DNA of 64,000 nt from an uncultured Clostridia bacterium. Lineage in GTDB: Bacteria; Bacillota; Clostridia; Christensenellales; UBA1242. The stretch spans positions 39,864 through 103,863 of the forward strand of contig CANQWK010000002.1 of NCBI GenBank assembly GCA_947627545.1. Reading direction: 5' to 3'. The position numbers and the translations under genes were made by a program. The notes beneath the pieces are model-generated. The model saw only the letters and a program-made list of their open reading frames with translations, had not been told where the DNA came from and did no database searches. Numbering within the stretch: the stretch's first letter is position 1; every line of letters begins with the position of its first letter. Of this stretch, positions 1-64,000 are shown one piece after another.

Positions 1-2
1 AT

Positions 3-791
3 GAAGAGTTAAACCAACAAATTTTTTCGGCTAAAAAAATAGACATAACCTTGCCAGCACCAAAATGCACAGGCAGTTTGCACCCTCGCACAATTGTTCA
101 ACGAGAAATTGAAGAAGTGTTTACCTCTATGGGCTTTGTGGTTGAGGACGGCAACGAGGTGGAAACCGAATACAACAATTTTACTGCGGTAAATGTGCCA
201 GAAAATCACCCTGCACGTGATATGCAGGACACTTTTTGGCTAGATAATGGTCAGGTTTTAAAAACGCACACATCGGCTTCGCAAAACCGAATTTTAAAAA
301 AATATCCGCTTCCAATTAGGGCAATTTTCCCTGGCAGATGTTTTAGAAATGAAGATGTTGACGCTGGGCATGAAAACACTTTCTTTCAGTTAGAGGGCAT
401 TATTGTAGATAAAGAAGTTTCGGTAGGCAATTTAATTTATTTTATGAAAGAAATGCTTTCTAAAATTTTTAAAAAGGAAGTAGAAATTAGGCTTCGCCCT
501 GGGTTTTTCCCATTTACCGAGCCAAGTTTTGAAATGGATGTTAGATGTCCATTCTGTGATGGAAAAGGTTGTCCAACCTGCAAAAATGGTGGTTGGATTG
601 AGTTGTGCCCATGCGGAATGATACATCCGCAAGTTCTAAAAAATGCAGGCATCAACCCAGAAGAATATAGCGGCTGTGCGTTCGGTTTGGGGTTAGATAG
701 AATGACGATGTTGACGTTTGGTATTAATGATATTAGGGAACTAAATAGCGGAAATTTAAAATTGTTAAAGCAATTTGGAATTAAAAATTAG
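3..791 (+). CDS. pheS: Phenylalanine--tRNA ligase alpha subunit (5' end lies outside the window)
   Basis: Frame 3 is open from nt 3 ([21 protein letters not shown]...) and runs into the 51..791 ORF. Class II aaRS motifs are visible: [42 protein letters not shown]. pheT follows directly. Confidence 0.93.
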
Positions 792-799
792 GAGAAATT

Positions 800-3175
800 A
801 TGATTATTTCGTTAAATTGGATTAAAGAATTTGTAAACCTAGACGGCATTGAAATTGATGAAATTGTTAAAAGGTTTGGATTGTCAACTGCCGAAGTGGA
901 AAGTGTAAATTATGTTGGCAACGACATTGAAAAAGTTGTGGTTGCAAAAATTTTAAAGGTGGAAAATCATCCAAACAGCAATCATCTTCATATTTTGCAG
1001 GTAGATGACGGCAGTGAGCAGCCGGTTCAAGTTGTGTGCGGTGCACCAAATGTTAGGGTTGGATTAAAAACCTTTTTTGCGCAAGTTGGCGGCAGGGTTA
1101 AGCAGTTAAAAATTAAGCCAGCCAAGTTGGCAGGAGTTGAAAGCAACGGCATGTGTTGTGGTGGAAATGAGTTAGGCATAGAGGCGGACACATCTGGCAT
1201 TGTTGAACTAGACGATAGCCTAAAAGTTGGCGAAAGCATTTTTAACATTTTGCCTATTAAAGATGTGCTTATAGAAGTTGACAATAAATCGCTTACTAAC
1301 CGCCCAGATTTGTGGGGGCATTATGGCATTGCGCGTGAGTTTGCCGCAATTTTTAATAGGCCACTAAAACCGCTTAATTTAGATGACCCTTCGGCGTATA
1401 GCAAACTTAAAAAACTTAACATTAAAGTGGAAACAAAAAATTGCTTTAGATATAGCAGCATAACGGTTGCAAATGTTAATAAAAAAGTTTCTTCTGCCAT
1501 AATGAAATTGCGTTTAAATTATTGCGGAATGCGAGATATAAATTTGCTTGCCGATTTAACAAACTACATCATGCTAGAATTAGGCCAGCCAATGCACGCA
1601 TTTGATAACGCAGTTGTTAAAGGCATAACTGTTATAGAGGCGGACAAGCCTATTGTTATGGAAACGCTAGAACACGAAAAGCACACAATTGAGCCAGGAG
1701 CTATTGTAATTTGCGATGATAATCGTGAGCCGGTTGCAATTGCAGGTGTAAAAGGTGGTTTAAAGTCAGGCATATCGGCAAACACAAACAGTTTGCTAAT
1801 TGAAAGCGCTTGTTTTGATAGCATGGCAATTCGTAAAACTAGCCGCAAAATTGGCTTAATTACAGACGCCAGCACAAGATATGAAAAATCGCTTGACCCT
1901 GAATTGACAATCACCGCAATTGCTCGCTTGCTTTATCTTTTAAAAGAAATAGACGGCGGCGTTAAAGTTAGTTCAAGTTTAACCGATGTGTATAATTTTA
2001 AATATTCTATTCACACCATAAAAACCGATGCTGATTTCATTTGCAGGCGCGGTGGGGTAAATTTAAAGGAAACTGAAATTGTAAACATTTTAACTCGCTT
2101 GGGCTTTAAAGTGGAAAAACAGGGTAAAAATTTGCTTGTAACCGTTCCTTCTTGGCGCGGCACAAAAGATGTTTCTATTAGGGAAGATTTAGTTGAAGAA
2201 GTGTTTAGAATGTACGGCTACGATAACATTAAAAGTTCAACAATGTGCATGCCGCTAAAACCGGTAGATAAACTTAGCACTCACGAAATTGAATATGAAA
2301 TAAAACACGCATTAGCAAGCATTTTTAACCTTAACGAAGTGCATAGTTATGTGTGGAATTATTTAGATTTCAACAAGCAAATTGGCATAGAACAAAACAG
2401 CATGTTGCATTTAATGGAAGCGTCTAAAAGCGGACAAACCGGACTTAGAGTTAGCCTTGTGCCAACCTTGTTAAAAATTGCAGATGAAAACAAAAATAAA
2501 TTTGAGGACATTTCAATTTTTGAAATAGGCAGGGTTTTTGATGCACTAGATGAAAATAACCTAGCTGTTGAACGCAAAAAACTTGGCATAGTTTTGGCAA
2601 GTGAAAGCGAAAAAGACGAAAAACTTTACTTTAAATTAAAGCAGATTGCTGAATATATTTCTAACAACCTTGTTGGCGCAAATTTAGAGTTTAAAACGCC
2701 AGCAGAAAACAAAATTTATCATCCAACCAATTCATGCCAAATTTTTGCAAACAAGCAGGTGGGAGAAATGGGCATTTTGCACCCAGCAATTGCCAAAAAG
2801 ATAGATGCGCGCAAGCAGTTTGCTGTGTTAGAGTTAGATGTTAATGAGTTAATTTCTTCTCCAAAACAGACTTTTAAATATCTGCCAACTAGCAAATATC
2901 AGCCTGTTAGCCTAGACTTTAACTTTGTTGCAGATAAATCAACTCCATATTCAACACTAGAAAATATAATAAACAACTTTAAATGTAATTATATTTTAGA
3001 GCATAGTTTAAAAGATATTTACATTAACGAGCAAACACTTAAAGATAAAATTAGTTACACAATTAATGTAACAATTACGCCAAAAGATAAAACTTTAAGT
3101 TCTAACGATATTGAAAAATTTTCTAAACGCTTTATAGATGCGTTTGCTAGCCAAAACATAATTTTAAGAAATTAA
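800..3175 (+). CDS. pheT: Phenylalanine--tRNA ligase beta subunit
   Basis: 791 aa. The N-terminal OB/tRNA-binding segment is VVAKILKVENHPNSNHLHILQVDDG. An AGGAG SD lies upstream (taggagaaattATG). Gene order is the classic pheS-pheT, with an 8-nt gap. Confidence 0.93.
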   Translation: MIISLNWIKEFVNLDGIEIDEIVKRFGLSTAEVESVNYVGNDIEKVVVAKILKVENHPNSNHLHILQVDDGSEQPVQVVCGAPNVRVGLKTFFAQVGGRVKQLKIKPAKLAGVESNGMCCGGNELGIEADTSGIVELDDSLKVGESIFNILPIKDVLIEVDNKSLTNRPDLWGHYGIAREFAAIFNRPLKPLNLDDPSAYSKLKKLNIKVETKNCFRYSSITVANVNKKVSSAIMKLRLNYCGMRDINLLADLTNYIMLELGQPMHAFDNAVVKGITVIEADKPIVMETLEHEKHTIEPGAIVICDDNREPVAIAGVKGGLKSGISANTNSLLIESACFDSMAIRKTSRKIGLITDASTRYEKSLDPELTITAIARLLYLLKEIDGGVKVSSSLTDVYNFKYSIHTIKTDADFICRRGGVNLKETEIVNILTRLGFKVEKQGKNLLVTVPSWRGTKDVSIREDLVEEVFRMYGYDNIKSSTMCMPLKPVDKLSTHEIEYEIKHALASIFNLNEVHSYVWNYLDFNKQIGIEQNSMLHLMEASKSGQTGLRVSLVPTLLKIADENKNKFEDISIFEIGRVFDALDENNLAVERKKLGIVLASESEKDEKLYFKLKQIAEYISNNLVGANLEFKTPAENKIYHPTNSCQIFANKQVGEMGILHPAIAKKIDARKQFAVLELDVNELISSPKQTFKYLPTSKYQPVSLDFNFVADKSTPYSTLENIINNFKCNYILEHSLKDIYINEQTLKDKISYTINVTITPKDKTLSSNDIEKFSKRFIDAFASQNIILRN

Positions 3176-3213
3176 TTAAAAATAATAATAAAAAAATTGC
3201 ACATAATATTAGC

Positions 3214-4521
3214 GTGAAAAGGGCGATAATTTTATGTGTTGTTTTTTTAACAATTTTGCTTTGTGCGGCTTGCCCCCAAAAAATTGAGGCAAAAGCAGAA
3301 ACTTACAACCGCATTCAGTTTTTACATAATGGCAAAACTTTTAGTTATAATTTAGAAAAAAACATAAAATCTAGCCCACAATTTGATTTAAATTACGAGT
3401 TTAACAAATATAATCGCTTTGGCTCATTTTTACAGCGAAAACAACTTTTAAATCACCTTATAAGCATAGGAATAGATAAAGAAATAGCTGTAAATTATCT
3501 TTTTCCAAACCTAAACAAATTAGTTTTAAGCATGGAAAAAAATATTTTTGTTAAGCCAAAAGATGCAAAATTAACTTTAAACACAAATAGCGAAAAAGTA
3601 TTTAACATTTCAAGCGAAATTGTCGGCTGCAAATTGAACGCCGCCGCACTTTATGAGCAAATTATTTATAAATTTTTAAATGATAAAGATTTAACAATAA
3701 CTCTACCCACAATAGAACTTCAACCTAGCGTTTTTTCTAGCGAATTAAAAAAGTTTTCTAATTTGCGTGCAGATTTTTCAACCAATATTTCTAGTTCGTC
3801 TGCCGATAGAAAACACAACATAAAAAATGCACTTAACAGCCTAAATAAAGTGGAAATTTATCCTAACGAAGTTTTTTCGTTTAACAAAATTGTTGGCAGG
3901 CGAACGGCGGCAAACGGCTATAGAGAAGCAAAAATTATTGTAAACAACGAGTTTGTTGACGGTTTAGGTGGCGGAGTGTGTCAGGTTTCTAGCACGCTTT
4001 ACAATGCGGCGTTGTTGGCAGGGCTAGATATTGTTGAAGCAAACAAGCACAGTAAGCAGGTTAATTATGTAAAATATGGCTTTGACGCAATGGTCAATTT
4101 TGGCAGTTCGGATTTAAAATTTAAAAATAACACCAATCAAAAAATTACAATTATAACAAATTTTTCGCAAACGCACGCTCGCATACGCATTTTTGGGCAG
4201 CAGCTTAACGAAACATACAAATTAACCAACGAAATTGTTAGTGTAACCGAGCCTAGCGAAGAAATTGTTTTAGATAACCAAAACAAATATGCCGACCGCG
4301 TTACCTACGAAGATGAGTTTTTCTATTTAAAGCGAGCCAGCAAAGGCATGGAAATTAAGTCATATAGAGAAAAATATTTAAATGGCGAACTTGTTAAAAA
4401 AGAGTTGCTTCGCTTTGATAAATTTTCCGTTCAAAACGCAATAAAAGTTTATGGCACAAAAAAAAGAGAGAACCAAAGTTCTCTCAATTTTAGCCTAGCC
4501 GAACAATTTATTAGCAATTAG
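3214..4521 (+). CDS. VanW-domain protein with N-terminal signal/anchor
   Basis: 435 aa. The hydrophobic N-terminus is MKRAIILCVVFLTILLCAAC. The VanW-like core is YREAKIIVNNEFVDGLGGGVCQVSSTLYNAALLAGLDIVE. The only in-frame start is GTG 3214, which has no SD, so start and translation mode are uncertain. Confidence 0.75.
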   Translation: MKRAIILCVVFLTILLCAACPQKIEAKAETYNRIQFLHNGKTFSYNLEKNIKSSPQFDLNYEFNKYNRFGSFLQRKQLLNHLISIGIDKEIAVNYLFPNLNKLVLSMEKNIFVKPKDAKLTLNTNSEKVFNISSEIVGCKLNAAALYEQIIYKFLNDKDLTITLPTIELQPSVFSSELKKFSNLRADFSTNISSSSADRKHNIKNALNSLNKVEIYPNEVFSFNKIVGRRTAANGYREAKIIVNNEFVDGLGGGVCQVSSTLYNAALLAGLDIVEANKHSKQVNYVKYGFDAMVNFGSSDLKFKNNTNQKITIITNFSQTHARIRIFGQQLNETYKLTNEIVSVTEPSEEIVLDNQNKYADRVTYEDEFFYLKRASKGMEIKSYREKYLNGELVKKELLRFDKFSVQNAIKVYGTKKRENQSSLNFSLAEQFISN

Positions 4522-4523
4522 CA

Positions 4524-5567
4524 TTAAGGTTTTTGGCTCATTGGCAAAATATTGTAATTTGCAAACGAACTTTTATATTCATCTAATGAGTTGTCTGGCA
4601 CGTAGATTGGAAAGGAGTTTTTCTGATGAGACGCGGTAAAGGTCGAAGCTCCGGTTGGCGGCGTTTCGCCTAAAAATACAGCATATTCTTTAACAGGAGG
4701 AGAATCTGGACAAAATAAGCTGGACGCTCCAAGCGTTTTTAATCCGGCAGGGAAAGTTATTCTTTTTACATACGCGCCATAAAGAAATTGTGAGTTTATT
4801 ACTGTTATGTTGCTTGGAATAACCATTTCGGTGTCAAAACAAACAAAACCAAACATTGTGTTTGGCGTTTTAGTTACTTCCGAAATTGGCCAGACCAAAT
4901 CGGTTATAATTGGCTTATCTTTGCTTGAGTTTGCAAAGCAACTTTGTTGTATGTTCTGTAAACTAGATGGAATGTGTAATGAATGCTGCCCATAATAAGA
5001 GTTATATAGTCCAGATTGGTCTATTTTTGTTAAATTAGGCAAAGCAGACATATCTATGCCGTGAACGTATGATAAACCACTATTACCAATTTCTTTAAGT
5101 TCGGTTAAGTCGTTAAAATTGTCTATTGTAATGTTTTGGTTTGTGTTAAAAAAGGCGAAATCTTCAATTATTTTAGTGTGCGGCGACATATTTATGTTAA
5201 TTATAGACGGAAAATGATAAAATAAATGACTTTTAACAAACACTGTGTCGTCTTTAAATTTAAAAGTATATTTTGTTTCAGGGTCCATTTTGTCAGGGTC
5301 GTAAATAAAATATGTGTAAGCAAGTTCTTGAAAAATGCCTGTTTTAATCTCTCCATCACTTCCAAAATATGTTTTACCTTCTAAAACATCTTCTGGCGTG
5401 GCTGTGGCTAGAGAAAAATCGATGTTGGCACTTACAATACTTTTTATTCCATTTGTTATTTCGCTGGGGCTAGGATTGGAATTCGCCTGCAACACCTTGC
5501 CGCCTTTTTTAATAATTGCATCTTTTTGATTTATTAATTCTTGCTTTAATTCCTCTAAATTTTGCAT
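4524..5567 (-). CDS. BspA-type (LRR_5-like) leucine-rich repeat protein, no signal peptide
   Basis: 347 aa. It has repeated F..C/S..L..I.IP..(V/L)..I segments (IPSSLQNIQQSCFANS, IPSNITVINSQFLYGAYVKRITFPAGLKTLGASSLF). The N-terminus is a helical segment, MQNLEELKQELINQKDAIIKKGG. An AAGGAG SD is present. The stop is 2 nt from the VanW stop (convergent). Confidence 0.6.
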   Translation of the reverse strand: MQNLEELKQELINQKDAIIKKGGKVLQANSNPSPSEITNGIKSIVSANIDFSLATATPEDVLEGKTYFGSDGEIKTGIFQELAYTYFIYDPDKMDPETKYTFKFKDDTVFVKSHLFYHFPSIININMSPHTKIIEDFAFFNTNQNITIDNFNDLTELKEIGNSGLSYVHGIDMSALPNLTKIDQSGLYNSYYGQHSLHIPSSLQNIQQSCFANSSKDKPIITDLVWPISEVTKTPNTMFGFVCFDTEMVIPSNITVINSQFLYGAYVKRITFPAGLKTLGASSLFCPDSPPVKEYAVFLGETPPTGASTFTASHQKNSFPIYVPDNSLDEYKSSFANYNILPMSQKP

Positions 5568-5697
5568 ATATCTCCTTAATTTTTAAAACTAAAAATTTGC
5601 TAAAAAATTTTAAAAATTTTAATTTTTTGCATGTTTTTTTAAATTTTTTGCTAAATATTGTACATTTTTTATAATTTTTTTAAAAAATTAAGTTTTT

Positions 5698-5862
5698 TTA
5701 ATATTTGCCAAGTAATATATTTTCTATATCTTTTTCTAAAACATAAGTTCCATTTAAAATAAAATCTAATTCGTTTTCAGTAAGCAAAATTTTATAATAT
5801 TTCTCTAACCGCTTTTCTAAATTATTAATTCTTTTTAAAAGCATCTCAATATCATTTTGCAT
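5698..5862 (-). CDS. Small predicted coiled-coil protein (54 aa), below the ORF-track cutoff
   Basis: My own translation is MQNDIEMLLKRINNLEKRLEKYYKILLTENELDFILNGTYVLEKDIENILLGKY*. A GGGAGG SD (rc of 5868-5873) sits 5 nt upstream of the ATG. A TGtTATTAT extended -10 lies upstream. It is on the same strand as, and upstream of, the LRR gene. Confidence 0.4.
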   Translation of the reverse strand: MQNDIEMLLKRINNLEKRLEKYYKILLTENELDFILNGTYVLEKDIENILLGKY

Positions 5863-5987
5863 GTCGGCCTCCCAAAAGATAATAACATTTAAATTCTTTG
5901 TTAATTCTAAAAACTGCCAATTTTACCGCAACTAGCCTACAAACTTTATTACATAACGGCGTTTAAACGATATGCTTTTAAAAATGT

Positions 5988-6016
5988 TTGCAAAATTTAT
6001 TTTTGTGTGCTATAAT
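5988..6016 (+). promoter_or_regulatory. Sigma-A-type promoter of the 6050 membrane-protein gene
   Basis: TTGCAA (5988-5993), a 17-nt spacer, then TGcTATAAT (-10 at 6011-6016). Confidence 0.6.
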
Positions 6017-6049
6017 AAATTAAGTTTTTAAGTTGATTGTGGAGTTATT

Positions 6050-6742
6050 ATGTCTAAAAATTTAAAATTATCTTTTATTTTTAATTTCGCCATTGCGTGC
6101 GTGTTGGTGGCTTTTAAATCTGTTTCAGCATTTTTCGGCTTAGGCATTGCCTTTGTTGCCGTTTTAGTGCTTTTTTCTGCCGTTTTAATTTTAATTTGCA
6201 CCGATAAATTGGTTAAAACTCGTTCGCTAGATTTATTCATTATTTCAGCAGTTTTTACAGCCTTAGAATTTTTAGTTTTCTTTGTGCTTGAAATTAATTC
6301 GCAAAGCATAACATCTGGTGCGGTTAAAGGGTTTAATGGTTTTCAAAGCGTAATTTCGGCATTTGCTGTAATTTATTTTGTTTATGTTGTGTTTAGAGTT
6401 ATAACCGAACTTAGAGGCAATAAATTTACTTTTATTGAAAAATTGCTAACAAAATCTCCAAAACAAAGAGAGCCTAAAAAGGCAAAAGAACTAACAAACG
6501 GCAGTTTAATGGAAAAACCTAATAAAAATAAGGAGAAAGAACTTACCGAACAGGAAGATTTACAATTGCAACAAAAGGATTTTAACGAGCAAACAACCAG
6601 CAAAAATGATAGAGAAAACGAGCAAAAAGCCCCTGTAGAAAATTTAAAAAAATTCAACAATGAGGCGCAAAACGTTAGCAGCATTGCTCAAACCGAAGTT
6701 GTTATAAAATCTAATTTTAATGACGAACATATTGAAAATTAA
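6050..6742 (+). CDS. Integral membrane protein with K/E/Q/N-rich C-terminal tail, unknown function
   Basis: 230 aa. There are four hydrophobic segments in the first ~125 aa (FNFAIACVLVAF, GIAFVAVLVLFSAVLILICT, LFIISAVFTALEFLVFFVL, VISAFAVIYFVYVVF), followed by a ~100-aa charged low-complexity tail. It has a GGAG SD and its own promoter. Confidence 0.7.
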   Translation: MSKNLKLSFIFNFAIACVLVAFKSVSAFFGLGIAFVAVLVLFSAVLILICTDKLVKTRSLDLFIISAVFTALEFLVFFVLEINSQSITSGAVKGFNGFQSVISAFAVIYFVYVVFRVITELRGNKFTFIEKLLTKSPKQREPKKAKELTNGSLMEKPNKNKEKELTEQEDLQLQQKDFNEQTTSKNDRENEQKAPVENLKKFNNEAQNVSSIAQTEVVIKSNFNDEHIEN

Positions 6743-6820
6743 ATTTTATTAAAAAACTATTATTAAAACTAAATATTAAAAATTATATAAAACATATTTG
6801 AAAAAAGTTTTTAAAACTTG

Positions 6821-6849
6821 TTGACAAGTATGTTTTTTTATGCTAATAT
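6821..6849 (+). promoter_or_regulatory. Promoter of rpmG-secE-nusG
   Basis: TTGACA (6821-6826), a 17-nt spacer, then TGcTAATAT (-10 at 6844-6849). The ~95-nt leader carries small hairpins (ggtgttt/aaacacc, acgca/tgcgt). Confidence 0.7.
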
Positions 6850-6944
6850 ATAGTTAGCACTTGAAAAGGTGTTTTTTTAAACACCATTTTAAATTTAAGC
6901 AAATAGCAAATTGCTTACGCATTTGCGTTAAAAAGGAGATTATT

Positions 6945-7115
6945 ATGGCAAAGGCTAAAAAAACTAAAAGAGAAAAAATCATTTTAGAATGCACAGTTTG
7001 CAAAAACAGAAATTATAACACTAGCAAAAACAAGGCTAACGACCCTGAAAGGCTAGAAGTTAAAAAATATTGCCCAACTTGCAAAAAAACAACCGCTCAT
7101 AAAGAAACAAAATAA
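6945..7115 (+). CDS. rpmG: 50S ribosomal protein L33
   Basis: 56 aa starting at ATG 6945 (AAGGAG SD upstream). The 6861 start in the ORF track is an upstream extension. The zinc-ribbon pattern is CTVC...CPTC. It sits at the head of the secE-nusG-rplKA cluster. Confidence 0.9.
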
Positions 7116-7126
7116 AGGGGGAAATT

Positions 7127-7588
7127 GTGTCTAAGAAAAACAAAAAGAACAAAAGCAAGCTTACTGCTCAAGCAAACAATGTTCAGGCCGAAAGCGAACT
7201 AAAACAAACAGTTGTTCCTACTAATGAAAATTTGCAAAACAATAGCCAAACAACTGAGGCTAAAACAGATAACTCTCAATTGGAAAATTCACAAAATAAT
7301 TCTCAATTGGTAGAAACCGAAGTTCAAGGGGAAAAAGGCAAAAACAAGGTTGTTGAAGTTAAGGCTAAAGATGTAGATAAAAAGAAAAAGAAAGAAAAAG
7401 TTAAAAAGCCTAACAAAGTGGCAAAAGCGCTTAAAGATACAGGCAGCGAACTTAAAAAAGTTACTTGGCCTAAGTTTGGTCAGGTAGTTAAACAAACAGG
7501 CATAGTTTTGGCTGTTGTTATAATTTTTGCATTGGTTTTGTTAGGTCTAGATAAGTTATGCTCTTTGCTTGTTGGCTTGCTAAATTAG
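7127..7588 (+). CDS. secE: Preprotein translocase subunit SecE with long low-complexity N-terminal extension
   Basis: GTG start with an AGGGGG SD. The C-terminal ~50 aa (KVTWPKFGQVVKQTGIVLAVVIIFALVLLGLD) matches the single-TM SecE core. It has the conserved position between rpmG and nusG. Confidence 0.85.
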   Translation: MSKKNKKNKSKLTAQANNVQAESELKQTVVPTNENLQNNSQTTEAKTDNSQLENSQNNSQLVETEVQGEKGKNKVVEVKAKDVDKKKKKEKVKKPNKVAKALKDTGSELKKVTWPKFGQVVKQTGIVLAVVIIFALVLLGLDKLCSLLVGLLN

Positions 7589-7602
7589 TTTAAGGAGATA
7601 TT

Positions 7603-8160
7603 ATGTCAGTTATTAATTCAAATAGAGATACCGAACCAAAATGGTATGTGCTAAAAGTTTTTGCAGGGTACGAAAATGTTGCAAAGCAAAACTTGGAAAG
7701 CACCATTGAAAAGTTCGGCTTGGAAGATAGAATTCTTCAAATTGTTATTCCTATGGAAGACGTGCTAGAAGAAAAGCGTGGCAAAAAGGTGCTTGTTCCT
7801 AAAAAAACCATGCCAGGTTATCTTCTTGTTAAAATGATTTATGGCGATGATATTTGGCACGCCGTTATTCACACTATGTACATTTCAAGTTTTGTTGGAC
7901 CTAAGGGTCGCCCAGAAAGCATCACCGATGACGAAGCTAGGCGTTTAGGCGTTTATGGCAGCACAGGCGAAGTTAAAATTGCAATAGACATTAATGTTGG
8001 CGATATGGCGGAAATTATTGACGGCTCGCTTGCAGGTTTTGTTGGAAAAGTTAAAGCAATTGACGCTAATAATCAAAAAGTTACCCTTATTGTTGAAATG
8101 TTTGGTAGGGAAAACGAAGTAGAGGCAGGCTTTAGTCAAATAAGAGTAAGCAACAAATAA
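7603..8160 (+). CDS. nusG: Transcription termination/antitermination factor NusG
   Basis: 185 aa. NGN domain: KWYVLKVFAGYENVAKQNLE. KOW motif: GDMAEIIDGSLAGFVGKVKAID. AAGGAG SD present. Confidence 0.93.
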   Translation: MSVINSNRDTEPKWYVLKVFAGYENVAKQNLESTIEKFGLEDRILQIVIPMEDVLEEKRGKKVLVPKKTMPGYLLVKMIYGDDIWHAVIHTMYISSFVGPKGRPESITDDEARRLGVYGSTGEVKIAIDINVGDMAEIIDGSLAGFVGKVKAIDANNQKVTLIVEMFGRENEVEAGFSQIRVSNK

Positions 8161-8178
8161 AAATTATTTAAAAACCAC

Positions 8179-8207
8179 TTGACAAACACTTTTTACTATG
8201 TTAAAAT
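8179..8207 (+). promoter_or_regulatory. Promoter of rplK-rplA
   Basis: TTGACA (8179-8184), a 17-nt spacer, then TGtTAAAAT (-10 at 8202-8207). Confidence 0.7.
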
Positions 8208-8215
8208 TTAATTAT

Positions 8216-8244
8216 CGTGGTAGGGCATTAGTCCGCTAACCACG
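8216..8244 (+). promoter_or_regulatory. Leader stem-loop of the rplKA mRNA (possible L1 autoregulatory site)
   Basis: cgtggt (8216-8221) pairs with accacg (8239-8244) around the G-rich loop agggcattagtccgcta. It lies between the predicted TSS and the SD. The function is inferred only from its position. Confidence 0.3.
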
Positions 8245-8271
8245 CCATTTTAATTGAATAAGGAGGACAAA

Positions 8272-8709
8272 ATGGCAAAGAAAGTTAAAGCTGTTGTTAG
8301 CATTCAACTTCCTGCCGGCAAAGCCACACCAGGGCCACCAGTTGGTTCAACTTTAGGTCCACATGGCATTAACCTTGCAGGTTTTGTTAAAGAGTTTAAC
8401 GATAAAACAGCAAAAATGGTTGGTTACACAATTCCTTGTGTGCTAACAATTTATGAAGATAGAAGTTTTACCTTCATCTTAAAACAACCACCTGCAGTTG
8501 ACTTAATTTTAAAAGAAGCAGGCATTGAAAAAGGCAGTGCAAAAGCACGCACAAAAGTTGGAAAAATTACTGCTGAACAACTTAAAAAAATTGCAGAACA
8601 AAAAATGCCAGACCTTAACGCAAGCAGCCTAGATGCCGCTATGAGCATGATTGCTGGTACTTGCAGAAGCATGGGTATTACAGTGGAGGGCTATAATGGA
8701 AAGAAGTAA
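8272..8709 (+). CDS. rplK: 50S ribosomal protein L11
   Basis: ATG 8272 is preceded by AAGGAGG. The track start at 8254 adds 6 aa with no SD. The L11 N-terminal signature is [23 protein letters not shown]. Confidence 0.93.
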
Positions 8710-9388
8710 AAAATATGTAGAATCCGCTAAACTCATTGATAAAACTAAGGTTTATGACGTTAAAGAGGCTATAAACACTGTGTTAAGCACAGCAAAAGCA
8801 AAATTTGATGAAACAATTGAACTTCACATCAGGCTTGGCGTAGATGGTCGAAATGCAGACCAACAAGTTCGTGGTGTTGTGGTGTTGCCAGAAGGCACAG
8901 GTAAAACCGTTAAAGTTTTGGTTATTGCCAAAGGAGATAAAGCCGAAGAGGCTAAAAAAGCAGGAGCAGACATTGTTGGTGATGATGAAATTATTGCTAA
9001 AATAATGTCAGGCAGTTGGCTAGATTTTGACGTGTGCATTACCACCCCAGACATGATGGGTGCGTTAGGCAGATGTGCAAGAATTTTAGGTCCTAAAGGC
9101 TTAATGCCAAACCCTAAAAGCGGCACAGTTACTATGGACGTAACAAAAGCTATTAAAGATGTTAAAGCTGGTAAAGTTGAATATAGGCTAGATAAACAAA
9201 ACATCATTCATGTTCGCATAGGAAAAGCAAGTTTTGGTGCAGAAAAATTGTTAAATAACTTAACCACAGTTATGGATGCAATTATAAAAGCAAAACCAGC
9301 CGCAGCAAAAGGCACATATTTGAAATCAATTTACCTTGCTTCAACAATGGGCCCTAGCGTAAAAGTTAATTACAGCGAAAGTAAATAA
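8696..9388 (+). CDS. rplA: 50S ribosomal protein L1
   Basis: ATG 8696 is preceded by GGAGGG and overlaps the rplK 3' end by 14 nt. The track start at 8651 is an upstream extension. L1 motifs: [29 protein letters not shown]. Confidence 0.93.
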
Positions 9389-9393
9389 TTGTA

Positions 9394-9416
9394 AAAAGTG
9401 GCATTTGCCACTTTTT
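9394..9416 (+). terminator. Intrinsic terminator after rplA
   Basis: aaaagtggca / tgccactttt stem with a 2-nt loop (GC core 9398-9402 / 9407-9411), followed by a T run. Confidence 0.8.
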
Positions 9417-9538
9417 ATTTAAAATTTTAAAATATTTAATAAGAAAAAATATAACAAGAAAATGATATAATAAGGAAATAATTTACTAAATTATAAAAAA
9501 TAAAAAAATAATTACAAAAAACATATAAGCGTAAAAAT

Positions 9539-9567
9539 TTGACAATTTATAAAATTTATGTTAACAT
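9539..9567 (+). promoter_or_regulatory. Promoter of the 9592 ORF (and probably dut / ABC-FtsX)
   Basis: TTGACA (9539-9544), a 17-nt spacer, then TGtTAACAT (-10 at 9562-9567). Confidence 0.6.
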
Positions 9568-9591
9568 AATTATATTATATTTGGAGGATTT

Positions 9592-10365
9592 ATGAGAAAA
9601 TCTATTAATAGCAATATAGATAACAGCACCTGCAAAAGTTATGTTTACATAAAATTTTGCAAAAATTATAATTTTGGAACAACAAAATTCGGTATTGACA
9701 GCTTATCTTTATCAACCTACAAAATTGAAGTTGATAATCAGCAAAATTACAACATCGAAATTCCAGAAGATGCCGATACAATGGAAATTTGGAGCGAAGT
9801 TCGTGCGCTAAGTGAAGATAAACAATTAGTTTACAAATCTAGGCCTATTAATAAACGAATTTTCGACATTCCGCTTTCCGTTGGCAGTAAAGTTTCGCAA
9901 ATGAAATATATTGCAAAATGTCTTAAAGAGTATGACGAACTTGTCCCTCATGTGGCTGGCAATGCAGAAACTCCAACAAAACATAAATGCGTTGGTTATA
10001 GCACCATTGCTCACCCTGAATTTGATGGTCTTTATAGCCGCGTTCAGCAGTTAAAAGAAGGCGATAAAATTAAGGTTAGAGTAGATTCTGGCAAACCAGA
10101 AACCAAATTTCAAACCTTTACAGAATATCGTTCTTCAGTTGGCGGGCAGAAAGAACAAATTTATTTATATTCGCAACCTGTTGGTAAAAAAACCTATTAT
10201 ATAGGCGAACTTCGTGAATTCGATATAGAACGAGATATTCGTTTGGTAAAAACGGTTGACGGCGGTCATGTTATTATTTCGTCAGACGAAGCCAAGGTTA
10301 TTGACCCTAAAAATTTAGATAAATATGGGTATATTCAATCTAGCGACTCACTAGGTTTAGATTAG
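9592..10365 (+). CDS. Hypothetical protein (257 aa), no recognisable motif
   Basis: A long ORF in AT-rich DNA. It has a GGAGG SD 6 nt upstream and its own TTGACA/TGtTAACAT promoter. It occupies the position where rplJ-rplL usually follow rplA. Confidence 0.7.
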   Translation: MRKSINSNIDNSTCKSYVYIKFCKNYNFGTTKFGIDSLSLSTYKIEVDNQQNYNIEIPEDADTMEIWSEVRALSEDKQLVYKSRPINKRIFDIPLSVGSKVSQMKYIAKCLKEYDELVPHVAGNAETPTKHKCVGYSTIAHPEFDGLYSRVQQLKEGDKIKVRVDSGKPETKFQTFTEYRSSVGGQKEQIYLYSQPVGKKTYYIGELREFDIERDIRLVKTVDGGHVIISSDEAKVIDPKNLDKYGYIQSSDSLGLD

Positions 10366-10436
10366 CAAAATTTTAAATAATATCTAAAATTTATTTTATA
10401 TCATTTTATATTTTTAAATTATAGCAGGAGAAATTA

Positions 10437-10901
10437 ATGAGAAAGTTTGAATTGGTTAAACCGGAATTTATGCAATATGGCGTAGATGCTAAAACTCTAA
10501 AAAAGCCATATAGAGCAACAAAACATTCGGTTTGTTATGACTGCTTTTCGCCAATAGACGTTGTAATTCCGCCTGAAAGCACAAAACTTGTGTTTATAAA
10601 TTTTAAAGCATATTGCAACAGTGATGAGGGCTTTATTTTGGCGTCAACAAGCGGCTTAGGAAAACGCGGTTTAATTTTGGCAAACGGTATTGGAATTGTT
10701 GAAAGTGATTACGCCGACAATATCAATAATGACGGAAACATCGGCTTTTTGTTGCATAATTTAAATAAAACTCCGTTTGAAATTAAAGCAGGCGACAAAA
10801 TAGGACAAATTTTCTTTTTCAAATTTTTGGTTACCGATGATGATGCCGAAACAAGAAAAGATGTTGTTCGCACCGGTGGGTTCGGCTCTACAAACAAATA
10901 A
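10437..10901 (+). CDS. dut: dUTP diphosphatase (trimeric dUTPase family)
   Basis: 154 aa. Motif 3-like: GIGIVESDYADN. C-terminal motif 5: RTGGFGSTNK. Motif 2-like: STSGLGKRGL. AGGAG SD present. Confidence 0.8.
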   Translation: MRKFELVKPEFMQYGVDAKTLKKPYRATKHSVCYDCFSPIDVVIPPESTKLVFINFKAYCNSDEGFILASTSGLGKRGLILANGIGIVESDYADNINNDGNIGFLLHNLNKTPFEIKAGDKIGQIFFFKFLVTDDDAETRKDVVRTGGFGSTNK

Positions 10902-10910
10902 AGGATTTTT

Positions 10911-13595
10911 ATGTTAAGCGTTAGAAATTTAACAAAAGTTTATAAATTAGGCAAAAAGGGAGACTCTAAAAATGTTGTTGCGTTAAACAATGTTAGCATA
11001 GACTTTCCAGATAAAGGCCTTGTGTTTTTGCTTGGTAAAAGTGGTAGTGGTAAAAGCACGCTTTTAAATGCAATTGGTGGGCTAGACACTTTTGATAGTG
11101 GCGAAATTATAATTAAAGGTAAATCTAGCAAAGATTTTAAGCAAAGCGATTTTGATAGTTACCGCAACACTTTTATTGGTTTTATTTTTCAAGAATATAA
11201 CATTCTTGAAGAGTTTTCTGTGGGCAAAAATCTTGCTTTGGCACTTGAATTGCAGGGCAAAAAAGCAGATAAAGAAGCCGTAGATAAACTGCTAAAATTG
11301 GTAGATTTGGAAGGCTTTTATAGGCGTAAACCTAACCAACTTTCTGGCGGACAAAAACAGCGAGTGGCAATTGCAAGGGCGTTAATTAAAAACCCAGAAA
11401 TTATTATGGCGGACGAGCCAACAGGCGCCCTAGATAGCAACACAGGCAAACAAGTTATGGACACACTTAAAAAACTTTCTAAAAGCAAACTTGTTATTAT
11501 TGTTTCGCACGATAGAGAATTTGCTCATCTTTATGGCGACCGTGTGGTTGAACTTAAAGATGGCGTTATTATTAACGATGACACAAAAAAAGAAATTGAA
11601 GCCGTTAAATCTGAGTCTGGCATAAGTTTTATAGACGATAAAATTGTACATATTAAAAAAGGGCAAAAAGTTGCAAAGGCAGACTATGAAAAAATTATTA
11701 AACTTATTGCGGAAAATTCTAAAAATGGCGAAACCATAATTTCTTTTGACAACAAAACTAACAGCGAAGTTAAAAAGACAGCGTTTATTACAGACGAAGG
11801 CAATCAGCAAGTGTTTATGAACACAAAAAAATCGGACATTATTCAAAAGCCGCATGACCCTGACGATTTAGAACTTATCCGTTCTCGTTTAAAAGTTAAA
11901 GACGCTTTTAAAATGGGCGCTAGTTCACTAAAACATAAGCCTATTAGGTTAATTTTTACCATACTTTTGGCGTGCATTGCTTTCACATTGTTTGGCGTGG
12001 TGGACACAATGTCTAGTTTTAACCGCGCTAGTTCGGTTTATGAATCGGTTAAAAACCTTAACCTAAACAGCATTGCCGTGGCATCTTATGTAGGCACCGG
12101 CTACGACTCGGAAATTAACATTATTAAAGAAGAGGATTTGCAAAAATTAAAGGAAAAATATTCGTCTTATGAAATTCAGCCGGTAATTTTTAAAGATAGA
12201 GATTTTTATTTTGACGGCAACAGAGCTAATAGCAGCAGTAGCAAGTTAGATGAATTTTTTGTTTCTGGCATAATGCCTATTGATGAGCAAATTGCAACAA
12301 ATTTACATCTTTTAAATAATGGAAATTTAATTCAGGGCAGATATCCAACTGCAATAACTACTAGCGATAATTTCCGTGAAAAAATTATGGAAATAGGCGT
12401 TTCTAAACATGTTTACGAACTTATTAAAGAAAATTCCAATTTAACCTTTGAAGAAATTTCGCAAAAATATTTTCGTATTTATGATAGAACCGGAGATTTA
12501 TATTTTAAAATTGTTGGCGTGTTTGATAACGATGTTGACATGAAAAAATATAATAATCAGCATGGCAGCAACCAAAATTTTATTAACAGTTACTTAATGG
12601 AAAATGAACTTAGAACAGCCACCGTTTATAGCCATTTTAACATGACTTATGTTCATCCAAGTATATTTAATAGTTTAAGCAGTTCTTATAATAGCGATGA
12701 TAATGATTTATTTTATACCTATGATGACAATTATGGCAATTATATAAATAATGTTTATACTTATAGCAGATATGTAAAAGAATATTCATCTAGAGATATT
12801 ACTGTAAAATCTGGCACATACGCGGCGCATTTAGAAGATAATCAAATTATACTTTCAAAGGATTTATGTTCAAGTTATTTAAACATTACAATGGAAGATA
12901 TTGAAAAAGGCTACACTTTCAAATGCGGAAGAAATTATTCACTAGCAGACGAATATGAATTTGAAGTTATTGGAATGTTTGACGGCGGAAGTTCAGACGT
13001 TATGATTAGCGATGGCAAGTATAAAGAAATATTTGCAGGTTACGACTTTTTTGTAACTCGCCTAAAAGGCAACAGCGGAGATAGAAAATTTATATCTGGT
13101 TTAGAAAATTATTCAAAAAACAAAATATCTTACCACTTGCAGTTTGGCTCAACCAGCACGCTAGATAGTTTTGATAGCACTTTGGCAAGCATGAAACAAC
13201 CACTTTTCTGGGTAGGCTTTGGCTTTGCCGTGTTTGCAGGGCTAATGCTTATGAACTTTATTGCTACCAGCATAAGCTATAAAAAACGAGAAATTGGCAT
13301 ATTGCGTGCAATTGGAGCAAGGGGCAAAGATGTATTTTCAATTTTCTTTTGGGAAAGTTTTGTAATTTGCATAATTAATTTTGTGCTATCTTGCATTGCA
13401 ACAAGCGTGTGCTGTTTCTTTATAAACCGAGCCATATTAAATGAACTTGGCTTTACAATAACCTTACTAACCTTTGGCATAAGGCAAATTGTGTTGTTGT
13501 TTGGCGTAAGCTTTTTGGTGGCATTTGTTTCAAGCTTTTTGCCGGTTAACCGAATTGCACATAAAAATCCAATTGACAGCATTAACAATAGATAA
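10911..13595 (+). CDS. Fused ABC transporter ATP-binding / FtsX-family permease protein (MacB-like architecture)
   Basis: 894 aa. The N-terminal NBD has Walker [10 protein letters not shown], signature [15 protein letters not shown] and Walker [15 protein letters not shown]1 is at about aa 345-365 and is followed by a ~400-aa extracytoplasmic region. A C-terminal FtsX-type three-TM bundle contains [16 protein letters not shown]. Confidence 0.88.
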
Positions 13596-13599
13596 AAAA

Positions 13600-13620
13600 A
13601 GAGCAATTTGCTCTTTTTTG
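13600..13620 (+). terminator. Intrinsic terminator after the ABC-FtsX gene
   Basis: agagca-att-tgctct hairpin (13600-13614) followed by TTTTT. An A run upstream makes it potentially bidirectional. Confidence 0.75.
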
Positions 13621-13719
13621 TTTTTTTAAATTATTATGTGTGATTAAAAAGACAATATTAATAGCATAAAAACAGCGTGTTTAAGCCTATTTTTTCAATG
13701 CATAATAACCTATAAAAAT

Positions 13720-14628
13720 TTAATTAATGCGTTTGTCGGCGGAAGTTAGGTTTATGTTTATTGACAAATTTTTGTTGCCTAAGCGGCTAAATATACGTTC
13801 ATCATAACGGGACAAAATGTTGTCAAACGAAAGGTTTGTGGTTATAAATGTTGGCAAATTGTTTATTTGGCGAGTGTTTATTAAATTATATAAATATTCA
13901 ACCGTTATATTTTTTAAAATTGGCTCGGTGCCAAGGTCATCTATAAGCACAATATCTGCCGTTAACAAATCGGCAAAATCGTAATTCTTGCCGCAGTGAT
14001 AAAGTCGTGCAAGTTCGTTAAACTCAAACGCCGTTTTGTAAATTACAACATAATTGCGGTTTATCATTTCGTTTGCTATGCACTCTAACATAAAAGTTTT
14101 GCCTGAACCAACTCCGCCAATTATGTTAATGTTGCGTTTTGTTACAAGTGGATATTTACTGCACCAGGTTTTAACAACTTCGTAGGCCTTTTTGTCATTA
14201 TCGGTTAAAATTTGATTATTGCTGTTTTCAAACGCGTTAAATTTGGTTTGGCTGCTTGCGTTTAGGCTAATTTTTTTATTAAGTTCGTTTAAAAAACATT
14301 TGCAAATTCGCCCACCAACCACGCCGGTATCGTTGCAAATAGGGCAGTTATATTGTGGGCTAAGTTTAGATTTATCTATGTTGTGTTGTGCTAAATATGT
14401 GGCAATTTTTGCTTGCAAATCTTGTGCTTTATGTAGAAGTTCAAAATCTTCCTTTTCGTAGCACGATTTTAAATATTCAATGTTGGTTTTGGTGTAAGCA
14501 TCGTAAATTTCTTTAAATTCTTTGTCCTGTTTTAAAGTGTTAATAAAATTATCGCATTCCTCTTGTGCGTTTAAACGTTTTAGCATAAAATTCTGTTTAA
14601 TGTCGGCTATAAGTTTGCGTTTGTTCAT
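13720..14628 (-). CDS. dnaI: Helicase loader DnaI (DnaC/IstB-like AAA+)
   Basis: 302 aa. N-terminal Cys4 motif: CPICNDTGVVGGRICKC. Walker A: GGVGSGKT. Walker B: VLIDDLGTE. A GGAGGTG SD is present. The start is 1 nt after the upstream dnaB-like stop. Confidence 0.88.
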   Translation of the reverse strand: MNKRKLIADIKQNFMLKRLNAQEECDNFINTLKQDKEFKEIYDAYTKTNIEYLKSCYEKEDFELLHKAQDLQAKIATYLAQHNIDKSKLSPQYNCPICNDTGVVGGRICKCFLNELNKKISLNASSQTKFNAFENSNNQILTDNDKKAYEVVKTWCSKYPLVTKRNINIIGGVGSGKTFMLECIANEMINRNYVVIYKTAFEFNELARLYHCGKNYDFADLLTADIVLIDDLGTEPILKNITVEYLYNLINTRQINNLPTFITTNLSFDNILSRYDERIFSRLGNKNLSININLTSADKRIN

Positions 14629-14629
14629 C

Positions 14630-16063
14630 TTACACCTCCACTTCGTCTAAATTGGTTATTAGGCTTTGAATTTGTTGTTTTGTGTAATTGTTATGTGTAA
14701 AATTCTGCCCAGAATAATCCGCTGGTTGCATGGTTAAAATTTCTTCCTGCTTTAAGTTGCGGCTGTGCCAATCTGCCAAAACCTTGTTTAAATATTGCAT
14801 TGGATTGGCCTTGCCTTTGCTAAAACTTGCTGCGTGCAAAATAACCTGCTGCGTGTAACCCCAACTAGACGACCAAGTGTTGTAAAATAATCGGTCTTGC
14901 GCAATAATGTTTCGAGTTAAATCTAGTGCCGATAAAACCTCTTTAATTTGATTATCTAACGCCAAGTTGTTATTTAAATATTCATTATATGCGGCGACTG
15001 TGGTTATGCCAAGTTTGTATAATTTTTTTATTATTCCGTCAAAGCCGTTAAGCGTGCGAATAGAAGAAAGATAGCAATTGTCCGCAATTGTGCTAAGGGC
15101 ATCATAATCAAAGCCCATGTTTAGCCATGGCAAAATGTAAGTGTCTATTTCCTTAGATAAATCGTCATACTTCAAACCTAATTGGCGATTTACCATTTTT
15201 GCAATTTCTTGCATAGATGCAAGTTCATTTTCGTAATTTTCAATTTCGGCAACCGATAACAATTTAAGTTGATAATATTTTGTTAAATATTCATCTAGCA
15301 CGGCAAAATTCAACTGCCTTTTTTTAAGTTTTAAACTTTTGCAAACATATATTATTACATTTAGTTCAAAATTAAAATCGTCTGTCCACTTTTTTAAATA
15401 TTCAACGTCTTCTAACTGCACCTTACGTTTGCTGCCAATTGCCGCTAAAATTAGGCTTACATTTTCATTTGCACTGCCTAAGTCGGCTATTTTGTTTGTT
15501 ACTTCTTGCAAAGTGTGAATGCCCTCGCTTAGCCAATTTTTTGCAACCACTATGCAATAATTAGGGCTTAATGCAAAACCTTTGCTGTCTATGCAATATT
15601 TTATTATGGCAAGCAAAGCATCTTCTTCCATGTGCTTGTTTTCAATTAAATTATAAAATTCGGCAAACTCGTTTGGCATAACCATTTTGTGTGCAAACAA
15701 CTCTTGCACTGTTATGTTAAAGCTTGCATATTTATCTACCTTATATTTTTTAATGTTTTTTGCGTTAGAAACCACAGGAAGATACCTAACTTCGATAGGC
15801 GTTATGTTTAAAATTTGAACTAAACCTAACCCTTCCCAATATCTAAACACCGAAACAACATCGTCTTCAGTTATGTTTAAAGTTTTTGCAAAATATGTAA
15901 GTGAATTGTTTGGCTCATCTGCCAATCCGCACATACAAAGCCCTAACAAATAAACTTTAACGCACACATCTGGTGCGCTAGGCAAATATTCATTGATAAA
16001 CACGTTATCAACCAAAGTTTTGTTGCTGCCCGTTTGGCTAGGACTAAATTTGCAAAAAGACAT
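14630..16063 (-). CDS. dnaB: Replication initiation/membrane attachment protein, B. subtilis DnaB/DnaD family (not the helicase)
   Basis: There are two Y...(I/V)...W DDBH2-type motifs (YCIVVAKNW, YLNKVLADW) and an N-terminal DnaD-like YWEGLGLV. It lies directly upstream of dnaI, as in Bacillus. I prefer ATG 16063 because a promoter sits immediately upstream, making it leaderless. The track's TTG 16123 start has no SD. Confidence 0.8.
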   Translation of the reverse strand: MSFCKFSPSQTGSNKTLVDNVFINEYLPSAPDVCVKVYLLGLCMCGLADEPNNSLTYFAKTLNITEDDVVSVFRYWEGLGLVQILNITPIEVRYLPVVSNAKNIKKYKVDKYASFNITVQELFAHKMVMPNEFAEFYNLIENKHMEEDALLAIIKYCIDSKGFALSPNYCIVVAKNWLSEGIHTLQEVTNKIADLGSANENVSLILAAIGSKRKVQLEDVEYLKKWTDDFNFELNVIIYVCKSLKLKKRQLNFAVLDEYLTKYYQLKLLSVAEIENYENELASMQEIAKMVNRQLGLKYDDLSKEIDTYILPWLNMGFDYDALSTIADNCYLSSIRTLNGFDGIIKKLYKLGITTVAAYNEYLNNNLALDNQIKEVLSALDLTRNIIAQDRLFYNTWSSSWGYTQQVILHAASFSKGKANPMQYLNKVLADWHSRNLKQEEILTMQPADYSGQNFTHNNYTKQQIQSLITNLDEVEV

Positions 16064-16069
16064 ATCTAC

Positions 16070-16098
16070 ATAATAGCACAAAAAATTTTTTTTGTAAA
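16070..16098 (-). promoter_or_regulatory. Promoter of dnaB-dnaI; geometry implies a leaderless transcript
   Basis: On the minus strand: TTTACA (rc of 16093-16098), a 17-nt spacer, TGcTATTAT (-10 = rc of 16070-16075), then 6 nt (gtagat) and ATG at 16063. There is no SD. Confidence 0.55.
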
Positions 16099-16239
16099 CA
16101 ATATTTGCCCCATTGCAAAACAAGTTCTTGTGGAAAACCTGAGATACGTTCCGCTCGCTAATGCTTGGTCGGTATTACAGGGAAGGTTGACATTTTATGC
16201 TTAAAATAATGAAATATAAAATTAGGTGGCGGTTATATT

Positions 16240-17781
16240 TTGGTTTGGACACGCATAAAATTGGTTATGAAAAAATGCGGTTTTAAAAATATTTTTGTAA
16301 AATTTTGTGCTTGTTTTGTGTTGTTTTGTTTATGCATTAGCTTAACTTTTTGTTTGTCAGGCTGCAAAAAAAAGGACAACCTAGAAAAATTAAGCAGCAA
16401 TTTAACTAAATATGATATAGTTTTAGATTTAGACACAACAACATATAATGCAAATGCTAGTGAAAGAGTTTTTTATATAAATAACAGTGAAGCCGTGTTA
16501 AAAACGGTTAAATTTCATTTATATCCGCAATTTTTTAAAGAGGCAGGGCAGGGCAAAGTTGTGCCGTCTAATCATTTAAATGAGGCATATCCTAATGGAA
16601 TAAGTTATGCTGAATTTGAGGTAAGCAGAGTGTGTGTTGCTGGGGTGGATTGTCCGGTTGTTTATTCTGGCGAATGCGATGGAATTTTGCAAATTGACCT
16701 TAATTCTAGTTTAATGCCAACCGAAATGGTGGAAATTTACATAGAATTCAATTTTAGTTTGCCAAATTGCAAGCATAGGTTTGGCTATGGCGAAAACACA
16801 ATAAATTTAGGCAATTTTTACCCTATTGCTTGCGTTTATGAAAATGGTCAGTTCAACGAGGCAGGTTACAACCCCAATGGCGACCCTTTTTATAGCGACA
16901 TGGCAAACTACAATGTAAAAATAACCACAGACGAAAATTATCTTGTTGCGGCATCGGGCAGAAAAACCAGCGAAAATGTTTTAAACGGCAAAAAAACCAC
17001 CAATTTTATTGGCGTTATGGTGCGAGATTTCGCCCTTGTGGTTAGTAATAAATTTAATGTTGTTTCGTCAACCTACAATTTTGTAAATATCGACTATTAT
17101 TATTTCAGCGATGAAAACGAAGAATCTTCGTTAAAAGCGGCGGCAGATGCCATAAAAACCTTTTCTAACATTATTGGAGAATATCCGTACGAGTGTTACA
17201 CGGTTGTTCAGGCAGATTTTGTTTATGGCGGAATGGAATATCCAAATTTATCGTTAATAAGCGGCGATGTAACTAATGCTGACGATTATAAAAATGTTAT
17301 AGTTCACGAAACGGCGCATCAGTGGTGGTATGGTTTGGTAGGAAACAACGAGTTTGAGCATCCGTGGTTAGACGAGGCGGCGGCAGATTTCTGCACAATG
17401 TTGTTCTATGACAATGTGGAGGGTTACAATCTTTCGCACGCTAGCATGATTGACGCTAGCAGGCAAAATTACAATACATTTGTATCGGTTTATACCGATG
17501 TTTTAGGCAACCTAGACACAAGCATGCGAGCAATAGATGAATATTCAACCGAGCCGGAATACACTTACTGCACATACGTTAAAGGTGTGTTAATGTATGA
17601 AAGCCTTTATCAACTTTTAGGACAAAAAAAGTTTGTAAATTGCTTACAAACATACTTTAATGATTATAAATATAAAAATGCCACGCCAGATGACCTAATT
17701 TTAAGTTTTGAAACTGCCAGCAAAACCGAACTTAAAAACTTTTTTTCTAGTTGGGTAGAAGGAAAGGTGGTTATTCGTTAA
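16240..17781 (+). CDS. M1-family (gluzincin) metallopeptidase, lipoprotein
   Basis: The HEXXH-X18-E motif is HETAHQWWYGLVGNNEFEHPWLDE. The signal peptide ends in the lipobox LSGC. TTG 16240 has an AGGTGG SD 10 nt upstream. The alternative ATG 16267 has no SD. Confidence 0.85.
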   Translation: MVWTRIKLVMKKCGFKNIFVKFCACFVLFCLCISLTFCLSGCKKKDNLEKLSSNLTKYDIVLDLDTTTYNANASERVFYINNSEAVLKTVKFHLYPQFFKEAGQGKVVPSNHLNEAYPNGISYAEFEVSRVCVAGVDCPVVYSGECDGILQIDLNSSLMPTEMVEIYIEFNFSLPNCKHRFGYGENTINLGNFYPIACVYENGQFNEAGYNPNGDPFYSDMANYNVKITTDENYLVAASGRKTSENVLNGKKTTNFIGVMVRDFALVVSNKFNVVSSTYNFVNIDYYYFSDENEESSLKAAADAIKTFSNIIGEYPYECYTVVQADFVYGGMEYPNLSLISGDVTNADDYKNVIVHETAHQWWYGLVGNNEFEHPWLDEAAADFCTMLFYDNVEGYNLSHASMIDASRQNYNTFVSVYTDVLGNLDTSMRAIDEYSTEPEYTYCTYVKGVLMYESLYQLLGQKKFVNCLQTYFNDYKYKNATPDDLILSFETASKTELKNFFSSWVEGKVVIR

Positions 17782-17802
17782 ACAGCCCACAACAGCCATA
17801 TT

Positions 17803-18219
17803 TTATGCATTGTAAATTATATGCTTGTGAAATGTTATGGTTTTTGAATTCATTATGCAATTATACACTTTTTTTGTTGGCAAATTTAGTAAAAGCGATT
17901 CGCGTAAATGACAAAGCATTCTTTTAAAATTGTCTATATTGCAACTGTTTACAATACGCGCTAAAAAATAAATTTCTCCATACTGCGCATCTTTGCAATA
18001 TTCCATAACATATATTAATTCATTTTCAAATTCATCAATTGGTAATTCAAATTTAACAAATCCTGAATAAAAAACCTTTAAAAGTTGGTTTAAGGCGAGC
18101 AAATATTCATTTCTAACAATGTGCTTTCTGCCCATTAAAATGTCTTCTTTCGGCTCGCCATACATTTCTATTAAATATTGCTTAATTTGAGTGTAATTTT
18201 GTTCAATTAAACTATCCAT
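17803..18219 (-). CDS. Hypothetical protein (138 aa from ATG 18219)
   Basis: AGGAG SD upstream of ATG 18219 (MDSLIEQNYTQ...). No motif recognised. Convergent with the M1 peptidase gene and divergent from the ABC exporter genes. Confidence 0.65.
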   Translation of the reverse strand: MDSLIEQNYTQIKQYLIEMYGEPKEDILMGRKHIVRNEYLLALNQLLKVFYSGFVKFELPIDEFENELIYVMEYCKDAQYGEIYFLARIVNSCNIDNFKRMLCHLRESLLLNLPTKKVYNCIMNSKTITFHKHIIYNA

Positions 18220-18397
18220 ATTTCTCCTATCTTGCAAACAAGCAAGCGGAGTAAATTTTAACAAAATTTTTTTTGTTTGTCAACTAAAAATAAAATTTTT
18301 TTTAGTTAAAATTGTTTTGTTTTAACGGCACAATTTAAGTAAAATTTTAATTATGTTTTAAACTTAACGTTAAAACAACAAAATTTGGAAAAAATAT

Positions 18398-18426
18398 TTG
18401 TAAAATAAAAATCAATTTGTTAAAAT
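18398..18426 (+). promoter_or_regulatory. Promoter of the first ABC exporter gene; leaderless geometry
   Basis: TTGTAA (18398-18403), a 17-nt spacer, TGtTAAAAT (-10 at 18421-18426), then 7 nt (tataaaa) and ATG 18434. There is no SD. Confidence 0.55.
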
Positions 18427-18433
18427 TATAAAA

Positions 18434-20149
18434 ATGAAAAGGCTAATTGGGTACATTAAAAAATATAAATGGTCCGCTATTATTGGGCCAATTTTTAAAA
18501 TGTTTGAAGCCGTACTTGAACTTTTAAATCCAATTTTAGTTGCAAAAATTATAGATATTGGTGTTAGAAATAGAGATTGGAATTTTATTTCTAAACTTGG
18601 CTTTTTAATTTTGGTGTGCAATTTAGCTGGTTTTATTTTTAGTGTTATAAGTCAAAAATTAACCGCTCGCACTTGCGTTGGCGTTGCAACCGATATGCGA
18701 AAAGATGTGTTTAACAAAGTTGCCTCTTTTTCGCACGCCGAATTAGATAAATTTGGCACTTCTTCCATTATAAATCGCCTTACTAACGACATAACTCAAG
18801 TTGAAAATGCCGTTTCGGTGTTTCTTAGAATGATGATAAGAGTGCCATTTCTTTTAATTGGCGCTTTTGCACTAAGTTTAACAATAAATTATAAAATGTC
18901 GTTTATATTTTTAATTTTAATTCCTATAATAAGCATAATTCTGTTTGTTTACATTAAAAAAACCACGCCATATTTTAAAAAAATTAGGGTAAAGTTAGAT
19001 AATATTAGCCGTGTAACAAAAGAAAATCTTTCAGGCACGCGAGTTATTAGGGCGTTCAACAAGCAAAAAGACGAGCAGGCTAGGTTTGAAAACACAACCG
19101 AAGATTACACCGATACTATTGTAAAAGTTTCCAAAATTGCCACGTTTTTGCATCCGTTTATCTTTCTTATTGTAGATATTGCCACAATTGCTTTGCTATA
19201 TTTTGGAGCATTTCAAATTAACATTGGAAGAATGACCCAGGGCGATGTTATTGCGCTTATTGATTACATTTCAATAATAACTATTTCGCTGTTGCTACTT
19301 TCTCAAATTATTGCGTTGTTTGTGCGAACATCGGCAAGTTTGCATAGGCTAGACGAAATTATGGACACTAATGTTTCGGTTGTGGAAAAACCTAACGCTA
19401 AAAAAATTAATAAACAAAACTATGCGGCACTAATGGAATTTAAAAATGTTTGCTTTAATTACACCGGCTCAACTAATGCAAAATCGTTTCTTAAAGATTT
19501 GTCCTTTAGCATTTATCCGCACCAAACAATAGGCATAATAGGTGGCACAGGTAGCGGAAAAACCACAATTGCCAACCTAATGACAAGGTTTTACGATGTT
19601 ACTTCTGGCGAAATATTGTATAAGGGCGTAAACATAAAAGATTACAGCATAAAACAACTTAGGCAGGAAATAAGCATTGTTCAGCAACGCAGCACGTTAT
19701 TTAGCGGCAGCCTAAAAGAAAATATGCAGTTGCGCGGTGCAGCCTCGGATGAAGAAATTGTTAAAGCCTTAAAAATTAGCCAGGCATGGCAGTTTGTTAG
19801 CGAATGGAAAAATGGGCTAGATTATCAAATTATGGCTGGTGGCAAAAATGTTAGTGGCGGACAAATGCAAAGACTAACTATTGCAAGGGCATTAATAAAC
19901 AACCCTGAAATGATAATTTTAGATGACAGCAGTTCGGCTTTGGACTTTTTAACCGATAGCAATTTGCGAAAATCGTTAAAAAAACTTAATAGCACCTTAG
20001 TTTTAATTTCGCAACGCGCCACTTCAATTATGAATAGCGATTTAATTATAGTGTTAGATAATGGAGATGTTGTTGGAATGGGCAAGCATAAAGACCTTAT
20101 AAAAAACTGCGAAATATACAGGGAGATTTATGAAAGCCAAAGTAAATGA
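18434..20149 (+). CDS. ABC exporter half-transporter (TMD-NBD), degenerate-site partner
   Basis: 571 aa. Walker A: GGTGSGKTT. Signature: VSGGQMQRLTIARAL. Walker B: IILDDSSSALD, with Asp in place of the catalytic Glu. There is no SD; the promoter -10 ends 7 nt before the ATG. Confidence 0.9.
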   Translation: MKRLIGYIKKYKWSAIIGPIFKMFEAVLELLNPILVAKIIDIGVRNRDWNFISKLGFLILVCNLAGFIFSVISQKLTARTCVGVATDMRKDVFNKVASFSHAELDKFGTSSIINRLTNDITQVENAVSVFLRMMIRVPFLLIGAFALSLTINYKMSFIFLILIPIISIILFVYIKKTTPYFKKIRVKLDNISRVTKENLSGTRVIRAFNKQKDEQARFENTTEDYTDTIVKVSKIATFLHPFIFLIVDIATIALLYFGAFQINIGRMTQGDVIALIDYISIITISLLLLSQIIALFVRTSASLHRLDEIMDTNVSVVEKPNAKKINKQNYAALMEFKNVCFNYTGSTNAKSFLKDLSFSIYPHQTIGIIGGTGSGKTTIANLMTRFYDVTSGEILYKGVNIKDYSIKQLRQEISIVQQRSTLFSGSLKENMQLRGAASDEEIVKALKISQAWQFVSEWKNGLDYQIMAGGKNVSGGQMQRLTIARALINNPEMIILDDSSSALDFLTDSNLRKSLKKLNSTLVLISQRATSIMNSDLIIVLDNGDVVGMGKHKDLIKNCEIYREIYESQSK

Positions 20150-20155
20150 CGTCGC

Positions 20156-20300
20156 AAGTCTCACTTTTGCTAATTTGCTGCATTTTATTCCGCAAATGTA
20201 AGCCTAAGTTCGCTTGCTCCTTAACCCCATTACGCAACAAGTGCTTATGGGGACCCCAAAGTCTCACTTTTGCTAATTTGCTGCATTTTATTCCGCAAAT
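20156..20300 (+). repeat. 42-nt perfect direct repeat pair flanking a 61-nt GC-richer core (period 103 nt)
   Basis: aagtctcacttttgctaatttgctgcattttattccgcaaat occurs at 20156-20197 and again at 20259-20300. Each copy contains atttgc...gcaaat (a 6-bp inverted repeat). The core carries the hairpin ccccat(20225-20230)/atgggg(20247-20252) with an inner gca/tgc pairing. Confidence 0.9.
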
Positions 20301-20330
20301 CTTTTACTTGTAATAATAAAAAAAGGAAAA

Positions 20331-22085
20331 ATGAAAAAACAAAATTTAAAAAACATATTTTCTAAATTATTAAATTATGTTCGCCCTCATAAGCGGTCAT
20401 TTTTCCTTGCCATAATTTTTAATTTGCTTGCTATAACTCTTAATATGATAATTCCTATATTTTCAGGCAAGGCTATTGACACCATGATTGGCATTAATAA
20501 TGTGGATTTTAAAATATTGTTTGATTGCCTTTTTACTATTGCTGTGCTTACAATTTTCAGTTCGTTATTCGATTGGTTAGGCAGTTTTTATATGAATATT
20601 TTAACATATAAAACCGCACAATCCATTAGAAACGGCATTTACAAAAAATTAAACAATGTGCCTATTAAATATATAGATAACACTTCGCATGGCGACATAA
20701 TGAACACCATGATTGCTGATGTGGAAAACGTTACTGACGGCTTTTTAGAAGGATTTTCAACAATCATTCAGGGCGTGTTTCAGTTGATTGTGGTTATGAT
20801 TATGATGTTAGTGCTAAATTGGGGGCTTGCATTGGTGGTTATAGTGGTTGCACCGCTATCGCTTGTTTTTGCAATAAACATAACAAAAAAAAGCCGCAAA
20901 CTTTACAAAATTAGGGTGGAAATGCAAGGCGAGTTGAGTGGTTATAGCGAAGAAATGATTACAAACATGAAAATTATTAAAGCGTTTAATAGTGAGCAGT
21001 CCACCACCGATAAATTTGATGAAATTAACAAAAAATTAGGCAAAGCAAGTGAAAAATCGGTATTTTATGCATATATTGCCATGCCTGCGGCTAGGCTTGT
21101 TAACGGAATTTTATATGGATGCATTGGGGTTATTGGTGCGTTGCTTGCCATTAAAGGAAAAATTAAAATAGGCCGCATTTCGTCATTTTTAAGTTATAGT
21201 GATAACTATACTAGGCCATTTAACGATTTAACTAGCATTTTTGCCGATTTAAATATTGCCGTTGCAAGTGCCAACAGAGTGTTTGGCTTGCTAGATGAAG
21301 GCGAAGAAATTAGTGATGCCGAACTTCCAAATTTAACCAAATGCAACGGCGAAGTTGACATTAAAAATGTGGCTTTTAGTTATGATGAAAATTTTAAACT
21401 TATTTCTAATTTAAATTTAAATGTAAAAAAGGGCGAGCGTGTTGCAATTGTTGGGCCAACAGGTTGCGGCAAAAGCACAATTATCAATTTGCTAATGCGC
21501 TTTTACGATGTAAATAGCGGCAGCATTAAAGTTAGCGGAAAAGATATTAGAAAAGTTTCAAGGCACTCTTTTAGAAATTTCTATGGCATGGTGCTACAAG
21601 AAAGTTGGCTATACAACGCCAGCATTAAGGACAATGTGGCTTACGGCAAACCAAATGCCACTATGGATGAAATTATAGAAGCCTGCAAACTTGCAAACGC
21701 AGATGCCTTTATTCAAAAATTGCCAGATGGCTACAACACAATAATAACCGAACGTGCGGACAACATAAGTGCAGGACAAAAACAACTGCTATGTATTGCC
21801 AGAATAATGCTATTAAAACCTCCAATGATGATTTTAGACGAAGCAACAAGCAACATAGATACTCGCACCGAAATGAAAATACAGCAGGCACTTAACACAA
21901 TTATGGAAGGGCGAACCTGCTTTATAGTGGCACATAGATTATCTACAATAGAAAATGCCGATATAATTTTGGTTATGAATAAGGGTAAAATTATAGAGCA
22001 GGGCAAACATAAAGAATTGCTAGAAAAACAAGGTTTTTATTATCAACTTTTCAATTCGCAATTTGATGTTGCCAAAAGCAATTAG
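20331..22085 (+). CDS. ABC exporter half-transporter (TMD-NBD), consensus-site partner
   Basis: 584 aa. Walker A: GPTGCGKST. Walker B: MILDEATSNID (canonical Glu). Non-canonical signature: ISAGQKQLLCIARIML. AGGA SD present. Confidence 0.9.
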   Translation: MKKQNLKNIFSKLLNYVRPHKRSFFLAIIFNLLAITLNMIIPIFSGKAIDTMIGINNVDFKILFDCLFTIAVLTIFSSLFDWLGSFYMNILTYKTAQSIRNGIYKKLNNVPIKYIDNTSHGDIMNTMIADVENVTDGFLEGFSTIIQGVFQLIVVMIMMLVLNWGLALVVIVVAPLSLVFAINITKKSRKLYKIRVEMQGELSGYSEEMITNMKIIKAFNSEQSTTDKFDEINKKLGKASEKSVFYAYIAMPAARLVNGILYGCIGVIGALLAIKGKIKIGRISSFLSYSDNYTRPFNDLTSIFADLNIAVASANRVFGLLDEGEEISDAELPNLTKCNGEVDIKNVAFSYDENFKLISNLNLNVKKGERVAIVGPTGCGKSTIINLLMRFYDVNSGSIKVSGKDIRKVSRHSFRNFYGMVLQESWLYNASIKDNVAYGKPNATMDEIIEACKLANADAFIQKLPDGYNTIITERADNISAGQKQLLCIARIMLLKPPMMILDEATSNIDTRTEMKIQQALNTIMEGRTCFIVAHRLSTIENADIILVMNKGKIIEQGKHKELLEKQGFYYQLFNSQFDVAKSN

Positions 22086-22102
22086 TGGCATTCGCCATTT
22101 TT
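22086..22102 (+). terminator. Weak hairpin + T run after the second ABC gene
   Basis: tggc-attc-gcca (a 4-bp stem only), then TTTTT. Confidence 0.3.
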
Positions 22103-22183
22103 CTATTGATAAAATTTTATTTGCTATTTCTTATAGAATATTAATAAACAAATTAATAAATAAAAATTCAAAAATAAAAACAC

Positions 22184-22212
22184 TTGAAATATTTATTAAG
22201 TTGTGATATATT
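22184..22212 (+). promoter_or_regulatory. Promoter of the third ABC exporter gene; leaderless geometry
   Basis: TTGAAA (22184-22189), a 17-nt spacer, TGaTATATT (-10 at 22207-22212), then 6 nt (ttttat) and ATG 22219. There is no SD. Confidence 0.55.
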
Positions 22213-22218
22213 TTTTAT

Positions 22219-24063
22219 ATGATAATTCAATCTAAAACCAACGAAGTTAATTGTAAAAACAAAAAATTTAACTTTTGGCAATATTTTAAACCGCATAAAT
22301 GTCTTATTGCGGCTTATATTTTTCTTCAAGTGGTGTTTATTGCAATATCGGTTGCCATGACGTTGCTCGGCGCACAATTTATTGCAAAAGTAACAACGGG
22401 TGCTTATCAAACAGCAATCCGCATCCTTTTAATTGAACTGGTTATCTACATTGCCAATCGTTTGTTGGAATATGTTAGCAACTTTATATATTATCAACTG
22501 CAATTTAGGCTAACCAAAGCAATGAGTTTTGACATTGTGGAGCAATCGTTTGGCGTTGCGTCTAAGGCGTATAGCGACCATAACACTGCAAACTTTACTC
22601 AGCGCATTGGCAACGACCCTTATACAATTTTTAGTGCTTGTAATACAATTATAAACAGGGTGGCAAGTTTTGTTAATTCGGCAATTGTGGTTGGCTATAT
22701 TTTAGTTGTAAGTCTGCCTGTGGGGTTGGTGTGTCTTGCATCCGCCTTGCTGGGTATAGTTATTAACATATATCGCAAAAATAAGGTTAGGAAAATGCAA
22801 AAAGAAAATCATAGGCGCAACGAAAAATATTCTAGCCTTTTAAACGAAGTTGTTAGAAGTGAACGCGATATAAAATCCTTAAATTTGGAAGAAAAATTGG
22901 TTAAACAAGCCAAATCCACTTATAATGATGATAAATTATATTCAATTAAAACCAATATGTTTGATTACCGCTGGTGGACAGTTCAACAATTTTGCGGTTA
23001 TTTTTTAAACAGTGTGGTTTTAGTTTTAGGCATAAAGTTTCTGGATTTAGGCTTATTAACCCTTGCATCGTTTATGATTATTAACTCTAATCGCGGTTAT
23101 TTAAATCAATTAATTAGTGGATTTGAGCAAATTTACACTCAATATAATAACATTGGACTTGCAGTGGAGCGAATTAGCGAACTTTATGAAGATGATGAGT
23201 ACGAACTAGAAAAATTTGGAACAGTTAGCAGAAAAAAACTTAAAGGCAAAATTGAATTTAAAAATGTTGGCTTTACATATATTGAATATAAGCAGCGCGA
23301 TGAAAAAGAAATTCAGTTAGAAAAGAAATCGAACAAGCGGCAGCACATAAAAGCAAAAGTGCCAACTCGCGTTGTTGTTGGCAAAAATAAGGTGTTTGAA
23401 AATTTAAATTTTTCAATTGAGCCAAACACTACGGTTGCATTTGTGGGCAAATCTGGAAGTGGCAAATCTACAATTTTAAATTTAATTTCAAAAATGTATA
23501 TGGTAGATGATGGCAAAATTACAATAGACGGCATTAATATTAACAGTTTGAATAAAGATACCATTCGTTCTTCCATTGCACTTGTTAATCAGTTTCCATA
23601 CATTTTTGATATGACCATTAAAGAAAACCTGCTGCTTGCAAAACCAGACGCAACCGATGCAGAACTTGAACAAGTTATTAAAGATAGCGCCTTAGATGAA
23701 TTTATTGCAACACTATCTCAGGGGTTGAATACACGCGTGGGCGAAAGTGGCATTAAACTATCTGGTGGGCAAAAACAAAGGTTGGCAATTGCAAGGGCAC
23801 TACTTAAAAAATCTAGCATAATTTTGTTTGACGAAAGCACATCTTCGCTAGATAACCTTGCGCAAAATCACATTAAGCAGAGCATAGATAACATTAAAGG
23901 TAAATCCACAATTGTTATTGTTGCTCATCGCTTATCAACCATTAAAAATGTTGATAAAATTTTCTTCCTAGATAACGGCCAAATTGTAGATATTGGCACA
24001 TTTGACGAACTATTTAAACGCAACAAAGCCTTTGAAACCATGTTCTTAGCCGAAAATATTTAA
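22219..24063 (+). CDS. Third ABC exporter ATP-binding/permease protein
   Basis: 614 aa. Walker A: GKSGSGKST. Signature: [16 protein letters not shown]. Walker B: ILFDESTSSLD. There is a ~40-aa K/E-rich insert in the NBD (QRDEKEIQLEKKSNKRQHIKAKV). No SD; the promoter -10 ends 6 nt before the ATG. Confidence 0.88.
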   Translation: MIIQSKTNEVNCKNKKFNFWQYFKPHKCLIAAYIFLQVVFIAISVAMTLLGAQFIAKVTTGAYQTAIRILLIELVIYIANRLLEYVSNFIYYQLQFRLTKAMSFDIVEQSFGVASKAYSDHNTANFTQRIGNDPYTIFSACNTIINRVASFVNSAIVVGYILVVSLPVGLVCLASALLGIVINIYRKNKVRKMQKENHRRNEKYSSLLNEVVRSERDIKSLNLEEKLVKQAKSTYNDDKLYSIKTNMFDYRWWTVQQFCGYFLNSVVLVLGIKFLDLGLLTLASFMIINSNRGYLNQLISGFEQIYTQYNNIGLAVERISELYEDDEYELEKFGTVSRKKLKGKIEFKNVGFTYIEYKQRDEKEIQLEKKSNKRQHIKAKVPTRVVVGKNKVFENLNFSIEPNTTVAFVGKSGSGKSTILNLISKMYMVDDGKITIDGININSLNKDTIRSSIALVNQFPYIFDMTIKENLLLAKPDATDAELEQVIKDSALDEFIATLSQGLNTRVGESGIKLSGGQKQRLAIARALLKKSSIILFDESTSSLDNLAQNHIKQSIDNIKGKSTIVIVAHRLSTIKNVDKIFFLDNGQIVDIGTFDELFKRNKAFETMFLAENI

Positions 24064-24189
24064 CTTTTTTGCTTTGCTAGAACATCATTTTTTTGCTTTC
24101 TTTTTGCTTTGCCGGAATATTAAATTTTTGTAGATATTGGCACAATTGACATTGGTTAGAGTTTTAAAAAAAGAGATTTTTGCTAAATT

Positions 24190-25281
24190 TTAGTTCTTTT
24201 TATTAAAATTTTCAATAAAAATTTGGCGGTTGTGCGTTAGGCGAGTATCGTTTGGACTTAATTTTATGGCAGTTTCTATTGTGGAAATTGCCTTTTTATA
24301 TTCGCCAATTTCATAGTAACATAGTGAAAGATAATCGTAAGGAAGGCTGCCCCAACAAGCAGGCGAGGACATATAATTTAAATATCGGTCACTAATTTTT
24401 AGCATTTCATTAAAAACAAAGGCGGCTTTTAAATAATTTTTTTGTTCAAAATAATATGCTCCTAATTCATAATATGGCTCGCGTACATAAGGGCATTCTA
24501 ACACGGCTTTAATTAAAAATTCTTCTTGCAAAGCGGAGTTGTTTAGTTCCTTATGACAAACTGCAATATATCTTAAACTTGCACACCGCTCAATGTCCCA
24601 ATTGGACGTTGGCAAATTTAGGTGGCGGTTAAGCGTTTCAATGGCTTTTTCATATTCTCCATTAAACATATATTCTCTGCCAAGATAGTGCATATTTCGG
24701 TCATCTAGCGGATTTTCTTTAACCGAAAGTTCTAAAAGTGGCAAATAACTTTTTCGAGATTTCGTGTCATCTGCCTTGTGGTTTAACTGAATGTTGGCTA
24801 AGTTGATAGTTTCTAATTTTTCGTTTGTTATAGCAGTTAAAACTTCATGAACAGGGTATTTCCAAGCATAAGCGCCGCGTTTGTGAATTTTGTCCGCCAT
24901 AAACACTACACCTTCGCTGCCATCTGGGTTAAAATTCCAAGTGTAGCGATATCTTGCTCGCCCAGTGTTGTCGCCCCAATTTGATAGTAAAATTTTGCTC
25001 CAACCAGGCTCAAAAAATTCGTCAATATCAACACAAACGCAAATTTCAGCATCGGCAGGAATTAATTTTAAACTATCATTTCGTGCCACGTCAAACCTAA
25101 AATTTGTATAAGGTTTTTGTTCACAAATTATGCCTAACTGCTTAAAATGTTCAAAACTTCCGTCTGAGCTGCCTGTGTCTAAAACACAAACATAATCCGC
25201 TTCTTTAACTGAATTGTACCATCTATCAATAAATTTAATTTCATTTTTTGCTATTGCATAAACACAAATTTTCTTTTTCAT
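24190..25281 (-). CDS. Family-2 glycosyltransferase fused to TPR repeats
   Basis: From ATG 25281 (MKKKICVYAIAKNE...). GT2 signature: VLDTGSSDGS. DxD-like: VDIDEF. C-terminal TPR-like repeats: GEYEKAIETLNRHL, KNYLKAAFVFNEMLKI, GEYKKAISTIETAIKLSPND. Confidence 0.8.
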   Translation of the reverse strand: MKKKICVYAIAKNEIKFIDRWYNSVKEADYVCVLDTGSSDGSFEHFKQLGIICEQKPYTNFRFDVARNDSLKLIPADAEICVCVDIDEFFEPGWSKILLSNWGDNTGRARYRYTWNFNPDGSEGVVFMADKIHKRGAYAWKYPVHEVLTAITNEKLETINLANIQLNHKADDTKSRKSYLPLLELSVKENPLDDRNMHYLGREYMFNGEYEKAIETLNRHLNLPTSNWDIERCASLRYIAVCHKELNNSALQEEFLIKAVLECPYVREPYYELGAYYFEQKNYLKAAFVFNEMLKISDRYLNYMSSPACWGSLPYDYLSLCYYEIGEYKKAISTIETAIKLSPNDTRLTHNRQIFIENFNKKN

Positions 25282-25333
25282 ATTAATTAATATTAAAAAA
25301 CACAAAATATTGTTAAAATTTATAATTAACAAC

Positions 25334-25470
25334 AAAATTTAAAAATTTAATTAAAATAAATAAAAAATTATAAAAAATGTTAAAAAATTAATAAAAATAC
25401 GCAAAAAATGCTAAAAAAATAATTAAAATACACAAAAATTTGTAAAAAATTGCTAAAAAATTAAAAAAAA
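25334..25470. repeat. Helically phased A-tract array (14 tracts)
   Basis: A-run starts counted by hand: 25334, 341, 353, 362, 372, 382, 393, 403, 413, 425, 434, 444, 455, 463. Spacings are 7,12,9,10,10,11,10,10,12,9,10,11,8. Confidence 0.8.
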
Positions 25471-25485
25471 CACCTTGCGGTGTTT
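25463..25485 (-). terminator. Intrinsic terminator after ORFan 25490..26143
   Basis: On the minus strand: aaacacc-gcaa-ggtgttt followed by eight T. Confidence 0.85.
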
Positions 25486-25489
25486 AAGT

Positions 25490-26143
25490 TTAAACAGATT
25501 TAATTTCAGAAATTAAAGAAGTTATCAATTCATTAATTTTAGCAATTTCAAAATTCATATTTTCATATCTTTCAACAGTATTTTTGTATTTATTGTTTGT
25601 TTTAAACGTATTAGGTTCATCAAATTCAACATTAGAAATTTTGTTATTAATGGTTATAAAATATCTCATTTTTGGCAACATTATGCAACTAGATTCCGGT
25701 TCATACGCAGGTTCATTTCTAAGTGAGTTGTGTAAAACTCGGCATAAAGCAATATAAAATTTAATTATATAACTTGTAAATTCTTTTAATTTTTCAGCGT
25801 CATCGGTTAAAATTATGGTTTTTGTTCCAATAACATTTTCACTGCTTTCAGGGTCAATGTAATCTTCTTGCTTATAATACACTGAATTTACGTATTTTTT
25901 GTCTAAAAATTTATTCTGCAATTTGCTTACATCTAAATTTTTATAAACTTGAATAGGGGTGTTGCCCATTCTTTGAAATTGATAAGTTTGCAATAAATTA
26001 AACAAGCGTTGGTCGGTTGTAAGAATAATAATTCCATTGCTGTTAAAACCATGTAATTCGCCAATTAAATTAGCATCTTGAACAAATTTTATAAAATTTT
26101 GTTGTGTAATATCTGTTCGTTTATCAAATAAATGAAAATTCAT
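25490..26143 (-). CDS. Hypothetical protein (217 aa), ORFan
   Basis: A 654-nt ORF in very AT-rich DNA. It has an AGGAG SD, a consensus promoter (TTGACA-17-TACAAT) and a strong terminator downstream. Confidence 0.75.
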   Translation of the reverse strand: MNFHLFDKRTDITQQNFIKFVQDANLIGELHGFNSNGIIILTTDQRLFNLLQTYQFQRMGNTPIQVYKNLDVSKLQNKFLDKKYVNSVYYKQEDYIDPESSENVIGTKTIILTDDAEKLKEFTSYIIKFYIALCRVLHNSLRNEPAYEPESSCIMLPKMRYFITINNKISNVEFDEPNTFKTNNKYKNTVERYENMNFEIAKINELITSLISEIKSV

Positions 26144-26187
26144 AATTCTCCTTTGTTAGAGCAATTGCTCAAAGCATAACGAATTAA

Positions 26188-26216
26188 ATTGTAGCAGATA
26201 ATGTTTGTTTTGTCAA
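26188..26216 (-). promoter_or_regulatory. Promoter of ORFan 25490..26143
   Basis: On the minus strand: TTGACA (rc of 26211-26216), a 17-nt spacer, then TACAAT (rc of 26188-26193). The -35 begins 5 nt after the upstream ORFan's stop. Confidence 0.65.
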
Positions 26217-26220
26217 GAGG

Positions 26221-26685
26221 TTACATAAATTTAAATATATTAATTTGGCTGTTTTGCAAAGCGGACAAAATATCATATAGAATTATAGATAATTCATTTA
26301 AAATTTTTAAAGAATAATGTTTAAAATATTCTTTTTGTTCTAAATTTGCCCAGAACACATTAATTTTTATTAAATTAGAAATTTTTTTTAGCAAACAAAA
26401 AATATTAATTTCTTTTGTTGCTGATGTGTTAATAGAAAAGTTAAATGTTGCATTTAAATTAGATATTATGCTTTCAAATTTTTTTAAGGCGGCGTTTAAA
26501 CTTTTTTTAATGATATAATTGGTTTGTTCTTTTATAAATGGTAAAGACATTTTACATTCTATTAATTCATTAAAAAATTTAAGCACTGTTTCTTTGCGGT
26601 TAAATGGGGAAGAAAAATTTTCAAACTTGGTTTGCAAAAAATTGTATTGCTCGTCAGTTAAAATTGGAAAGTCGTTATAGTCCAT
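26221..26685 (-). CDS. Hypothetical protein (154 aa), ORFan
   Basis: An uninterrupted ORF in ~15-25% GC DNA. It has no SD; TATATT ends 5 nt before the ATG. Confidence 0.65.
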   Translation of the reverse strand: MDYNDFPILTDEQYNFLQTKFENFSSPFNRKETVLKFFNELIECKMSLPFIKEQTNYIIKKSLNAALKKFESIISNLNATFNFSINTSATKEINIFCLLKKISNLIKINVFWANLEQKEYFKHYSLKILNELSIILYDILSALQNSQINIFKFM

Positions 26686-26859
26686 AACTAAATATATGAA
26701 TTAAAACAATAAAATAGAATTATTTAATAAAAAATAAAATATTAATAAAATATTAAAAAATAATTAAAAATTTGAAAAAATATAAAAAATTTTTAAAATT
26801 AATAAAAAAATCATAAAAAAACAAAAAAAATTATAAAAATGCAAAAAATTAAGCAAAAA

Positions 26860-27351
26860 TTATAAATTTTTTATAAAATTAATGCCAGTTTTAAAATTTT
26901 CTAAATTTTTTTCATATTTTTGTTTTAATTTAATATATTCATTATTTTTAATTTTTAAAATGGCGTTTTTATAACTTTCGCCAAAAACTTTAAACATAAA
27001 TTTTATAAAAAATTTTTTAACATCAAAACAATTTGTTAATTGTTCTAGTTTAATATTATCAAAATCCAAGGCATTTTTTGGCAGGGCTAACGAGCGGTTT
27101 TCTTCTTTTTCTTCTTCGTAAACGCCGGTGTTAAACTTTGCAATAAATTTTAAATTAAAAAGAAAATAATTTTTTTCTATGTCAATTTCTAGCGGAGCAG
27201 GGAAATGTTTGCCTACCTGATAAGAAAATGAATAAAATTTGCGTGAATAATAGCCGTTTATAATAATATTTTTATAATGGCTATTTAATTTGGCAACAAA
27301 AGCGGACATAAAACTATCTGCAACGCTTTTTGTTAATTCAAATTCTTGCAT
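26860..27351 (-). CDS. Hypothetical protein (163 aa), ORFan
   Basis: An uninterrupted ORF in very AT-rich DNA. It has no SD; TATAAA ends 5 nt before the ATG. Confidence 0.65.
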   Translation of the reverse strand: MQEFELTKSVADSFMSAFVAKLNSHYKNIIINGYYSRKFYSFSYQVGKHFPAPLEIDIEKNYFLFNLKFIAKFNTGVYEEEKEENRSLALPKNALDFDNIKLEQLTNCFDVKKFFIKFMFKVFGESYKNAILKIKNNEYIKLKQKYEKNLENFKTGINFIKNL

Positions 27352-27452
27352 ATTTTTTATATGATTTTTTTTTAATAAATGAAAATGTAAATTTAATGTT
27401 AAATAATTTTAAATTAATGAAATATAAATTTAAATGTTAAATAAATTTAGAT

Positions 27453-27478
27453 AAAAAAAATAAGGGTAGAACCCTTAT
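27453..27478 (-). terminator. Intrinsic terminator of cysS, overlapping its stop codon
   Basis: On the minus strand: ataagggt-tct-acccttat (8-bp stem) followed by TTTTTTT. Confidence 0.85.
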
Positions 27479-28854
27479 TTTATTTCATATTCATTTTTTG
27501 GTTTATCTAAAATTGTGTAGCCAAGAGAAGCAATTTTATCTCGCAAAATATCGCTTTGTTTATAATCTTTATTAATGCGAGCAAGTTTGCGCTCTTCGGC
27601 AAGTGCTATTATTTCACTTGGAATTTGTTTTGTTTCCTCTTTAACTTCGGCTAATTTTAGGCCTAAAACATGGTCAAAATCTAACATCAAATTGTAAATA
27701 TCTACGCTATCAGGGTAATTTTTTAACGCGTCCCAAACAACGGATAGTGCAAGAGGAGTGTTTATATCATCGGCAAGATATTCTGTAAATTTGGTTTTTA
27801 ACCAGTTTAATTTGCTAGTTTCAATTTTTGATGTGCCGTTTTTGTGTTTTAATAACAATTTCTTTAAGTTAGAATAACTTTCTTTAGCATTGTTAAGTGC
27901 TTCAAATGTAAAATTTTGTGGTTTTGAATAGTGTGCAGATAGATAAAACATACGCAAGTCCATTGGAGAATATCCTTTTTCTTTTAAATTGCTTAAGGTA
28001 TAAATTCCGCCTGTAGATTTGCTCATTTTACCACCATTAAACATTAAATGTTCTAAATGAAACCAAATATCAACTACTTGATGACCGCATTTTGCATAGT
28101 TTTGTGCAATTTCATTTTCGTGATGCACGGTTTTGTGTTCCACTCCGCCGCCATGAATATCAATATGTTCGCCTAAAAATTTATTTCCAATTGCACTACA
28201 TTCTATATGCCAGCCAGGGTAACCAACTCCCCATGGGCTATTCCAACGCTGAATGTGATTATCTTTTGCTTTTACCCATAAAACAAAATCGGCGGGGTTG
28301 CGTTTGAACTCGTCAACTTTAATGCGAGCGCCAAATTGTTTTTCGTTTTGGTTCATTCCGCCTAACGCGCCGTAATTAGGACATTTGCTAGTGTCATAAT
28401 AAACGCCGTTTTCAGTAATGTAGCCATAACCATTATCTAAAATATCTTGCACAAAAGCAATAATGTCATTTATAACGCTGGTTGCAGGGCAAATATGTTC
28501 AGGCGTTTCAACATTAAGTGCTTGCATATCATTAAAACAAATGCCCCAATAAAATTTTGCAATTTCTTCCGGAGTTTTGTGCTCTCGCTTGCTGGCAACT
28601 TCCATTTTATCTTCGCCCTCATCTGCATCACTTGTCATGTGTCCAACATCGGTTATGTTCATAACTTGATTAATGTTATAGCCTAAATATTTAACCGTTC
28701 GCCTTACCATATCCATAACATAAAAAGCGCGCATGTTGCCAATATGTTGATACCAATAAACAGTAGGTCCGCAAAAATAAAAATTAACGGTGTTGTTAAT
28801 TGGTTTTAATGCTTGCTTTTTTCGTGTTAACGAGTTGAATAATTTTAATTCCAT
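27475..28854 (-). CDS. cysS: Cysteine--tRNA ligase
   Basis: 459 aa. HIGH motif: HIGNMRAF. KMSKS motif: GGKMSKSTG. It has an AAGGA SD, a consensus promoter, and a terminator that overlaps the stop codon. Confidence 0.93.
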   Translation of the reverse strand: MELKLFNSLTRKKQALKPINNTVNFYFCGPTVYWYQHIGNMRAFYVMDMVRRTVKYLGYNINQVMNITDVGHMTSDADEGEDKMEVASKREHKTPEEIAKFYWGICFNDMQALNVETPEHICPATSVINDIIAFVQDILDNGYGYITENGVYYDTSKCPNYGALGGMNQNEKQFGARIKVDEFKRNPADFVLWVKAKDNHIQRWNSPWGVGYPGWHIECSAIGNKFLGEHIDIHGGGVEHKTVHHENEIAQNYAKCGHQVVDIWFHLEHLMFNGGKMSKSTGGIYTLSNLKEKGYSPMDLRMFYLSAHYSKPQNFTFEALNNAKESYSNLKKLLLKHKNGTSKIETSKLNWLKTKFTEYLADDINTPLALSVVWDALKNYPDSVDIYNLMLDFDHVLGLKLAEVKEETKQIPSEIIALAEERKLARINKDYKQSDILRDKIASLGYTILDKPKNEYEIK

Positions 28855-28875
28855 AAAATTCCTTTTAATTTTGAT

Positions 28876-28904
28876 ATTATAACAAGGATTATAAAATTTG
28901 TCAA
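28876..28904 (-). promoter_or_regulatory. Promoter of cysS
   Basis: On the minus strand: TTGACA (rc of 28899-28904), a 17-nt spacer, then TATAAT (rc of 28876-28881). The leader is only ~15-20 nt before the AAGGA SD. Confidence 0.7.
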
Positions 28905-28944
28905 TTGATTTAAAAATTTAAACTTTAGCAAACAATAAATTAAT

Positions 28945-29062
28945 AAAAAATAAGCAAAAATTTTTTAAAAATTATAAAAAATAATAAAAAATTAACAAAA
29001 AAATTGAAAAATTGGCTTATTTTTGAATATTTTTAAATTTTTTTAATATTTTTTAATTTTTT
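28945..29062. repeat. Bipolar phased A-tract / T-tract array between cysS and the 2,961-aa gene
   Basis: A-run starts: 28945, 956, 967, 976, 986, 997, 29007 (spacings 11,11,9,10,11,10). Polarity flips at 29012-29019. T-run starts: 29020, 030, 038, 049, 057. Confidence 0.8.
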
Positions 29063-29207
29063 AATTAATTATTTTTTATTTTAATTTTTGTTTTTATTTT
29101 TAATTCCAACCTCGTTATTTATTTTACACTATTTATGGCATAAAAATCGGCCTATATAATTATTTATAATTAATATTATAAAAAATGTGATAAAATATTT
29201 AAAATAT

Positions 29208-29236
29208 TTGTTAATTAAATTTAATTGTGTTAAAAT
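29208..29236 (+). promoter_or_regulatory. Candidate promoter of the 2,961-aa giant gene
   Basis: TTGTTA (29208-29213), a 17-nt spacer, then TGtTAAAAT (-10 at 29231-29236). A second TGaTAAAAT at 29188-29196 is an alternative. Confidence 0.4.
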
Positions 29237-29298
29237 ATCAATATAAATAAAATCAACATTAATGTAAAAATTTTAATTTTTAATTCAAAGGGGTTTTT

Positions 29299-32200
29299 AT
29301 GAAAGAGTTAAAAATAAAACGATATATTTTTATAACTGCAATTTTGTTGTTTGCAATGTTTGTTTGTTTTGGTTGCAAAGTTAGCACCCCTGTTGAAAGC
29401 ATATCAATTGATTTAAATAATTTTAATGAGGCAGGCATTACTCTTCTTGTAGGAGATGAATTTGAGCCAACAGTGAATTTTATGCCTAGTTTTGCCAGCA
29501 ATAAAAAATATTACATAAAAAGTTCTAATGAAAATGTGCTTTCCGTAGTAGGTTTGAAAGTAAAGGCTGTTTTAGAAGGTGAAGCCTATTTAACCGTGGT
29601 TTCAAAAGATAATGACAGTGCGCAAGATAGTGTTTTAATTTATGTTAAGCAATATGTTGAAACGCTTAGCACTCCACAAAATTTGCAATATAATTCAAGT
29701 ACACAAAGTTTAACATTTAATTCTGTTGCTAATGCACAAAGCTATACTCTTGAAATTAATGGCGAAAATGTAAACATTGGCAATAACACAATTTTTGCAT
29801 TAAATCCAAAATATTTCAACCAAGTTTTAACAATTAAAGTTAAAGCAATTGCGCCTTCATATAGCCATGCTTACTCTTCTTCAAATTCATCGGCTGCACT
29901 TCAAATTTATCAGGCAAGTGCGGTTGAAAACATAACGGCTAGTTCAATAAACGGAAATTCTAATTTAACATTTAGCCATTCATCTGCCACAAAATTTAAG
30001 TTAAGCATTTTTGATGGAGTTAATGTTGAGCCTTGGCAAGAAGTTGAAACAAATTCTGTTTCGCTTATGGAATTAAATGAAAAATATGCCGGCAAAAATG
30101 TGGAAATTAAAATTGAAGCGTTGGTTGATGACGAAATTAAAAATTTAGCCGAAAATGTTAATGTAAATTTTTATTCGGCAGAGGCAAGCAAATCGGTTTA
30201 TGTACTTAACAAGGCAGATGTTGATATTCAGGCGAACACTTTAATTTGGCAAAATATAGCAAGTGCTAGCGGCTATAATATATTTGTAAATGGTAGCAAA
30301 GCGGCAGAAACAGAAATGAATAGTTATGATTTGCTAAACTTAAATTTGCAGCCAACAGAAAATTTTTATTCGGTTAAAGTAGAGCCTAAAATTAGTGGCA
30401 ACAATTTGGCAAAAACGGCAGATGCTACCACATTAAAATTTAATGTTTTGCCTGACCCTGTTTTAAATTTGCAGCAAGAAACAATAACTTGGCAAGAAGA
30501 AGGTTTTTGTTTAGTAACCTTAACAAAAGGTTCACAAATAGTGTTTAGTGCAACCGAAAAGCGTTCAAGTTATAACTTAGATTTTGGCAACGGAAATTAT
30601 GTTTTGTCCGTTCAAAATTTAGGCGGACTAAACGAAGTTGACGGAGTGTATTATTTAAGTTCTAAAATTTCTTCAATAAACATTACAAAACAAAACTTAC
30701 AAAATTATATGTTAAATTTTTCTGCTAACATTGGAGAAAGTTATAACGCACTTTTAAACAACCAGCCGATAGACGCAAATTTATTTGAAGATATTTCAAA
30801 CGCTAATTTTAACGAAGAAAATTCTTCTCTTTCAATTGAGGGTGCAAATGTATCAATTAATTTGCAAAACGCACAATTTAATCCAGGCGAACAGACCATA
30901 ACTTTGACAAATGAAAACAAGGTTATTATTACAAAATTTGTTCAACTTAAAAGAATAAACAGCATAACAATAAACGATGCAACTGCGATTGTGCAAAATG
31001 ACGAAAACGCAACAATTAAATTTGAAATTTACAATAATTTAAGCAGTTTAGTTTGTTCCGCATACGGAGAAGAAGCTGAAATTGAAACCTTAGACAAAAC
31101 ATCATCAAACTTTTTGCCGGCAGGCGAATATATCATTAAAGTTTTTGTTTATGGAAATGGAAACACCACAATAGGCGTGCGAGAATTGGGCAGAGAAATT
31201 GAAACAGCAAGTTTAAATTTTACTGTTTTAGAAGCACCAAATTTAGTGTTAAAGAGTAGCGAAATTAAACAAATTGAATTTGAAAAAATAGAAAATGCGC
31301 GAGAATATAAATTATATAAAAAGAGTGGCAATTTAATAAATGAATTTAATAATGAAATAACAATAAATGAAAATTGTTCGTTTGAATTTGAACTTGAAAC
31401 AGGCAAATTAAATTTGCTTGCTAGGGCGGTTGGCAATAATTCAAGTTTGCAAGGAGATTGTTATTTGTCCTCGTGCTATGGTGAAATTGAAATTGCCGTT
31501 TTAAATGCACCAAATTTAGTGTTTAATAAGGATAACCAAAAATTTGAAATTATAGATACTAACGATGCAAACGCAATTGAAAATTACGAAATAAAATTTG
31601 CGGAACAAACCAACACCTTTAATAGCAAAGGGGAAATAGAATATTCTCCAAATTTTGAAATAGGAATTAACAATTTTACCATTACCGCAAATGCAGTAGA
31701 TGAAAAAGTTGACGGAGTGTATTATTTAAACGCAACCAATCAGGCGGAAATAAATAAAATAGATGCAGAGCCAACAATAAACATTTATCAAATAGATGAC
31801 GAATTTAATTTGCCGGTAAGCAAGGTTGAATATTTTAATTATTTATTAATAACACCAACAAAATTGCAAGGCGAATTTGAACTAGATTTAACATTTAAAA
31901 TAGGCGAGCAAAGTTTTAATTTTGCAACTCAAAAAGGGGTTTTAACAAGTGAAAATGGCTATAATTTGCCGTATTATTATGACCAAACAAGTTATTACAT
32001 AGCGTTAAACAATAATTATTCTCCAATTATAAGCGAACTTTTAACCGCACAAACTTTTGATGTTTCGGTTAAATTTAAAGCAAAAGAACAAAACCAGGTT
32101 ACAAGCGATGCTTTCACAAAAACATTAAATGTTTTAAAACAATCCGCAATAAAAAGGCAGCAAAATGAACAGGCATTTGAATTTGTTAATGTAAATGCAA

Positions 32201-35200
32201 GGTCAAGTAACAGTTATAAAATTTTAATAGATAACACTTATGTTTTAAATATTGATGAAAATTTAAAAAATGTGGAAGAAGAAGGACAAAATTATTTTGT
32301 GCTTCCACTAAGTTTTGTTCAGCAAAAATTAAGTGAAATTGACCTTGAATTAGGTCAAATTGAACATAGCATTTCAATTTTAACAATCAGCGTTTTAAAT
32401 GATAGCAACGAAGTTGGTTTTGCACCAAATAGTAACGCGTTAAAATTTGCAATTTCTAGCAACATTAATTTGCAGGCTAAAAAGCAAACCAGCGGAGATG
32501 ATGTTGATTTGTATTTATATTTTGATAAAATTTCCGCCGAATTTGAAAAACTTTATATGGTGGAATTTTATACAAAATTAGATGGCGAAAAACAAATAAT
32601 TTCCACAACAAGTTTAACTGATAGCCAGGCGCAAGATAACATTATAACCTTTAATTTAATTAATAGTTTTGATAGCGAAATTTATGTTTCGGTTTATGTT
32701 TCAACGGCAGGCCGTTTGCAAGAAGTTGAAATGTTTAATTCACAATATTCTAACGAGATATTTATAAAACGAGTAAACGCGGTCAGTTCGTTTTACATAA
32801 GCAATAATGTTTTATATATAGAAAACAGCGAATATAATTTAGTTGCTAATTATGAAATATATTTAGGCGAAAACAAAATTGGCACAGTGGCGGCTAGCAG
32901 AAAAGCGGAATTTAATTTGCCAAGCCAAATTTCAAGCGGAAATTTAAGCATTAGGTCGGTTTCTTGGCTTGAAGTTGGAGGGCAAATTTACACCAACTCT
33001 AATAGAAGTGAGCCAATTCAAATTATAAAAACTTCACTAGACGTTAGTTTGCAAAATGGAGATTTTGTTGTTAATGCAACCAACTTAAAAAAATTAAAAA
33101 CAAAATTCGAGGACGGCCATGCGTACTTAAAAATAGAAGATAGAATAGGCGGACTGTTAGTTGCATCACATGAAATTTATTTAAACGATTTAACTTATTC
33201 AAATTGCGTAAAATTTAATTTTGAAACAAATTCAATTAGCATTGAAGCGTATGGAATTTTAACATATTCTGGAACCGAAAACTTAATTTTTAATTTAGTT
33301 GTTTTGTATGAAAGTGAAGAGTTGTATGGAAGTGAAGGAAGTGAGCCGTTCTATATAAATTCTAACAGCGTTGAAATTTCTGGCACTGGTTTAAACAGCG
33401 TGCAAAATTTAGATATAAGATATTTTCAATCTACAGACGGCGGCGAAAAAATAGATAAAATTTATTGGGAAAATCCAAATTCTCAACCAAGCAATTATGT
33501 TTTAAAATTAACATATCAAGGCGTAACGCATAGTTCATTAAATGGCAGTTTTTATTATGAAAATGAACTTATTAATCCGTCAAACATTATTGAAAACAAT
33601 CAAATTAAATTGCCAACAAAATTTGAAATGGGCGGTCAAAGTTATGTGTTTGAATCGGGCGAATATTTGTTAGAAATTAAAGCCGTTCCGCTAACTGAAA
33701 ATAGTTTTTCTTCTAACTATGTCGCTGTTCACATTGAAATTTTAGATGCGGTAACCCCTTATGTAGATAACGGAAATTTAGTTTGGCAAGCAAATAATTT
33801 AGCACAAAGTTATTCAATAAAAGCGTATGAAGTTGTTGGCGAAAACGAAGCGGATTGGAACTATTTAACAACAATTCACACCACGCAAAGCCAAACGGCA
33901 AATTGCACAATTAACTTTGAAAATGAAATTGCAAAAGATGGGTTAATTGCACTATCAATTCAGGCGGTTAGCGATGTAAAAGCGGATACTGACGAAAGCG
34001 GAACAAAATCTTACACAATAAACAGTGTTTGGAGTAAAAAGTTGGTGGTTTACAAATTGCCAGAAATTGAAGAAGTGTATATTAATGACGGATTTTTAGT
34101 TTTAAAAGCGAACAAATATTTTAGCAAAGCAAGTATAGAATTTGTAGGCGGCGGCGTGAAATATGAGCCAATATATTTAGATAGGCAAGCTGACGCAACA
34201 AAAATTTACGAGCAATTAAAAGCGTTTAATAGTTGGCAGCAAGCCGATATTGATGCTAACAGCCAGCATTATATTGTAAACCTTAACCAAGAAGGTACGT
34301 TTAATGTGTTGGAAGATGAAACTTATAGTTTTAACATTTCATTAACAGGCAACACGGCAAATGCTGATAACGGCTATCTTCCAATTGTAAATTCGTCAAA
34401 AACCATAAGTGCGTCAAATTTAAAAGCAACAAAAATAAAAAAGAGCAACAGCCTTGTAGGCAAAACAATAGGGCAGTTTGAAATTAATGCAAATTTGCAA
34501 GCAGGTGGGCAAACATCTAGTTACAGCAATTTAAATTATGCTTTTGGCGAAGAAGCGATAACTGACCCAGATTTATTAAATGCGTTAATTTATAAAATTA
34601 ATTTATCAGTTTTGCAAGATGAACAAACTTTAAATTATTCAATTTATGCACTAGATTACAATTATTTTTCAAGCCTAACAAGTGAAAACAAACATGAATT
34701 TACACAAGACGAAATTTCAGAGAACAATTATGGAAATTTGTGCGGTTATTATCTTGCTAATAAAAATGGAAACGAAATTAAAATAAATGTTTATAAAAAC
34801 AATATAATAAATTTTCAAGCAAAAAACATAAGTTACATTAAAATAAATGCCGAGCAACAGGAAGGCAAAATTAATTATTCAATGCCTAGTGGCGAGGCGG
34901 AAGAAATTGACCTATCTAACGGCGGAACTTTTGTGCTAGATGTGTTTGTTTTGGGCGGAGATAGTTTTGTAAACAACAGTGAAGGCGACATAAACATGGG
35001 CTTTTTAACTTCGCAGTTAGTGGAAAACTATTTCATTAGATATTCTCCAAATAATTTGCAAACAAAAGACGGAGAAATTATCTTTAAAAACCTAATTAAG
35101 TATAACGATGACGCTAAGGCGTTAGATTACCCTGTTTATAAAATTGTTGCACAAACGGCAAACGTGTTAGATAAAAAAGTATTTTATCTTTATTATGAAA

Positions 35201-38184
35201 ACGAACAAGAAGCGCGCGAAATTGCTCAGGCTAACAGTCAAACCGACTACGCACTAGGCAGTTTTGTTAAAATTTTAACCGATGCAGATAACAACGATAA
35301 TATTTGGTTTGAAATTTCTAAATATATTCAAGCAAAAACCTATTCGCTATCGGTTCAAACTCTTGCAGGAAATGGTAGCGAAGATGTAACGCCAAATAAT
35401 TTATTAAATTCAATTGAGCCGCAAACATATTTAGAAGTTAGCAAATTAAAAGATGCAGTTTTGTCTGCAAATTTAAGCCGCGGAGTAAGGCTTAACATTG
35501 CAAAAGCGCAAACCGACCAAACAGGTTATAGCAATAGTTATGAAATTTCGTTAATAGATAATGACCAAACCTATGTATATAGGTTAAATTCTAACAGCGA
35601 AAACATATTTGACCAAAACAATTATTTAATTTACACTATGCCAAGCAGTATATTAACAATAGATGGGCGGCAAATTTCTTTACAAAGCCATAAAACATAC
35701 AAAATTATGGTTAGAGCCTTGGCTGATAAGCAAAATGTTATAAACGGCAGTTATGCAACAGAAAACGGCGAAAATAAAAGTTTAAACATTCAAATTGCCG
35801 AAACCGCTGAACAAGTTGCAATAAGCGAAGGCGTGTTAAAATATAAAATTGCAGAAAATCAAAATTATTTAGGCGTGCTTGTAAAAATGGGCTTTATGGT
35901 AGAAGACGCTATGCGATATTTAATCTTTACAAACACAAATGCAGGTTCAAGTTCGGCAGTAGGCGGCTGGTATAGTTATCAGTTTAAAGACGGCAACGAT
36001 TATCTATTTGAAGGCTCTACAAGCAACAAGTCCAACATTGATGCGGAAAAAATTTATACTTTAAAATTGTCTGTTTATGGGGAAGTGCTTAACGGCGAAA
36101 GCGGAATAGTTTATGTTTTAAATAGCGATTTCTACACGCTTGAAAACACAACAAGGCAGGCAAGCGTTAATTTGGAAAGCATAAAAGCAGAAAACGGCAT
36201 TTTAACTTGGCAAGAAGTTGCCGGTGCAACAGGATATGAAATTAATGTAATGTCGTCATCTAACATAAAAGTGTTTGGCGGAACAACTGAACAATTGAGT
36301 TTTGATTTATCCAACAAAATTGAAGCAGGAAACAATTATACAATTTCGGTTAGGGCGTTGGCAGATGAAAAAATTAATGCAATAAACACAATATCTAACA
36401 TTAAATTTACAAAATTAAATAATGTAGATGCGGAAAGCTTTAAAATAGAAACAGGCTCAATTAGTTGGGCAGAAGTGGAAAATGCAAGCGGCTATAACAT
36501 AAGGTTAAGTTATCAATCAAACGGTGAGCAGAAAGAACAAACATTAACTCAATTGCAAACTAATTTGTCCTTGCCGGACGATTTAACAGGAAATTATATT
36601 TTATACATTCAGGCTGTTGGCAATAATTACGACATTTTAAATTCAAACACAATCAGCTATTCATCATCGGCAGAGCGTCCGCAAGAGATAAGCGACATTG
36701 AATGGGATGCAACAAATGCAAGATTTGTAATAACTCCATCGGCAGATTTTAGAACTAACGATACAATTGAAGTTAGATATAGAATGAATAAATATGACTA
36801 TTCAACCGGTGCAAAATTAGAAGAAAATTATCAATCAAGTTACACCATAACAAACACCGGTGCCGAAAAATATTATTTCGAACCAAAAATTATGGGCGTG
36901 TATTTGTCCGTTTATGCGGTGGTAAACCGTGCAGGCAGTGTAAGTTCGCCAAGAATAAATTATTTAGGCGGCGAGTTAGATTTACATATATTCGAGGCAG
37001 GAGATGGCGAAAGCGAACCATATAAAATTTCTAATTCTAGCCAATTGATGAATATGGGTTTAAGAAAGAATAGCAAATTTGTTTTAACAACTAGCATAGA
37101 TTTGCAAGAACAACAAGAAAAAATTAAGGAAAATTTATCTAACTTTGGTGCGGCAATTTGTAGCGAATTTAATGGAGAATTAAGCGGCGGATTTAGCAAC
37201 ACAAAACTTTCAATTAGTGGGTTTAATTTCAGCTTAACAGATAGCAATTTTGCTTTATTTAAAACCATTAATAACGCAACAATTAAAGATGTTATTTTAG
37301 GCAATAACAGTGAGGCAATAATTGAAGTGAATTGTTCAAATGTAAAAACAAATGACTTAAATTTGGCAGTTTTGGCAAGTGAAAGTGTAAATTCAAACAT
37401 TAAAAATGTAACAATTCAAAACATAAAAATCTCGGTTAGCGGAACATCGCAAGGCAATGTGTTTGTGGCTGGTTTGGTTGGCAACTCGCAAAATTCAAAT
37501 TTTGTGGATTGCAATGTAGGTTTTGCTGTTGACTATAAATTGCAAAATGTAGTAACAAAACATGTTGGCGGCATGGTTGCTAAAGCGGTTGGTGGCAAAT
37601 TTGAACAAACAAATGCTTTAAACACAAATAATGTTAAATTTGAGTTTAATTCTAATGTGGAAAACACTTATGCAGTAAGTTATTTGGGCGGCGTGGTTGG
37701 AAAATTTGAATGTTCACGAAATCAAATTGGCGAAATTTCTAACATGAAAATAGACCTAAACTTTAAAACAATTAATGCTCAAAATGCAGGCGGCCTTGCA
37801 GGTTATGCAGGTTACACAAACATAAACAATTGCAATGTGGTTGGCACAATTACCACAGCAGAAATTAATCAAATAAATTTAGGCGGTTTGGTTGGAAAAC
37901 TTCAAAGTAGCACAATAAATGCTTCAGGTGTAGGCTCAACAAACAATCAATTCAGCTTAAATGCAAGCATTTCTAGTTCTAACACAGGCAATATAAGATT
38001 AGGCTTATTAATTGGCGAATTGTCTAGAGAAAATGAAAGAGATGACGAAATTAATAATGTTTTAAATTGCTATTCTTACACTGAGTTTTCAGTAAATGTA
38101 ACCACACTTAATCCGCTAAATTTAGGAGTGTATGGTTATGCTCAAAATGGCTCGTCATATATAGGCGAATGTCAAAAAAGATAA
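29299..38184 (+). CDS. Giant surface lipoprotein (2,961 aa): Big_2 domain, many FN3-like modules, C-terminal GLUG-motif array
   Basis: The signal peptide has a lipobox-like V-C-F-G-C26. The Big_2-like segment is ITLLVGDEFEPTVNFMPSFASNKKYYIKSSNENVLSVVGLKVKAVLEGEAYLTVV. FN3-type W..(V/I)..A.GY signatures recur: LIWQNIASASGYNIFV, LVWQANNLAQSYSIKAY, LTWQEVAGATGYEINV, ISWAEVENASGYNIRL. GLUG units after aa ~2,570: VAGLVGNSQNSNFVDC, AGGLAGYAGYTNINNC, LGGLVGKLQSSTINAS. Confidence 0.88.
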   Translation: MKELKIKRYIFITAILLFAMFVCFGCKVSTPVESISIDLNNFNEAGITLLVGDEFEPTVNFMPSFASNKKYYIKSSNENVLSVVGLKVKAVLEGEAYLTVVSKDNDSAQDSVLIYVKQYVETLSTPQNLQYNSSTQSLTFNSVANAQSYTLEINGENVNIGNNTIFALNPKYFNQVLTIKVKAIAPSYSHAYSSSNSSAALQIYQASAVENITASSINGNSNLTFSHSSATKFKLSIFDGVNVEPWQEVETNSVSLMELNEKYAGKNVEIKIEALVDDEIKNLAENVNVNFYSAEASKSVYVLNKADVDIQANTLIWQNIASASGYNIFVNGSKAAETEMNSYDLLNLNLQPTENFYSVKVEPKISGNNLAKTADATTLKFNVLPDPVLNLQQETITWQEEGFCLVTLTKGSQIVFSATEKRSSYNLDFGNGNYVLSVQNLGGLNEVDGVYYLSSKISSINITKQNLQNYMLNFSANIGESYNALLNNQPIDANLFEDISNANFNEENSSLSIEGANVSINLQNAQFNPGEQTITLTNENKVIITKFVQLKRINSITINDATAIVQNDENATIKFEIYNNLSSLVCSAYGEEAEIETLDKTSSNFLPAGEYIIKVFVYGNGNTTIGVRELGREIETASLNFTVLEAPNLVLKSSEIKQIEFEKIENAREYKLYKKSGNLINEFNNEITINENCSFEFELETGKLNLLARAVGNNSSLQGDCYLSSCYGEIEIAVLNAPNLVFNKDNQKFEIIDTNDANAIENYEIKFAEQTNTFNSKGEIEYSPNFEIGINNFTITANAVDEKVDGVYYLNATNQAEINKIDAEPTINIYQIDDEFNLPVSKVEYFNYLLITPTKLQGEFELDLTFKIGEQSFNFATQKGVLTSENGYNLPYYYDQTSYYIALNNNYSPIISELLTAQTFDVSVKFKAKEQNQVTSDAFTKTLNVLKQSAIKRQQNEQAFEFVNVNARSSNSYKILIDNTYVLNIDENLKNVEEEGQNYFVLPLSFVQQKLSEIDLELGQIEHSISILTISVLNDSNEVGFAPNSNALKFAISSNINLQAKKQTSGDDVDLYLYFDKISAEFEKLYMVEFYTKLDGEKQIISTTSLTDSQAQDNIITFNLINSFDSEIYVSVYVSTAGRLQEVEMFNSQYSNEIFIKRVNAVSSFYISNNVLYIENSEYNLVANYEIYLGENKIGTVAASRKAEFNLPSQISSGNLSIRSVSWLEVGGQIYTNSNRSEPIQIIKTSLDVSLQNGDFVVNATNLKKLKTKFEDGHAYLKIEDRIGGLLVASHEIYLNDLTYSNCVKFNFETNSISIEAYGILTYSGTENLIFNLVVLYESEELYGSEGSEPFYINSNSVEISGTGLNSVQNLDIRYFQSTDGGEKIDKIYWENPNSQPSNYVLKLTYQGVTHSSLNGSFYYENELINPSNIIENNQIKLPTKFEMGGQSYVFESGEYLLEIKAVPLTENSFSSNYVAVHIEILDAVTPYVDNGNLVWQANNLAQSYSIKAYEVVGENEADWNYLTTIHTTQSQTANCTINFENEIAKDGLIALSIQAVSDVKADTDESGTKSYTINSVWSKKLVVYKLPEIEEVYINDGFLVLKANKYFSKASIEFVGGGVKYEPIYLDRQADATKIYEQLKAFNSWQQADIDANSQHYIVNLNQEGTFNVLEDETYSFNISLTGNTANADNGYLPIVNSSKTISASNLKATKIKKSNSLVGKTIGQFEINANLQAGGQTSSYSNLNYAFGEEAITDPDLLNALIYKINLSVLQDEQTLNYSIYALDYNYFSSLTSENKHEFTQDEISENNYGNLCGYYLANKNGNEIKINVYKNNIINFQAKNISYIKINAEQQEGKINYSMPSGEAEEIDLSNGGTFVLDVFVLGGDSFVNNSEGDINMGFLTSQLVENYFIRYSPNNLQTKDGEIIFKNLIKYNDDAKALDYPVYKIVAQTANVLDKKVFYLYYENEQEAREIAQANSQTDYALGSFVKILTDADNNDNIWFEISKYIQAKTYSLSVQTLAGNGSEDVTPNNLLNSIEPQTYLEVSKLKDAVLSANLSRGVRLNIAKAQTDQTGYSNSYEISLIDNDQTYVYRLNSNSENIFDQNNYLIYTMPSSILTIDGRQISLQSHKTYKIMVRALADKQNVINGSYATENGENKSLNIQIAETAEQVAISEGVLKYKIAENQNYLGVLVKMGFMVEDAMRYLIFTNTNAGSSSAVGGWYSYQFKDGNDYLFEGSTSNKSNIDAEKIYTLKLSVYGEVLNGESGIVYVLNSDFYTLENTTRQASVNLESIKAENGILTWQEVAGATGYEINVMSSSNIKVFGGTTEQLSFDLSNKIEAGNNYTISVRALADEKINAINTISNIKFTKLNNVDAESFKIETGSISWAEVENASGYNIRLSYQSNGEQKEQTLTQLQTNLSLPDDLTGNYILYIQAVGNNYDILNSNTISYSSSAERPQEISDIEWDATNARFVITPSADFRTNDTIEVRYRMNKYDYSTGAKLEENYQSSYTITNTGAEKYYFEPKIMGVYLSVYAVVNRAGSVSSPRINYLGGELDLHIFEAGDGESEPYKISNSSQLMNMGLRKNSKFVLTTSIDLQEQQEKIKENLSNFGAAICSEFNGELSGGFSNTKLSISGFNFSLTDSNFALFKTINNATIKDVILGNNSEAIIEVNCSNVKTNDLNLAVLASESVNSNIKNVTIQNIKISVSGTSQGNVFVAGLVGNSQNSNFVDCNVGFAVDYKLQNVVTKHVGGMVAKAVGGKFEQTNALNTNNVKFEFNSNVENTYAVSYLGGVVGKFECSRNQIGEISNMKIDLNFKTINAQNAGGLAGYAGYTNINNCNVVGTITTAEINQINLGGLVGKLQSSTINASGVGSTNNQFSLNASISSSNTGNIRLGLLIGELSRENERDDEINNVLNCYSYTEFSVNVTTLNPLNLGVYGYAQNGSSYIGECQKR

Positions 38185-38186
38185 CG

Positions 38187-38213
38187 AAATCCCTTCGTTG
38201 AAGGGATTTTTAT
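38187..38213 (+). terminator. Intrinsic terminator after the 2,961-aa gene
   Basis: aaatcccttc-gtt-gaagggattt (10-bp stem), then a T-rich tail. Confidence 0.85.
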
Positions 38214-38230
38214 TTACACGGTTATATTTC

Positions 38231-38259
38231 TTGACTTAAAGTGAAATTTTTGATATAAT
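38231..38259 (+). promoter_or_regulatory. Promoter of the 38282 ORF
   Basis: TTGACT (38231-38236), a 17-nt spacer, then TGaTATAAT (-10 at 38254-38259). Confidence 0.7.
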
Positions 38260-38281
38260 CTAAAAAACTTAGGAGGATTTT

Positions 38282-38815
38282 ATGGCAAATAAAAATGAAA
38301 ATAAAAAGCCTTTAGATATATCTACAACCTACGTGCCTCAATTTGTTGGCGAGCCAGGTAATTTTAAATTTAAAAGTCCAATAGGTCAGGTGTTTGAAAA
38401 TGCAACCTATTTAACAGCCGAACCTTTTAAAGAAGGTTTTGCAAAGGTAACTAAACTTGGCACAAAAGAAACTGATGGCGGCAGTTTTTATTTGGACTTA
38501 GCAGGGGTAGAAAGTAAAGAAAAAACTAAGGCAGGCGAACAATTATATTCCTTTTTAAAAGGGGAAATATCTGCCGATGAAATTAAATTTTGCAATTTTG
38601 GAAATCCAGATGTAGTGGGTTTTGTTAAAAGTGCGGCAATGTTCCGCTCAAAACAGGAAAGTGAAAATATTAACGATAAAAAAGAACCACTTAAATTAAG
38701 AGATTCTTTAATGTTATTAGCTTCCGCTTGCGAGGCAGCAGATAAATTGAAAGCGGATGAAATTTCAAGGCAAAAGCGTTTAACTAAAATTTCTGCTAAT
38801 TTATTAGAAAATTAA
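38282..38815 (+). CDS. Hypothetical protein (177 aa)
   Basis: It has an AGGAGG SD, a consensus promoter and no signal peptide. The segment EPFKEGFAKVTKLGTKETDGGSFYLDLAG is weakly reminiscent of a WG-type beta repeat. The C-terminal third looks helical. Confidence 0.7.
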   Translation: MANKNENKKPLDISTTYVPQFVGEPGNFKFKSPIGQVFENATYLTAEPFKEGFAKVTKLGTKETDGGSFYLDLAGVESKEKTKAGEQLYSFLKGEISADEIKFCNFGNPDVVGFVKSAAMFRSKQESENINDKKEPLKLRDSLMLLASACEAADKLKADEISRQKRLTKISANLLEN

Positions 38816-38875
38816 AAGTGCAACAGGGCATATTAGCACTTAAAAGTTGCAAACAGGGCATATTAGTAATTAAAA
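38814..38875 (+). repeat. Imperfect ~30-bp tandem repeat just after the 38282..38815 stop
   Basis: The 14-nt core acagggcatattag occurs at 38823-38836 and 38853-38866. The flanks are aaaagtgcaAC..cacttaaaa versus aaaagttgcaaAC..taattaaaa. Confidence 0.8.
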
Positions 38876-38925
38876 ATGTACTAAAACACAAAACATTGAT
38901 AAATAAAAAATTTAAAATAAAAAAT

Positions 38926-38956
38926 AAAAACCCCATTTTTCACGGGGATTTTTTAT
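38926..38956. terminator. Weak bidirectional terminator between 38282..38815 (+) and the SpoIIID-family gene (-)
   Basis: cccc (38931-38934) pairs with gggg (38944-38947) across a 9-nt loop. It is flanked by an A run and a T run. Confidence 0.45.
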
Positions 38957-38959
38957 AAA

Positions 38960-39244
38960 TTAAAGTGAAAGGTCATCGTATTTTCCAATTTCGTTTTTTA
39001 ACTGAGCATAATGATGTTTTGTGCTTTCACCTCCATGCAAATGTTTCACGCTAAAATTTTCTTCCATAAGCTTTTTAACCTTTAAAAATAATGGGTAATT
39101 AAGTTGTTTAAGTTTAACGCTTAAATCGTGATGCACTGTGCTTTTAGGAATGTTGAATTGTTTGGCCGTAGCTCGAATTGTGGTGTGGTTTTCTAAAATG
39201 TATTCAGCAAGAGTAATTGGTCGATTAGTGTAATTGTTTTCCAT
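38960..39244 (-). CDS. SpoIIID-family helix-turn-helix transcriptional regulator
   Basis: 94 aa. The HTH IRATAKQFNIPKSTVHHDL and the basic C-terminal motif KHLHGGESTK align with the B. subtilis SpoIIID segments ...SKSTVHKDL... and ...RHLRGGEATK.... AAGGAG SD present. Confidence 0.85.
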   Translation of the reverse strand: MENNYTNRPITLAEYILENHTTIRATAKQFNIPKSTVHHDLSVKLKQLNYPLFLKVKKLMEENFSVKHLHGGESTKHHYAQLKNEIGKYDDLSL

Positions 39245-39360
39245 AATATCTCCTTTAATAAAGTTTTATTATTAAAAAATTTAAAATATGACAATTACCG
39301 ACAAATTAATTTTTTATTCAACATATTAATCCATTAAAAAATTTAGCTTACATTGAAAAT

Positions 39361-39451
39361 AAAAAACAAAAAATTTAACGAAATTATAAAAATGAAATAA
39401 AAAACTAAAAAAACAAAAAATTTAACGAAATTATAAAAATGAAATAAAAAA
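39361..39451 (+). repeat. 47-bp-period tandem duplication inside the AT-rich spacer
   Basis: The 44-nt sequence aaaaaacaaaaaatttaacgaaattataaaaatgaaataaaaaa at 39361-39404 is repeated exactly at 39408-39451. Confidence 0.85.
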
Positions 39452-39967
39452 ATAAAAAATAAAAATAAAAAATAAATAAAAAAAATAATAAAAATTTTTA
39501 AAAAATTATTAAAAATCATTAAAAATTAATAAAAAATTAAAAATTTTAATATAAAATAAAAATTTTTTATATTTTTAAAAGATTAAAAAAAGACATATTA
39601 AAAAATAATGCCAAAAAGCAAGTATTAACCATACAAATTAATATTTTGTTTATTTTAAGGCTTGAAATGTGGAAGATTTATAACAAAAACTTTATATTAT
39701 TTGCAAATAAAAAACACATAAAAATTTTTAAAAAAATAAAAAATAGGCTAAAAATTAATAAAAAAATTTAAAATTTAACGCATTTTTTATAATTTAAAAT
39801 ATTTTTTATTAATTTTTTTAAAAAATCTTTAAAAACATTTAAAAAATAAAACCTTAATTTTTTTACTCGAATTTTAATAAAAAAACGATATAAAAATTGC
39901 CATGAAAAATTAAACAAAAAAATAATAAAAAATTCAATAAAAAATCTACAAAATTCGGCAAAAACTT

Positions 39968-39996
39968 TTGACTATAAATTACAAATTTATTATAAT
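39968..39996 (+). promoter_or_regulatory. Candidate promoter of the 7,361-aa giant gene
   Basis: TTGACT (39968-39973), a 17-nt spacer, then TATAAT (39991-39996). It lies ~48 nt upstream of the ATG. Confidence 0.6.
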
Positions 39997-40044
39997 AAAT
40001 TTATAATAATATTTGCTCAATAACGCAAATTAAAGTGAGGGGTT

Positions 40045-43000
40045 ATGAAAAAAAAGGTTTTAGGTATTTTGTCTTGCGTGTTTATGCTTTTTGTTTGTTT
40101 AACACTTTCATCTTGCAAAGGTAAATATGACAAAATGCAATTCCAAGTTTTGTATGCGTTTAGTGAAGATGCTGAAACTTGGCTTGACGGCTCTAACGGA
40201 ATTGATGTCTATTATGGGCAAGAAGAGGGTTTGTTGCCTCAACAAGAAAATGGCTGGGCAAAACTTTACATAAAAATTCAAATATCTAAGGTTAAGTCTA
40301 AGTATATAGACGATATTTTTGTTTCTAGCTCTACATCAAACGGAATGTATTTAAGCAATTCTAAAGTGAAATCTGGCGAAGTTTTTTCGGTTGAAGTTAA
40401 GGACAAAGTTTCGTTTGTGCTTTCTGCGTTAGAAACTGTTTCGCAAAAAGGCACATCGGTAAATGTAAATGCCTCTTTCCCTCTTGAAAAAATTGAAACT
40501 AATTTTAATGTTAATCCGGCTGTAGTTATTGGCAATTCAATAAATTTAAACGAGTTTAATGCTTTAACCTTTTACCCTATAAACAAAACCAACCAAACAA
40601 GCGTTAATTATGAAATTAAAAGGGTAGGCTATTTTATTAACGGAGAAGAAAATAATCAATTTGTTGGAACTGCAAATATTTCAGGCGTAAGCATAAATAA
40701 TAACATTCTTTCGCTTGACAGTAATTTTAACTTTAACGCCGAGCGTTATGCAATTGAAATTGAGGCTAAGTCCACTTATAACGCTAATATTTCTTCAATA
40801 TTTTATGTTTATGCAGTAACGAATGACAACAACATTCCAACAGTAAAATATTATAACGATAACGGCTTAAACAATGCCGAAATAGATGGCAATATTATGC
40901 TATATAGCGGCACAAAATATTCTACAGCAAGTTTAATTGTTGGCTTAGAAAATGTAAACGAGGTTTACAAAACTGGAAAATATTTGTTGCATAATGGCGT
41001 GGCAAATATAGAAACTCAAATTTTTGCAAATAAAAATAGCGAGCCTGTTAATGTACAAGCTCAAACTCAGCAAGAAGATTTAAAATTCGGCTTGCATTTT
41101 GGTTTAGGCAGTGCTAATAATGTTTATACAATAACAGCAACCTCTTTAAGTTATATGCAAGATGTGGTAGTGGATTTTAAATTGGCCTTTAGTTTATTAA
41201 ATTTTGGCTCATTCAATTTTAATTCTAATGCAAAATCTATAACCATTCAAAAAGGCAGCCTTGCCACAGGAATAAAAATTGGAGATAACTTTTATAAAAA
41301 TGGTGAAAATGCTGAATTTGAAATTTATGCAACCAATGGCAAAACAAACGCCGTTACGCTAAATTTAGCGGCAGTTTCAGCAAGTAATCCTTTGCAAAAA
41401 ATTTATATTTCTAAAAGTAATAATTTAACAGTAACTCCGCTAGTAGATGAAAGCAATCCGTTTGTTTACACTAATGGCTATATAAATGTTAATTTTACTA
41501 ATAGCGACAATACCGGCTTAGGCAGCATTCAACTAAGCACTTATGCTAATCCGGAAACATTCCAAGGCTTGCAACTAGAGGCTGAACCTATTGTTGTAAA
41601 TTTGCAGTTTAAAAAGATAATTTCTGCAAATGGTTTTGCTGTGTTTAAAGATAATCAATTTCAAACTAAAATTGAAAATCGCGAATTATTGGTGGGCGTA
41701 GGCGAAGAAAACTTTTTCTATTTACGAGTTTATTATTCCAATGGCGAATTTAATAACGAATCGGCTAAATCAGTTATAATAAATGCTGGAAATGAAGGTG
41801 TTTTATTAACAAATAATGGGCTTACTTCTAACGAACTAACTTTAAATAATGTTAGTGAATTTGGAAGAGGACATGAAGATAATTTAGGCTCGGAATTTTA
41901 TGGCGATGATTATGTGCAATATCGCATTGCTTTTGCTAATGTTGATGGCTCGGCTAAGGCAACAAACATTAGCATAACATCAGGTGCGGGCACGCTTAAT
42001 ATGACATCATTTAACGCAGTGCCGGTAACCATTTCTAATGGGCAGTTTGATGTGGCTACATCAATTGCAACAACGGATGCCGTGCGTATGAACAATTCAT
42101 CAGTTGCAAATAAACATTTCTATTTTGCAACCGTGTTTAACAAAACCATTAACTTTGATGTTTTTTCCAACGAAAACAATTTAGGCAAAGATGTTAATAA
42201 ACTTACAATTATTAATCAAGACAACAGCACATTTGAAAATTCTAACTTTACAAATAATGCGGTTGAATTATCTACAATTTCTAACTATAGTTTTCAAGTT
42301 AAAACCACTACGGCTGGCCAAACAAGAGTTGTTAAACTTGCAATAAGTTATTATTATTACGACCAAGAAAATGGCTGCGTTTTGTTAAGAAACGATTATG
42401 ATAATCGTACCCCTTCAACTAACGACGATGCCGAAATTTTAACACTTGAATTTGCAGTGTTCGTGCCTATAACAGGTTTTCAAATTACACCAAATTTGTC
42501 AACTTTAAATTATATTAATAAAAACATTGCAACTAATGGCGATTTTTCTAAATATACACAAGCGGAAATATCATATAAAGCAATTTCCAATTCTATAACA
42601 AATTCGCCAACGAAGGTTATTTATTTTACTTTCGGCAGCGGCTTTGTTGAAGAAAACCCTAACAAAATTGACTTATTATTCTCGCAAAATATTGACCATA
42701 ACTCGCTAGAAATTTTCCGCGAAGTAAACGGCGTTAGAACGGCAATCAATGTCAGTTCTTTAACCTTAGATGAATTGGAAGGAAAAATTGTTGTTTTGCT
42801 TAGAAACGAAAGCAACATCAGCAGTTTAAAATTAACCTTTTCGCCTAAAATTTTTAACGAAATTAAAACCGATTCTCAAAGTGCAACTATAAATTTCCAA
42901 ACTTGTGCAGCGGCTCAAGGTGTGACAATCTCTGGCGAAAACATTATAAATCGCGTTGAAAACAGCAATTATGTAACAATTTCGTTTATCGACTCAATGC

Positions 43001-46000
43001 CAAACGGCAGCGTTTCAAAACAATTTTTTGCTAATGCTTATTATAGAGATGAAGATAGAAACAAATTGCAATTAGGCCTTTTAGACTATTCAATTGAAAA
43101 TGTTAATGACCCTAGTATAGCAAGCGAGGGCATTTCGCTAACATTTGAAAACGGAGTTGCTACCATTTCGGCAACAAACAACGGAAAAAATGGTGGGCTT
43201 TATAGAATTTCAATTTTTGCGCCAGATAGTTACGTTGATAACGGCACAGATACCCCTTATTATTCAGCAATTAATTATGTGTATTTGGAAATAAGTGATG
43301 GCGGAAAGGTAAGCCCTTATGTGCTTTCTAGCGAAGCGGATTTTGCAAAAATTAGAAACAACAATTCGTTAGACAAAACCACTTATTATGTGTTAGGTGC
43401 GGACTTCACCGTAAATTTAAATAACCTTTATAGTTCAATTCCGGAAAGCGAAAGATTTTATGAATTCTTTGGCAATTTATCTGGCAACTATGTGGTTTAT
43501 GACGCTAATAATGTAGAATATAATTTTAGATATACAATAACTGTAATTTTAAACAGCAAAGTGTATGATAATTTAAACAACAACTATATTGGCTTATTCC
43601 CTAAAATTAATAATGAGGCAGTTGTTGCAAATTTAAATTTAGATGTTGAATATCAACTTAACGATGTAACAACTTCGGTTGGAAATGTATATATTGGCGG
43701 TTTGGCAGGTGTTAATGACGGCACAATTACAAATGTAGATGTCAATTTAAAATATAACACCAACATTAATTTGTCTAACCTTGGCGAAGTAAATTTGGAT
43801 TTAATAAATTTTGGTGGCTTGGTAGGACAAAATTCTGTAAACGGCAAAATTGACATGCAAAACAGTGCAGTTAATTGCAGCAGATTAATAATTTACACTA
43901 AAGATAAAGCAAATTTAACTCATAACATTGGCTTAATTGCTGGCGAAAACAACAGCATAATTCAGGGCGAATATGCAGGAAAACCTAGTTTAAACAATGT
44001 GGCATATACAGTTGTTGCTAATTTAAGCATTGTGGCTTCGGGCAGAAATGCTAAAATTAACGCAGGTGCAGTAGCTGGAGCAAGCGGTGTAACAGACAGG
44101 GCTGGAAATGTAAGTTTAATTCAAAATGTTATTGTTGGCGGAAGAATTAGTTTAGATAATGCTGCAAACAACGAAACATATTTGGGCGGTATTATTGGCT
44201 ATTCTAATAATTCAACAGGCGTTAATAAGGGAATTTACACTTGCGCAGTTTTAGGTTTAGATTTAACAAATAATAGCGCGAACGGCTATGTTGCAGGCAT
44301 TGCAGCAGCCTTAGATAACTCAACTATAGACGATGTTAGAATTATGTCAACCTACGCAAAATTTAACGGCTTTAATTCAACAGGCAAAATAAGCGGTGCC
44401 AATGTGGTTGCTGGCGTGGTTGCAAAATTAAGTTCAAGCCGAATTACTAATGCTAGCGTGGAAAGTTTTATTGATGCTATTGATAACGAAACCTTCTATA
44501 TGCTTGAAAGTGCAACAAATAATGTTTATGGCTTAGCGTACGATGATAATACAAATTCAACAATATCTTCATGCTTTATAAACGCAAACATTAAAAATGT
44601 TAATAATGACAATGCAATTTATTTAACATCAAACAGCAATAGCGAAGAATATAGTTATTTCTTAGGCAAAATTAATGGAATTTTAGATAATTTAAATATT
44701 GTAAAAGCAAACGCAAATTGCAGTTACTCGGTTGTGCTTGATGGCGACAATATGTTCTATTTTAACCATATAAGTTCAAACCTAGAAAAATGCAACGAAG
44801 AAAATTTACAAGATTGGCTAACCTTTGTTAAATCGGCAGAATTTAGCAATTTAACATGGGAAGAAAACAACGCAACTAATTTTAAACTAGACGAAAATAA
44901 AAACATAATTAAAATTGGCGATGTCAATTATTATTTCCCATACCTTGTAAACAATTTTGGCGAACCTCAAATGATTGAACGCCCATCATCAATTAAAGCA
45001 GCATTTAACAGTGAATATGCATTGTACACCAATTCACACATAGTTCAATCTGGCAACCTTGTGCTTGATATGGAGCAAATTAAAAACAACCTTGCTGATA
45101 TAATTTTTGTAAACTATTTTGAGTTTGAAGATAAATCTAAAAACAGCGAAAGTTACAACACACATAACTTAGTAAACACAAATAAAGAAAATCCTAACGG
45201 ACTAATTGATTTGGAAGTGTTGCCAAACGGCACTCAGGGCGGAGTAAGTTTTGAAATTTTAAACATTTTAGGCTTTAACAATGCACGCATAATCAATTCA
45301 GCGGAAGGCCATAAAATAGTGTTCAGTGCGGCAAGCGGAAATTTGCCTATAATTGTAAGGGCTTATTCAATTTTCAACCCAGAAGCACAATGCTTTGTTG
45401 CAATGTTTAGCCAAAACGGAATTAGCAAATTAAATATAAGTTCCACTTCAACAAGAGTTAATGAAGTAGTTAATCAAGAAGTTGATTATGAACTTACAAC
45501 TTACACAAATTCTGCTCCGTTAATTTTGAACTTTGAAGCAGAAAACATGTTTAAAGGTCAAAAATTTAAAACAATATTTGATAATTTAGAAGATTATTCT
45601 AATTATATTTCAATAGATTGGAGCAAACAAGATATTGGTTATGAAGGCGAAATTTTAACTTTAAATGAAACCACATCTAAAACTTCAATTCAATTGGAAG
45701 TAGGAAACGATTTTGACGGCTATTATTTTGAAGAAATTATTACATTTAGTTTAAAAATAGACTTGCAACAATATATTTTAGGCAATGGCTACGAATTTAA
45801 TTTGCTAGAAGGCGTTGAAGATGCAAAATATGAACTAGCCCAAGTTAAATTGCGTGTTATGGTGTTTAAATCAACTGAAAAAATTGAGCCGAACATCGAG
45901 GCCAAAACGCTAGATAGCGAAACACCAATTGCACTAAATGTAACATTAAAAACAAGTTATGTAGAAGCCGACGAAGATAATACTTTAAAAAATGGCGGCA

Positions 46001-49000
46001 GCAAAGCATTAAGCTTGTTAAACATTTTAGTTGATGGTCAATCAATTAACTTAAATGAACAAAATAAAGATAGTTTAATTTTAACCTTTAACAAAAATAA
46101 ACAAAACAGCCAAGCACTTCAAAACTTGCTACAAGCGTCAGGCTGCGATTATGTAACTGATTTGTTTAATTTAACAAATGTAACATATAAATTCTATTAT
46201 GAAAACGAAACAATAAATGGCGAAAGTGTAAGCACACTTAAAGGCTATGTTTATACAATTGAAATTGAATTAAAACAAGGTTACGAGTTTAGGCATTTAA
46301 TTGAAAATGTAGGTTTAACTTTAACAATAAATTCAACAACCAACCCTAACCCAAGTTTAGATAAACTTGCCGACTTACAACCAGAAATAGAATTAACCCT
46401 AACTCCAACCGACTTTAAATCGGCAAGAATTTACAATTATGCAGCAACCGATATGCAAGCCGCAGGCACAACAAATATTGTTACATCTAACTCGCTAGAT
46501 AGCAACTATATTTCGCCAGCACCTAACAGTTACGGCTCAATTTTAGCAATTCATTTGCAACCTAACTACTCAATTATTAGAAACGCAACTCTATCTTCTA
46601 ACAGCATTAAAGTACCATCGTTATCTAACCCTGTTTATTTAATTTTAACTCAGGTTGTGCCGGTTGAAAATGGATTATTCCAATCAATTATTTCAAAGGG
46701 CGGCTCAACTTTAACCCTTAACACCAGCCCTGAGTATGTAGATAACGGCATAATTTATGTTCATGCCGAAGTTAGCGAAAGTTTTAGTGGCTATTCTGCA
46801 CCTTTAACATTAACTTTAACTGCCGAGGTCGGCAGTGTAGAGCAAGGCACTAACCGCACAATTACAATTGAAAAACAATTGCTAACCACTTATTTGCCAG
46901 GCGTTTATTTAAGCTACAATCAAGACGCAAAAGTGCCAAGCGAAAACGCATATTTTATTGAAGAGGACAGTTATTACAACACAGTTGGCGTAACCCTTTA
47001 TGGCTACGAATTGCAATCTTCACCTAATGTTTATTTTGTGTGGAATTTAAGCAGTTTTGACAATATTCCAGAAGAAAAAAGGCCATTTAATTATTTAACT
47101 GAAGGCAATTATGTAGATTATTCTACAATTGTAGATAAAAACGGAAAGCAATATAAAATTGGCGATTATGTGGACCACTCCGATTTAAATAACTTCACTA
47201 ATTTGCATGCTAATAGAGATGGCTCGTTCTCGTTTAACTTTAATGTACAAATGATAGATAATGAAGACCCAATTCCGGCAAGCTTTAAATTAATTGCAGA
47301 ATTTAAGTTTAACGAAAATGGCGATGGCGATAGCAAGGAATTAGTTTTCTACCCAGTTAACTATGTGTTTGCTAGCCAAAATGCAGCATATTTGTCTAAC
47401 ATGAGCAATGGAAATGTATATGCAAATGTTAGTGCATTAACTCCGCTAGAATTTGTGTTTAAAACAACAAATGCAGATAAAGATAAATCAATCGATATTT
47501 ATTTAGACATTTTAAAAAGTTTTGGCTATGATGGTTTAGATGAAAATAAAACAGCAGTTGCAATTAGCAAATTAAAACATGCCTTTTCATTTACCGGCAC
47601 AATGGCAGGCTATTTTGACGATGAAAACATAACTGCCTTTAAAGTTTTATCTCAATTGGAAATTAATAAAAACGAAAAAAATGAAAAAGATAGCATTTTA
47701 ATTGTTTTGCAGGGTGTTGCAGAAAATCAATTTAGCGTTACATTTAGGCTAAATTATGCGTATATTAAAGAAAACGGCATGTACAAAATAGCCTACGGCA
47801 CAGAAAATAACTTTACCGGCACAAATAGTTTGGAATTTAGGTTTAACCTTGTTATAAGAGTTCAAACCAATTTAGACGCACCAATTCCGCTATTTCACGA
47901 TAATTTTGTATCAAAAATTAATGAATTTGCAGGGTCGGACTTCATTTTAATGGAAGATGTTGAACTTGAAGATTTCACACCAATTTCAACCAACATTGCA
48001 AGTTTAGACGGAAACAACAAAGTTATTAAAATAAAATCTTTTGCCGTGTCGCCAGACCGAACAGAATATGGCTTGTTTGCAAACATTGGCACGTTTGAAA
48101 GTGGCACCGAAACAAAAACCACTATATTAAAAAATATTATTGTAGATTACAGCGAATGTGTAGATTTACGTTTGCTAAGAAACACTGCAACCGAGTTTGT
48201 ATTTGGCGGCTTAGTTGCAACAAATAACGGCGGCTTAATTTACAATTGCGATGTTATGAACATTAATGCAAATAATCGCACAAAAGACTTAAATATTTAT
48301 GTAAGCAGTGCAGAAAATGCAAACGCCGATAACTCAATTTTAACTTTAACATTTGGCGGCTTAGTTGGTGTTAATAGCGGAAATATAACTAATTCACGCG
48401 TTGGCAGATTATCTTACACAAAAATTAATTGTACAATTGAAGGAAGTACAATTACCGAGTCGTCAGATACTGATAATGCAAACCCTATAAACTTTATTTT
48501 AGGCAAAAATTTAGCATCTAGCGAAGCCCAATCCTTTAAAGGAATTGCAGGTGGTTTTGTAGGCGTAAATAGTGGAATAATTGCAAGCAGTTATTTTGCA
48601 AATGCTGGGCTAGTAAATTATTCAGCAGTTGCCGACCACTCTAACAAAACAGCCGGCTTTGTTGCCGAAAACTCAGGCGAAATAAGGTTCAGTTATGTAA
48701 AAGCGTTGGAAAATTCTATTAATTCAGGTGATGCAACAAGTGCAAAAATCCGTTGCACAGGCGCAGCAATTGAGGGCAAAGGAAACTCTAACATAGCAGG
48801 TTTTGTTTACACAAATTCAAGCATAATTGAAAACTGCTTTGCTAACACCGAACTAAAAACAACATCATCATATTCTGCTGGCTTTGTTTATGAAAATTTA
48901 AACGGAGCAGAAATTAATATGTGCTACGCAGCATGCAGCACAAGTCAAAACAACATAGTGGAAAATGCTTTAAATGAACAACCTTTTGTTGGCGTTAATG

Positions 49001-52000
49001 CGGAAAACACCTTGCTTTCTAACGGCAAACTTTCTAACTGCTATTATTTAGAAGAAACCGGCTCAATTTACACTTTGCCAAACAATTTAGAAAATTTACC
49101 TCAAGCGGTTGCTTTAAATGCAGAAAACTTCTCTAACCAAAACAATTTAAACAATTTTGTGTTCATAAAAAGCGATTACAACGAAAGCATAAGAAATCAG
49201 GGTGTGTGGACATATTATCCAGTTGGCAGCAGCCAAAAACATATTTTGCCAGAACTTACTTCGGCAAATATTGTTGCTCATTCTTACCGCATGTTAATGG
49301 GTGAGGAAAATAATGTTTATCAATATACCTATTCAACAAATTACAGCCTAGGCGGAGTGAACAACCCATACACAATTTCTAACGCAAATGAATTTAACCT
49401 TGTTTTTGCAGGCGAAATTAGTAACAACTCGCATAAAAAAGAAAATAGCATTGGCTATTTTAGAATGATTAACAACATCAATTTTGAAAATGTTGCAATT
49501 TTAACACGTTCAAACTTCATGCTTGGAGATGACAATAATTTAACAAGTTTCGAAGGCAATGGAATGACAATTTCAAACATCTATTTGGACGTGCTAAACC
49601 TTGTTAAAGACGAAGGCGGCAACGCGTTAGAAAAGGTCGGCTTGTTTGCCGAAATGAACAACACTTATTTCAAAAATGTAAATTTGGAATATATTTCACT
49701 AACAGATAGCGAACAAAACCCAACCGTGCCAATTAAATATTCGGGCGGTTTGGCAGGCGTTATTAAAAATTCTGCAATAATAAATGTAAAATTAGTTGGC
49801 AACAACACAACCATAGCAGGCAGCAATTTTGTTGGAGGTGTTGCAGGTTTAGTTTCTGGCACAAGCTTTATATATAATGTTTCTTCTAACCTTGGAGCAG
49901 TAAGCGATAGTTACCCAGATAACAGCCTTTATTACAACGAAGCCGACTACACTAAAATGCAAAATAATAACCTAATTAACAGGCAAATTAGTTATAACGA
50001 TTATACAAACAAACTATCTTATGCGGGCGGCATTGCCGGAGTGTTAGACTTGCAAACCAGAGAAAATTTAGAATATAACATTTCAAATGTAGATGTATAT
50101 GGCAACAACATGACAAACCGCACAAGCGGAAACATTGTAGGCAACTTTGCGGGCGGAATTGCAGGCTTTGCAAGTGCCGACACAGTGGCTTTAAAACTAA
50201 GGTTTTATGTTGGCACTTCTACTTCTATTGTGGGCTTGCACGCAGCGGGTGGCTTGTATGGCGTAGGCGTTGGGCGAGGCAAACAAAATGTTTCGCTAAC
50301 CGCTAGCCAAGTTACCGAAGAAGAAAATATAAGATATAGTTACGATACAAATTATGGCAATTACATAATAAATTTGGAAAAGAATGGCAGCGCAAGTTTA
50401 TCTAACACCGGCAACCAAACTTTATTAACCACAGAAGGTTTTGCTGGCGGTTTGGTGGGCATAAGCATAGCGCAAACCTTTGAAAGTTGCTATGCAAAAT
50501 CTAGCGTAAACACGGCAAGAGATTTTGGCGGAACAATAGGTTTAAGCGTTGGCTCAACTTTAAGCCATGTTTACGCCGTGCCTTATGTAAATTTAACAAA
50601 CAACTTAATTACAAATGTAGGCGGATTAATTGGCGTAGGCTACGGAATAAACAACAGCGCAACCTCTTATTCAACTTATACAAATTATGCTAAATATCTT
50701 TTAAACATTAACGATAAAAACACCGATGTAATTTACACTTTCTCTACATTATTAATAGATAATAATCAACTTTCTCAAATTTTGGCAGGCGAAATTGTAG
50801 AAAATGGGCAAACTGTTAAAATTATGGAAAATGGCAAGTTTGTTAAAAACATCAACTATTTAGCAGGGCAATATTTATTTAATAACAATAAGGATTGTTT
50901 TGTAAACAGCAACAACTCCCTAATAACAAACGGAAATTTAAGCGTTTATGTTGGCAAAGTGAACAATTACGCAAAAATTGAAGATACAAATGTAATAAAT
51001 CACACAGTTGGCGAAGCAATTAATTTAAGCGAATTGTTCAATTTAGAAGATGTTGACCAACCAGTGTTGTTTAAAAACATGTTTGGCGAATGGCCTACAA
51101 GATATTGGTTGCTAGATAATGAAAAATATTTCCCATTATTAATTAAAGAAGACGTTTTAAATTATATAATTATAGATGAATATACCGATTTCGACATTTT
51201 AGTTTCTAACCCAGATAAAAACTTTAAAATTGTTAAAGACATTAATATGGCTGAATGGAGCGGCCACGGAAACTGGATTTTCGACATTAATTTTACCGGA
51301 ACATTAATTGGCGAACCAAGCCAGGGCAACACCGCAATTCCTACCGTTTACAATTTGCACGTAGAAACCACGTTAAATGATAGAACTGCGGGCTTGTTTA
51401 TGCAAACCACCGGCGCAACAATTAAGGATATTAATTGGGTGTGGACATCGTGGTCAACCGGCAGCGATAATGGAGCAATAGACGATACAAACACGCCAAG
51501 TTTAACCACAATTGGCGGCGTTTCGTGTGAAGATTATTCTTCTAAATTTAACAACTTAAATGTTTATGTTGGAAGTTATACCGAACGCTCTTCTACACCA
51601 CAAAGCAGTTTAAACCCATATTTAATTAACAATTTAGACGAACATAAAATTACAGGTTTTGGCGGAATTGTTGGCATAGGCGAAAATTCTTCAATAGAAA
51701 ACTGCTCGTTTAACGGCAAAATTAAGGCTAACCTTAACAATGCGGGCGAAAATGTTTATTTTGGCGGCATTGCCGGCAGGGCAACCAAAAACAGCGCGGC
51801 AGTTGATAATTTTGGCGCGGGCTATCAAAAACGCTCAATTATTATGAACTCTTCGGTTGGCAATCACCCTAACTTTAACACTCAATTCGACATAACCTTA
51901 GGCAAAAATTCTAAATCGTTTGTTGGCGGCGCTATAGGTTATGTTTATAACTCGGCAATTAACAATGTTAATGTGGGCGAAATTAACAACTTTAAATTAA

Positions 52001-55000
52001 ATGTTAATTTATATAACTTTAATTCAATTATGGTTGCAGGTTTAATTGGCTATGAACAAAATAGTTCTATAACCGACTCAAACGCAATTGGCGAAATTAA
52101 TTTTTTAGAAACAATTAATAATGAAGAAGAAACTAACGGCAGTTTGTATGCGGCTGGTTTAGTTTCGCAGGCAGAACAATCGGTAAATTCAACCGATAGC
52201 GGATTTATAAATTCTTCTGCTAATGTAAACATTAACTTAACCAAACTTAACATTACAAATGTTTATGTTTCTGGCGGAATAGCATCGGCATCATCGGCTT
52301 CCACTTTGGAAATCCGTCAATGCGTGTTCGCAGGCAAAATTTATAGCGAGCAAGAAAATGCAAATTCAAGCGAAGGCGAAGAAAATTCAACCGCTTGGCT
52401 AAAAAATGTTTATGCTGCTGGCGTGGTTGCGGTTCAAAGCGGAATTTCAGTTTCAGGCAATTTATCGTTAAAAGAAACTGTTTCGGCAACCGACATAACT
52501 ATTGGCACGGCTTTATCTCAAGATACTGCAAACACTGGAACAACCACAATTTACATGGGCGGCTTTGTTGGTAAAGCAAATGGAAATGTTACTCTTCAAA
52601 ACAGCATAACAATTGGCAAATGCGTGCCTATAACTTCTAGGCTAAATGAAAATGACGGCGGTGGCGAAACCGAAGCATACAATATTTATATTGGCGGTTT
52701 TGTGGGCTATGCAGATAAAGTAAATTTTGCAAACTCAATTTCCACAACTAGCATTATTGCAGATAGCATTAATTCGTTGTCAATTAGAGATTTGCATATT
52801 CACGCACTTTTAGGCGACATTGCATCTAAAGATAGCAACGCTATCATTTGCAACAATGTGTTCTATTCAAGCGACATTGCTTTGTTCCCAGAAGATTTAT
52901 GCTTAACTGCAAGCAATCGTTCTGCCGTGTCGTTAACAAAAAATTCAGCATGGCAAAGTGAACTTATAACTAGCGGATATTGGACTAACACAACCACAAA
53001 TGCAATGCTAGGCTTACCAACATTATCTAATGGCAATATTATTGATAAATTAAGAAGTTACAACGTTTTAATTGGTCAGGGCAACAGCGGAGTGCAATAT
53101 AGTTTAGGCAGTGCGGCTAACCCTGAAATGAAAGATTGGTCAGACATAAAAACTAACGGCTCGGCTCTTGCTAACAAATTTTACATTTTGCAAGATGCAG
53201 GGCAAAGCGATGAACAAAATATAATTGACCTATCTGGCGTTGAATTAAACGGCGTGCTTATTGCAGTAGATAGCGTGTTCACTATAACCGAAAGCAACGC
53301 ATCTCAACAAAACGGCTATGCAGGAATATTTAGCCAAATTATGCCACACTCAGCAATTTCTAATTTGCATGTTAATGTTGTAGGCAATTTGCAAATTAAT
53401 GCAGATAAAGCAGCAGGTATAATTGCAGGTTACAATAGCGGCGTTATGTTCAACTGCTCAGTTCAAGGCAGCGGAATAAATGTTGGCGGCAGTAATTTAG
53501 GCTTAATTGCAGGCAGAAATGCAGGCTTGGTTTCTTACTGCTTCTCTTCGGCAGAAATTGTTTCAACTTCAACTAATGTTTCTGGCATTGTTTATTCAAA
53601 TGTAGATAAAATTTTATCTTGCTACTTTACAGGTTATATAGACAATTCTATCAATGCAGTGGGCATTGTTATGGAAAACAGCACAGGCTCAACAGATGTT
53701 TACGAACAGGGCAAAACACCTTATGTTTACAATTGCTATATGGCAGGCGTAATTGTAAATGTACAAAATAATAATGCGTTTGTGGGAGATACTAACGGCT
53801 TAATTTTAGACAACAAAGCAATAGGCAGCCGAAACTATGTAGATATAAATGTAAACGGAACAGAAATTGAACAAAAAGTTAAGGCAAGCAACAATGCAGG
53901 CAAAGATGTAATATGTTTAAGCACAATAGACACGCACATTTTAATGGCTAACACCGATAAATCAACTAATATTTTAGAAGGCAATTGGCTAACTGCAGCA
54001 GAAACAAGGCTATGGAATTCAACCGAACAATATTACATTAACATTCAGGCTACAAGTTATGGTTATAACTATTTGTATCCGGTTTATAACTTTAACAAAA
54101 TAACCGCTAATGGCAATAACACCGACTATATTAAATTGTTCCAATTATACACCGGCACAGGCGGAGATGGTTACGTGCTAGATTTAAACTTTAAAAGCAA
54201 CCACGATGTTGCACTAGCGGAAAACCAAAAATCGAATAAAGATTGCATTATAGAAGGTCCTGAAAGTGGTAGCGACTATTATTTGCACGCTTTAAAAATT
54301 CCGCACTTAGGCGTTTTAAAAGCCGTTCAAGGCATTGCAACCACTTTTGTTACAATAAGCAACAGTCCTGAATTATTCTTCCCAGATTTAAACTATGTGT
54401 TAATTTACGACATTAACGGAAAATTTAATTCAACCGATACCAACGCGGAAGATTACGAATGGACAGCGGTAGGCTCACAAAACAGCAACGGATTTATGGC
54501 AAACTTTGGCAAAAGCATTCAATTTAATGGCTTGTTTGTTTCTAATAAATACTATAATTATGGAAAAATAGAAGCAAATTCAAAAGATAATTTATGCACA
54601 ATTCAAAATTTGGCTAATCAGGGCTTGTTTGACAATATCAATAGAGCATACTTTGGCTATTTCATTCTTGGCAACTTTACAAACTTAAAAAATAGCGGTG
54701 CGTTAGGCGTGGCAGTTCATAGCCAAATAGAAGAACAAACCGTTATGGAAACTGTGGTGGAAAATGTATATTTCCAAGAGGCAGCAATTTACACCGCAGC
54801 CGACACTAGCGATAATTATATTTCGGCAATGTTCGGCGAAGTTGGCGGCACAGATAACGACGGCTCAACCGCTAACATAAAAATAAAATCTTGCGGCTTT
54901 ATAAAGAGCGATAATGCAAACCCTAATTATGTAACCCTAGCAAACGGCAATTATATGGGCCTAATTGTAGGCAAATTTACAAACGGCTATCTAGAGTTTA

Positions 55001-58000
55001 AAGAAGGAAATATCTTTGCCGTAAACTTTGCAGCAAAAGCAAATAAAAACAGTTATGCCGGCGGCGTGGTTGGTTTAATGGAAAATGGAACTATTGCCGG
55101 TGCGTACACAACAACGAATAACTCGCAAACTAAAGATGATAGTAACTCAAAAACTACAAACACAATAATAACAATTGCTAATTTAACAACAGGCAACCAG
55201 TTATATTTGGATTATTCAGGCGGAGTAAAACAAGGCGGAATTGTGGGCATTGCTGCTAAAAATTCTAATTTAGCGGCGAACAATACAAGTGAAATTTCTG
55301 GCATAGAAATTTTATTGCCTAATGAATATTTTGCCTTAGGTTTTGGCGGACTTATTTATGAAAATAATAACTCACACATTAAATTTGCAAATGTAAACAT
55401 CGGTTTAACCGACTCTACGCAACATTTAACCTTAACTTTAACCGGAAGCAATAATTTCTTTGGTTTTGTTGCTGCCGAAATGAATGCGGAAGATAAACAA
55501 TCTACAACCTTAGGCGTAGAAGTTGAAAATTTCAAATTTAATGGTTCAACCAACAGCGGAGATGCATCCAACGCAAGTAGCATCACGGTTGAAGTTAAAT
55601 TGCAAAACCGCGGAAAATTCACTTCTGACAAAATTGAAATAGATACTCAAGGCTTTGGCGGTTTGGTTGGTGCTTTGCGTGGCGGATTTATTAAATTTAG
55701 TACAGGCGATGCAGGGTTTAAGCCTAATTTAAAAGTTAGAAGTGCAAATGTAGGCGGAATTGTAGGTTGTTATTCAGGCGGATTGATAGGAATTGAAAAT
55801 TCCAATAACAATTACTATGTTACCTTATCTGGCTATTACAATGTTGGCGGTGCAATAGGTTATTTTGCCGCTGGCAGTTTAAATAATCTTTTGTTAGGCG
55901 ACAAAAATTCTAGGTGGAATTTCTTAAATAACAGCTCGGCATTTGCAGAAATTAATTCATTTGATAAAGCAGATTTATCTGCCGATAACTATTTTGCAAA
56001 TTGGGGCGGATTGATTGGCTATTTCAATAGTTTTGAAAATTTATCTATCGCTCCAGATGTATCAGATGGAGAAAAATCAGATGGAATTGTAAATAACAAC
56101 AATATATATATTGGCACAATGGAACACGATACCTCCAGCAACAAAACAGTAAGCGCTAACCCTGTGCTAGAAAATGTGGGCGGAGTTATTGGTAAAGTTT
56201 CTGCTGACGAACAAATTAACATTTCTTATTTAACTAACAACGGCGAAATAAACGAAGTTAAACAGCAAGGCAATAATGACATTGGCAATGTTTATCATAA
56301 ATTTGAGCAAGACGAAGAAATTTATTTGGTAAAATTTTCAGCAAAATCAAAAACCCAAAACGATAATTATATATTTGCCCTTTTAGCAACTAACGTAGGC
56401 GGCGTTGTGGGCAAACTAGAAAACGCAACAATAAGCAACTTGTCGGCAAAAGGCTCAACCGTATTTGGCTATAAAAATGTGGGTGGCCTAATTGGTTATG
56501 CTTATAATGTTTACACTAGCGAAAACATCTCAGTTGGCGCGAACGCAGTTGTGGTTGGCGTTATAAATGTTGGCGGCGCAATTGGAGAAGTTAGTTACGA
56601 TAAAAATGTCGAAATTAAATCAGGTAACGGAATTTGCAATGTTAATGTGGAAAAAGGCGCAAAAATTTACGGCAATTACAATGTAGGCGGCTTAGTTGGT
56701 TTCTTGGTTAATGGCACGATTGAAAACTGCACAGTTGGTGCAGAAGTTAAAACAAACGGCAACCAATCAGGCCAAGAAGTGCAAGCCGACACGCAAGAAC
56801 CTTCACAAGATGCAAATCAAAACGTTACAATTAAAGGCATTTATTTTGCAATTATAAATTTTGCAACCTCGGAATATTCTGGCTTTACCGAAGCTGACGG
56901 TACAAACATCAACAAGGAAGCATGTTTCTTCCCAACAAATGTTGGCGGCTTAATAGGCAGCACTCAGGCAGGCCAAAATGTCGAAACCAAGTTATTTATA
57001 ATTGCAAATAACAAATTAAACAACATAATTATCAGTTCAAGCCTAGAAGGTCAAGTTGCAATAGCAGAATCTAGCGAACAAACTTCAACAAGCGTGCCTG
57101 TTTATAACGAATCTACTGTAATTTCAACCATTAGCAACGCAGTGCTAAATGAAAATGTTACAAATAATTTATCAACCCTTGTTCAAAACAGAACGGACAA
57201 AGGCAAATTTAAATCAACAATAGTCAGCACATATTTGCAAGACTTCGAAACTGCAAAAACCGGCTTTGGCGGATTTATTGGCTCAACCGAAGCATCTGCC
57301 ATGTTAACAACCGCAAACCAAAACGTAATGTCTAATGTTAAAATTGACGCTTCACTAGGCATAAACGTTGGCTCATTCTACGGCTACTATAACGCTAACA
57401 AGTCCTATGATGTTAACAACTCTCTACGCACAATTATCACTCCAAAACTAAACGGTGACGTAAGTGTAACCGGTGCATATTTTGTGGGCGGAATTGCAGG
57501 CAGCATTAAAGCGGAAGATGAAACAATCAGCTTTAATAGCAACACTAAAGCAGGCGACATTTCAACCGACAATTCAACGCCTCCAACAATCTACATTCAA
57601 ACAGGCGAGTACAACATAGGCATGTATGTTGGCGGTTTGTTTGGCAACCTAAACGGCAAGGCTAACGGCTTAAAAATAGACAACAGCAACGGCAACTCTA
57701 TTCAATTTAGAATTAACAACATCAACTCGTTTTACACCGGCGGACTAATTGGCCGCTTGGAAGGCGTTTTAGGTGACAAAGACACATCAATAGATACCAA
57801 CATAGTAAACGCAATTTATAAGCAGAAAGTAGGCGACAATTCAGTTGAAACAAACAAGGGCGGTGCATTTGCTTTAATAGATTACACCGAAAGCAAAACA
57901 GATAGCGATGCAAACGGCAATGCAACAAAAGAGCCAATAGATATAAAATCATCACAAGCAACCGAAAACTTTGGCGGCTTGGTTGGCATGCTTAAAAAGC

Positions 58001-61000
58001 CTAAAATATCAAACATACCAGATATAGACCCATCAACTGCGTATGTAATAGGCTGGCATCCTTATGCCTTTACAGTAAACACAATAGAAAACGAAAATTA
58101 TCAAGACGGCAAAACCAACTATGATTACGAAGACGGCATAGAAGATAGCGTATATCTAACCGCACAAGCCTACTATGTAAACCAAGATAATTTTGAAATA
58201 TCCTATTCTCGCGGCGGCGCCGAAGTTGGCGATGATGTTGAATATTCATATACTTATGATGGTATTTATGATAATGTAAATAGCACTTCAATATGGTTTA
58301 ATCAAAACTCAAACAGCCCATTAAACGAAAACTGCTTTGGTTGGGCAAAAGATTACACAATGTTTAAAATAATGCAACGCAGAATACCACAAGGAACTAA
58401 TGGCAACACTGCCGAATGGGATTCAATTGCAACGGTTTACGATGCAAGCCGAATTTCAACAGTTTTAACATTAACAAACGCATTTACATGTGATGCTAAA
58501 GATTCTCGAAAAATTCCTTATTCATATAAAAAAGTAATAGACCCAGAAAATCCAGAGAATCCACCAAAATATGAAATGGCAACCTCTTTGTTTGAAAATT
58601 ACGATAAAAATGGAAACGGCAACATAGGTAATTTAGTTGAAATCTTAGACAAAAATGAGAAAGATGAAGATAAAAAAGAATTGGCAGATTTTGCAAATCA
58701 CATATTCTACACAATTTATGAAACAAGTGATTTTGAATCAGGCAGCGAATTGTCAGAGCCAATTTTATACTCCCGCATGGGCATTGCTCGTATGTTAAGA
58801 GATGAAAACAATAAACCAGCCGAAAACCCAAAAGGTAGAGCGGTATATTATTATAATGGCGACCTAAAAAATGATAATTATAATGACAACATAAAAAATG
58901 ATAGTAAATCCCTAACTTCTTGGGGTGGCGTTGTGTATTATGAAATTGACGACAATTTTGAAGATACTTCGTTAACAAGTTTTGATTTCAGCAGTAATTT
59001 ATTTGATATTTTTATAGATCAAAATTTTGAAGAATGGAATATAAAAGATTCTTCACTAAATAAACTATATTTCTTAAATTTTGCCAGTGAAGATAATGCA
59101 TTTGAATCCATTACTGAATATTGGCCTCCTCCTGGAGAAGATGAACCTTATCTAAAATATCCAGTAACGATTGATTTTGAAGATAGAATACCAATGGATA
59201 CTTTATGTAATATAAGAAATAGTAAGAATAAATATGATGTACAGGATAATACTGGTGCAGTTAATCAAACACTTGAATTTGAATTAAATACTGAATTTAT
59301 ATATTTAGTAAATTTAAATAGAGGCGATGAAGTTCTAAATAATAAAAAATGGTTTAAATTTGAAACAATTTTCCAAAATCCTACTTCTTCATCATTAACA
59401 AATGTTGATTCACCTGATTATAGTTCAAAAGACGGCAATATTTTAAATGTAAATGGGTTTGTTTCATCAGCTTTGTATAATGAATTGAACAAAGAATCGT
59501 CTAAAACCTTTCACATAGAAAACAATACAGGTCTTTTGACCGGAGTATTTATTGTTTTGGGTGGTTTAATAGGGTTGCTAGGGTTATTAGCAGGACCTTG
59601 GTGGATTGCTGTTATTGGTGTTGCAGCAGGAATTATTGCAGGCGGTATTACAGGACACTTTGTAGGAATAGGTGAATATAATAGACTTGTAAATAAGTAT
59701 AAAAATAAAGTAATTGCCAATGACATAATTATGGATAAAACATTTACAAGAAATGGTTTATCTTATGGCTTGTTTGGTGAAACCTTTAATAGAGAACTTT
59801 ATTATGAATATGACGAAGCAACCGAAAGTTATGTTTTAAAAGCACAACCAGAAACTTACAAAACAATTAATGGCGAACAATATGTTTATTACAGTTCAAC
59901 CCGACCTAGAACTTTCTATGATGAATATTATATTTTGCGAAACATAGATGAAAATAAAGAACCTATAAAAGTGCCTAAAAGTGAAGTTACACCAGATGGT
60001 AATGGAGTATATACTTATAAAGGCACAAAATATAGCGGAATAGCAGACAAAGATGGTTATGTAATGACCAAAAACTTTGAGTATAGAAATGGTGTTTATT
60101 ATATCAACCTATATGGCACAGCAATAGAAAATATTCCTTATCAATATCCGTTTAATAGCAATGGATATAACGAGTCGCATTATGTAGATGCTAATGGCAC
60201 AATTTATGCTCAGGGCAAAGCAACACTAAATGAAGATGGGTCTATTTCTTATACCTTACCAAAAGTCGAACAAAAAGTCGATGGAAGCATTGGTAGTAAA
60301 AATAAGTTATATCTTGAAGGAAATTTAATAAAAAATATTTCAAGTAATGAAAACTATAAAGGAATAACCGAAACTGAATTTATGCAAAAATTTAGCGGAA
60401 TTACATTTAGATATAAAAGAAGAATGTATTATAAAAAAATTGATGAAAGTGAAATTTCATCGCACAGCGACAATTTTATAGTTCGTGCAGGTCAAACCCC
60501 TGGGTTGGAAGAAAATCGTTATTATTTTGGTTATGGATATATGAAGAATGCTTATTATACAGCATTGTCAAATGTAAAAACCGATGATAAAAAGCAAGGG
60601 TATTTTGTGCTTGTTGGCTTTACTGATAATGTTGGAACATATAATGGAGAAAAGTGTTACGGAGAATTTGGTATAGATTATTTACAAAAACAAATAACAA
60701 TAACATCTCAACATTCAGACGGAACGAGCGATAAATATAACATTACAGCTTATTATCAATTTGTAGGCACATCTAACGAAACTATTCAAGATAGTTTAAC
60801 AGAATACAACGAAATAGATAAAGCAAATGTTACTTATCAGCCTATTATTAATGAAGAGCATTATTCATCATCACCTTTAACAATTGAATGCAAAGATATA
60901 AACAATAAGCATTTTAGCATAAAAGATATTTTATTAAGAAAAGCAAATTGTTTGCAAGTTGGCTTATATCCACATTCATTTGAAAACCCTTACACTAACA

Positions 61001-62130
61001 CCAATGAAGCAATACCGTATGAATATTTAACATCAGAAAGCAATAATTTAACACAAAAAGAAGCAAATGTTAATTTATCTTTAGAGGGAACACAAGATGA
61101 AAATTATTATATTGCAATATCTATTGAATCTGAAAATATACCTAATGAAGATTTAAATAATTATGTTATTAAGAATGATGTTGAATATTTCTATTATGAA
61201 GGTGATTATGTTGCTTATTCAACTAATTATTTAAGTGAAAGCTTTACTAATAAATATGATTATGAATATTCAGGCAATTTAAAATTAGATGACAACGGAA
61301 ATGGTGTGGTGTTTAAGCATTATGCAAATATTTCAAACATAAAATTATCAAAAGAAGGCGAAGATAGTAAACAACATCAATATAATGAAACTAACCATGG
61401 GCATGAAATTGATGACGGCTGGCAAGTAGAAAGTTTTATTTATAGCAGTCAATTTAGCGATGAAAGTGATTCAGTTACCAAAATCAAGCAACTTGATAAT
61501 AACAACGATTTCCTTAAAAAATATAAAGTTGATATTGTTGAGAATTACACCAAGGAAAAAATTGAATCTAAATTATCAATAGATTTAGCAACTTTGGCTT
61601 TAAAATTCGCAGATTATAAATCATGGTATGTTTATGATGAAAGTATTGACCCTGAAAAAATTAATGTTGATTTATTTAAAGTAAGCAATATGTTTTATGT
61701 GAAATATGGAGGAAGAGCAACTACAGATTACTACGAACTATATATGAGAGATGACGATGTTTCAGTTAATAGTGGAATTCTTTCAAAATCATGGGCAGAT
61801 ACAGGTGGCGGAGATGACGATTATAATAGAAACAAATTTTTAATGAATAAAGAATATCAAATTTACACCCGTTACAAATTTGAAGATAATATACCTGTAA
61901 ATGCTCTTCAGGGATATAGTGGTAAAATCTTTCAAAATGGGTGTTGGAGTGTTATAGACAATGCAACACCTCAATATTATTTGTACTTAAAAGGGTCAAG
62001 TTATCCAAATAAAGAGAAAACAAATACTTATTTTGTAGAAAGTTTACTTGTAACTTTGGGCGGAAATGTTGATGTTACTTGCGATGTTAATAATATAACA
62101 ACTCACTCTGGTTCATTTACTGCTAAATAA
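40045..62130 (+). CDS. Giant lipoprotein (7,361 aa): about six cap+GLUG repeat arrays, double-TM hairpin, 818-aa Tyr/Asn-rich tail
   Basis: A 22,086-nt uninterrupted ORF. The lipobox is L-S-S-C24 (MKKKVLGILSCVFMLFVCLTLSSC). I count at least 50 GG(L/I/V/F)(V/I/A)G...I.N units by reading the translation. It has a GTGAGGGG SD, a consensus promoter and a strong terminator. Confidence 0.9.
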   Translation: MKKKVLGILSCVFMLFVCLTLSSCKGKYDKMQFQVLYAFSEDAETWLDGSNGIDVYYGQEEGLLPQQENGWAKLYIKIQISKVKSKYIDDIFVSSSTSNGMYLSNSKVKSGEVFSVEVKDKVSFVLSALETVSQKGTSVNVNASFPLEKIETNFNVNPAVVIGNSINLNEFNALTFYPINKTNQTSVNYEIKRVGYFINGEENNQFVGTANISGVSINNNILSLDSNFNFNAERYAIEIEAKSTYNANISSIFYVYAVTNDNNIPTVKYYNDNGLNNAEIDGNIMLYSGTKYSTASLIVGLENVNEVYKTGKYLLHNGVANIETQIFANKNSEPVNVQAQTQQEDLKFGLHFGLGSANNVYTITATSLSYMQDVVVDFKLAFSLLNFGSFNFNSNAKSITIQKGSLATGIKIGDNFYKNGENAEFEIYATNGKTNAVTLNLAAVSASNPLQKIYISKSNNLTVTPLVDESNPFVYTNGYINVNFTNSDNTGLGSIQLSTYANPETFQGLQLEAEPIVVNLQFKKIISANGFAVFKDNQFQTKIENRELLVGVGEENFFYLRVYYSNGEFNNESAKSVIINAGNEGVLLTNNGLTSNELTLNNVSEFGRGHEDNLGSEFYGDDYVQYRIAFANVDGSAKATNISITSGAGTLNMTSFNAVPVTISNGQFDVATSIATTDAVRMNNSSVANKHFYFATVFNKTINFDVFSNENNLGKDVNKLTIINQDNSTFENSNFTNNAVELSTISNYSFQVKTTTAGQTRVVKLAISYYYYDQENGCVLLRNDYDNRTPSTNDDAEILTLEFAVFVPITGFQITPNLSTLNYINKNIATNGDFSKYTQAEISYKAISNSITNSPTKVIYFTFGSGFVEENPNKIDLLFSQNIDHNSLEIFREVNGVRTAINVSSLTLDELEGKIVVLLRNESNISSLKLTFSPKIFNEIKTDSQSATINFQTCAAAQGVTISGENIINRVENSNYVTISFIDSMPNGSVSKQFFANAYYRDEDRNKLQLGLLDYSIENVNDPSIASEGISLTFENGVATISATNNGKNGGLYRISIFAPDSYVDNGTDTPYYSAINYVYLEISDGGKVSPYVLSSEADFAKIRNNNSLDKTTYYVLGADFTVNLNNLYSSIPESERFYEFFGNLSGNYVVYDANNVEYNFRYTITVILNSKVYDNLNNNYIGLFPKINNEAVVANLNLDVEYQLNDVTTSVGNVYIGGLAGVNDGTITNVDVNLKYNTNINLSNLGEVNLDLINFGGLVGQNSVNGKIDMQNSAVNCSRLIIYTKDKANLTHNIGLIAGENNSIIQGEYAGKPSLNNVAYTVVANLSIVASGRNAKINAGAVAGASGVTDRAGNVSLIQNVIVGGRISLDNAANNETYLGGIIGYSNNSTGVNKGIYTCAVLGLDLTNNSANGYVAGIAAALDNSTIDDVRIMSTYAKFNGFNSTGKISGANVVAGVVAKLSSSRITNASVESFIDAIDNETFYMLESATNNVYGLAYDDNTNSTISSCFINANIKNVNNDNAIYLTSNSNSEEYSYFLGKINGILDNLNIVKANANCSYSVVLDGDNMFYFNHISSNLEKCNEENLQDWLTFVKSAEFSNLTWEENNATNFKLDENKNIIKIGDVNYYFPYLVNNFGEPQMIERPSSIKAAFNSEYALYTNSHIVQSGNLVLDMEQIKNNLADIIFVNYFEFEDKSKNSESYNTHNLVNTNKENPNGLIDLEVLPNGTQGGVSFEILNILGFNNARIINSAEGHKIVFSAASGNLPIIVRAYSIFNPEAQCFVAMFSQNGISKLNISSTSTRVNEVVNQEVDYELTTYTNSAPLILNFEAENMFKGQKFKTIFDNLEDYSNYISIDWSKQDIGYEGEILTLNETTSKTSIQLEVGNDFDGYYFEEIITFSLKIDLQQYILGNGYEFNLLEGVEDAKYELAQVKLRVMVFKSTEKIEPNIEAKTLDSETPIALNVTLKTSYVEADEDNTLKNGGSKALSLLNILVDGQSINLNEQNKDSLILTFNKNKQNSQALQNLLQASGCDYVTDLFNLTNVTYKFYYENETINGESVSTLKGYVYTIEIELKQGYEFRHLIENVGLTLTINSTTNPNPSLDKLADLQPEIELTLTPTDFKSARIYNYAATDMQAAGTTNIVTSNSLDSNYISPAPNSYGSILAIHLQPNYSIIRNATLSSNSIKVPSLSNPVYLILTQVVPVENGLFQSIISKGGSTLTLNTSPEYVDNGIIYVHAEVSESFSGYSAPLTLTLTAEVGSVEQGTNRTITIEKQLLTTYLPGVYLSYNQDAKVPSENAYFIEEDSYYNTVGVTLYGYELQSSPNVYFVWNLSSFDNIPEEKRPFNYLTEGNYVDYSTIVDKNGKQYKIGDYVDHSDLNNFTNLHANRDGSFSFNFNVQMIDNEDPIPASFKLIAEFKFNENGDGDSKELVFYPVNYVFASQNAAYLSNMSNGNVYANVSALTPLEFVFKTTNADKDKSIDIYLDILKSFGYDGLDENKTAVAISKLKHAFSFTGTMAGYFDDENITAFKVLSQLEINKNEKNEKDSILIVLQGVAENQFSVTFRLNYAYIKENGMYKIAYGTENNFTGTNSLEFRFNLVIRVQTNLDAPIPLFHDNFVSKINEFAGSDFILMEDVELEDFTPISTNIASLDGNNKVIKIKSFAVSPDRTEYGLFANIGTFESGTETKTTILKNIIVDYSECVDLRLLRNTATEFVFGGLVATNNGGLIYNCDVMNINANNRTKDLNIYVSSAENANADNSILTLTFGGLVGVNSGNITNSRVGRLSYTKINCTIEGSTITESSDTDNANPINFILGKNLASSEAQSFKGIAGGFVGVNSGIIASSYFANAGLVNYSAVADHSNKTAGFVAENSGEIRFSYVKALENSINSGDATSAKIRCTGAAIEGKGNSNIAGFVYTNSSIIENCFANTELKTTSSYSAGFVYENLNGAEINMCYAACSTSQNNIVENALNEQPFVGVNAENTLLSNGKLSNCYYLEETGSIYTLPNNLENLPQAVALNAENFSNQNNLNNFVFIKSDYNESIRNQGVWTYYPVGSSQKHILPELTSANIVAHSYRMLMGEENNVYQYTYSTNYSLGGVNNPYTISNANEFNLVFAGEISNNSHKKENSIGYFRMINNINFENVAILTRSNFMLGDDNNLTSFEGNGMTISNIYLDVLNLVKDEGGNALEKVGLFAEMNNTYFKNVNLEYISLTDSEQNPTVPIKYSGGLAGVIKNSAIINVKLVGNNTTIAGSNFVGGVAGLVSGTSFIYNVSSNLGAVSDSYPDNSLYYNEADYTKMQNNNLINRQISYNDYTNKLSYAGGIAGVLDLQTRENLEYNISNVDVYGNNMTNRTSGNIVGNFAGGIAGFASADTVALKLRFYVGTSTSIVGLHAAGGLYGVGVGRGKQNVSLTASQVTEEENIRYSYDTNYGNYIINLEKNGSASLSNTGNQTLLTTEGFAGGLVGISIAQTFESCYAKSSVNTARDFGGTIGLSVGSTLSHVYAVPYVNLTNNLITNVGGLIGVGYGINNSATSYSTYTNYAKYLLNINDKNTDVIYTFSTLLIDNNQLSQILAGEIVENGQTVKIMENGKFVKNINYLAGQYLFNNNKDCFVNSNNSLITNGNLSVYVGKVNNYAKIEDTNVINHTVGEAINLSELFNLEDVDQPVLFKNMFGEWPTRYWLLDNEKYFPLLIKEDVLNYIIIDEYTDFDILVSNPDKNFKIVKDINMAEWSGHGNWIFDINFTGTLIGEPSQGNTAIPTVYNLHVETTLNDRTAGLFMQTTGATIKDINWVWTSWSTGSDNGAIDDTNTPSLTTIGGVSCEDYSSKFNNLNVYVGSYTERSSTPQSSLNPYLINNLDEHKITGFGGIVGIGENSSIENCSFNGKIKANLNNAGENVYFGGIAGRATKNSAAVDNFGAGYQKRSIIMNSSVGNHPNFNTQFDITLGKNSKSFVGGAIGYVYNSAINNVNVGEINNFKLNVNLYNFNSIMVAGLIGYEQNSSITDSNAIGEINFLETINNEEETNGSLYAAGLVSQAEQSVNSTDSGFINSSANVNINLTKLNITNVYVSGGIASASSASTLEIRQCVFAGKIYSEQENANSSEGEENSTAWLKNVYAAGVVAVQSGISVSGNLSLKETVSATDITIGTALSQDTANTGTTTIYMGGFVGKANGNVTLQNSITIGKCVPITSRLNENDGGGETEAYNIYIGGFVGYADKVNFANSISTTSIIADSINSLSIRDLHIHALLGDIASKDSNAIICNNVFYSSDIALFPEDLCLTASNRSAVSLTKNSAWQSELITSGYWTNTTTNAMLGLPTLSNGNIIDKLRSYNVLIGQGNSGVQYSLGSAANPEMKDWSDIKTNGSALANKFYILQDAGQSDEQNIIDLSGVELNGVLIAVDSVFTITESNASQQNGYAGIFSQIMPHSAISNLHVNVVGNLQINADKAAGIIAGYNSGVMFNCSVQGSGINVGGSNLGLIAGRNAGLVSYCFSSAEIVSTSTNVSGIVYSNVDKILSCYFTGYIDNSINAVGIVMENSTGSTDVYEQGKTPYVYNCYMAGVIVNVQNNNAFVGDTNGLILDNKAIGSRNYVDINVNGTEIEQKVKASNNAGKDVICLSTIDTHILMANTDKSTNILEGNWLTAAETRLWNSTEQYYINIQATSYGYNYLYPVYNFNKITANGNNTDYIKLFQLYTGTGGDGYVLDLNFKSNHDVALAENQKSNKDCIIEGPESGSDYYLHALKIPHLGVLKAVQGIATTFVTISNSPELFFPDLNYVLIYDINGKFNSTDTNAEDYEWTAVGSQNSNGFMANFGKSIQFNGLFVSNKYYNYGKIEANSKDNLCTIQNLANQGLFDNINRAYFGYFILGNFTNLKNSGALGVAVHSQIEEQTVMETVVENVYFQEAAIYTAADTSDNYISAMFGEVGGTDNDGSTANIKIKSCGFIKSDNANPNYVTLANGNYMGLIVGKFTNGYLEFKEGNIFAVNFAAKANKNSYAGGVVGLMENGTIAGAYTTTNNSQTKDDSNSKTTNTIITIANLTTGNQLYLDYSGGVKQGGIVGIAAKNSNLAANNTSEISGIEILLPNEYFALGFGGLIYENNNSHIKFANVNIGLTDSTQHLTLTLTGSNNFFGFVAAEMNAEDKQSTTLGVEVENFKFNGSTNSGDASNASSITVEVKLQNRGKFTSDKIEIDTQGFGGLVGALRGGFIKFSTGDAGFKPNLKVRSANVGGIVGCYSGGLIGIENSNNNYYVTLSGYYNVGGAIGYFAAGSLNNLLLGDKNSRWNFLNNSSAFAEINSFDKADLSADNYFANWGGLIGYFNSFENLSIAPDVSDGEKSDGIVNNNNIYIGTMEHDTSSNKTVSANPVLENVGGVIGKVSADEQINISYLTNNGEINEVKQQGNNDIGNVYHKFEQDEEIYLVKFSAKSKTQNDNYIFALLATNVGGVVGKLENATISNLSAKGSTVFGYKNVGGLIGYAYNVYTSENISVGANAVVVGVINVGGAIGEVSYDKNVEIKSGNGICNVNVEKGAKIYGNYNVGGLVGFLVNGTIENCTVGAEVKTNGNQSGQEVQADTQEPSQDANQNVTIKGIYFAIINFATSEYSGFTEADGTNINKEACFFPTNVGGLIGSTQAGQNVETKLFIIANNKLNNIIISSSLEGQVAIAESSEQTSTSVPVYNESTVISTISNAVLNENVTNNLSTLVQNRTDKGKFKSTIVSTYLQDFETAKTGFGGFIGSTEASAMLTTANQNVMSNVKIDASLGINVGSFYGYYNANKSYDVNNSLRTIITPKLNGDVSVTGAYFVGGIAGSIKAEDETISFNSNTKAGDISTDNSTPPTIYIQTGEYNIGMYVGGLFGNLNGKANGLKIDNSNGNSIQFRINNINSFYTGGLIGRLEGVLGDKDTSIDTNIVNAIYKQKVGDNSVETNKGGAFALIDYTESKTDSDANGNATKEPIDIKSSQATENFGGLVGMLKKPKISNIPDIDPSTAYVIGWHPYAFTVNTIENENYQDGKTNYDYEDGIEDSVYLTAQAYYVNQDNFEISYSRGGAEVGDDVEYSYTYDGIYDNVNSTSIWFNQNSNSPLNENCFGWAKDYTMFKIMQRRIPQGTNGNTAEWDSIATVYDASRISTVLTLTNAFTCDAKDSRKIPYSYKKVIDPENPENPPKYEMATSLFENYDKNGNGNIGNLVEILDKNEKDEDKKELADFANHIFYTIYETSDFESGSELSEPILYSRMGIARMLRDENNKPAENPKGRAVYYYNGDLKNDNYNDNIKNDSKSLTSWGGVVYYEIDDNFEDTSLTSFDFSSNLFDIFIDQNFEEWNIKDSSLNKLYFLNFASEDNAFESITEYWPPPGEDEPYLKYPVTIDFEDRIPMDTLCNIRNSKNKYDVQDNTGAVNQTLEFELNTEFIYLVNLNRGDEVLNNKKWFKFETIFQNPTSSSLTNVDSPDYSSKDGNILNVNGFVSSALYNELNKESSKTFHIENNTGLLTGVFIVLGGLIGLLGLLAGPWWIAVIGVAAGIIAGGITGHFVGIGEYNRLVNKYKNKVIANDIIMDKTFTRNGLSYGLFGETFNRELYYEYDEATESYVLKAQPETYKTINGEQYVYYSSTRPRTFYDEYYILRNIDENKEPIKVPKSEVTPDGNGVYTYKGTKYSGIADKDGYVMTKNFEYRNGVYYINLYGTAIENIPYQYPFNSNGYNESHYVDANGTIYAQGKATLNEDGSISYTLPKVEQKVDGSIGSKNKLYLEGNLIKNISSNENYKGITETEFMQKFSGITFRYKRRMYYKKIDESEISSHSDNFIVRAGQTPGLEENRYYFGYGYMKNAYYTALSNVKTDDKKQGYFVLVGFTDNVGTYNGEKCYGEFGIDYLQKQITITSQHSDGTSDKYNITAYYQFVGTSNETIQDSLTEYNEIDKANVTYQPIINEEHYSSSPLTIECKDINNKHFSIKDILLRKANCLQVGLYPHSFENPYTNTNEAIPYEYLTSESNNLTQKEANVNLSLEGTQDENYYIAISIESENIPNEDLNNYVIKNDVEYFYYEGDYVAYSTNYLSESFTNKYDYEYSGNLKLDDNGNGVVFKHYANISNIKLSKEGEDSKQHQYNETNHGHEIDDGWQVESFIYSSQFSDESDSVTKIKQLDNNNDFLKKYKVDIVENYTKEKIESKLSIDLATLALKFADYKSWYVYDESIDPEKINVDLFKVSNMFYVKYGGRATTDYYELYMRDDDVSVNSGILSKSWADTGGGDDDYNRNKFLMNKEYQIYTRYKFEDNIPVNALQGYSGKIFQNGCWSVIDNATPQYYLYLKGSSYPNKEKTNTYFVESLLVTLGGNVDVTCDVNNITTHSGSFTAK
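59533..59673 (+). other. Predicted double transmembrane hairpin inside the giant ORF (aa 6497-6517 and 6521-6543)
   Basis: The sequence is LLTGVFIVLGGLIGLLGLLAG-PWW-IAVIGVAAGIIAGGITGHFVGIG. It forms two ~21-23-residue hydrophobic, Gly-rich (GxxxG-type) segments joined by a Pro-Trp-Trp turn. Confidence 0.7.
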
Positions 62131-62134
62131 CAAT

Positions 62135-62165
62135 AAAAAATCTCGTAAAATTACGAGATTTTTTT
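62135..62165. terminator. Bidirectional intrinsic terminator shared by the giant ORF and the convergent lipoprotein gene
   Basis: tctcgta (62141-62147) pairs with tacgaga (62152-62158). An A run lies on the left and a T run on the right. Confidence 0.85.
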
Positions 62166-62174
62166 AAGTTTAAT

Positions 62175-63275
62175 TTATTTTATAAAATTGTTTTGTTTTA
62201 CTATATAATTTGCAAAATATGTAATAGGAGTAGGAGAAGAAAGTTCTTCAATGTTAAAATATCCATGTTTTAAATTAAATATTCCATTTCTATAACTGCT
62301 ACTAGAATTTAATTCATCAATATTAATTGTTATTGGCGATATCTCTCCATAGGATACGGGTCCAGGGTTCGAAGTCCCCGCAATTAAATCTAAATCTAAA
62401 CAGAAAGTATATTCTCCAGTTTTAGAGATGTCTTTAATAATAAAATTATTTATCTTTTGAGAGTTAAAATTTTGTATTACATTGTTATCAATTCTATTAA
62501 ATTGTTGTAATAATTCTTCATAAGCATTTGCGTTAATGCAAAATTCATTAACAAGTTCGGCTTCCCGTTGATTATCTAGTTCTTGAATAAAGAAATTTGC
62601 TTGAATATATTTTTCTTCTGTAAGCATTGAAAAATCTTCTAACTCTTTATCTGTAATTTCATGTTTTATTAAATATATTTTATAATATTGAGTTTTTTTA
62701 TCTTCGCCAAACATCATGCGTATATTTGTAAATAATTCGTTTTTATTTTCATTATTAACATAATTAAAACAATATGTATAAATTTCATTATTTTTAATTG
62801 CTTCAATATCTTCGCCTTGGCTTTCTAAAAAGGTGTATGGAATATTTTCAATTAAATTTGCACCTGCATCGGCTAAGCCAGGAAGTTTCAGTTGGTTTGA
62901 AAAGTGCTTGTCGGCTAAGTCATTGTAATAGTCACTTTTTAAAACGTCTTGAAGGAGTTGGCTGTATTGGCTGTAATCCGGCTCGGGTGGGGTGGTTGGT
63001 TGATTTGTGTTGCCACCTTGCTCATTTTGGTTGCCCTGATTGTTGCCACTCTGTTCATTGCCTTGGTTGTTGCCATTGTTTAAATCAGTATTGTTTTCAG
63101 TTTGGTCAACAGGAGGGTCTGGCACAATATAAATATGGCAACCGGCTGCCGACAACGCTATGCCTGATGCCAACGCACAAGTTGCTAAGCTTTTAACAAT
63201 TTTGCTATGACCCACAGCATGCCTAAAATTTGTCCATTTTTCTTTTAATTTTTGAAGTAAATTTTCCTTTTCCAT
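62175..63275 (-). CDS. Lipoprotein with Asn/Gln/Gly-rich linker, unknown function (366 aa)
   Basis: AGGAGG SD. The signal/anchor ends in LSAAGC. The linker is NNTDLNNGNNQGNEQSGNNQGNQNEQGGNTNQPTTPPEPD. The gene is convergent with the giant ORF and shares its bidirectional terminator. Confidence 0.75.
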   Translation of the reverse strand: MEKENLLQKLKEKWTNFRHAVGHSKIVKSLATCALASGIALSAAGCHIYIVPDPPVDQTENNTDLNNGNNQGNEQSGNNQGNQNEQGGNTNQPTTPPEPDYSQYSQLLQDVLKSDYYNDLADKHFSNQLKLPGLADAGANLIENIPYTFLESQGEDIEAIKNNEIYTYCFNYVNNENKNELFTNIRMMFGEDKKTQYYKIYLIKHEITDKELEDFSMLTEEKYIQANFFIQELDNQREAELVNEFCINANAYEELLQQFNRIDNNVIQNFNSQKINNFIIKDISKTGEYTFCLDLDLIAGTSNPGPVSYGEISPITINIDELNSSSSYRNGIFNLKHGYFNIEELSSPTPITYFANYIVKQNNFIK

Positions 63276-63653
63276 TAATCCTCCTTTTAGTTTAAATAAT
63301 GTTAAAAAAATTTATTTATTCTGCTTTTGTTTAAATTTTAGCCTTATTTAGCCGTATGATATTATTGTAAAAAATTGTTATGTTGTTCTTCTATAAATAT
63401 TCTACCGAAATTTAACAAAAAAGTAATCTATACGAATAATATCACTAAATGCAAAAAAAGTCAATATAAATTATTAAAAATTTACAAATTTTGCCAAAAT
63501 TTAAAAAAAATTTTTAAAATATGTCGAAATTTTTAATTAATAATAATTTTTATTATTTTAACAATTTAGAATAAAGTAAGATATAATAAGATATAAATAG
63601 TTAATTATTACTTATAAATTTAACTATTAAAATTAAGTAAGATGATTAACTTA

Positions 63654-64000
63654 TTAATTTAATTTTGTGTGGGCAAGCGTTAAAACATAAACCTTTAATG
63701 CGCCGTTTTGTTTTAGCAGTGAAGCAATGTAACTTGACGTTGCGCCAGTTGTAAAAACATCGTCTATCAGCAAAATGGATTTGCCCAAAATGTCCTTTTT
63801 AAAGTCTGGGTTAAAAGCGTAACAATCTTTAACGTTGTTTAGTCTTTCAAGGTATGACATGGTTGTTTGGCTTGCGGTTTCTTTAGTTTTTACAATTAAA
63901 TTTTTGCAGTTTAAATTTAAACTTTTGGCTACATCATTTGCTAGCAATTCTGCCTGATTAAACCCTCTAAGTTTTTGCTTTTGTGGGTGCATTGGCACAA
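63654..64000 (-). CDS. comFC: ComF-family phosphoribosyltransferase-fold protein (5' end outside the window)
   Basis: RGFNQAELLA and the PRTase loop ILLIDDVFTTGATS are present. The ORF is still open at the window edge. Confidence 0.8.
   Translation of the reverse strand, partial: VPMHPQKQKLRGFNQAELLANDVAKSLNLNCKNLIVKTKETASQTTMSYLERLNNVKDCYAFNPDFKKDILGKSILLIDDVFTTGATSSYIASLLKQNGALKVYVLTLAHTKLN

What the first reader, a model, noticed from the sequence alone, without database searches (positions are those of the whole stretch)
58980..62800. Abrupt composition and synonymous-codon shift across the 3' 3 kb of the giant ORF and the 3' half of the convergent lipoprotein gene
Spot counts by hand on 60-nt lines show the shift. 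Upstream in the ORF, 57601-57660 has 29 G+C and 50161-50220 has 27. From ~58,980 onward the counts fall: 58981-59040 has 12, 59041-59100 has 14, 60301-60360 has 9 and 61621-61680 has 14. The shift is not only due to amino-acid content. Gly codons in 57601-57680 are 6 GGC out of 7. In the TM hairpin (59530-59670) only 1 of 12 Gly codons is GGC, and the rest are GGT, GGA or GGG. Housekeeping genes in the window also favour GGC. The AT-rich tract continues through the shared terminator into the 3' part of the convergent gene 62175..63275, whose 5' part (from ~62,800) returns to a higher GC. Inference: the last ~1,050 codons of the giant gene, the hairpin plus the tail, may have a different evolutionary origin from the GLUG body. 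The C-terminal half of the neighbouring lipoprotein may share that origin. One possibility is an exchangeable C-terminal cassette.
Basis: partly seen in the sequence, partly recalled or inferred. Interest (0 to 1): 0.6.

Follow-up and report, generated by a model that had tools for sequence, protein, structure and literature searches.

The report
AT-rich conserved tail of giant lipoprotein
The last 3.6 kb of a 22-kb surface-protein gene and the far half of the facing lipoprotein gene lack the genome's usual preference for C-ending codons, but about 20 related gut-bacterial species show the same thing at the same place, so it is a long-standing property of a conserved module and not a recent foreign insertion here.

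Summary
After correcting for amino-acid content, GC3 in the tail is 0.17 against 0.31 expected (z about -10). The 3' 230 codons of the convergent lipoprotein gene show the same drop (z -5). The loss is almost entirely in C-ending codons, which fall to the intergenic level.

The tail consists of a junction, a TM hairpin and a Tyr-rich ectodomain. It is collinear in all 23 related loci I recovered. These come from genome-reduced gut Christensenellales, including Candidatus Onthoplasma, a genus placed in family UBA1242. Each locus with sequence beyond the giant gene also has the convergent lipoprotein.

The same GC3 step occurs at the same homologous position across the family: tail below body in 18 of 18 loci, lipoprotein 3' part below 5' part in 19 of 20. 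The window's tail is sister to its nearest relative's tail, as is its body (bootstrap 100 for both). At 25-55% protein identity, synonymous sites are at equilibrium, so a recent import cannot explain the shift.

Module exchange does occur elsewhere in the family. One clear mosaic (L023) has its breakpoint in the conserved hinge.

The cause of the persistent codon neutrality is unresolved. Residue conservation and next-base context were both excluded.

The parts
40045..62130 (+). Giant ORF of 7361 aa. It has an N-terminal lipoprotein signal (LSSC, Cys24, 40105-40122), a GLUG-motif body and a C-terminal module.
   Evidence: (PF07581 scores 26 bits against a 20.5 cut-off in 52045-58521)
57622..58521 (+). 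Conserved hinge, aa 5860-6159. It runs from the last GLUG units (MYVGGLFG) through AYVIGWHPYAFTVNTIEN and GWAKDYTMFK to EWDSIATVYDAS. It is the most conserved stretch in the family, still has normal or high GC3, and is the site of the recombination breakpoint seen in relatives.
   Evidence: (alignment A4)
58522..59532 (+). Variable junction, aa 6160-6496, including the conserved FYTIYE motif at 58705-58722. The family-wide GC3 step begins here. In the window, GC3 reaches about 0.1 from about 58,950.
59533..59673 (+). Hydrophobic hairpin of two predicted TM helices joined by a short PWW turn. Other subclades have a Lys-rich loop between the helices.
   Evidence: topology is inferred from the sequence
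59674..62127 (+). Tyr-rich C-terminal domain of 818 aa (10.7% Tyr). Family-invariant motifs include YYxGYGYMKNAYYTA (60520-60564), NKYLxNxxxQIYTRYKY (61831-61881) and TTYxVESxxVTLGG (62026-62064). It matches no Pfam, PHROG, PDB or phage entry.
62135..62164 (.). Palindromic hairpin flanked by A and T runs. It serves as a bidirectional terminator shared by the two convergent genes.
62175..62870 (-). 3' 231 codons of the convergent lipoprotein gene, covering most of its globular domain. GC3 is 0.14-0.15. This is the right-hand part of the AT-rich block.
62871..63275 (-). 5' 135 codons of the lipoprotein gene: cytoplasmic N-terminus, signal/lipobox (LSAAGC, invariant Cys46), an N/Q/G/P-rich linker and the conserved YSQLLQDVLxSDYY motif. 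Codon usage is normal.
58522..62870 (.). The whole codon-neutral, C3-depleted block of about 4.35 kb. It spans the 3' ends of two convergent genes.

Best explanation
The block is the conserved C-terminal module of a giant GLUG-motif surface lipoprotein, together with the globular domain of its syntenic, convergent partner lipoprotein. The module consists of a variable junction, a TM hairpin and a Tyr-rich ectodomain. The host is an uncultured, genome-reduced gut Christensenellales bacterium related to Candidatus Onthoplasma (GTDB family UBA1242).

The block is native and vertically inherited in this lineage. Its synonymous sites sit at the genome's mutational, intergenic-like composition. It lacks the enrichment of C-ending codons (GGC, AAC, GAC, TAC, AGC, CGC) that housekeeping genes, the GLUG body and the lipoprotein's 5' part all carry.

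This discontinuity is an equilibrium property maintained across the whole family. It is not the unameliorated signature of a recent import.

Shown here: the shift, its restriction to C3, collinearity, the family-wide recurrence at one homologous boundary, phylogenetic congruence for the window lineage, and independence from residue conservation and next-base context.

Inferred: the proximate cause. My best guess is that selection for C-ending codons is ineffective or absent on this module. The module is a diversifying surface unit that is occasionally swapped by recombination, bounded by two conserved 'handles': the hinge, and the YSxILxxVL motif of the lipoprotein. Linked positive selection and turnover would prevent weak codon selection from acting. 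The step itself is firm; this last step is not.
For: - Shift after amino-acid control: z -10.7 and -9.1 for the tail, -5.0 for the lipoprotein 3' part. C3 falls from 0.25 to 0.10 with G3 unchanged, and tail C3 matches intergenic C. The block holds 8 of the 10 lowest of 120 windows.
- Architecture in the 20 GTDB species-level loci: one continuous giant ORF including the tail in all 20, and the convergent 286-411 aa open frame (the lipoprotein gene) in 19. The 20th locus (L013) ends at the giant ORF.
- Tail GC3 is below body GC3 in 18 of 18 loci (mean -0.10, p 8e-6). The lipoprotein 3' part is below its 5' part in 19 of 20 (mean -0.14, p 4e-6).
- Body GC3 matches neighbouring genes. The tail is lower than its neighbours on average (mean -0.084, p 3e-5, 16 loci) and close to intergenic GC.
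- The family-average GC3 ratio stays at 0.9-1.2 up to window aa 6159, then falls to 0.6-0.76 to the end.
- Window plus L007 is a clade with bootstrap 100 in both the body and tail trees. Five shallow clades are congruent.
- C-ending use is the same at conserved and variable columns: 0.43-0.46 in the body and 0.24-0.25 in the tail. It is halved in every next-base context.
- Diversification and turnover: L023 is a mosaic. Conspecific L001 and L014 differ by 2.2% in the body, 9.6% at the junction and 4.0% in the tail, with seven in-frame indels in the tail.
- Taxon context.
Against: - The cause is not demonstrated. Body and tail lie in one ORF and so share one expression level, which makes a simple expression-based relaxation of codon selection hard to argue.
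- Tail conservation per column (34-47%) is only slightly below that of the GLUG body (43-47%), so 'fast-evolving' is a weak contrast.
- Hill-Robertson effects confined to 4 kb require frequent recombination. I could not measure this, because the only same-species contigs (L004, L028, L029) are identical to the window.
- The window's tail GC3 (0.18) lies about 0.06 below the family regression. A lineage-specific extra contribution is therefore not excluded.
- The loci are phylogenetically related, so the Wilcoxon p-values overstate independence.
Confidence: 0.6

Rival explanations
1. Recent import. In the window's own lineage, homologous recombination replaced the tail and the 3' half of the lipoprotein gene with an allele from a more AT-rich relative. 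The low GC3 is the donor's unameliorated signature.
For: - The block is contiguous, crosses a gene boundary and ends inside both ORFs next to conserved motifs, like a recombination tract.
- Tail codon usage resembles that of AT-richer relatives such as L001/L014 and L006.
- Module replacement is documented in L023.
- Window-L007 tail identity (30.6%) is low for their body identity when compared with other sister pairs.
- The window's tail GC3 is below the family regression.
Against: - The window's tail is still sister to L007's tail with bootstrap 100.
- The same step exists in L007/L002, L008, L011, L015, L019, L022 and L024 at the same position. That would need many independent imports, always from AT-richer donors.
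- In the most AT-rich genomes the tail is not GC-richer than the body (L016, L013, L006, L009), as random exchange would predict.
- Sister pairs with congruent tails (L011/L015, L019/L022) keep the step despite saturated synonymous divergence.
Confidence: 0.12
2. Adaptive slow or AT-rich coding. A/T-ending codons are selected in this module. Possible reasons are to slow translation while the hairpin inserts and the 800-aa post-hairpin domain is exported and folded, or to keep this part of the mRNA unstructured.
For: - The step is regional, independent of residue conservation and conserved across the family.
- The tail follows a TM hairpin and must cross the membrane late (inferred topology).
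Against: - The step begins 200-340 codons upstream of the hairpin.
- It also covers the lipoprotein's globular domain, which has no hairpin.
- Tail C3 equals the intergenic level instead of going below it. That looks like absence of selection, not selection for A/T.
Confidence: 0.13
3. Regional mutational bias. The zone where the two convergent transcription units meet experiences more AT-biased mutation, for example from transcription collisions or transcription-associated deamination.
For: - The block is centred on the convergent junction and its shared terminator.
- The depletion is of C on the coding strand of both genes, although they lie on opposite DNA strands.
Against: - The block is very asymmetric about the terminator: 3.6 kb on one side and 0.7 kb on the other.
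- A higher mutation rate alone does not move a mutation-selection equilibrium.
- Coding-strand C loss in the 3' parts only is not what known transcription-associated asymmetries predict (established knowledge).
Confidence: 0.08
4. By-product of amino-acid composition, sequence context or chance.
For: The tail is richer in Tyr, Lys, Glu and Asp and poorer in Gly and Ala than the body. GC2 also falls, from 0.37 to 0.31.
Against: - The shift persists after amino-acid control (z -9 to -11) and within every codon family.
- It persists within every next-base context.
- It is an extreme outlier among 120 windows.
Confidence: 0.02

Closest known systems
Polymorphic toxin loci (CdiA-CT/CdiI, Rhs-CT/RhsI, WapA)
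   Same: A giant exported protein with a conserved body. A conserved motif marks the start of a more variable C-terminal part. A small partner gene lies next to it. The C-terminal part and the partner co-vary, can be swapped by recombination at the conserved motif, and often have lower GC than the body (established knowledge of these systems). Co-switching was seen here in L023.
   Different: Here all tails are homologous, forming one family with invariant motifs across 23 loci, not unrelated toxin domains. No toxin or immunity family is detected. The partner gene is convergent and encodes an exported lipoprotein, not a same-strand cytoplasmic immunity protein. A TM hairpin precedes the tail.
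GLUG-motif (PF07581) large surface proteins of Bacillota
   Same: The body carries GLUG motifs above the Pfam cut-off and has a secretion/lipoprotein signal.
   Different: The tail and the partner lipoprotein have no Pfam, NCBIfam, PHROG or PDB match. The hairpin-plus-Tyr-rich-tail architecture is restricted to about 20 protein clusters in a 15-billion-protein collection.
Giant genes of host-dependent or predatory bacteria (West-Roberts et al. 2023, bioRxiv 10.1101/2023.11.21.568195)
   Same: A gene of more than 20 kb encoding a surface protein, in an organism predicted to depend on other cells. UBA1242 genomes are below 1 Mb and were predicted to be those of an obligate symbiont or parasite (PMC12306168).
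   Different: Different phylum and different domains. That paper surfaced in a literature search and I did not read it. No intragenic codon-usage discontinuity is known to me from that work (my knowledge, not tested).
Compositionally atypical horizontally acquired regions and amelioration (Lawrence and Ochman framework)
   Same: A sharp GC3 and codon-usage discontinuity relative to flanking DNA.
   Different: The region is present and collinear in every relative. It is phylogenetically congruent for the window lineage. The discontinuity persists over divergences at which amelioration should be complete.

Membership tests
Recently acquired foreign DNA (genomic island or recombinant tract) | Atypical composition relative to the host genome | tested here: met
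   z -10.7 for the tail. The block holds 8 of the 10 lowest of 120 windows. Only the 64-kb window plus 7 kb was available as the 'genome'.
Recently acquired foreign DNA (genomic island or recombinant tract) | Patchy presence, or replacement by unrelated sequence, in relatives | tested here: not met
   The tail is present and collinear in all 23 related loci. The partner lipoprotein is present in every locus with sequence beyond the giant gene.
Recently acquired foreign DNA (genomic island or recombinant tract) | Phylogeny of the region conflicts with that of flanking DNA in this lineage | tested here: not met
   Window plus L007 are sisters with bootstrap 100 in both the body and tail NJ trees. 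Conflict exists for L023 versus L025 and possibly L013 versus L016, but not for the window.
Polymorphic toxin / immunity cassette (CdiA-CT, Rhs-CT type) | C-terminal domains of different alleles are unrelated in sequence beyond a conserved demarcation motif | tested here: not met
   All tails align along their full length and share invariant motifs.
Polymorphic toxin / immunity cassette (CdiA-CT, Rhs-CT type) | Immunity gene immediately downstream on the same strand | tested here: not met
   The neighbouring gene is convergent and encodes a signal-peptide lipoprotein in all 19 species-level loci that extend past the giant gene.
Polymorphic toxin / immunity cassette (CdiA-CT, Rhs-CT type) | Recognisable toxin domain in the tail | tested here: not met
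   No Pfam, NCBIfam, PHROG or PDB match. The AlphaFold model of the tail was unusable, with pLDDT 37.
GLUG-motif protein (PF07581) | GLUG motif above the Pfam gathering score | tested here: met
   26.0 bits against a 20.5 cut-off in 52045-58521, and 18.7 bits in 46045-52044. None in the tail.
Bacterial lipoprotein | N-terminal signal with a lipobox Cys | tested here: met
   The giant has LSSC with Cys24. The partner has LSAAGC, and Cys46 is invariant in 19 homologues. This is a pattern and conservation test only; no dedicated predictor was run.
Conserved C-terminal module family of UBA1242 giant proteins (defined here) | Order hinge, FYTIYE motif, TM hairpin, YYxGYGYMKNAYYTA, NKYLxNxxxQIYTRYKY, TTYxVESxxVTLGG at the C-terminus of a giant ORF, followed by the convergent lipoprotein | tested here: met

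The most novel reading that the evidence does not exclude
The junction-hairpin-tail module and the partner lipoprotein's globular domain form a co-evolving, recombinationally exchangeable specificity cassette of a giant adhesin. It would be used by obligately partner-dependent, genome-reduced gut bacteria. The cassette is bounded by two conserved recombination handles. Its codon-neutral, C3-depleted composition would be a persistent hallmark of continual diversification, giving a compositional marker for finding such cassettes in other uncultured lineages.
Probability: 0.25. Interest if true: 0.7.

Novelty: new variant of a known kind. Interest (0 to 1): 0.45.

Why it matters
A sharp intragenic codon-usage break is usually read as evidence of horizontal transfer. 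Here the break is conserved at one homologous position in about 20 species that share only 25-55% protein identity. It therefore cannot be a transfer scar and must be maintained by something acting on a 4-kb block that crosses two convergent genes. That is a caution for composition-based detection of horizontal transfer.

It also points to a functional unit that no database describes: the tail plus the partner lipoprotein domain. This unit sits in a gene that would take up about 2.5% of a genome below 1 Mb, the size reported for family UBA1242, which is predicted to live off other cells. If the unit is the partner-recognition end of the protein, it is the place to look for host specificity in this family.

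Tried and rejected
- Tail as a separate gene. In L001 and L003 the tail is called as its own ORF. The conspecific species representatives L014 and L019 have one continuous ORF. The breaks are a 2-nt gap in a locally scrambled patch and a 38-nt deletion at 2x coverage, at different positions and not in simple repeats. I therefore rejected both a separate gene and a programmed frameshift.
- Accuracy selection at conserved residues. C-ending use does not depend on column conservation in either region.
- Next-base context. Rejected.
- GC-biased gene conversion. Normal genes are elevated in C3 only, not G3.
- Phage origin. There is no tblastn hit in 50,697 phage records and no PHROG match.
- Structure of the tail. 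The AlphaFold model had pLDDT 37 and was not searched.
- Closer relatives of the window organism. Three other contigs from the same study are identical to the window or differ by a single base in the overlap. Two metagenome scans gave nothing closer.
- Rfam and tRNA scans of the window found nothing.
Full report
**What is in the window**

The finding lies at the 3' end of a 22,086-nt ORF (40045-62130, + strand, 7361 aa) and in the convergent 366-aa ORF 62175-63275.

The giant protein starts with a lipoprotein signal (LSSC, Cys24). Its body carries GLUG motifs (PF07581, 26 bits against a 20.5 cut-off in 52045-58521). It ends with a two-helix hydrophobic hairpin (59533-59673) and an 818-aa Tyr-rich domain.

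The convergent gene encodes a lipoprotein: lipobox LSAAGC, an N/Q/G/P-rich linker and then a globular domain. A palindromic bidirectional terminator (62135-62164) separates the two genes.

Other genes in the window are pheST, secE-nusG-rplK-rplA, dut, dnaD/dnaI-like genes, cysS and ABC exporters. This indicates a low-GC Bacillota chromosome using genetic code 11.

**Checking the observation**

The Gly-codon counts are essentially exact: 6 of 7 GGC in the first stretch, and 1 of 13 (not 12) in the hairpin.
- GC3 in 200-codon windows is 0.28-0.42 over 49-58 kb and 0.14-0.21 from 58.6 kb to the stop.
- I took the tail's amino acids and applied the codon usage of 21 other window genes. The expected GC3 is 0.313 and the observed value is 0.172 (z -10.7). 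Against the body's own usage the z is -9.1.
- Every C-ending codon family drops: GGC 0.64 to 0.23, AAC 0.45 to 0.18, GAC 0.34 to 0.17, TAC 0.25 to 0.11 and CGC 0.21 to 0.
- The change is in C3 (0.25 to 0.10), not G3 (0.08 to 0.07). Tail C3 equals intergenic C, which is 0.06-0.12.
- The lipoprotein gene has normal usage in its first 135-150 codons (GC3 0.38, z +1.4). GC3 is 0.144 afterwards (z -5.0), with a change-point at about 62,870.
- Among 120 non-overlapping 150-codon windows of all ORFs, the eight inside the block hold the seven lowest ranks and eight of the lowest ten.
- The left edge is stepped. The decline begins at about 58.2-58.5 kb and GC3 reaches about 0.1 at about 58,950.

**Relatives**

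A word-indexed search with the tail found one homologue, P0001 at 26% identity. An exhaustive profile search of 1.84 billion representatives found 21, nearly all at the C-terminus of very large proteins.

A scan of GTDB species representatives with a tail alignment returned 20 loci. They come from uncultured gut MAGs of rabbit, chicken and other animals, including Candidatus Onthoplasma faecipullorum and Candidatus Onthoplasma faecigallinarum. NCBI places Onthoplasma in Christensenellales. A 2025 paper places it in GTDB family UBA1242, with genomes below 1 Mb and a predicted obligate symbiont or parasite lifestyle (PMC12306168).

In all 20 species-level loci the tail is part of one continuous giant ORF. 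In 19 of them a convergent open frame of 286-411 aa follows; the 20th, L013, ends at the giant ORF. The FYTIYE motif, the hairpin and the tail motifs align throughout.

Two contigs in which the tail is called as a separate gene (L001, L003) are conspecific with representatives that have an intact ORF (L014, L019). They differ by a 2-nt gap and a 38-nt deletion respectively. The tail is therefore collinear across the family.

**The shift is family-wide**

- Tail GC3 is below that of the last 1000 body codons in 18 of 18 loci (mean -0.10, Wilcoxon p 8e-6). Amino-acid-adjusted z values reach -11.8.
- The lipoprotein's 3' part is below its 5' part in 19 of 20 loci (mean -0.14, p 4e-6). Tail and lipoprotein 3' GC3 correlate (rho 0.81).
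- Body GC3 tracks neighbouring genes (difference -0.02, not significant; rho 0.73). The tail is lower than its neighbours on average (mean -0.084, p 3e-5, 16 loci) and close to intergenic GC.
- Where the whole genome is already at the AT floor (L016, L013, L006, L009) there is no step, and the tail is not GC-richer than the body.
- I projected GC3 onto the alignment for the 15 loci with body GC3 of at least 0.28. The ratio to the body mean is 0.9-1.2 up to window aa 6159 and 0.6-0.76 from there to the end. The boundary is the downstream end of the most conserved stretch of the protein, the hinge at 57622-58521.

**Origin of the window's tail**

NJ trees of 17 taxa place the window with L007 at bootstrap 100 for both the body (739 columns) and the tail (657 columns). 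Five shallow clades are congruent between the two trees.

These lineages share only 25-55% protein identity, so synonymous sites are saturated and any donor signature would have ameliorated. Sister pairs with congruent tails still show large steps: L011 and L015 go from 0.45 and 0.37 to 0.28 and 0.23, and L019 and L022 from 0.44 to 0.26 and 0.23.

A recent import therefore does not explain the window's shift. The discontinuity is an equilibrium that is being maintained.

**The cassette idea is not empty**

L023 (Candidatus Onthoplasma faecigallinarum) is 58% identical to L025 over 900 body residues, against 30-34% to other loci. Beyond window aa 6000-6100 L025 becomes its most distant comparator: junction 24% (36 bits) and tail 28% (185 bits). 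L024 and L014 become the closest there, at 36-39% (149-367 bits). The lipoprotein domain follows the same pattern.

In the trees, L023 plus L025 has bootstrap 100 in the body and 0 in the tail. A split separating them has bootstrap 99 in the tail.

A weaker switch at the same place is seen for L013 versus L016.

Between conspecific L001 and L014, divergence is 2.2% in the body, 9.6% at the junction and 4.0% in the tail, with seven in-frame indels.

The C-terminal module plus the lipoprotein domain is thus a unit that diversifies and is occasionally exchanged, with crossovers in the conserved hinge. These events are old and their composition is already host-like.

**Mechanism of the codon neutrality**

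I could exclude four explanations:
- amino-acid composition;
- next-base context;
- selection tied to residue conservation, since C-ending use is 0.43-0.46 in all conservation classes of the body and 0.24-0.25 in all classes of the tail;
- GC-biased gene conversion, since only C3 is elevated in normal genes.

What remains is a regional absence of the selection that enriches C-ending codons elsewhere. The most likely reason, in my view, is that weak codon selection is ineffective on a surface module under recurrent diversification and turnover. I hold this with modest confidence.

Two rivals remain. One is selection for slow or AT-rich coding of a late-exported domain. The other is a local mutational bias at the convergent junction. 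Neither fits the geometry well. The step starts 200-340 codons before the hairpin, it also covers a lipoprotein domain with no hairpin, and the block is very asymmetric about the terminator.

**Function**

The tail and the lipoprotein match nothing in Pfam, NCBIfam, PHROGs, the PDB or the phage collection. The AlphaFold model of the tail failed, with pLDDT 37. The lipoprotein domain folds confidently (pLDDT 84-97) into an alpha+beta structure. It has no significant PDB neighbour; the best hit is E 0.017, tandem NTF2-like TcpC.

From the N-terminal lipid anchor and the hairpin, both body and tail are inferred to be extracellular. A role in contact with partner cells is plausible for a UBA1242 organism but is inference only.

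**Verdict**

The 'different origin' reading is not supported for this genome, although the family does have a semi-autonomous, occasionally exchanged C-terminal module linked to the lipoprotein.

The real finding is a conserved intragenic codon-usage discontinuity marking that module. It is moderately interesting, mainly as a counter-example to reading composition breaks as transfer scars, and as a pointer to an undescribed functional unit.

Noticed in passing
window 8254-9388 and beyond 64000 (L004 9409-10328): The ribosomal-protein genes rplK-rplA and rplJ-rplL are usually adjacent. Here about 55 kb separates them, and that stretch holds the two giant surface-protein genes, ABC exporters, dnaD/dnaI-like genes and cysS. 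In the relatives with enough downstream sequence and called genes (L002, L005), rplJ follows the partner lipoprotein, with or without a PRTase-like gene between.
   Followed up: partly
window 29299-38184 (+): A second giant ORF of 2961 aa, with GC3 0.25 and C3 0.15, intermediate between housekeeping genes and the tail. Not analysed further.
   Followed up: no
window 25490-27351 (-): Three small, very AT-rich ORFs of 217, 154 and 163 aa (GC 22-25%, GC3 about 0.2). They have no convincing family match and are the only other ORFs in the window approaching the tail's composition.
   Followed up: partly
window 38816-40044: A 1.2-kb intergenic region upstream of the giant gene with only 18% GC (A 0.48, T 0.34). 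Presumably the promoter or regulatory region.
   Followed up: no
L001 5870-5890; L003 240-290: Two MAG contigs from different species carry ORF-breaking indels within about 100 codons of the body/tail junction. Their conspecific representatives (L014, L019) are intact. These could be assembly errors at low coverage, or real splits that would express body and tail separately.
   Followed up: partly
L023 (= L005) about 5600-9978: In Candidatus Onthoplasma faecigallinarum the giant gene is a mosaic. Its body is sister to L025 (58% identity). Its junction, tail and lipoprotein domain are closest to the L024/L014 clade, and the breakpoint lies in the conserved hinge.
   Followed up: yes
window 58723-58761: Right after the FYTIYE motif the window protein has a 7-residue insertion (within TSDFESGSELSEP) that is absent from all 20 other aligned sequences.
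   Followed up: no
window 62178-62975 (-): The partner lipoprotein's globular domain gives a confident AlphaFold model (pLDDT 84-97) with no significant match among solved structures. It may be an undescribed fold family or a distant tandem NTF2-like domain.
   Followed up: partly
L004 1-106: The first 106 nt of the ENA contig that otherwise equals the window (55526 onward) do not match the window. This is probably a chimeric contig end.
   Followed up: yes
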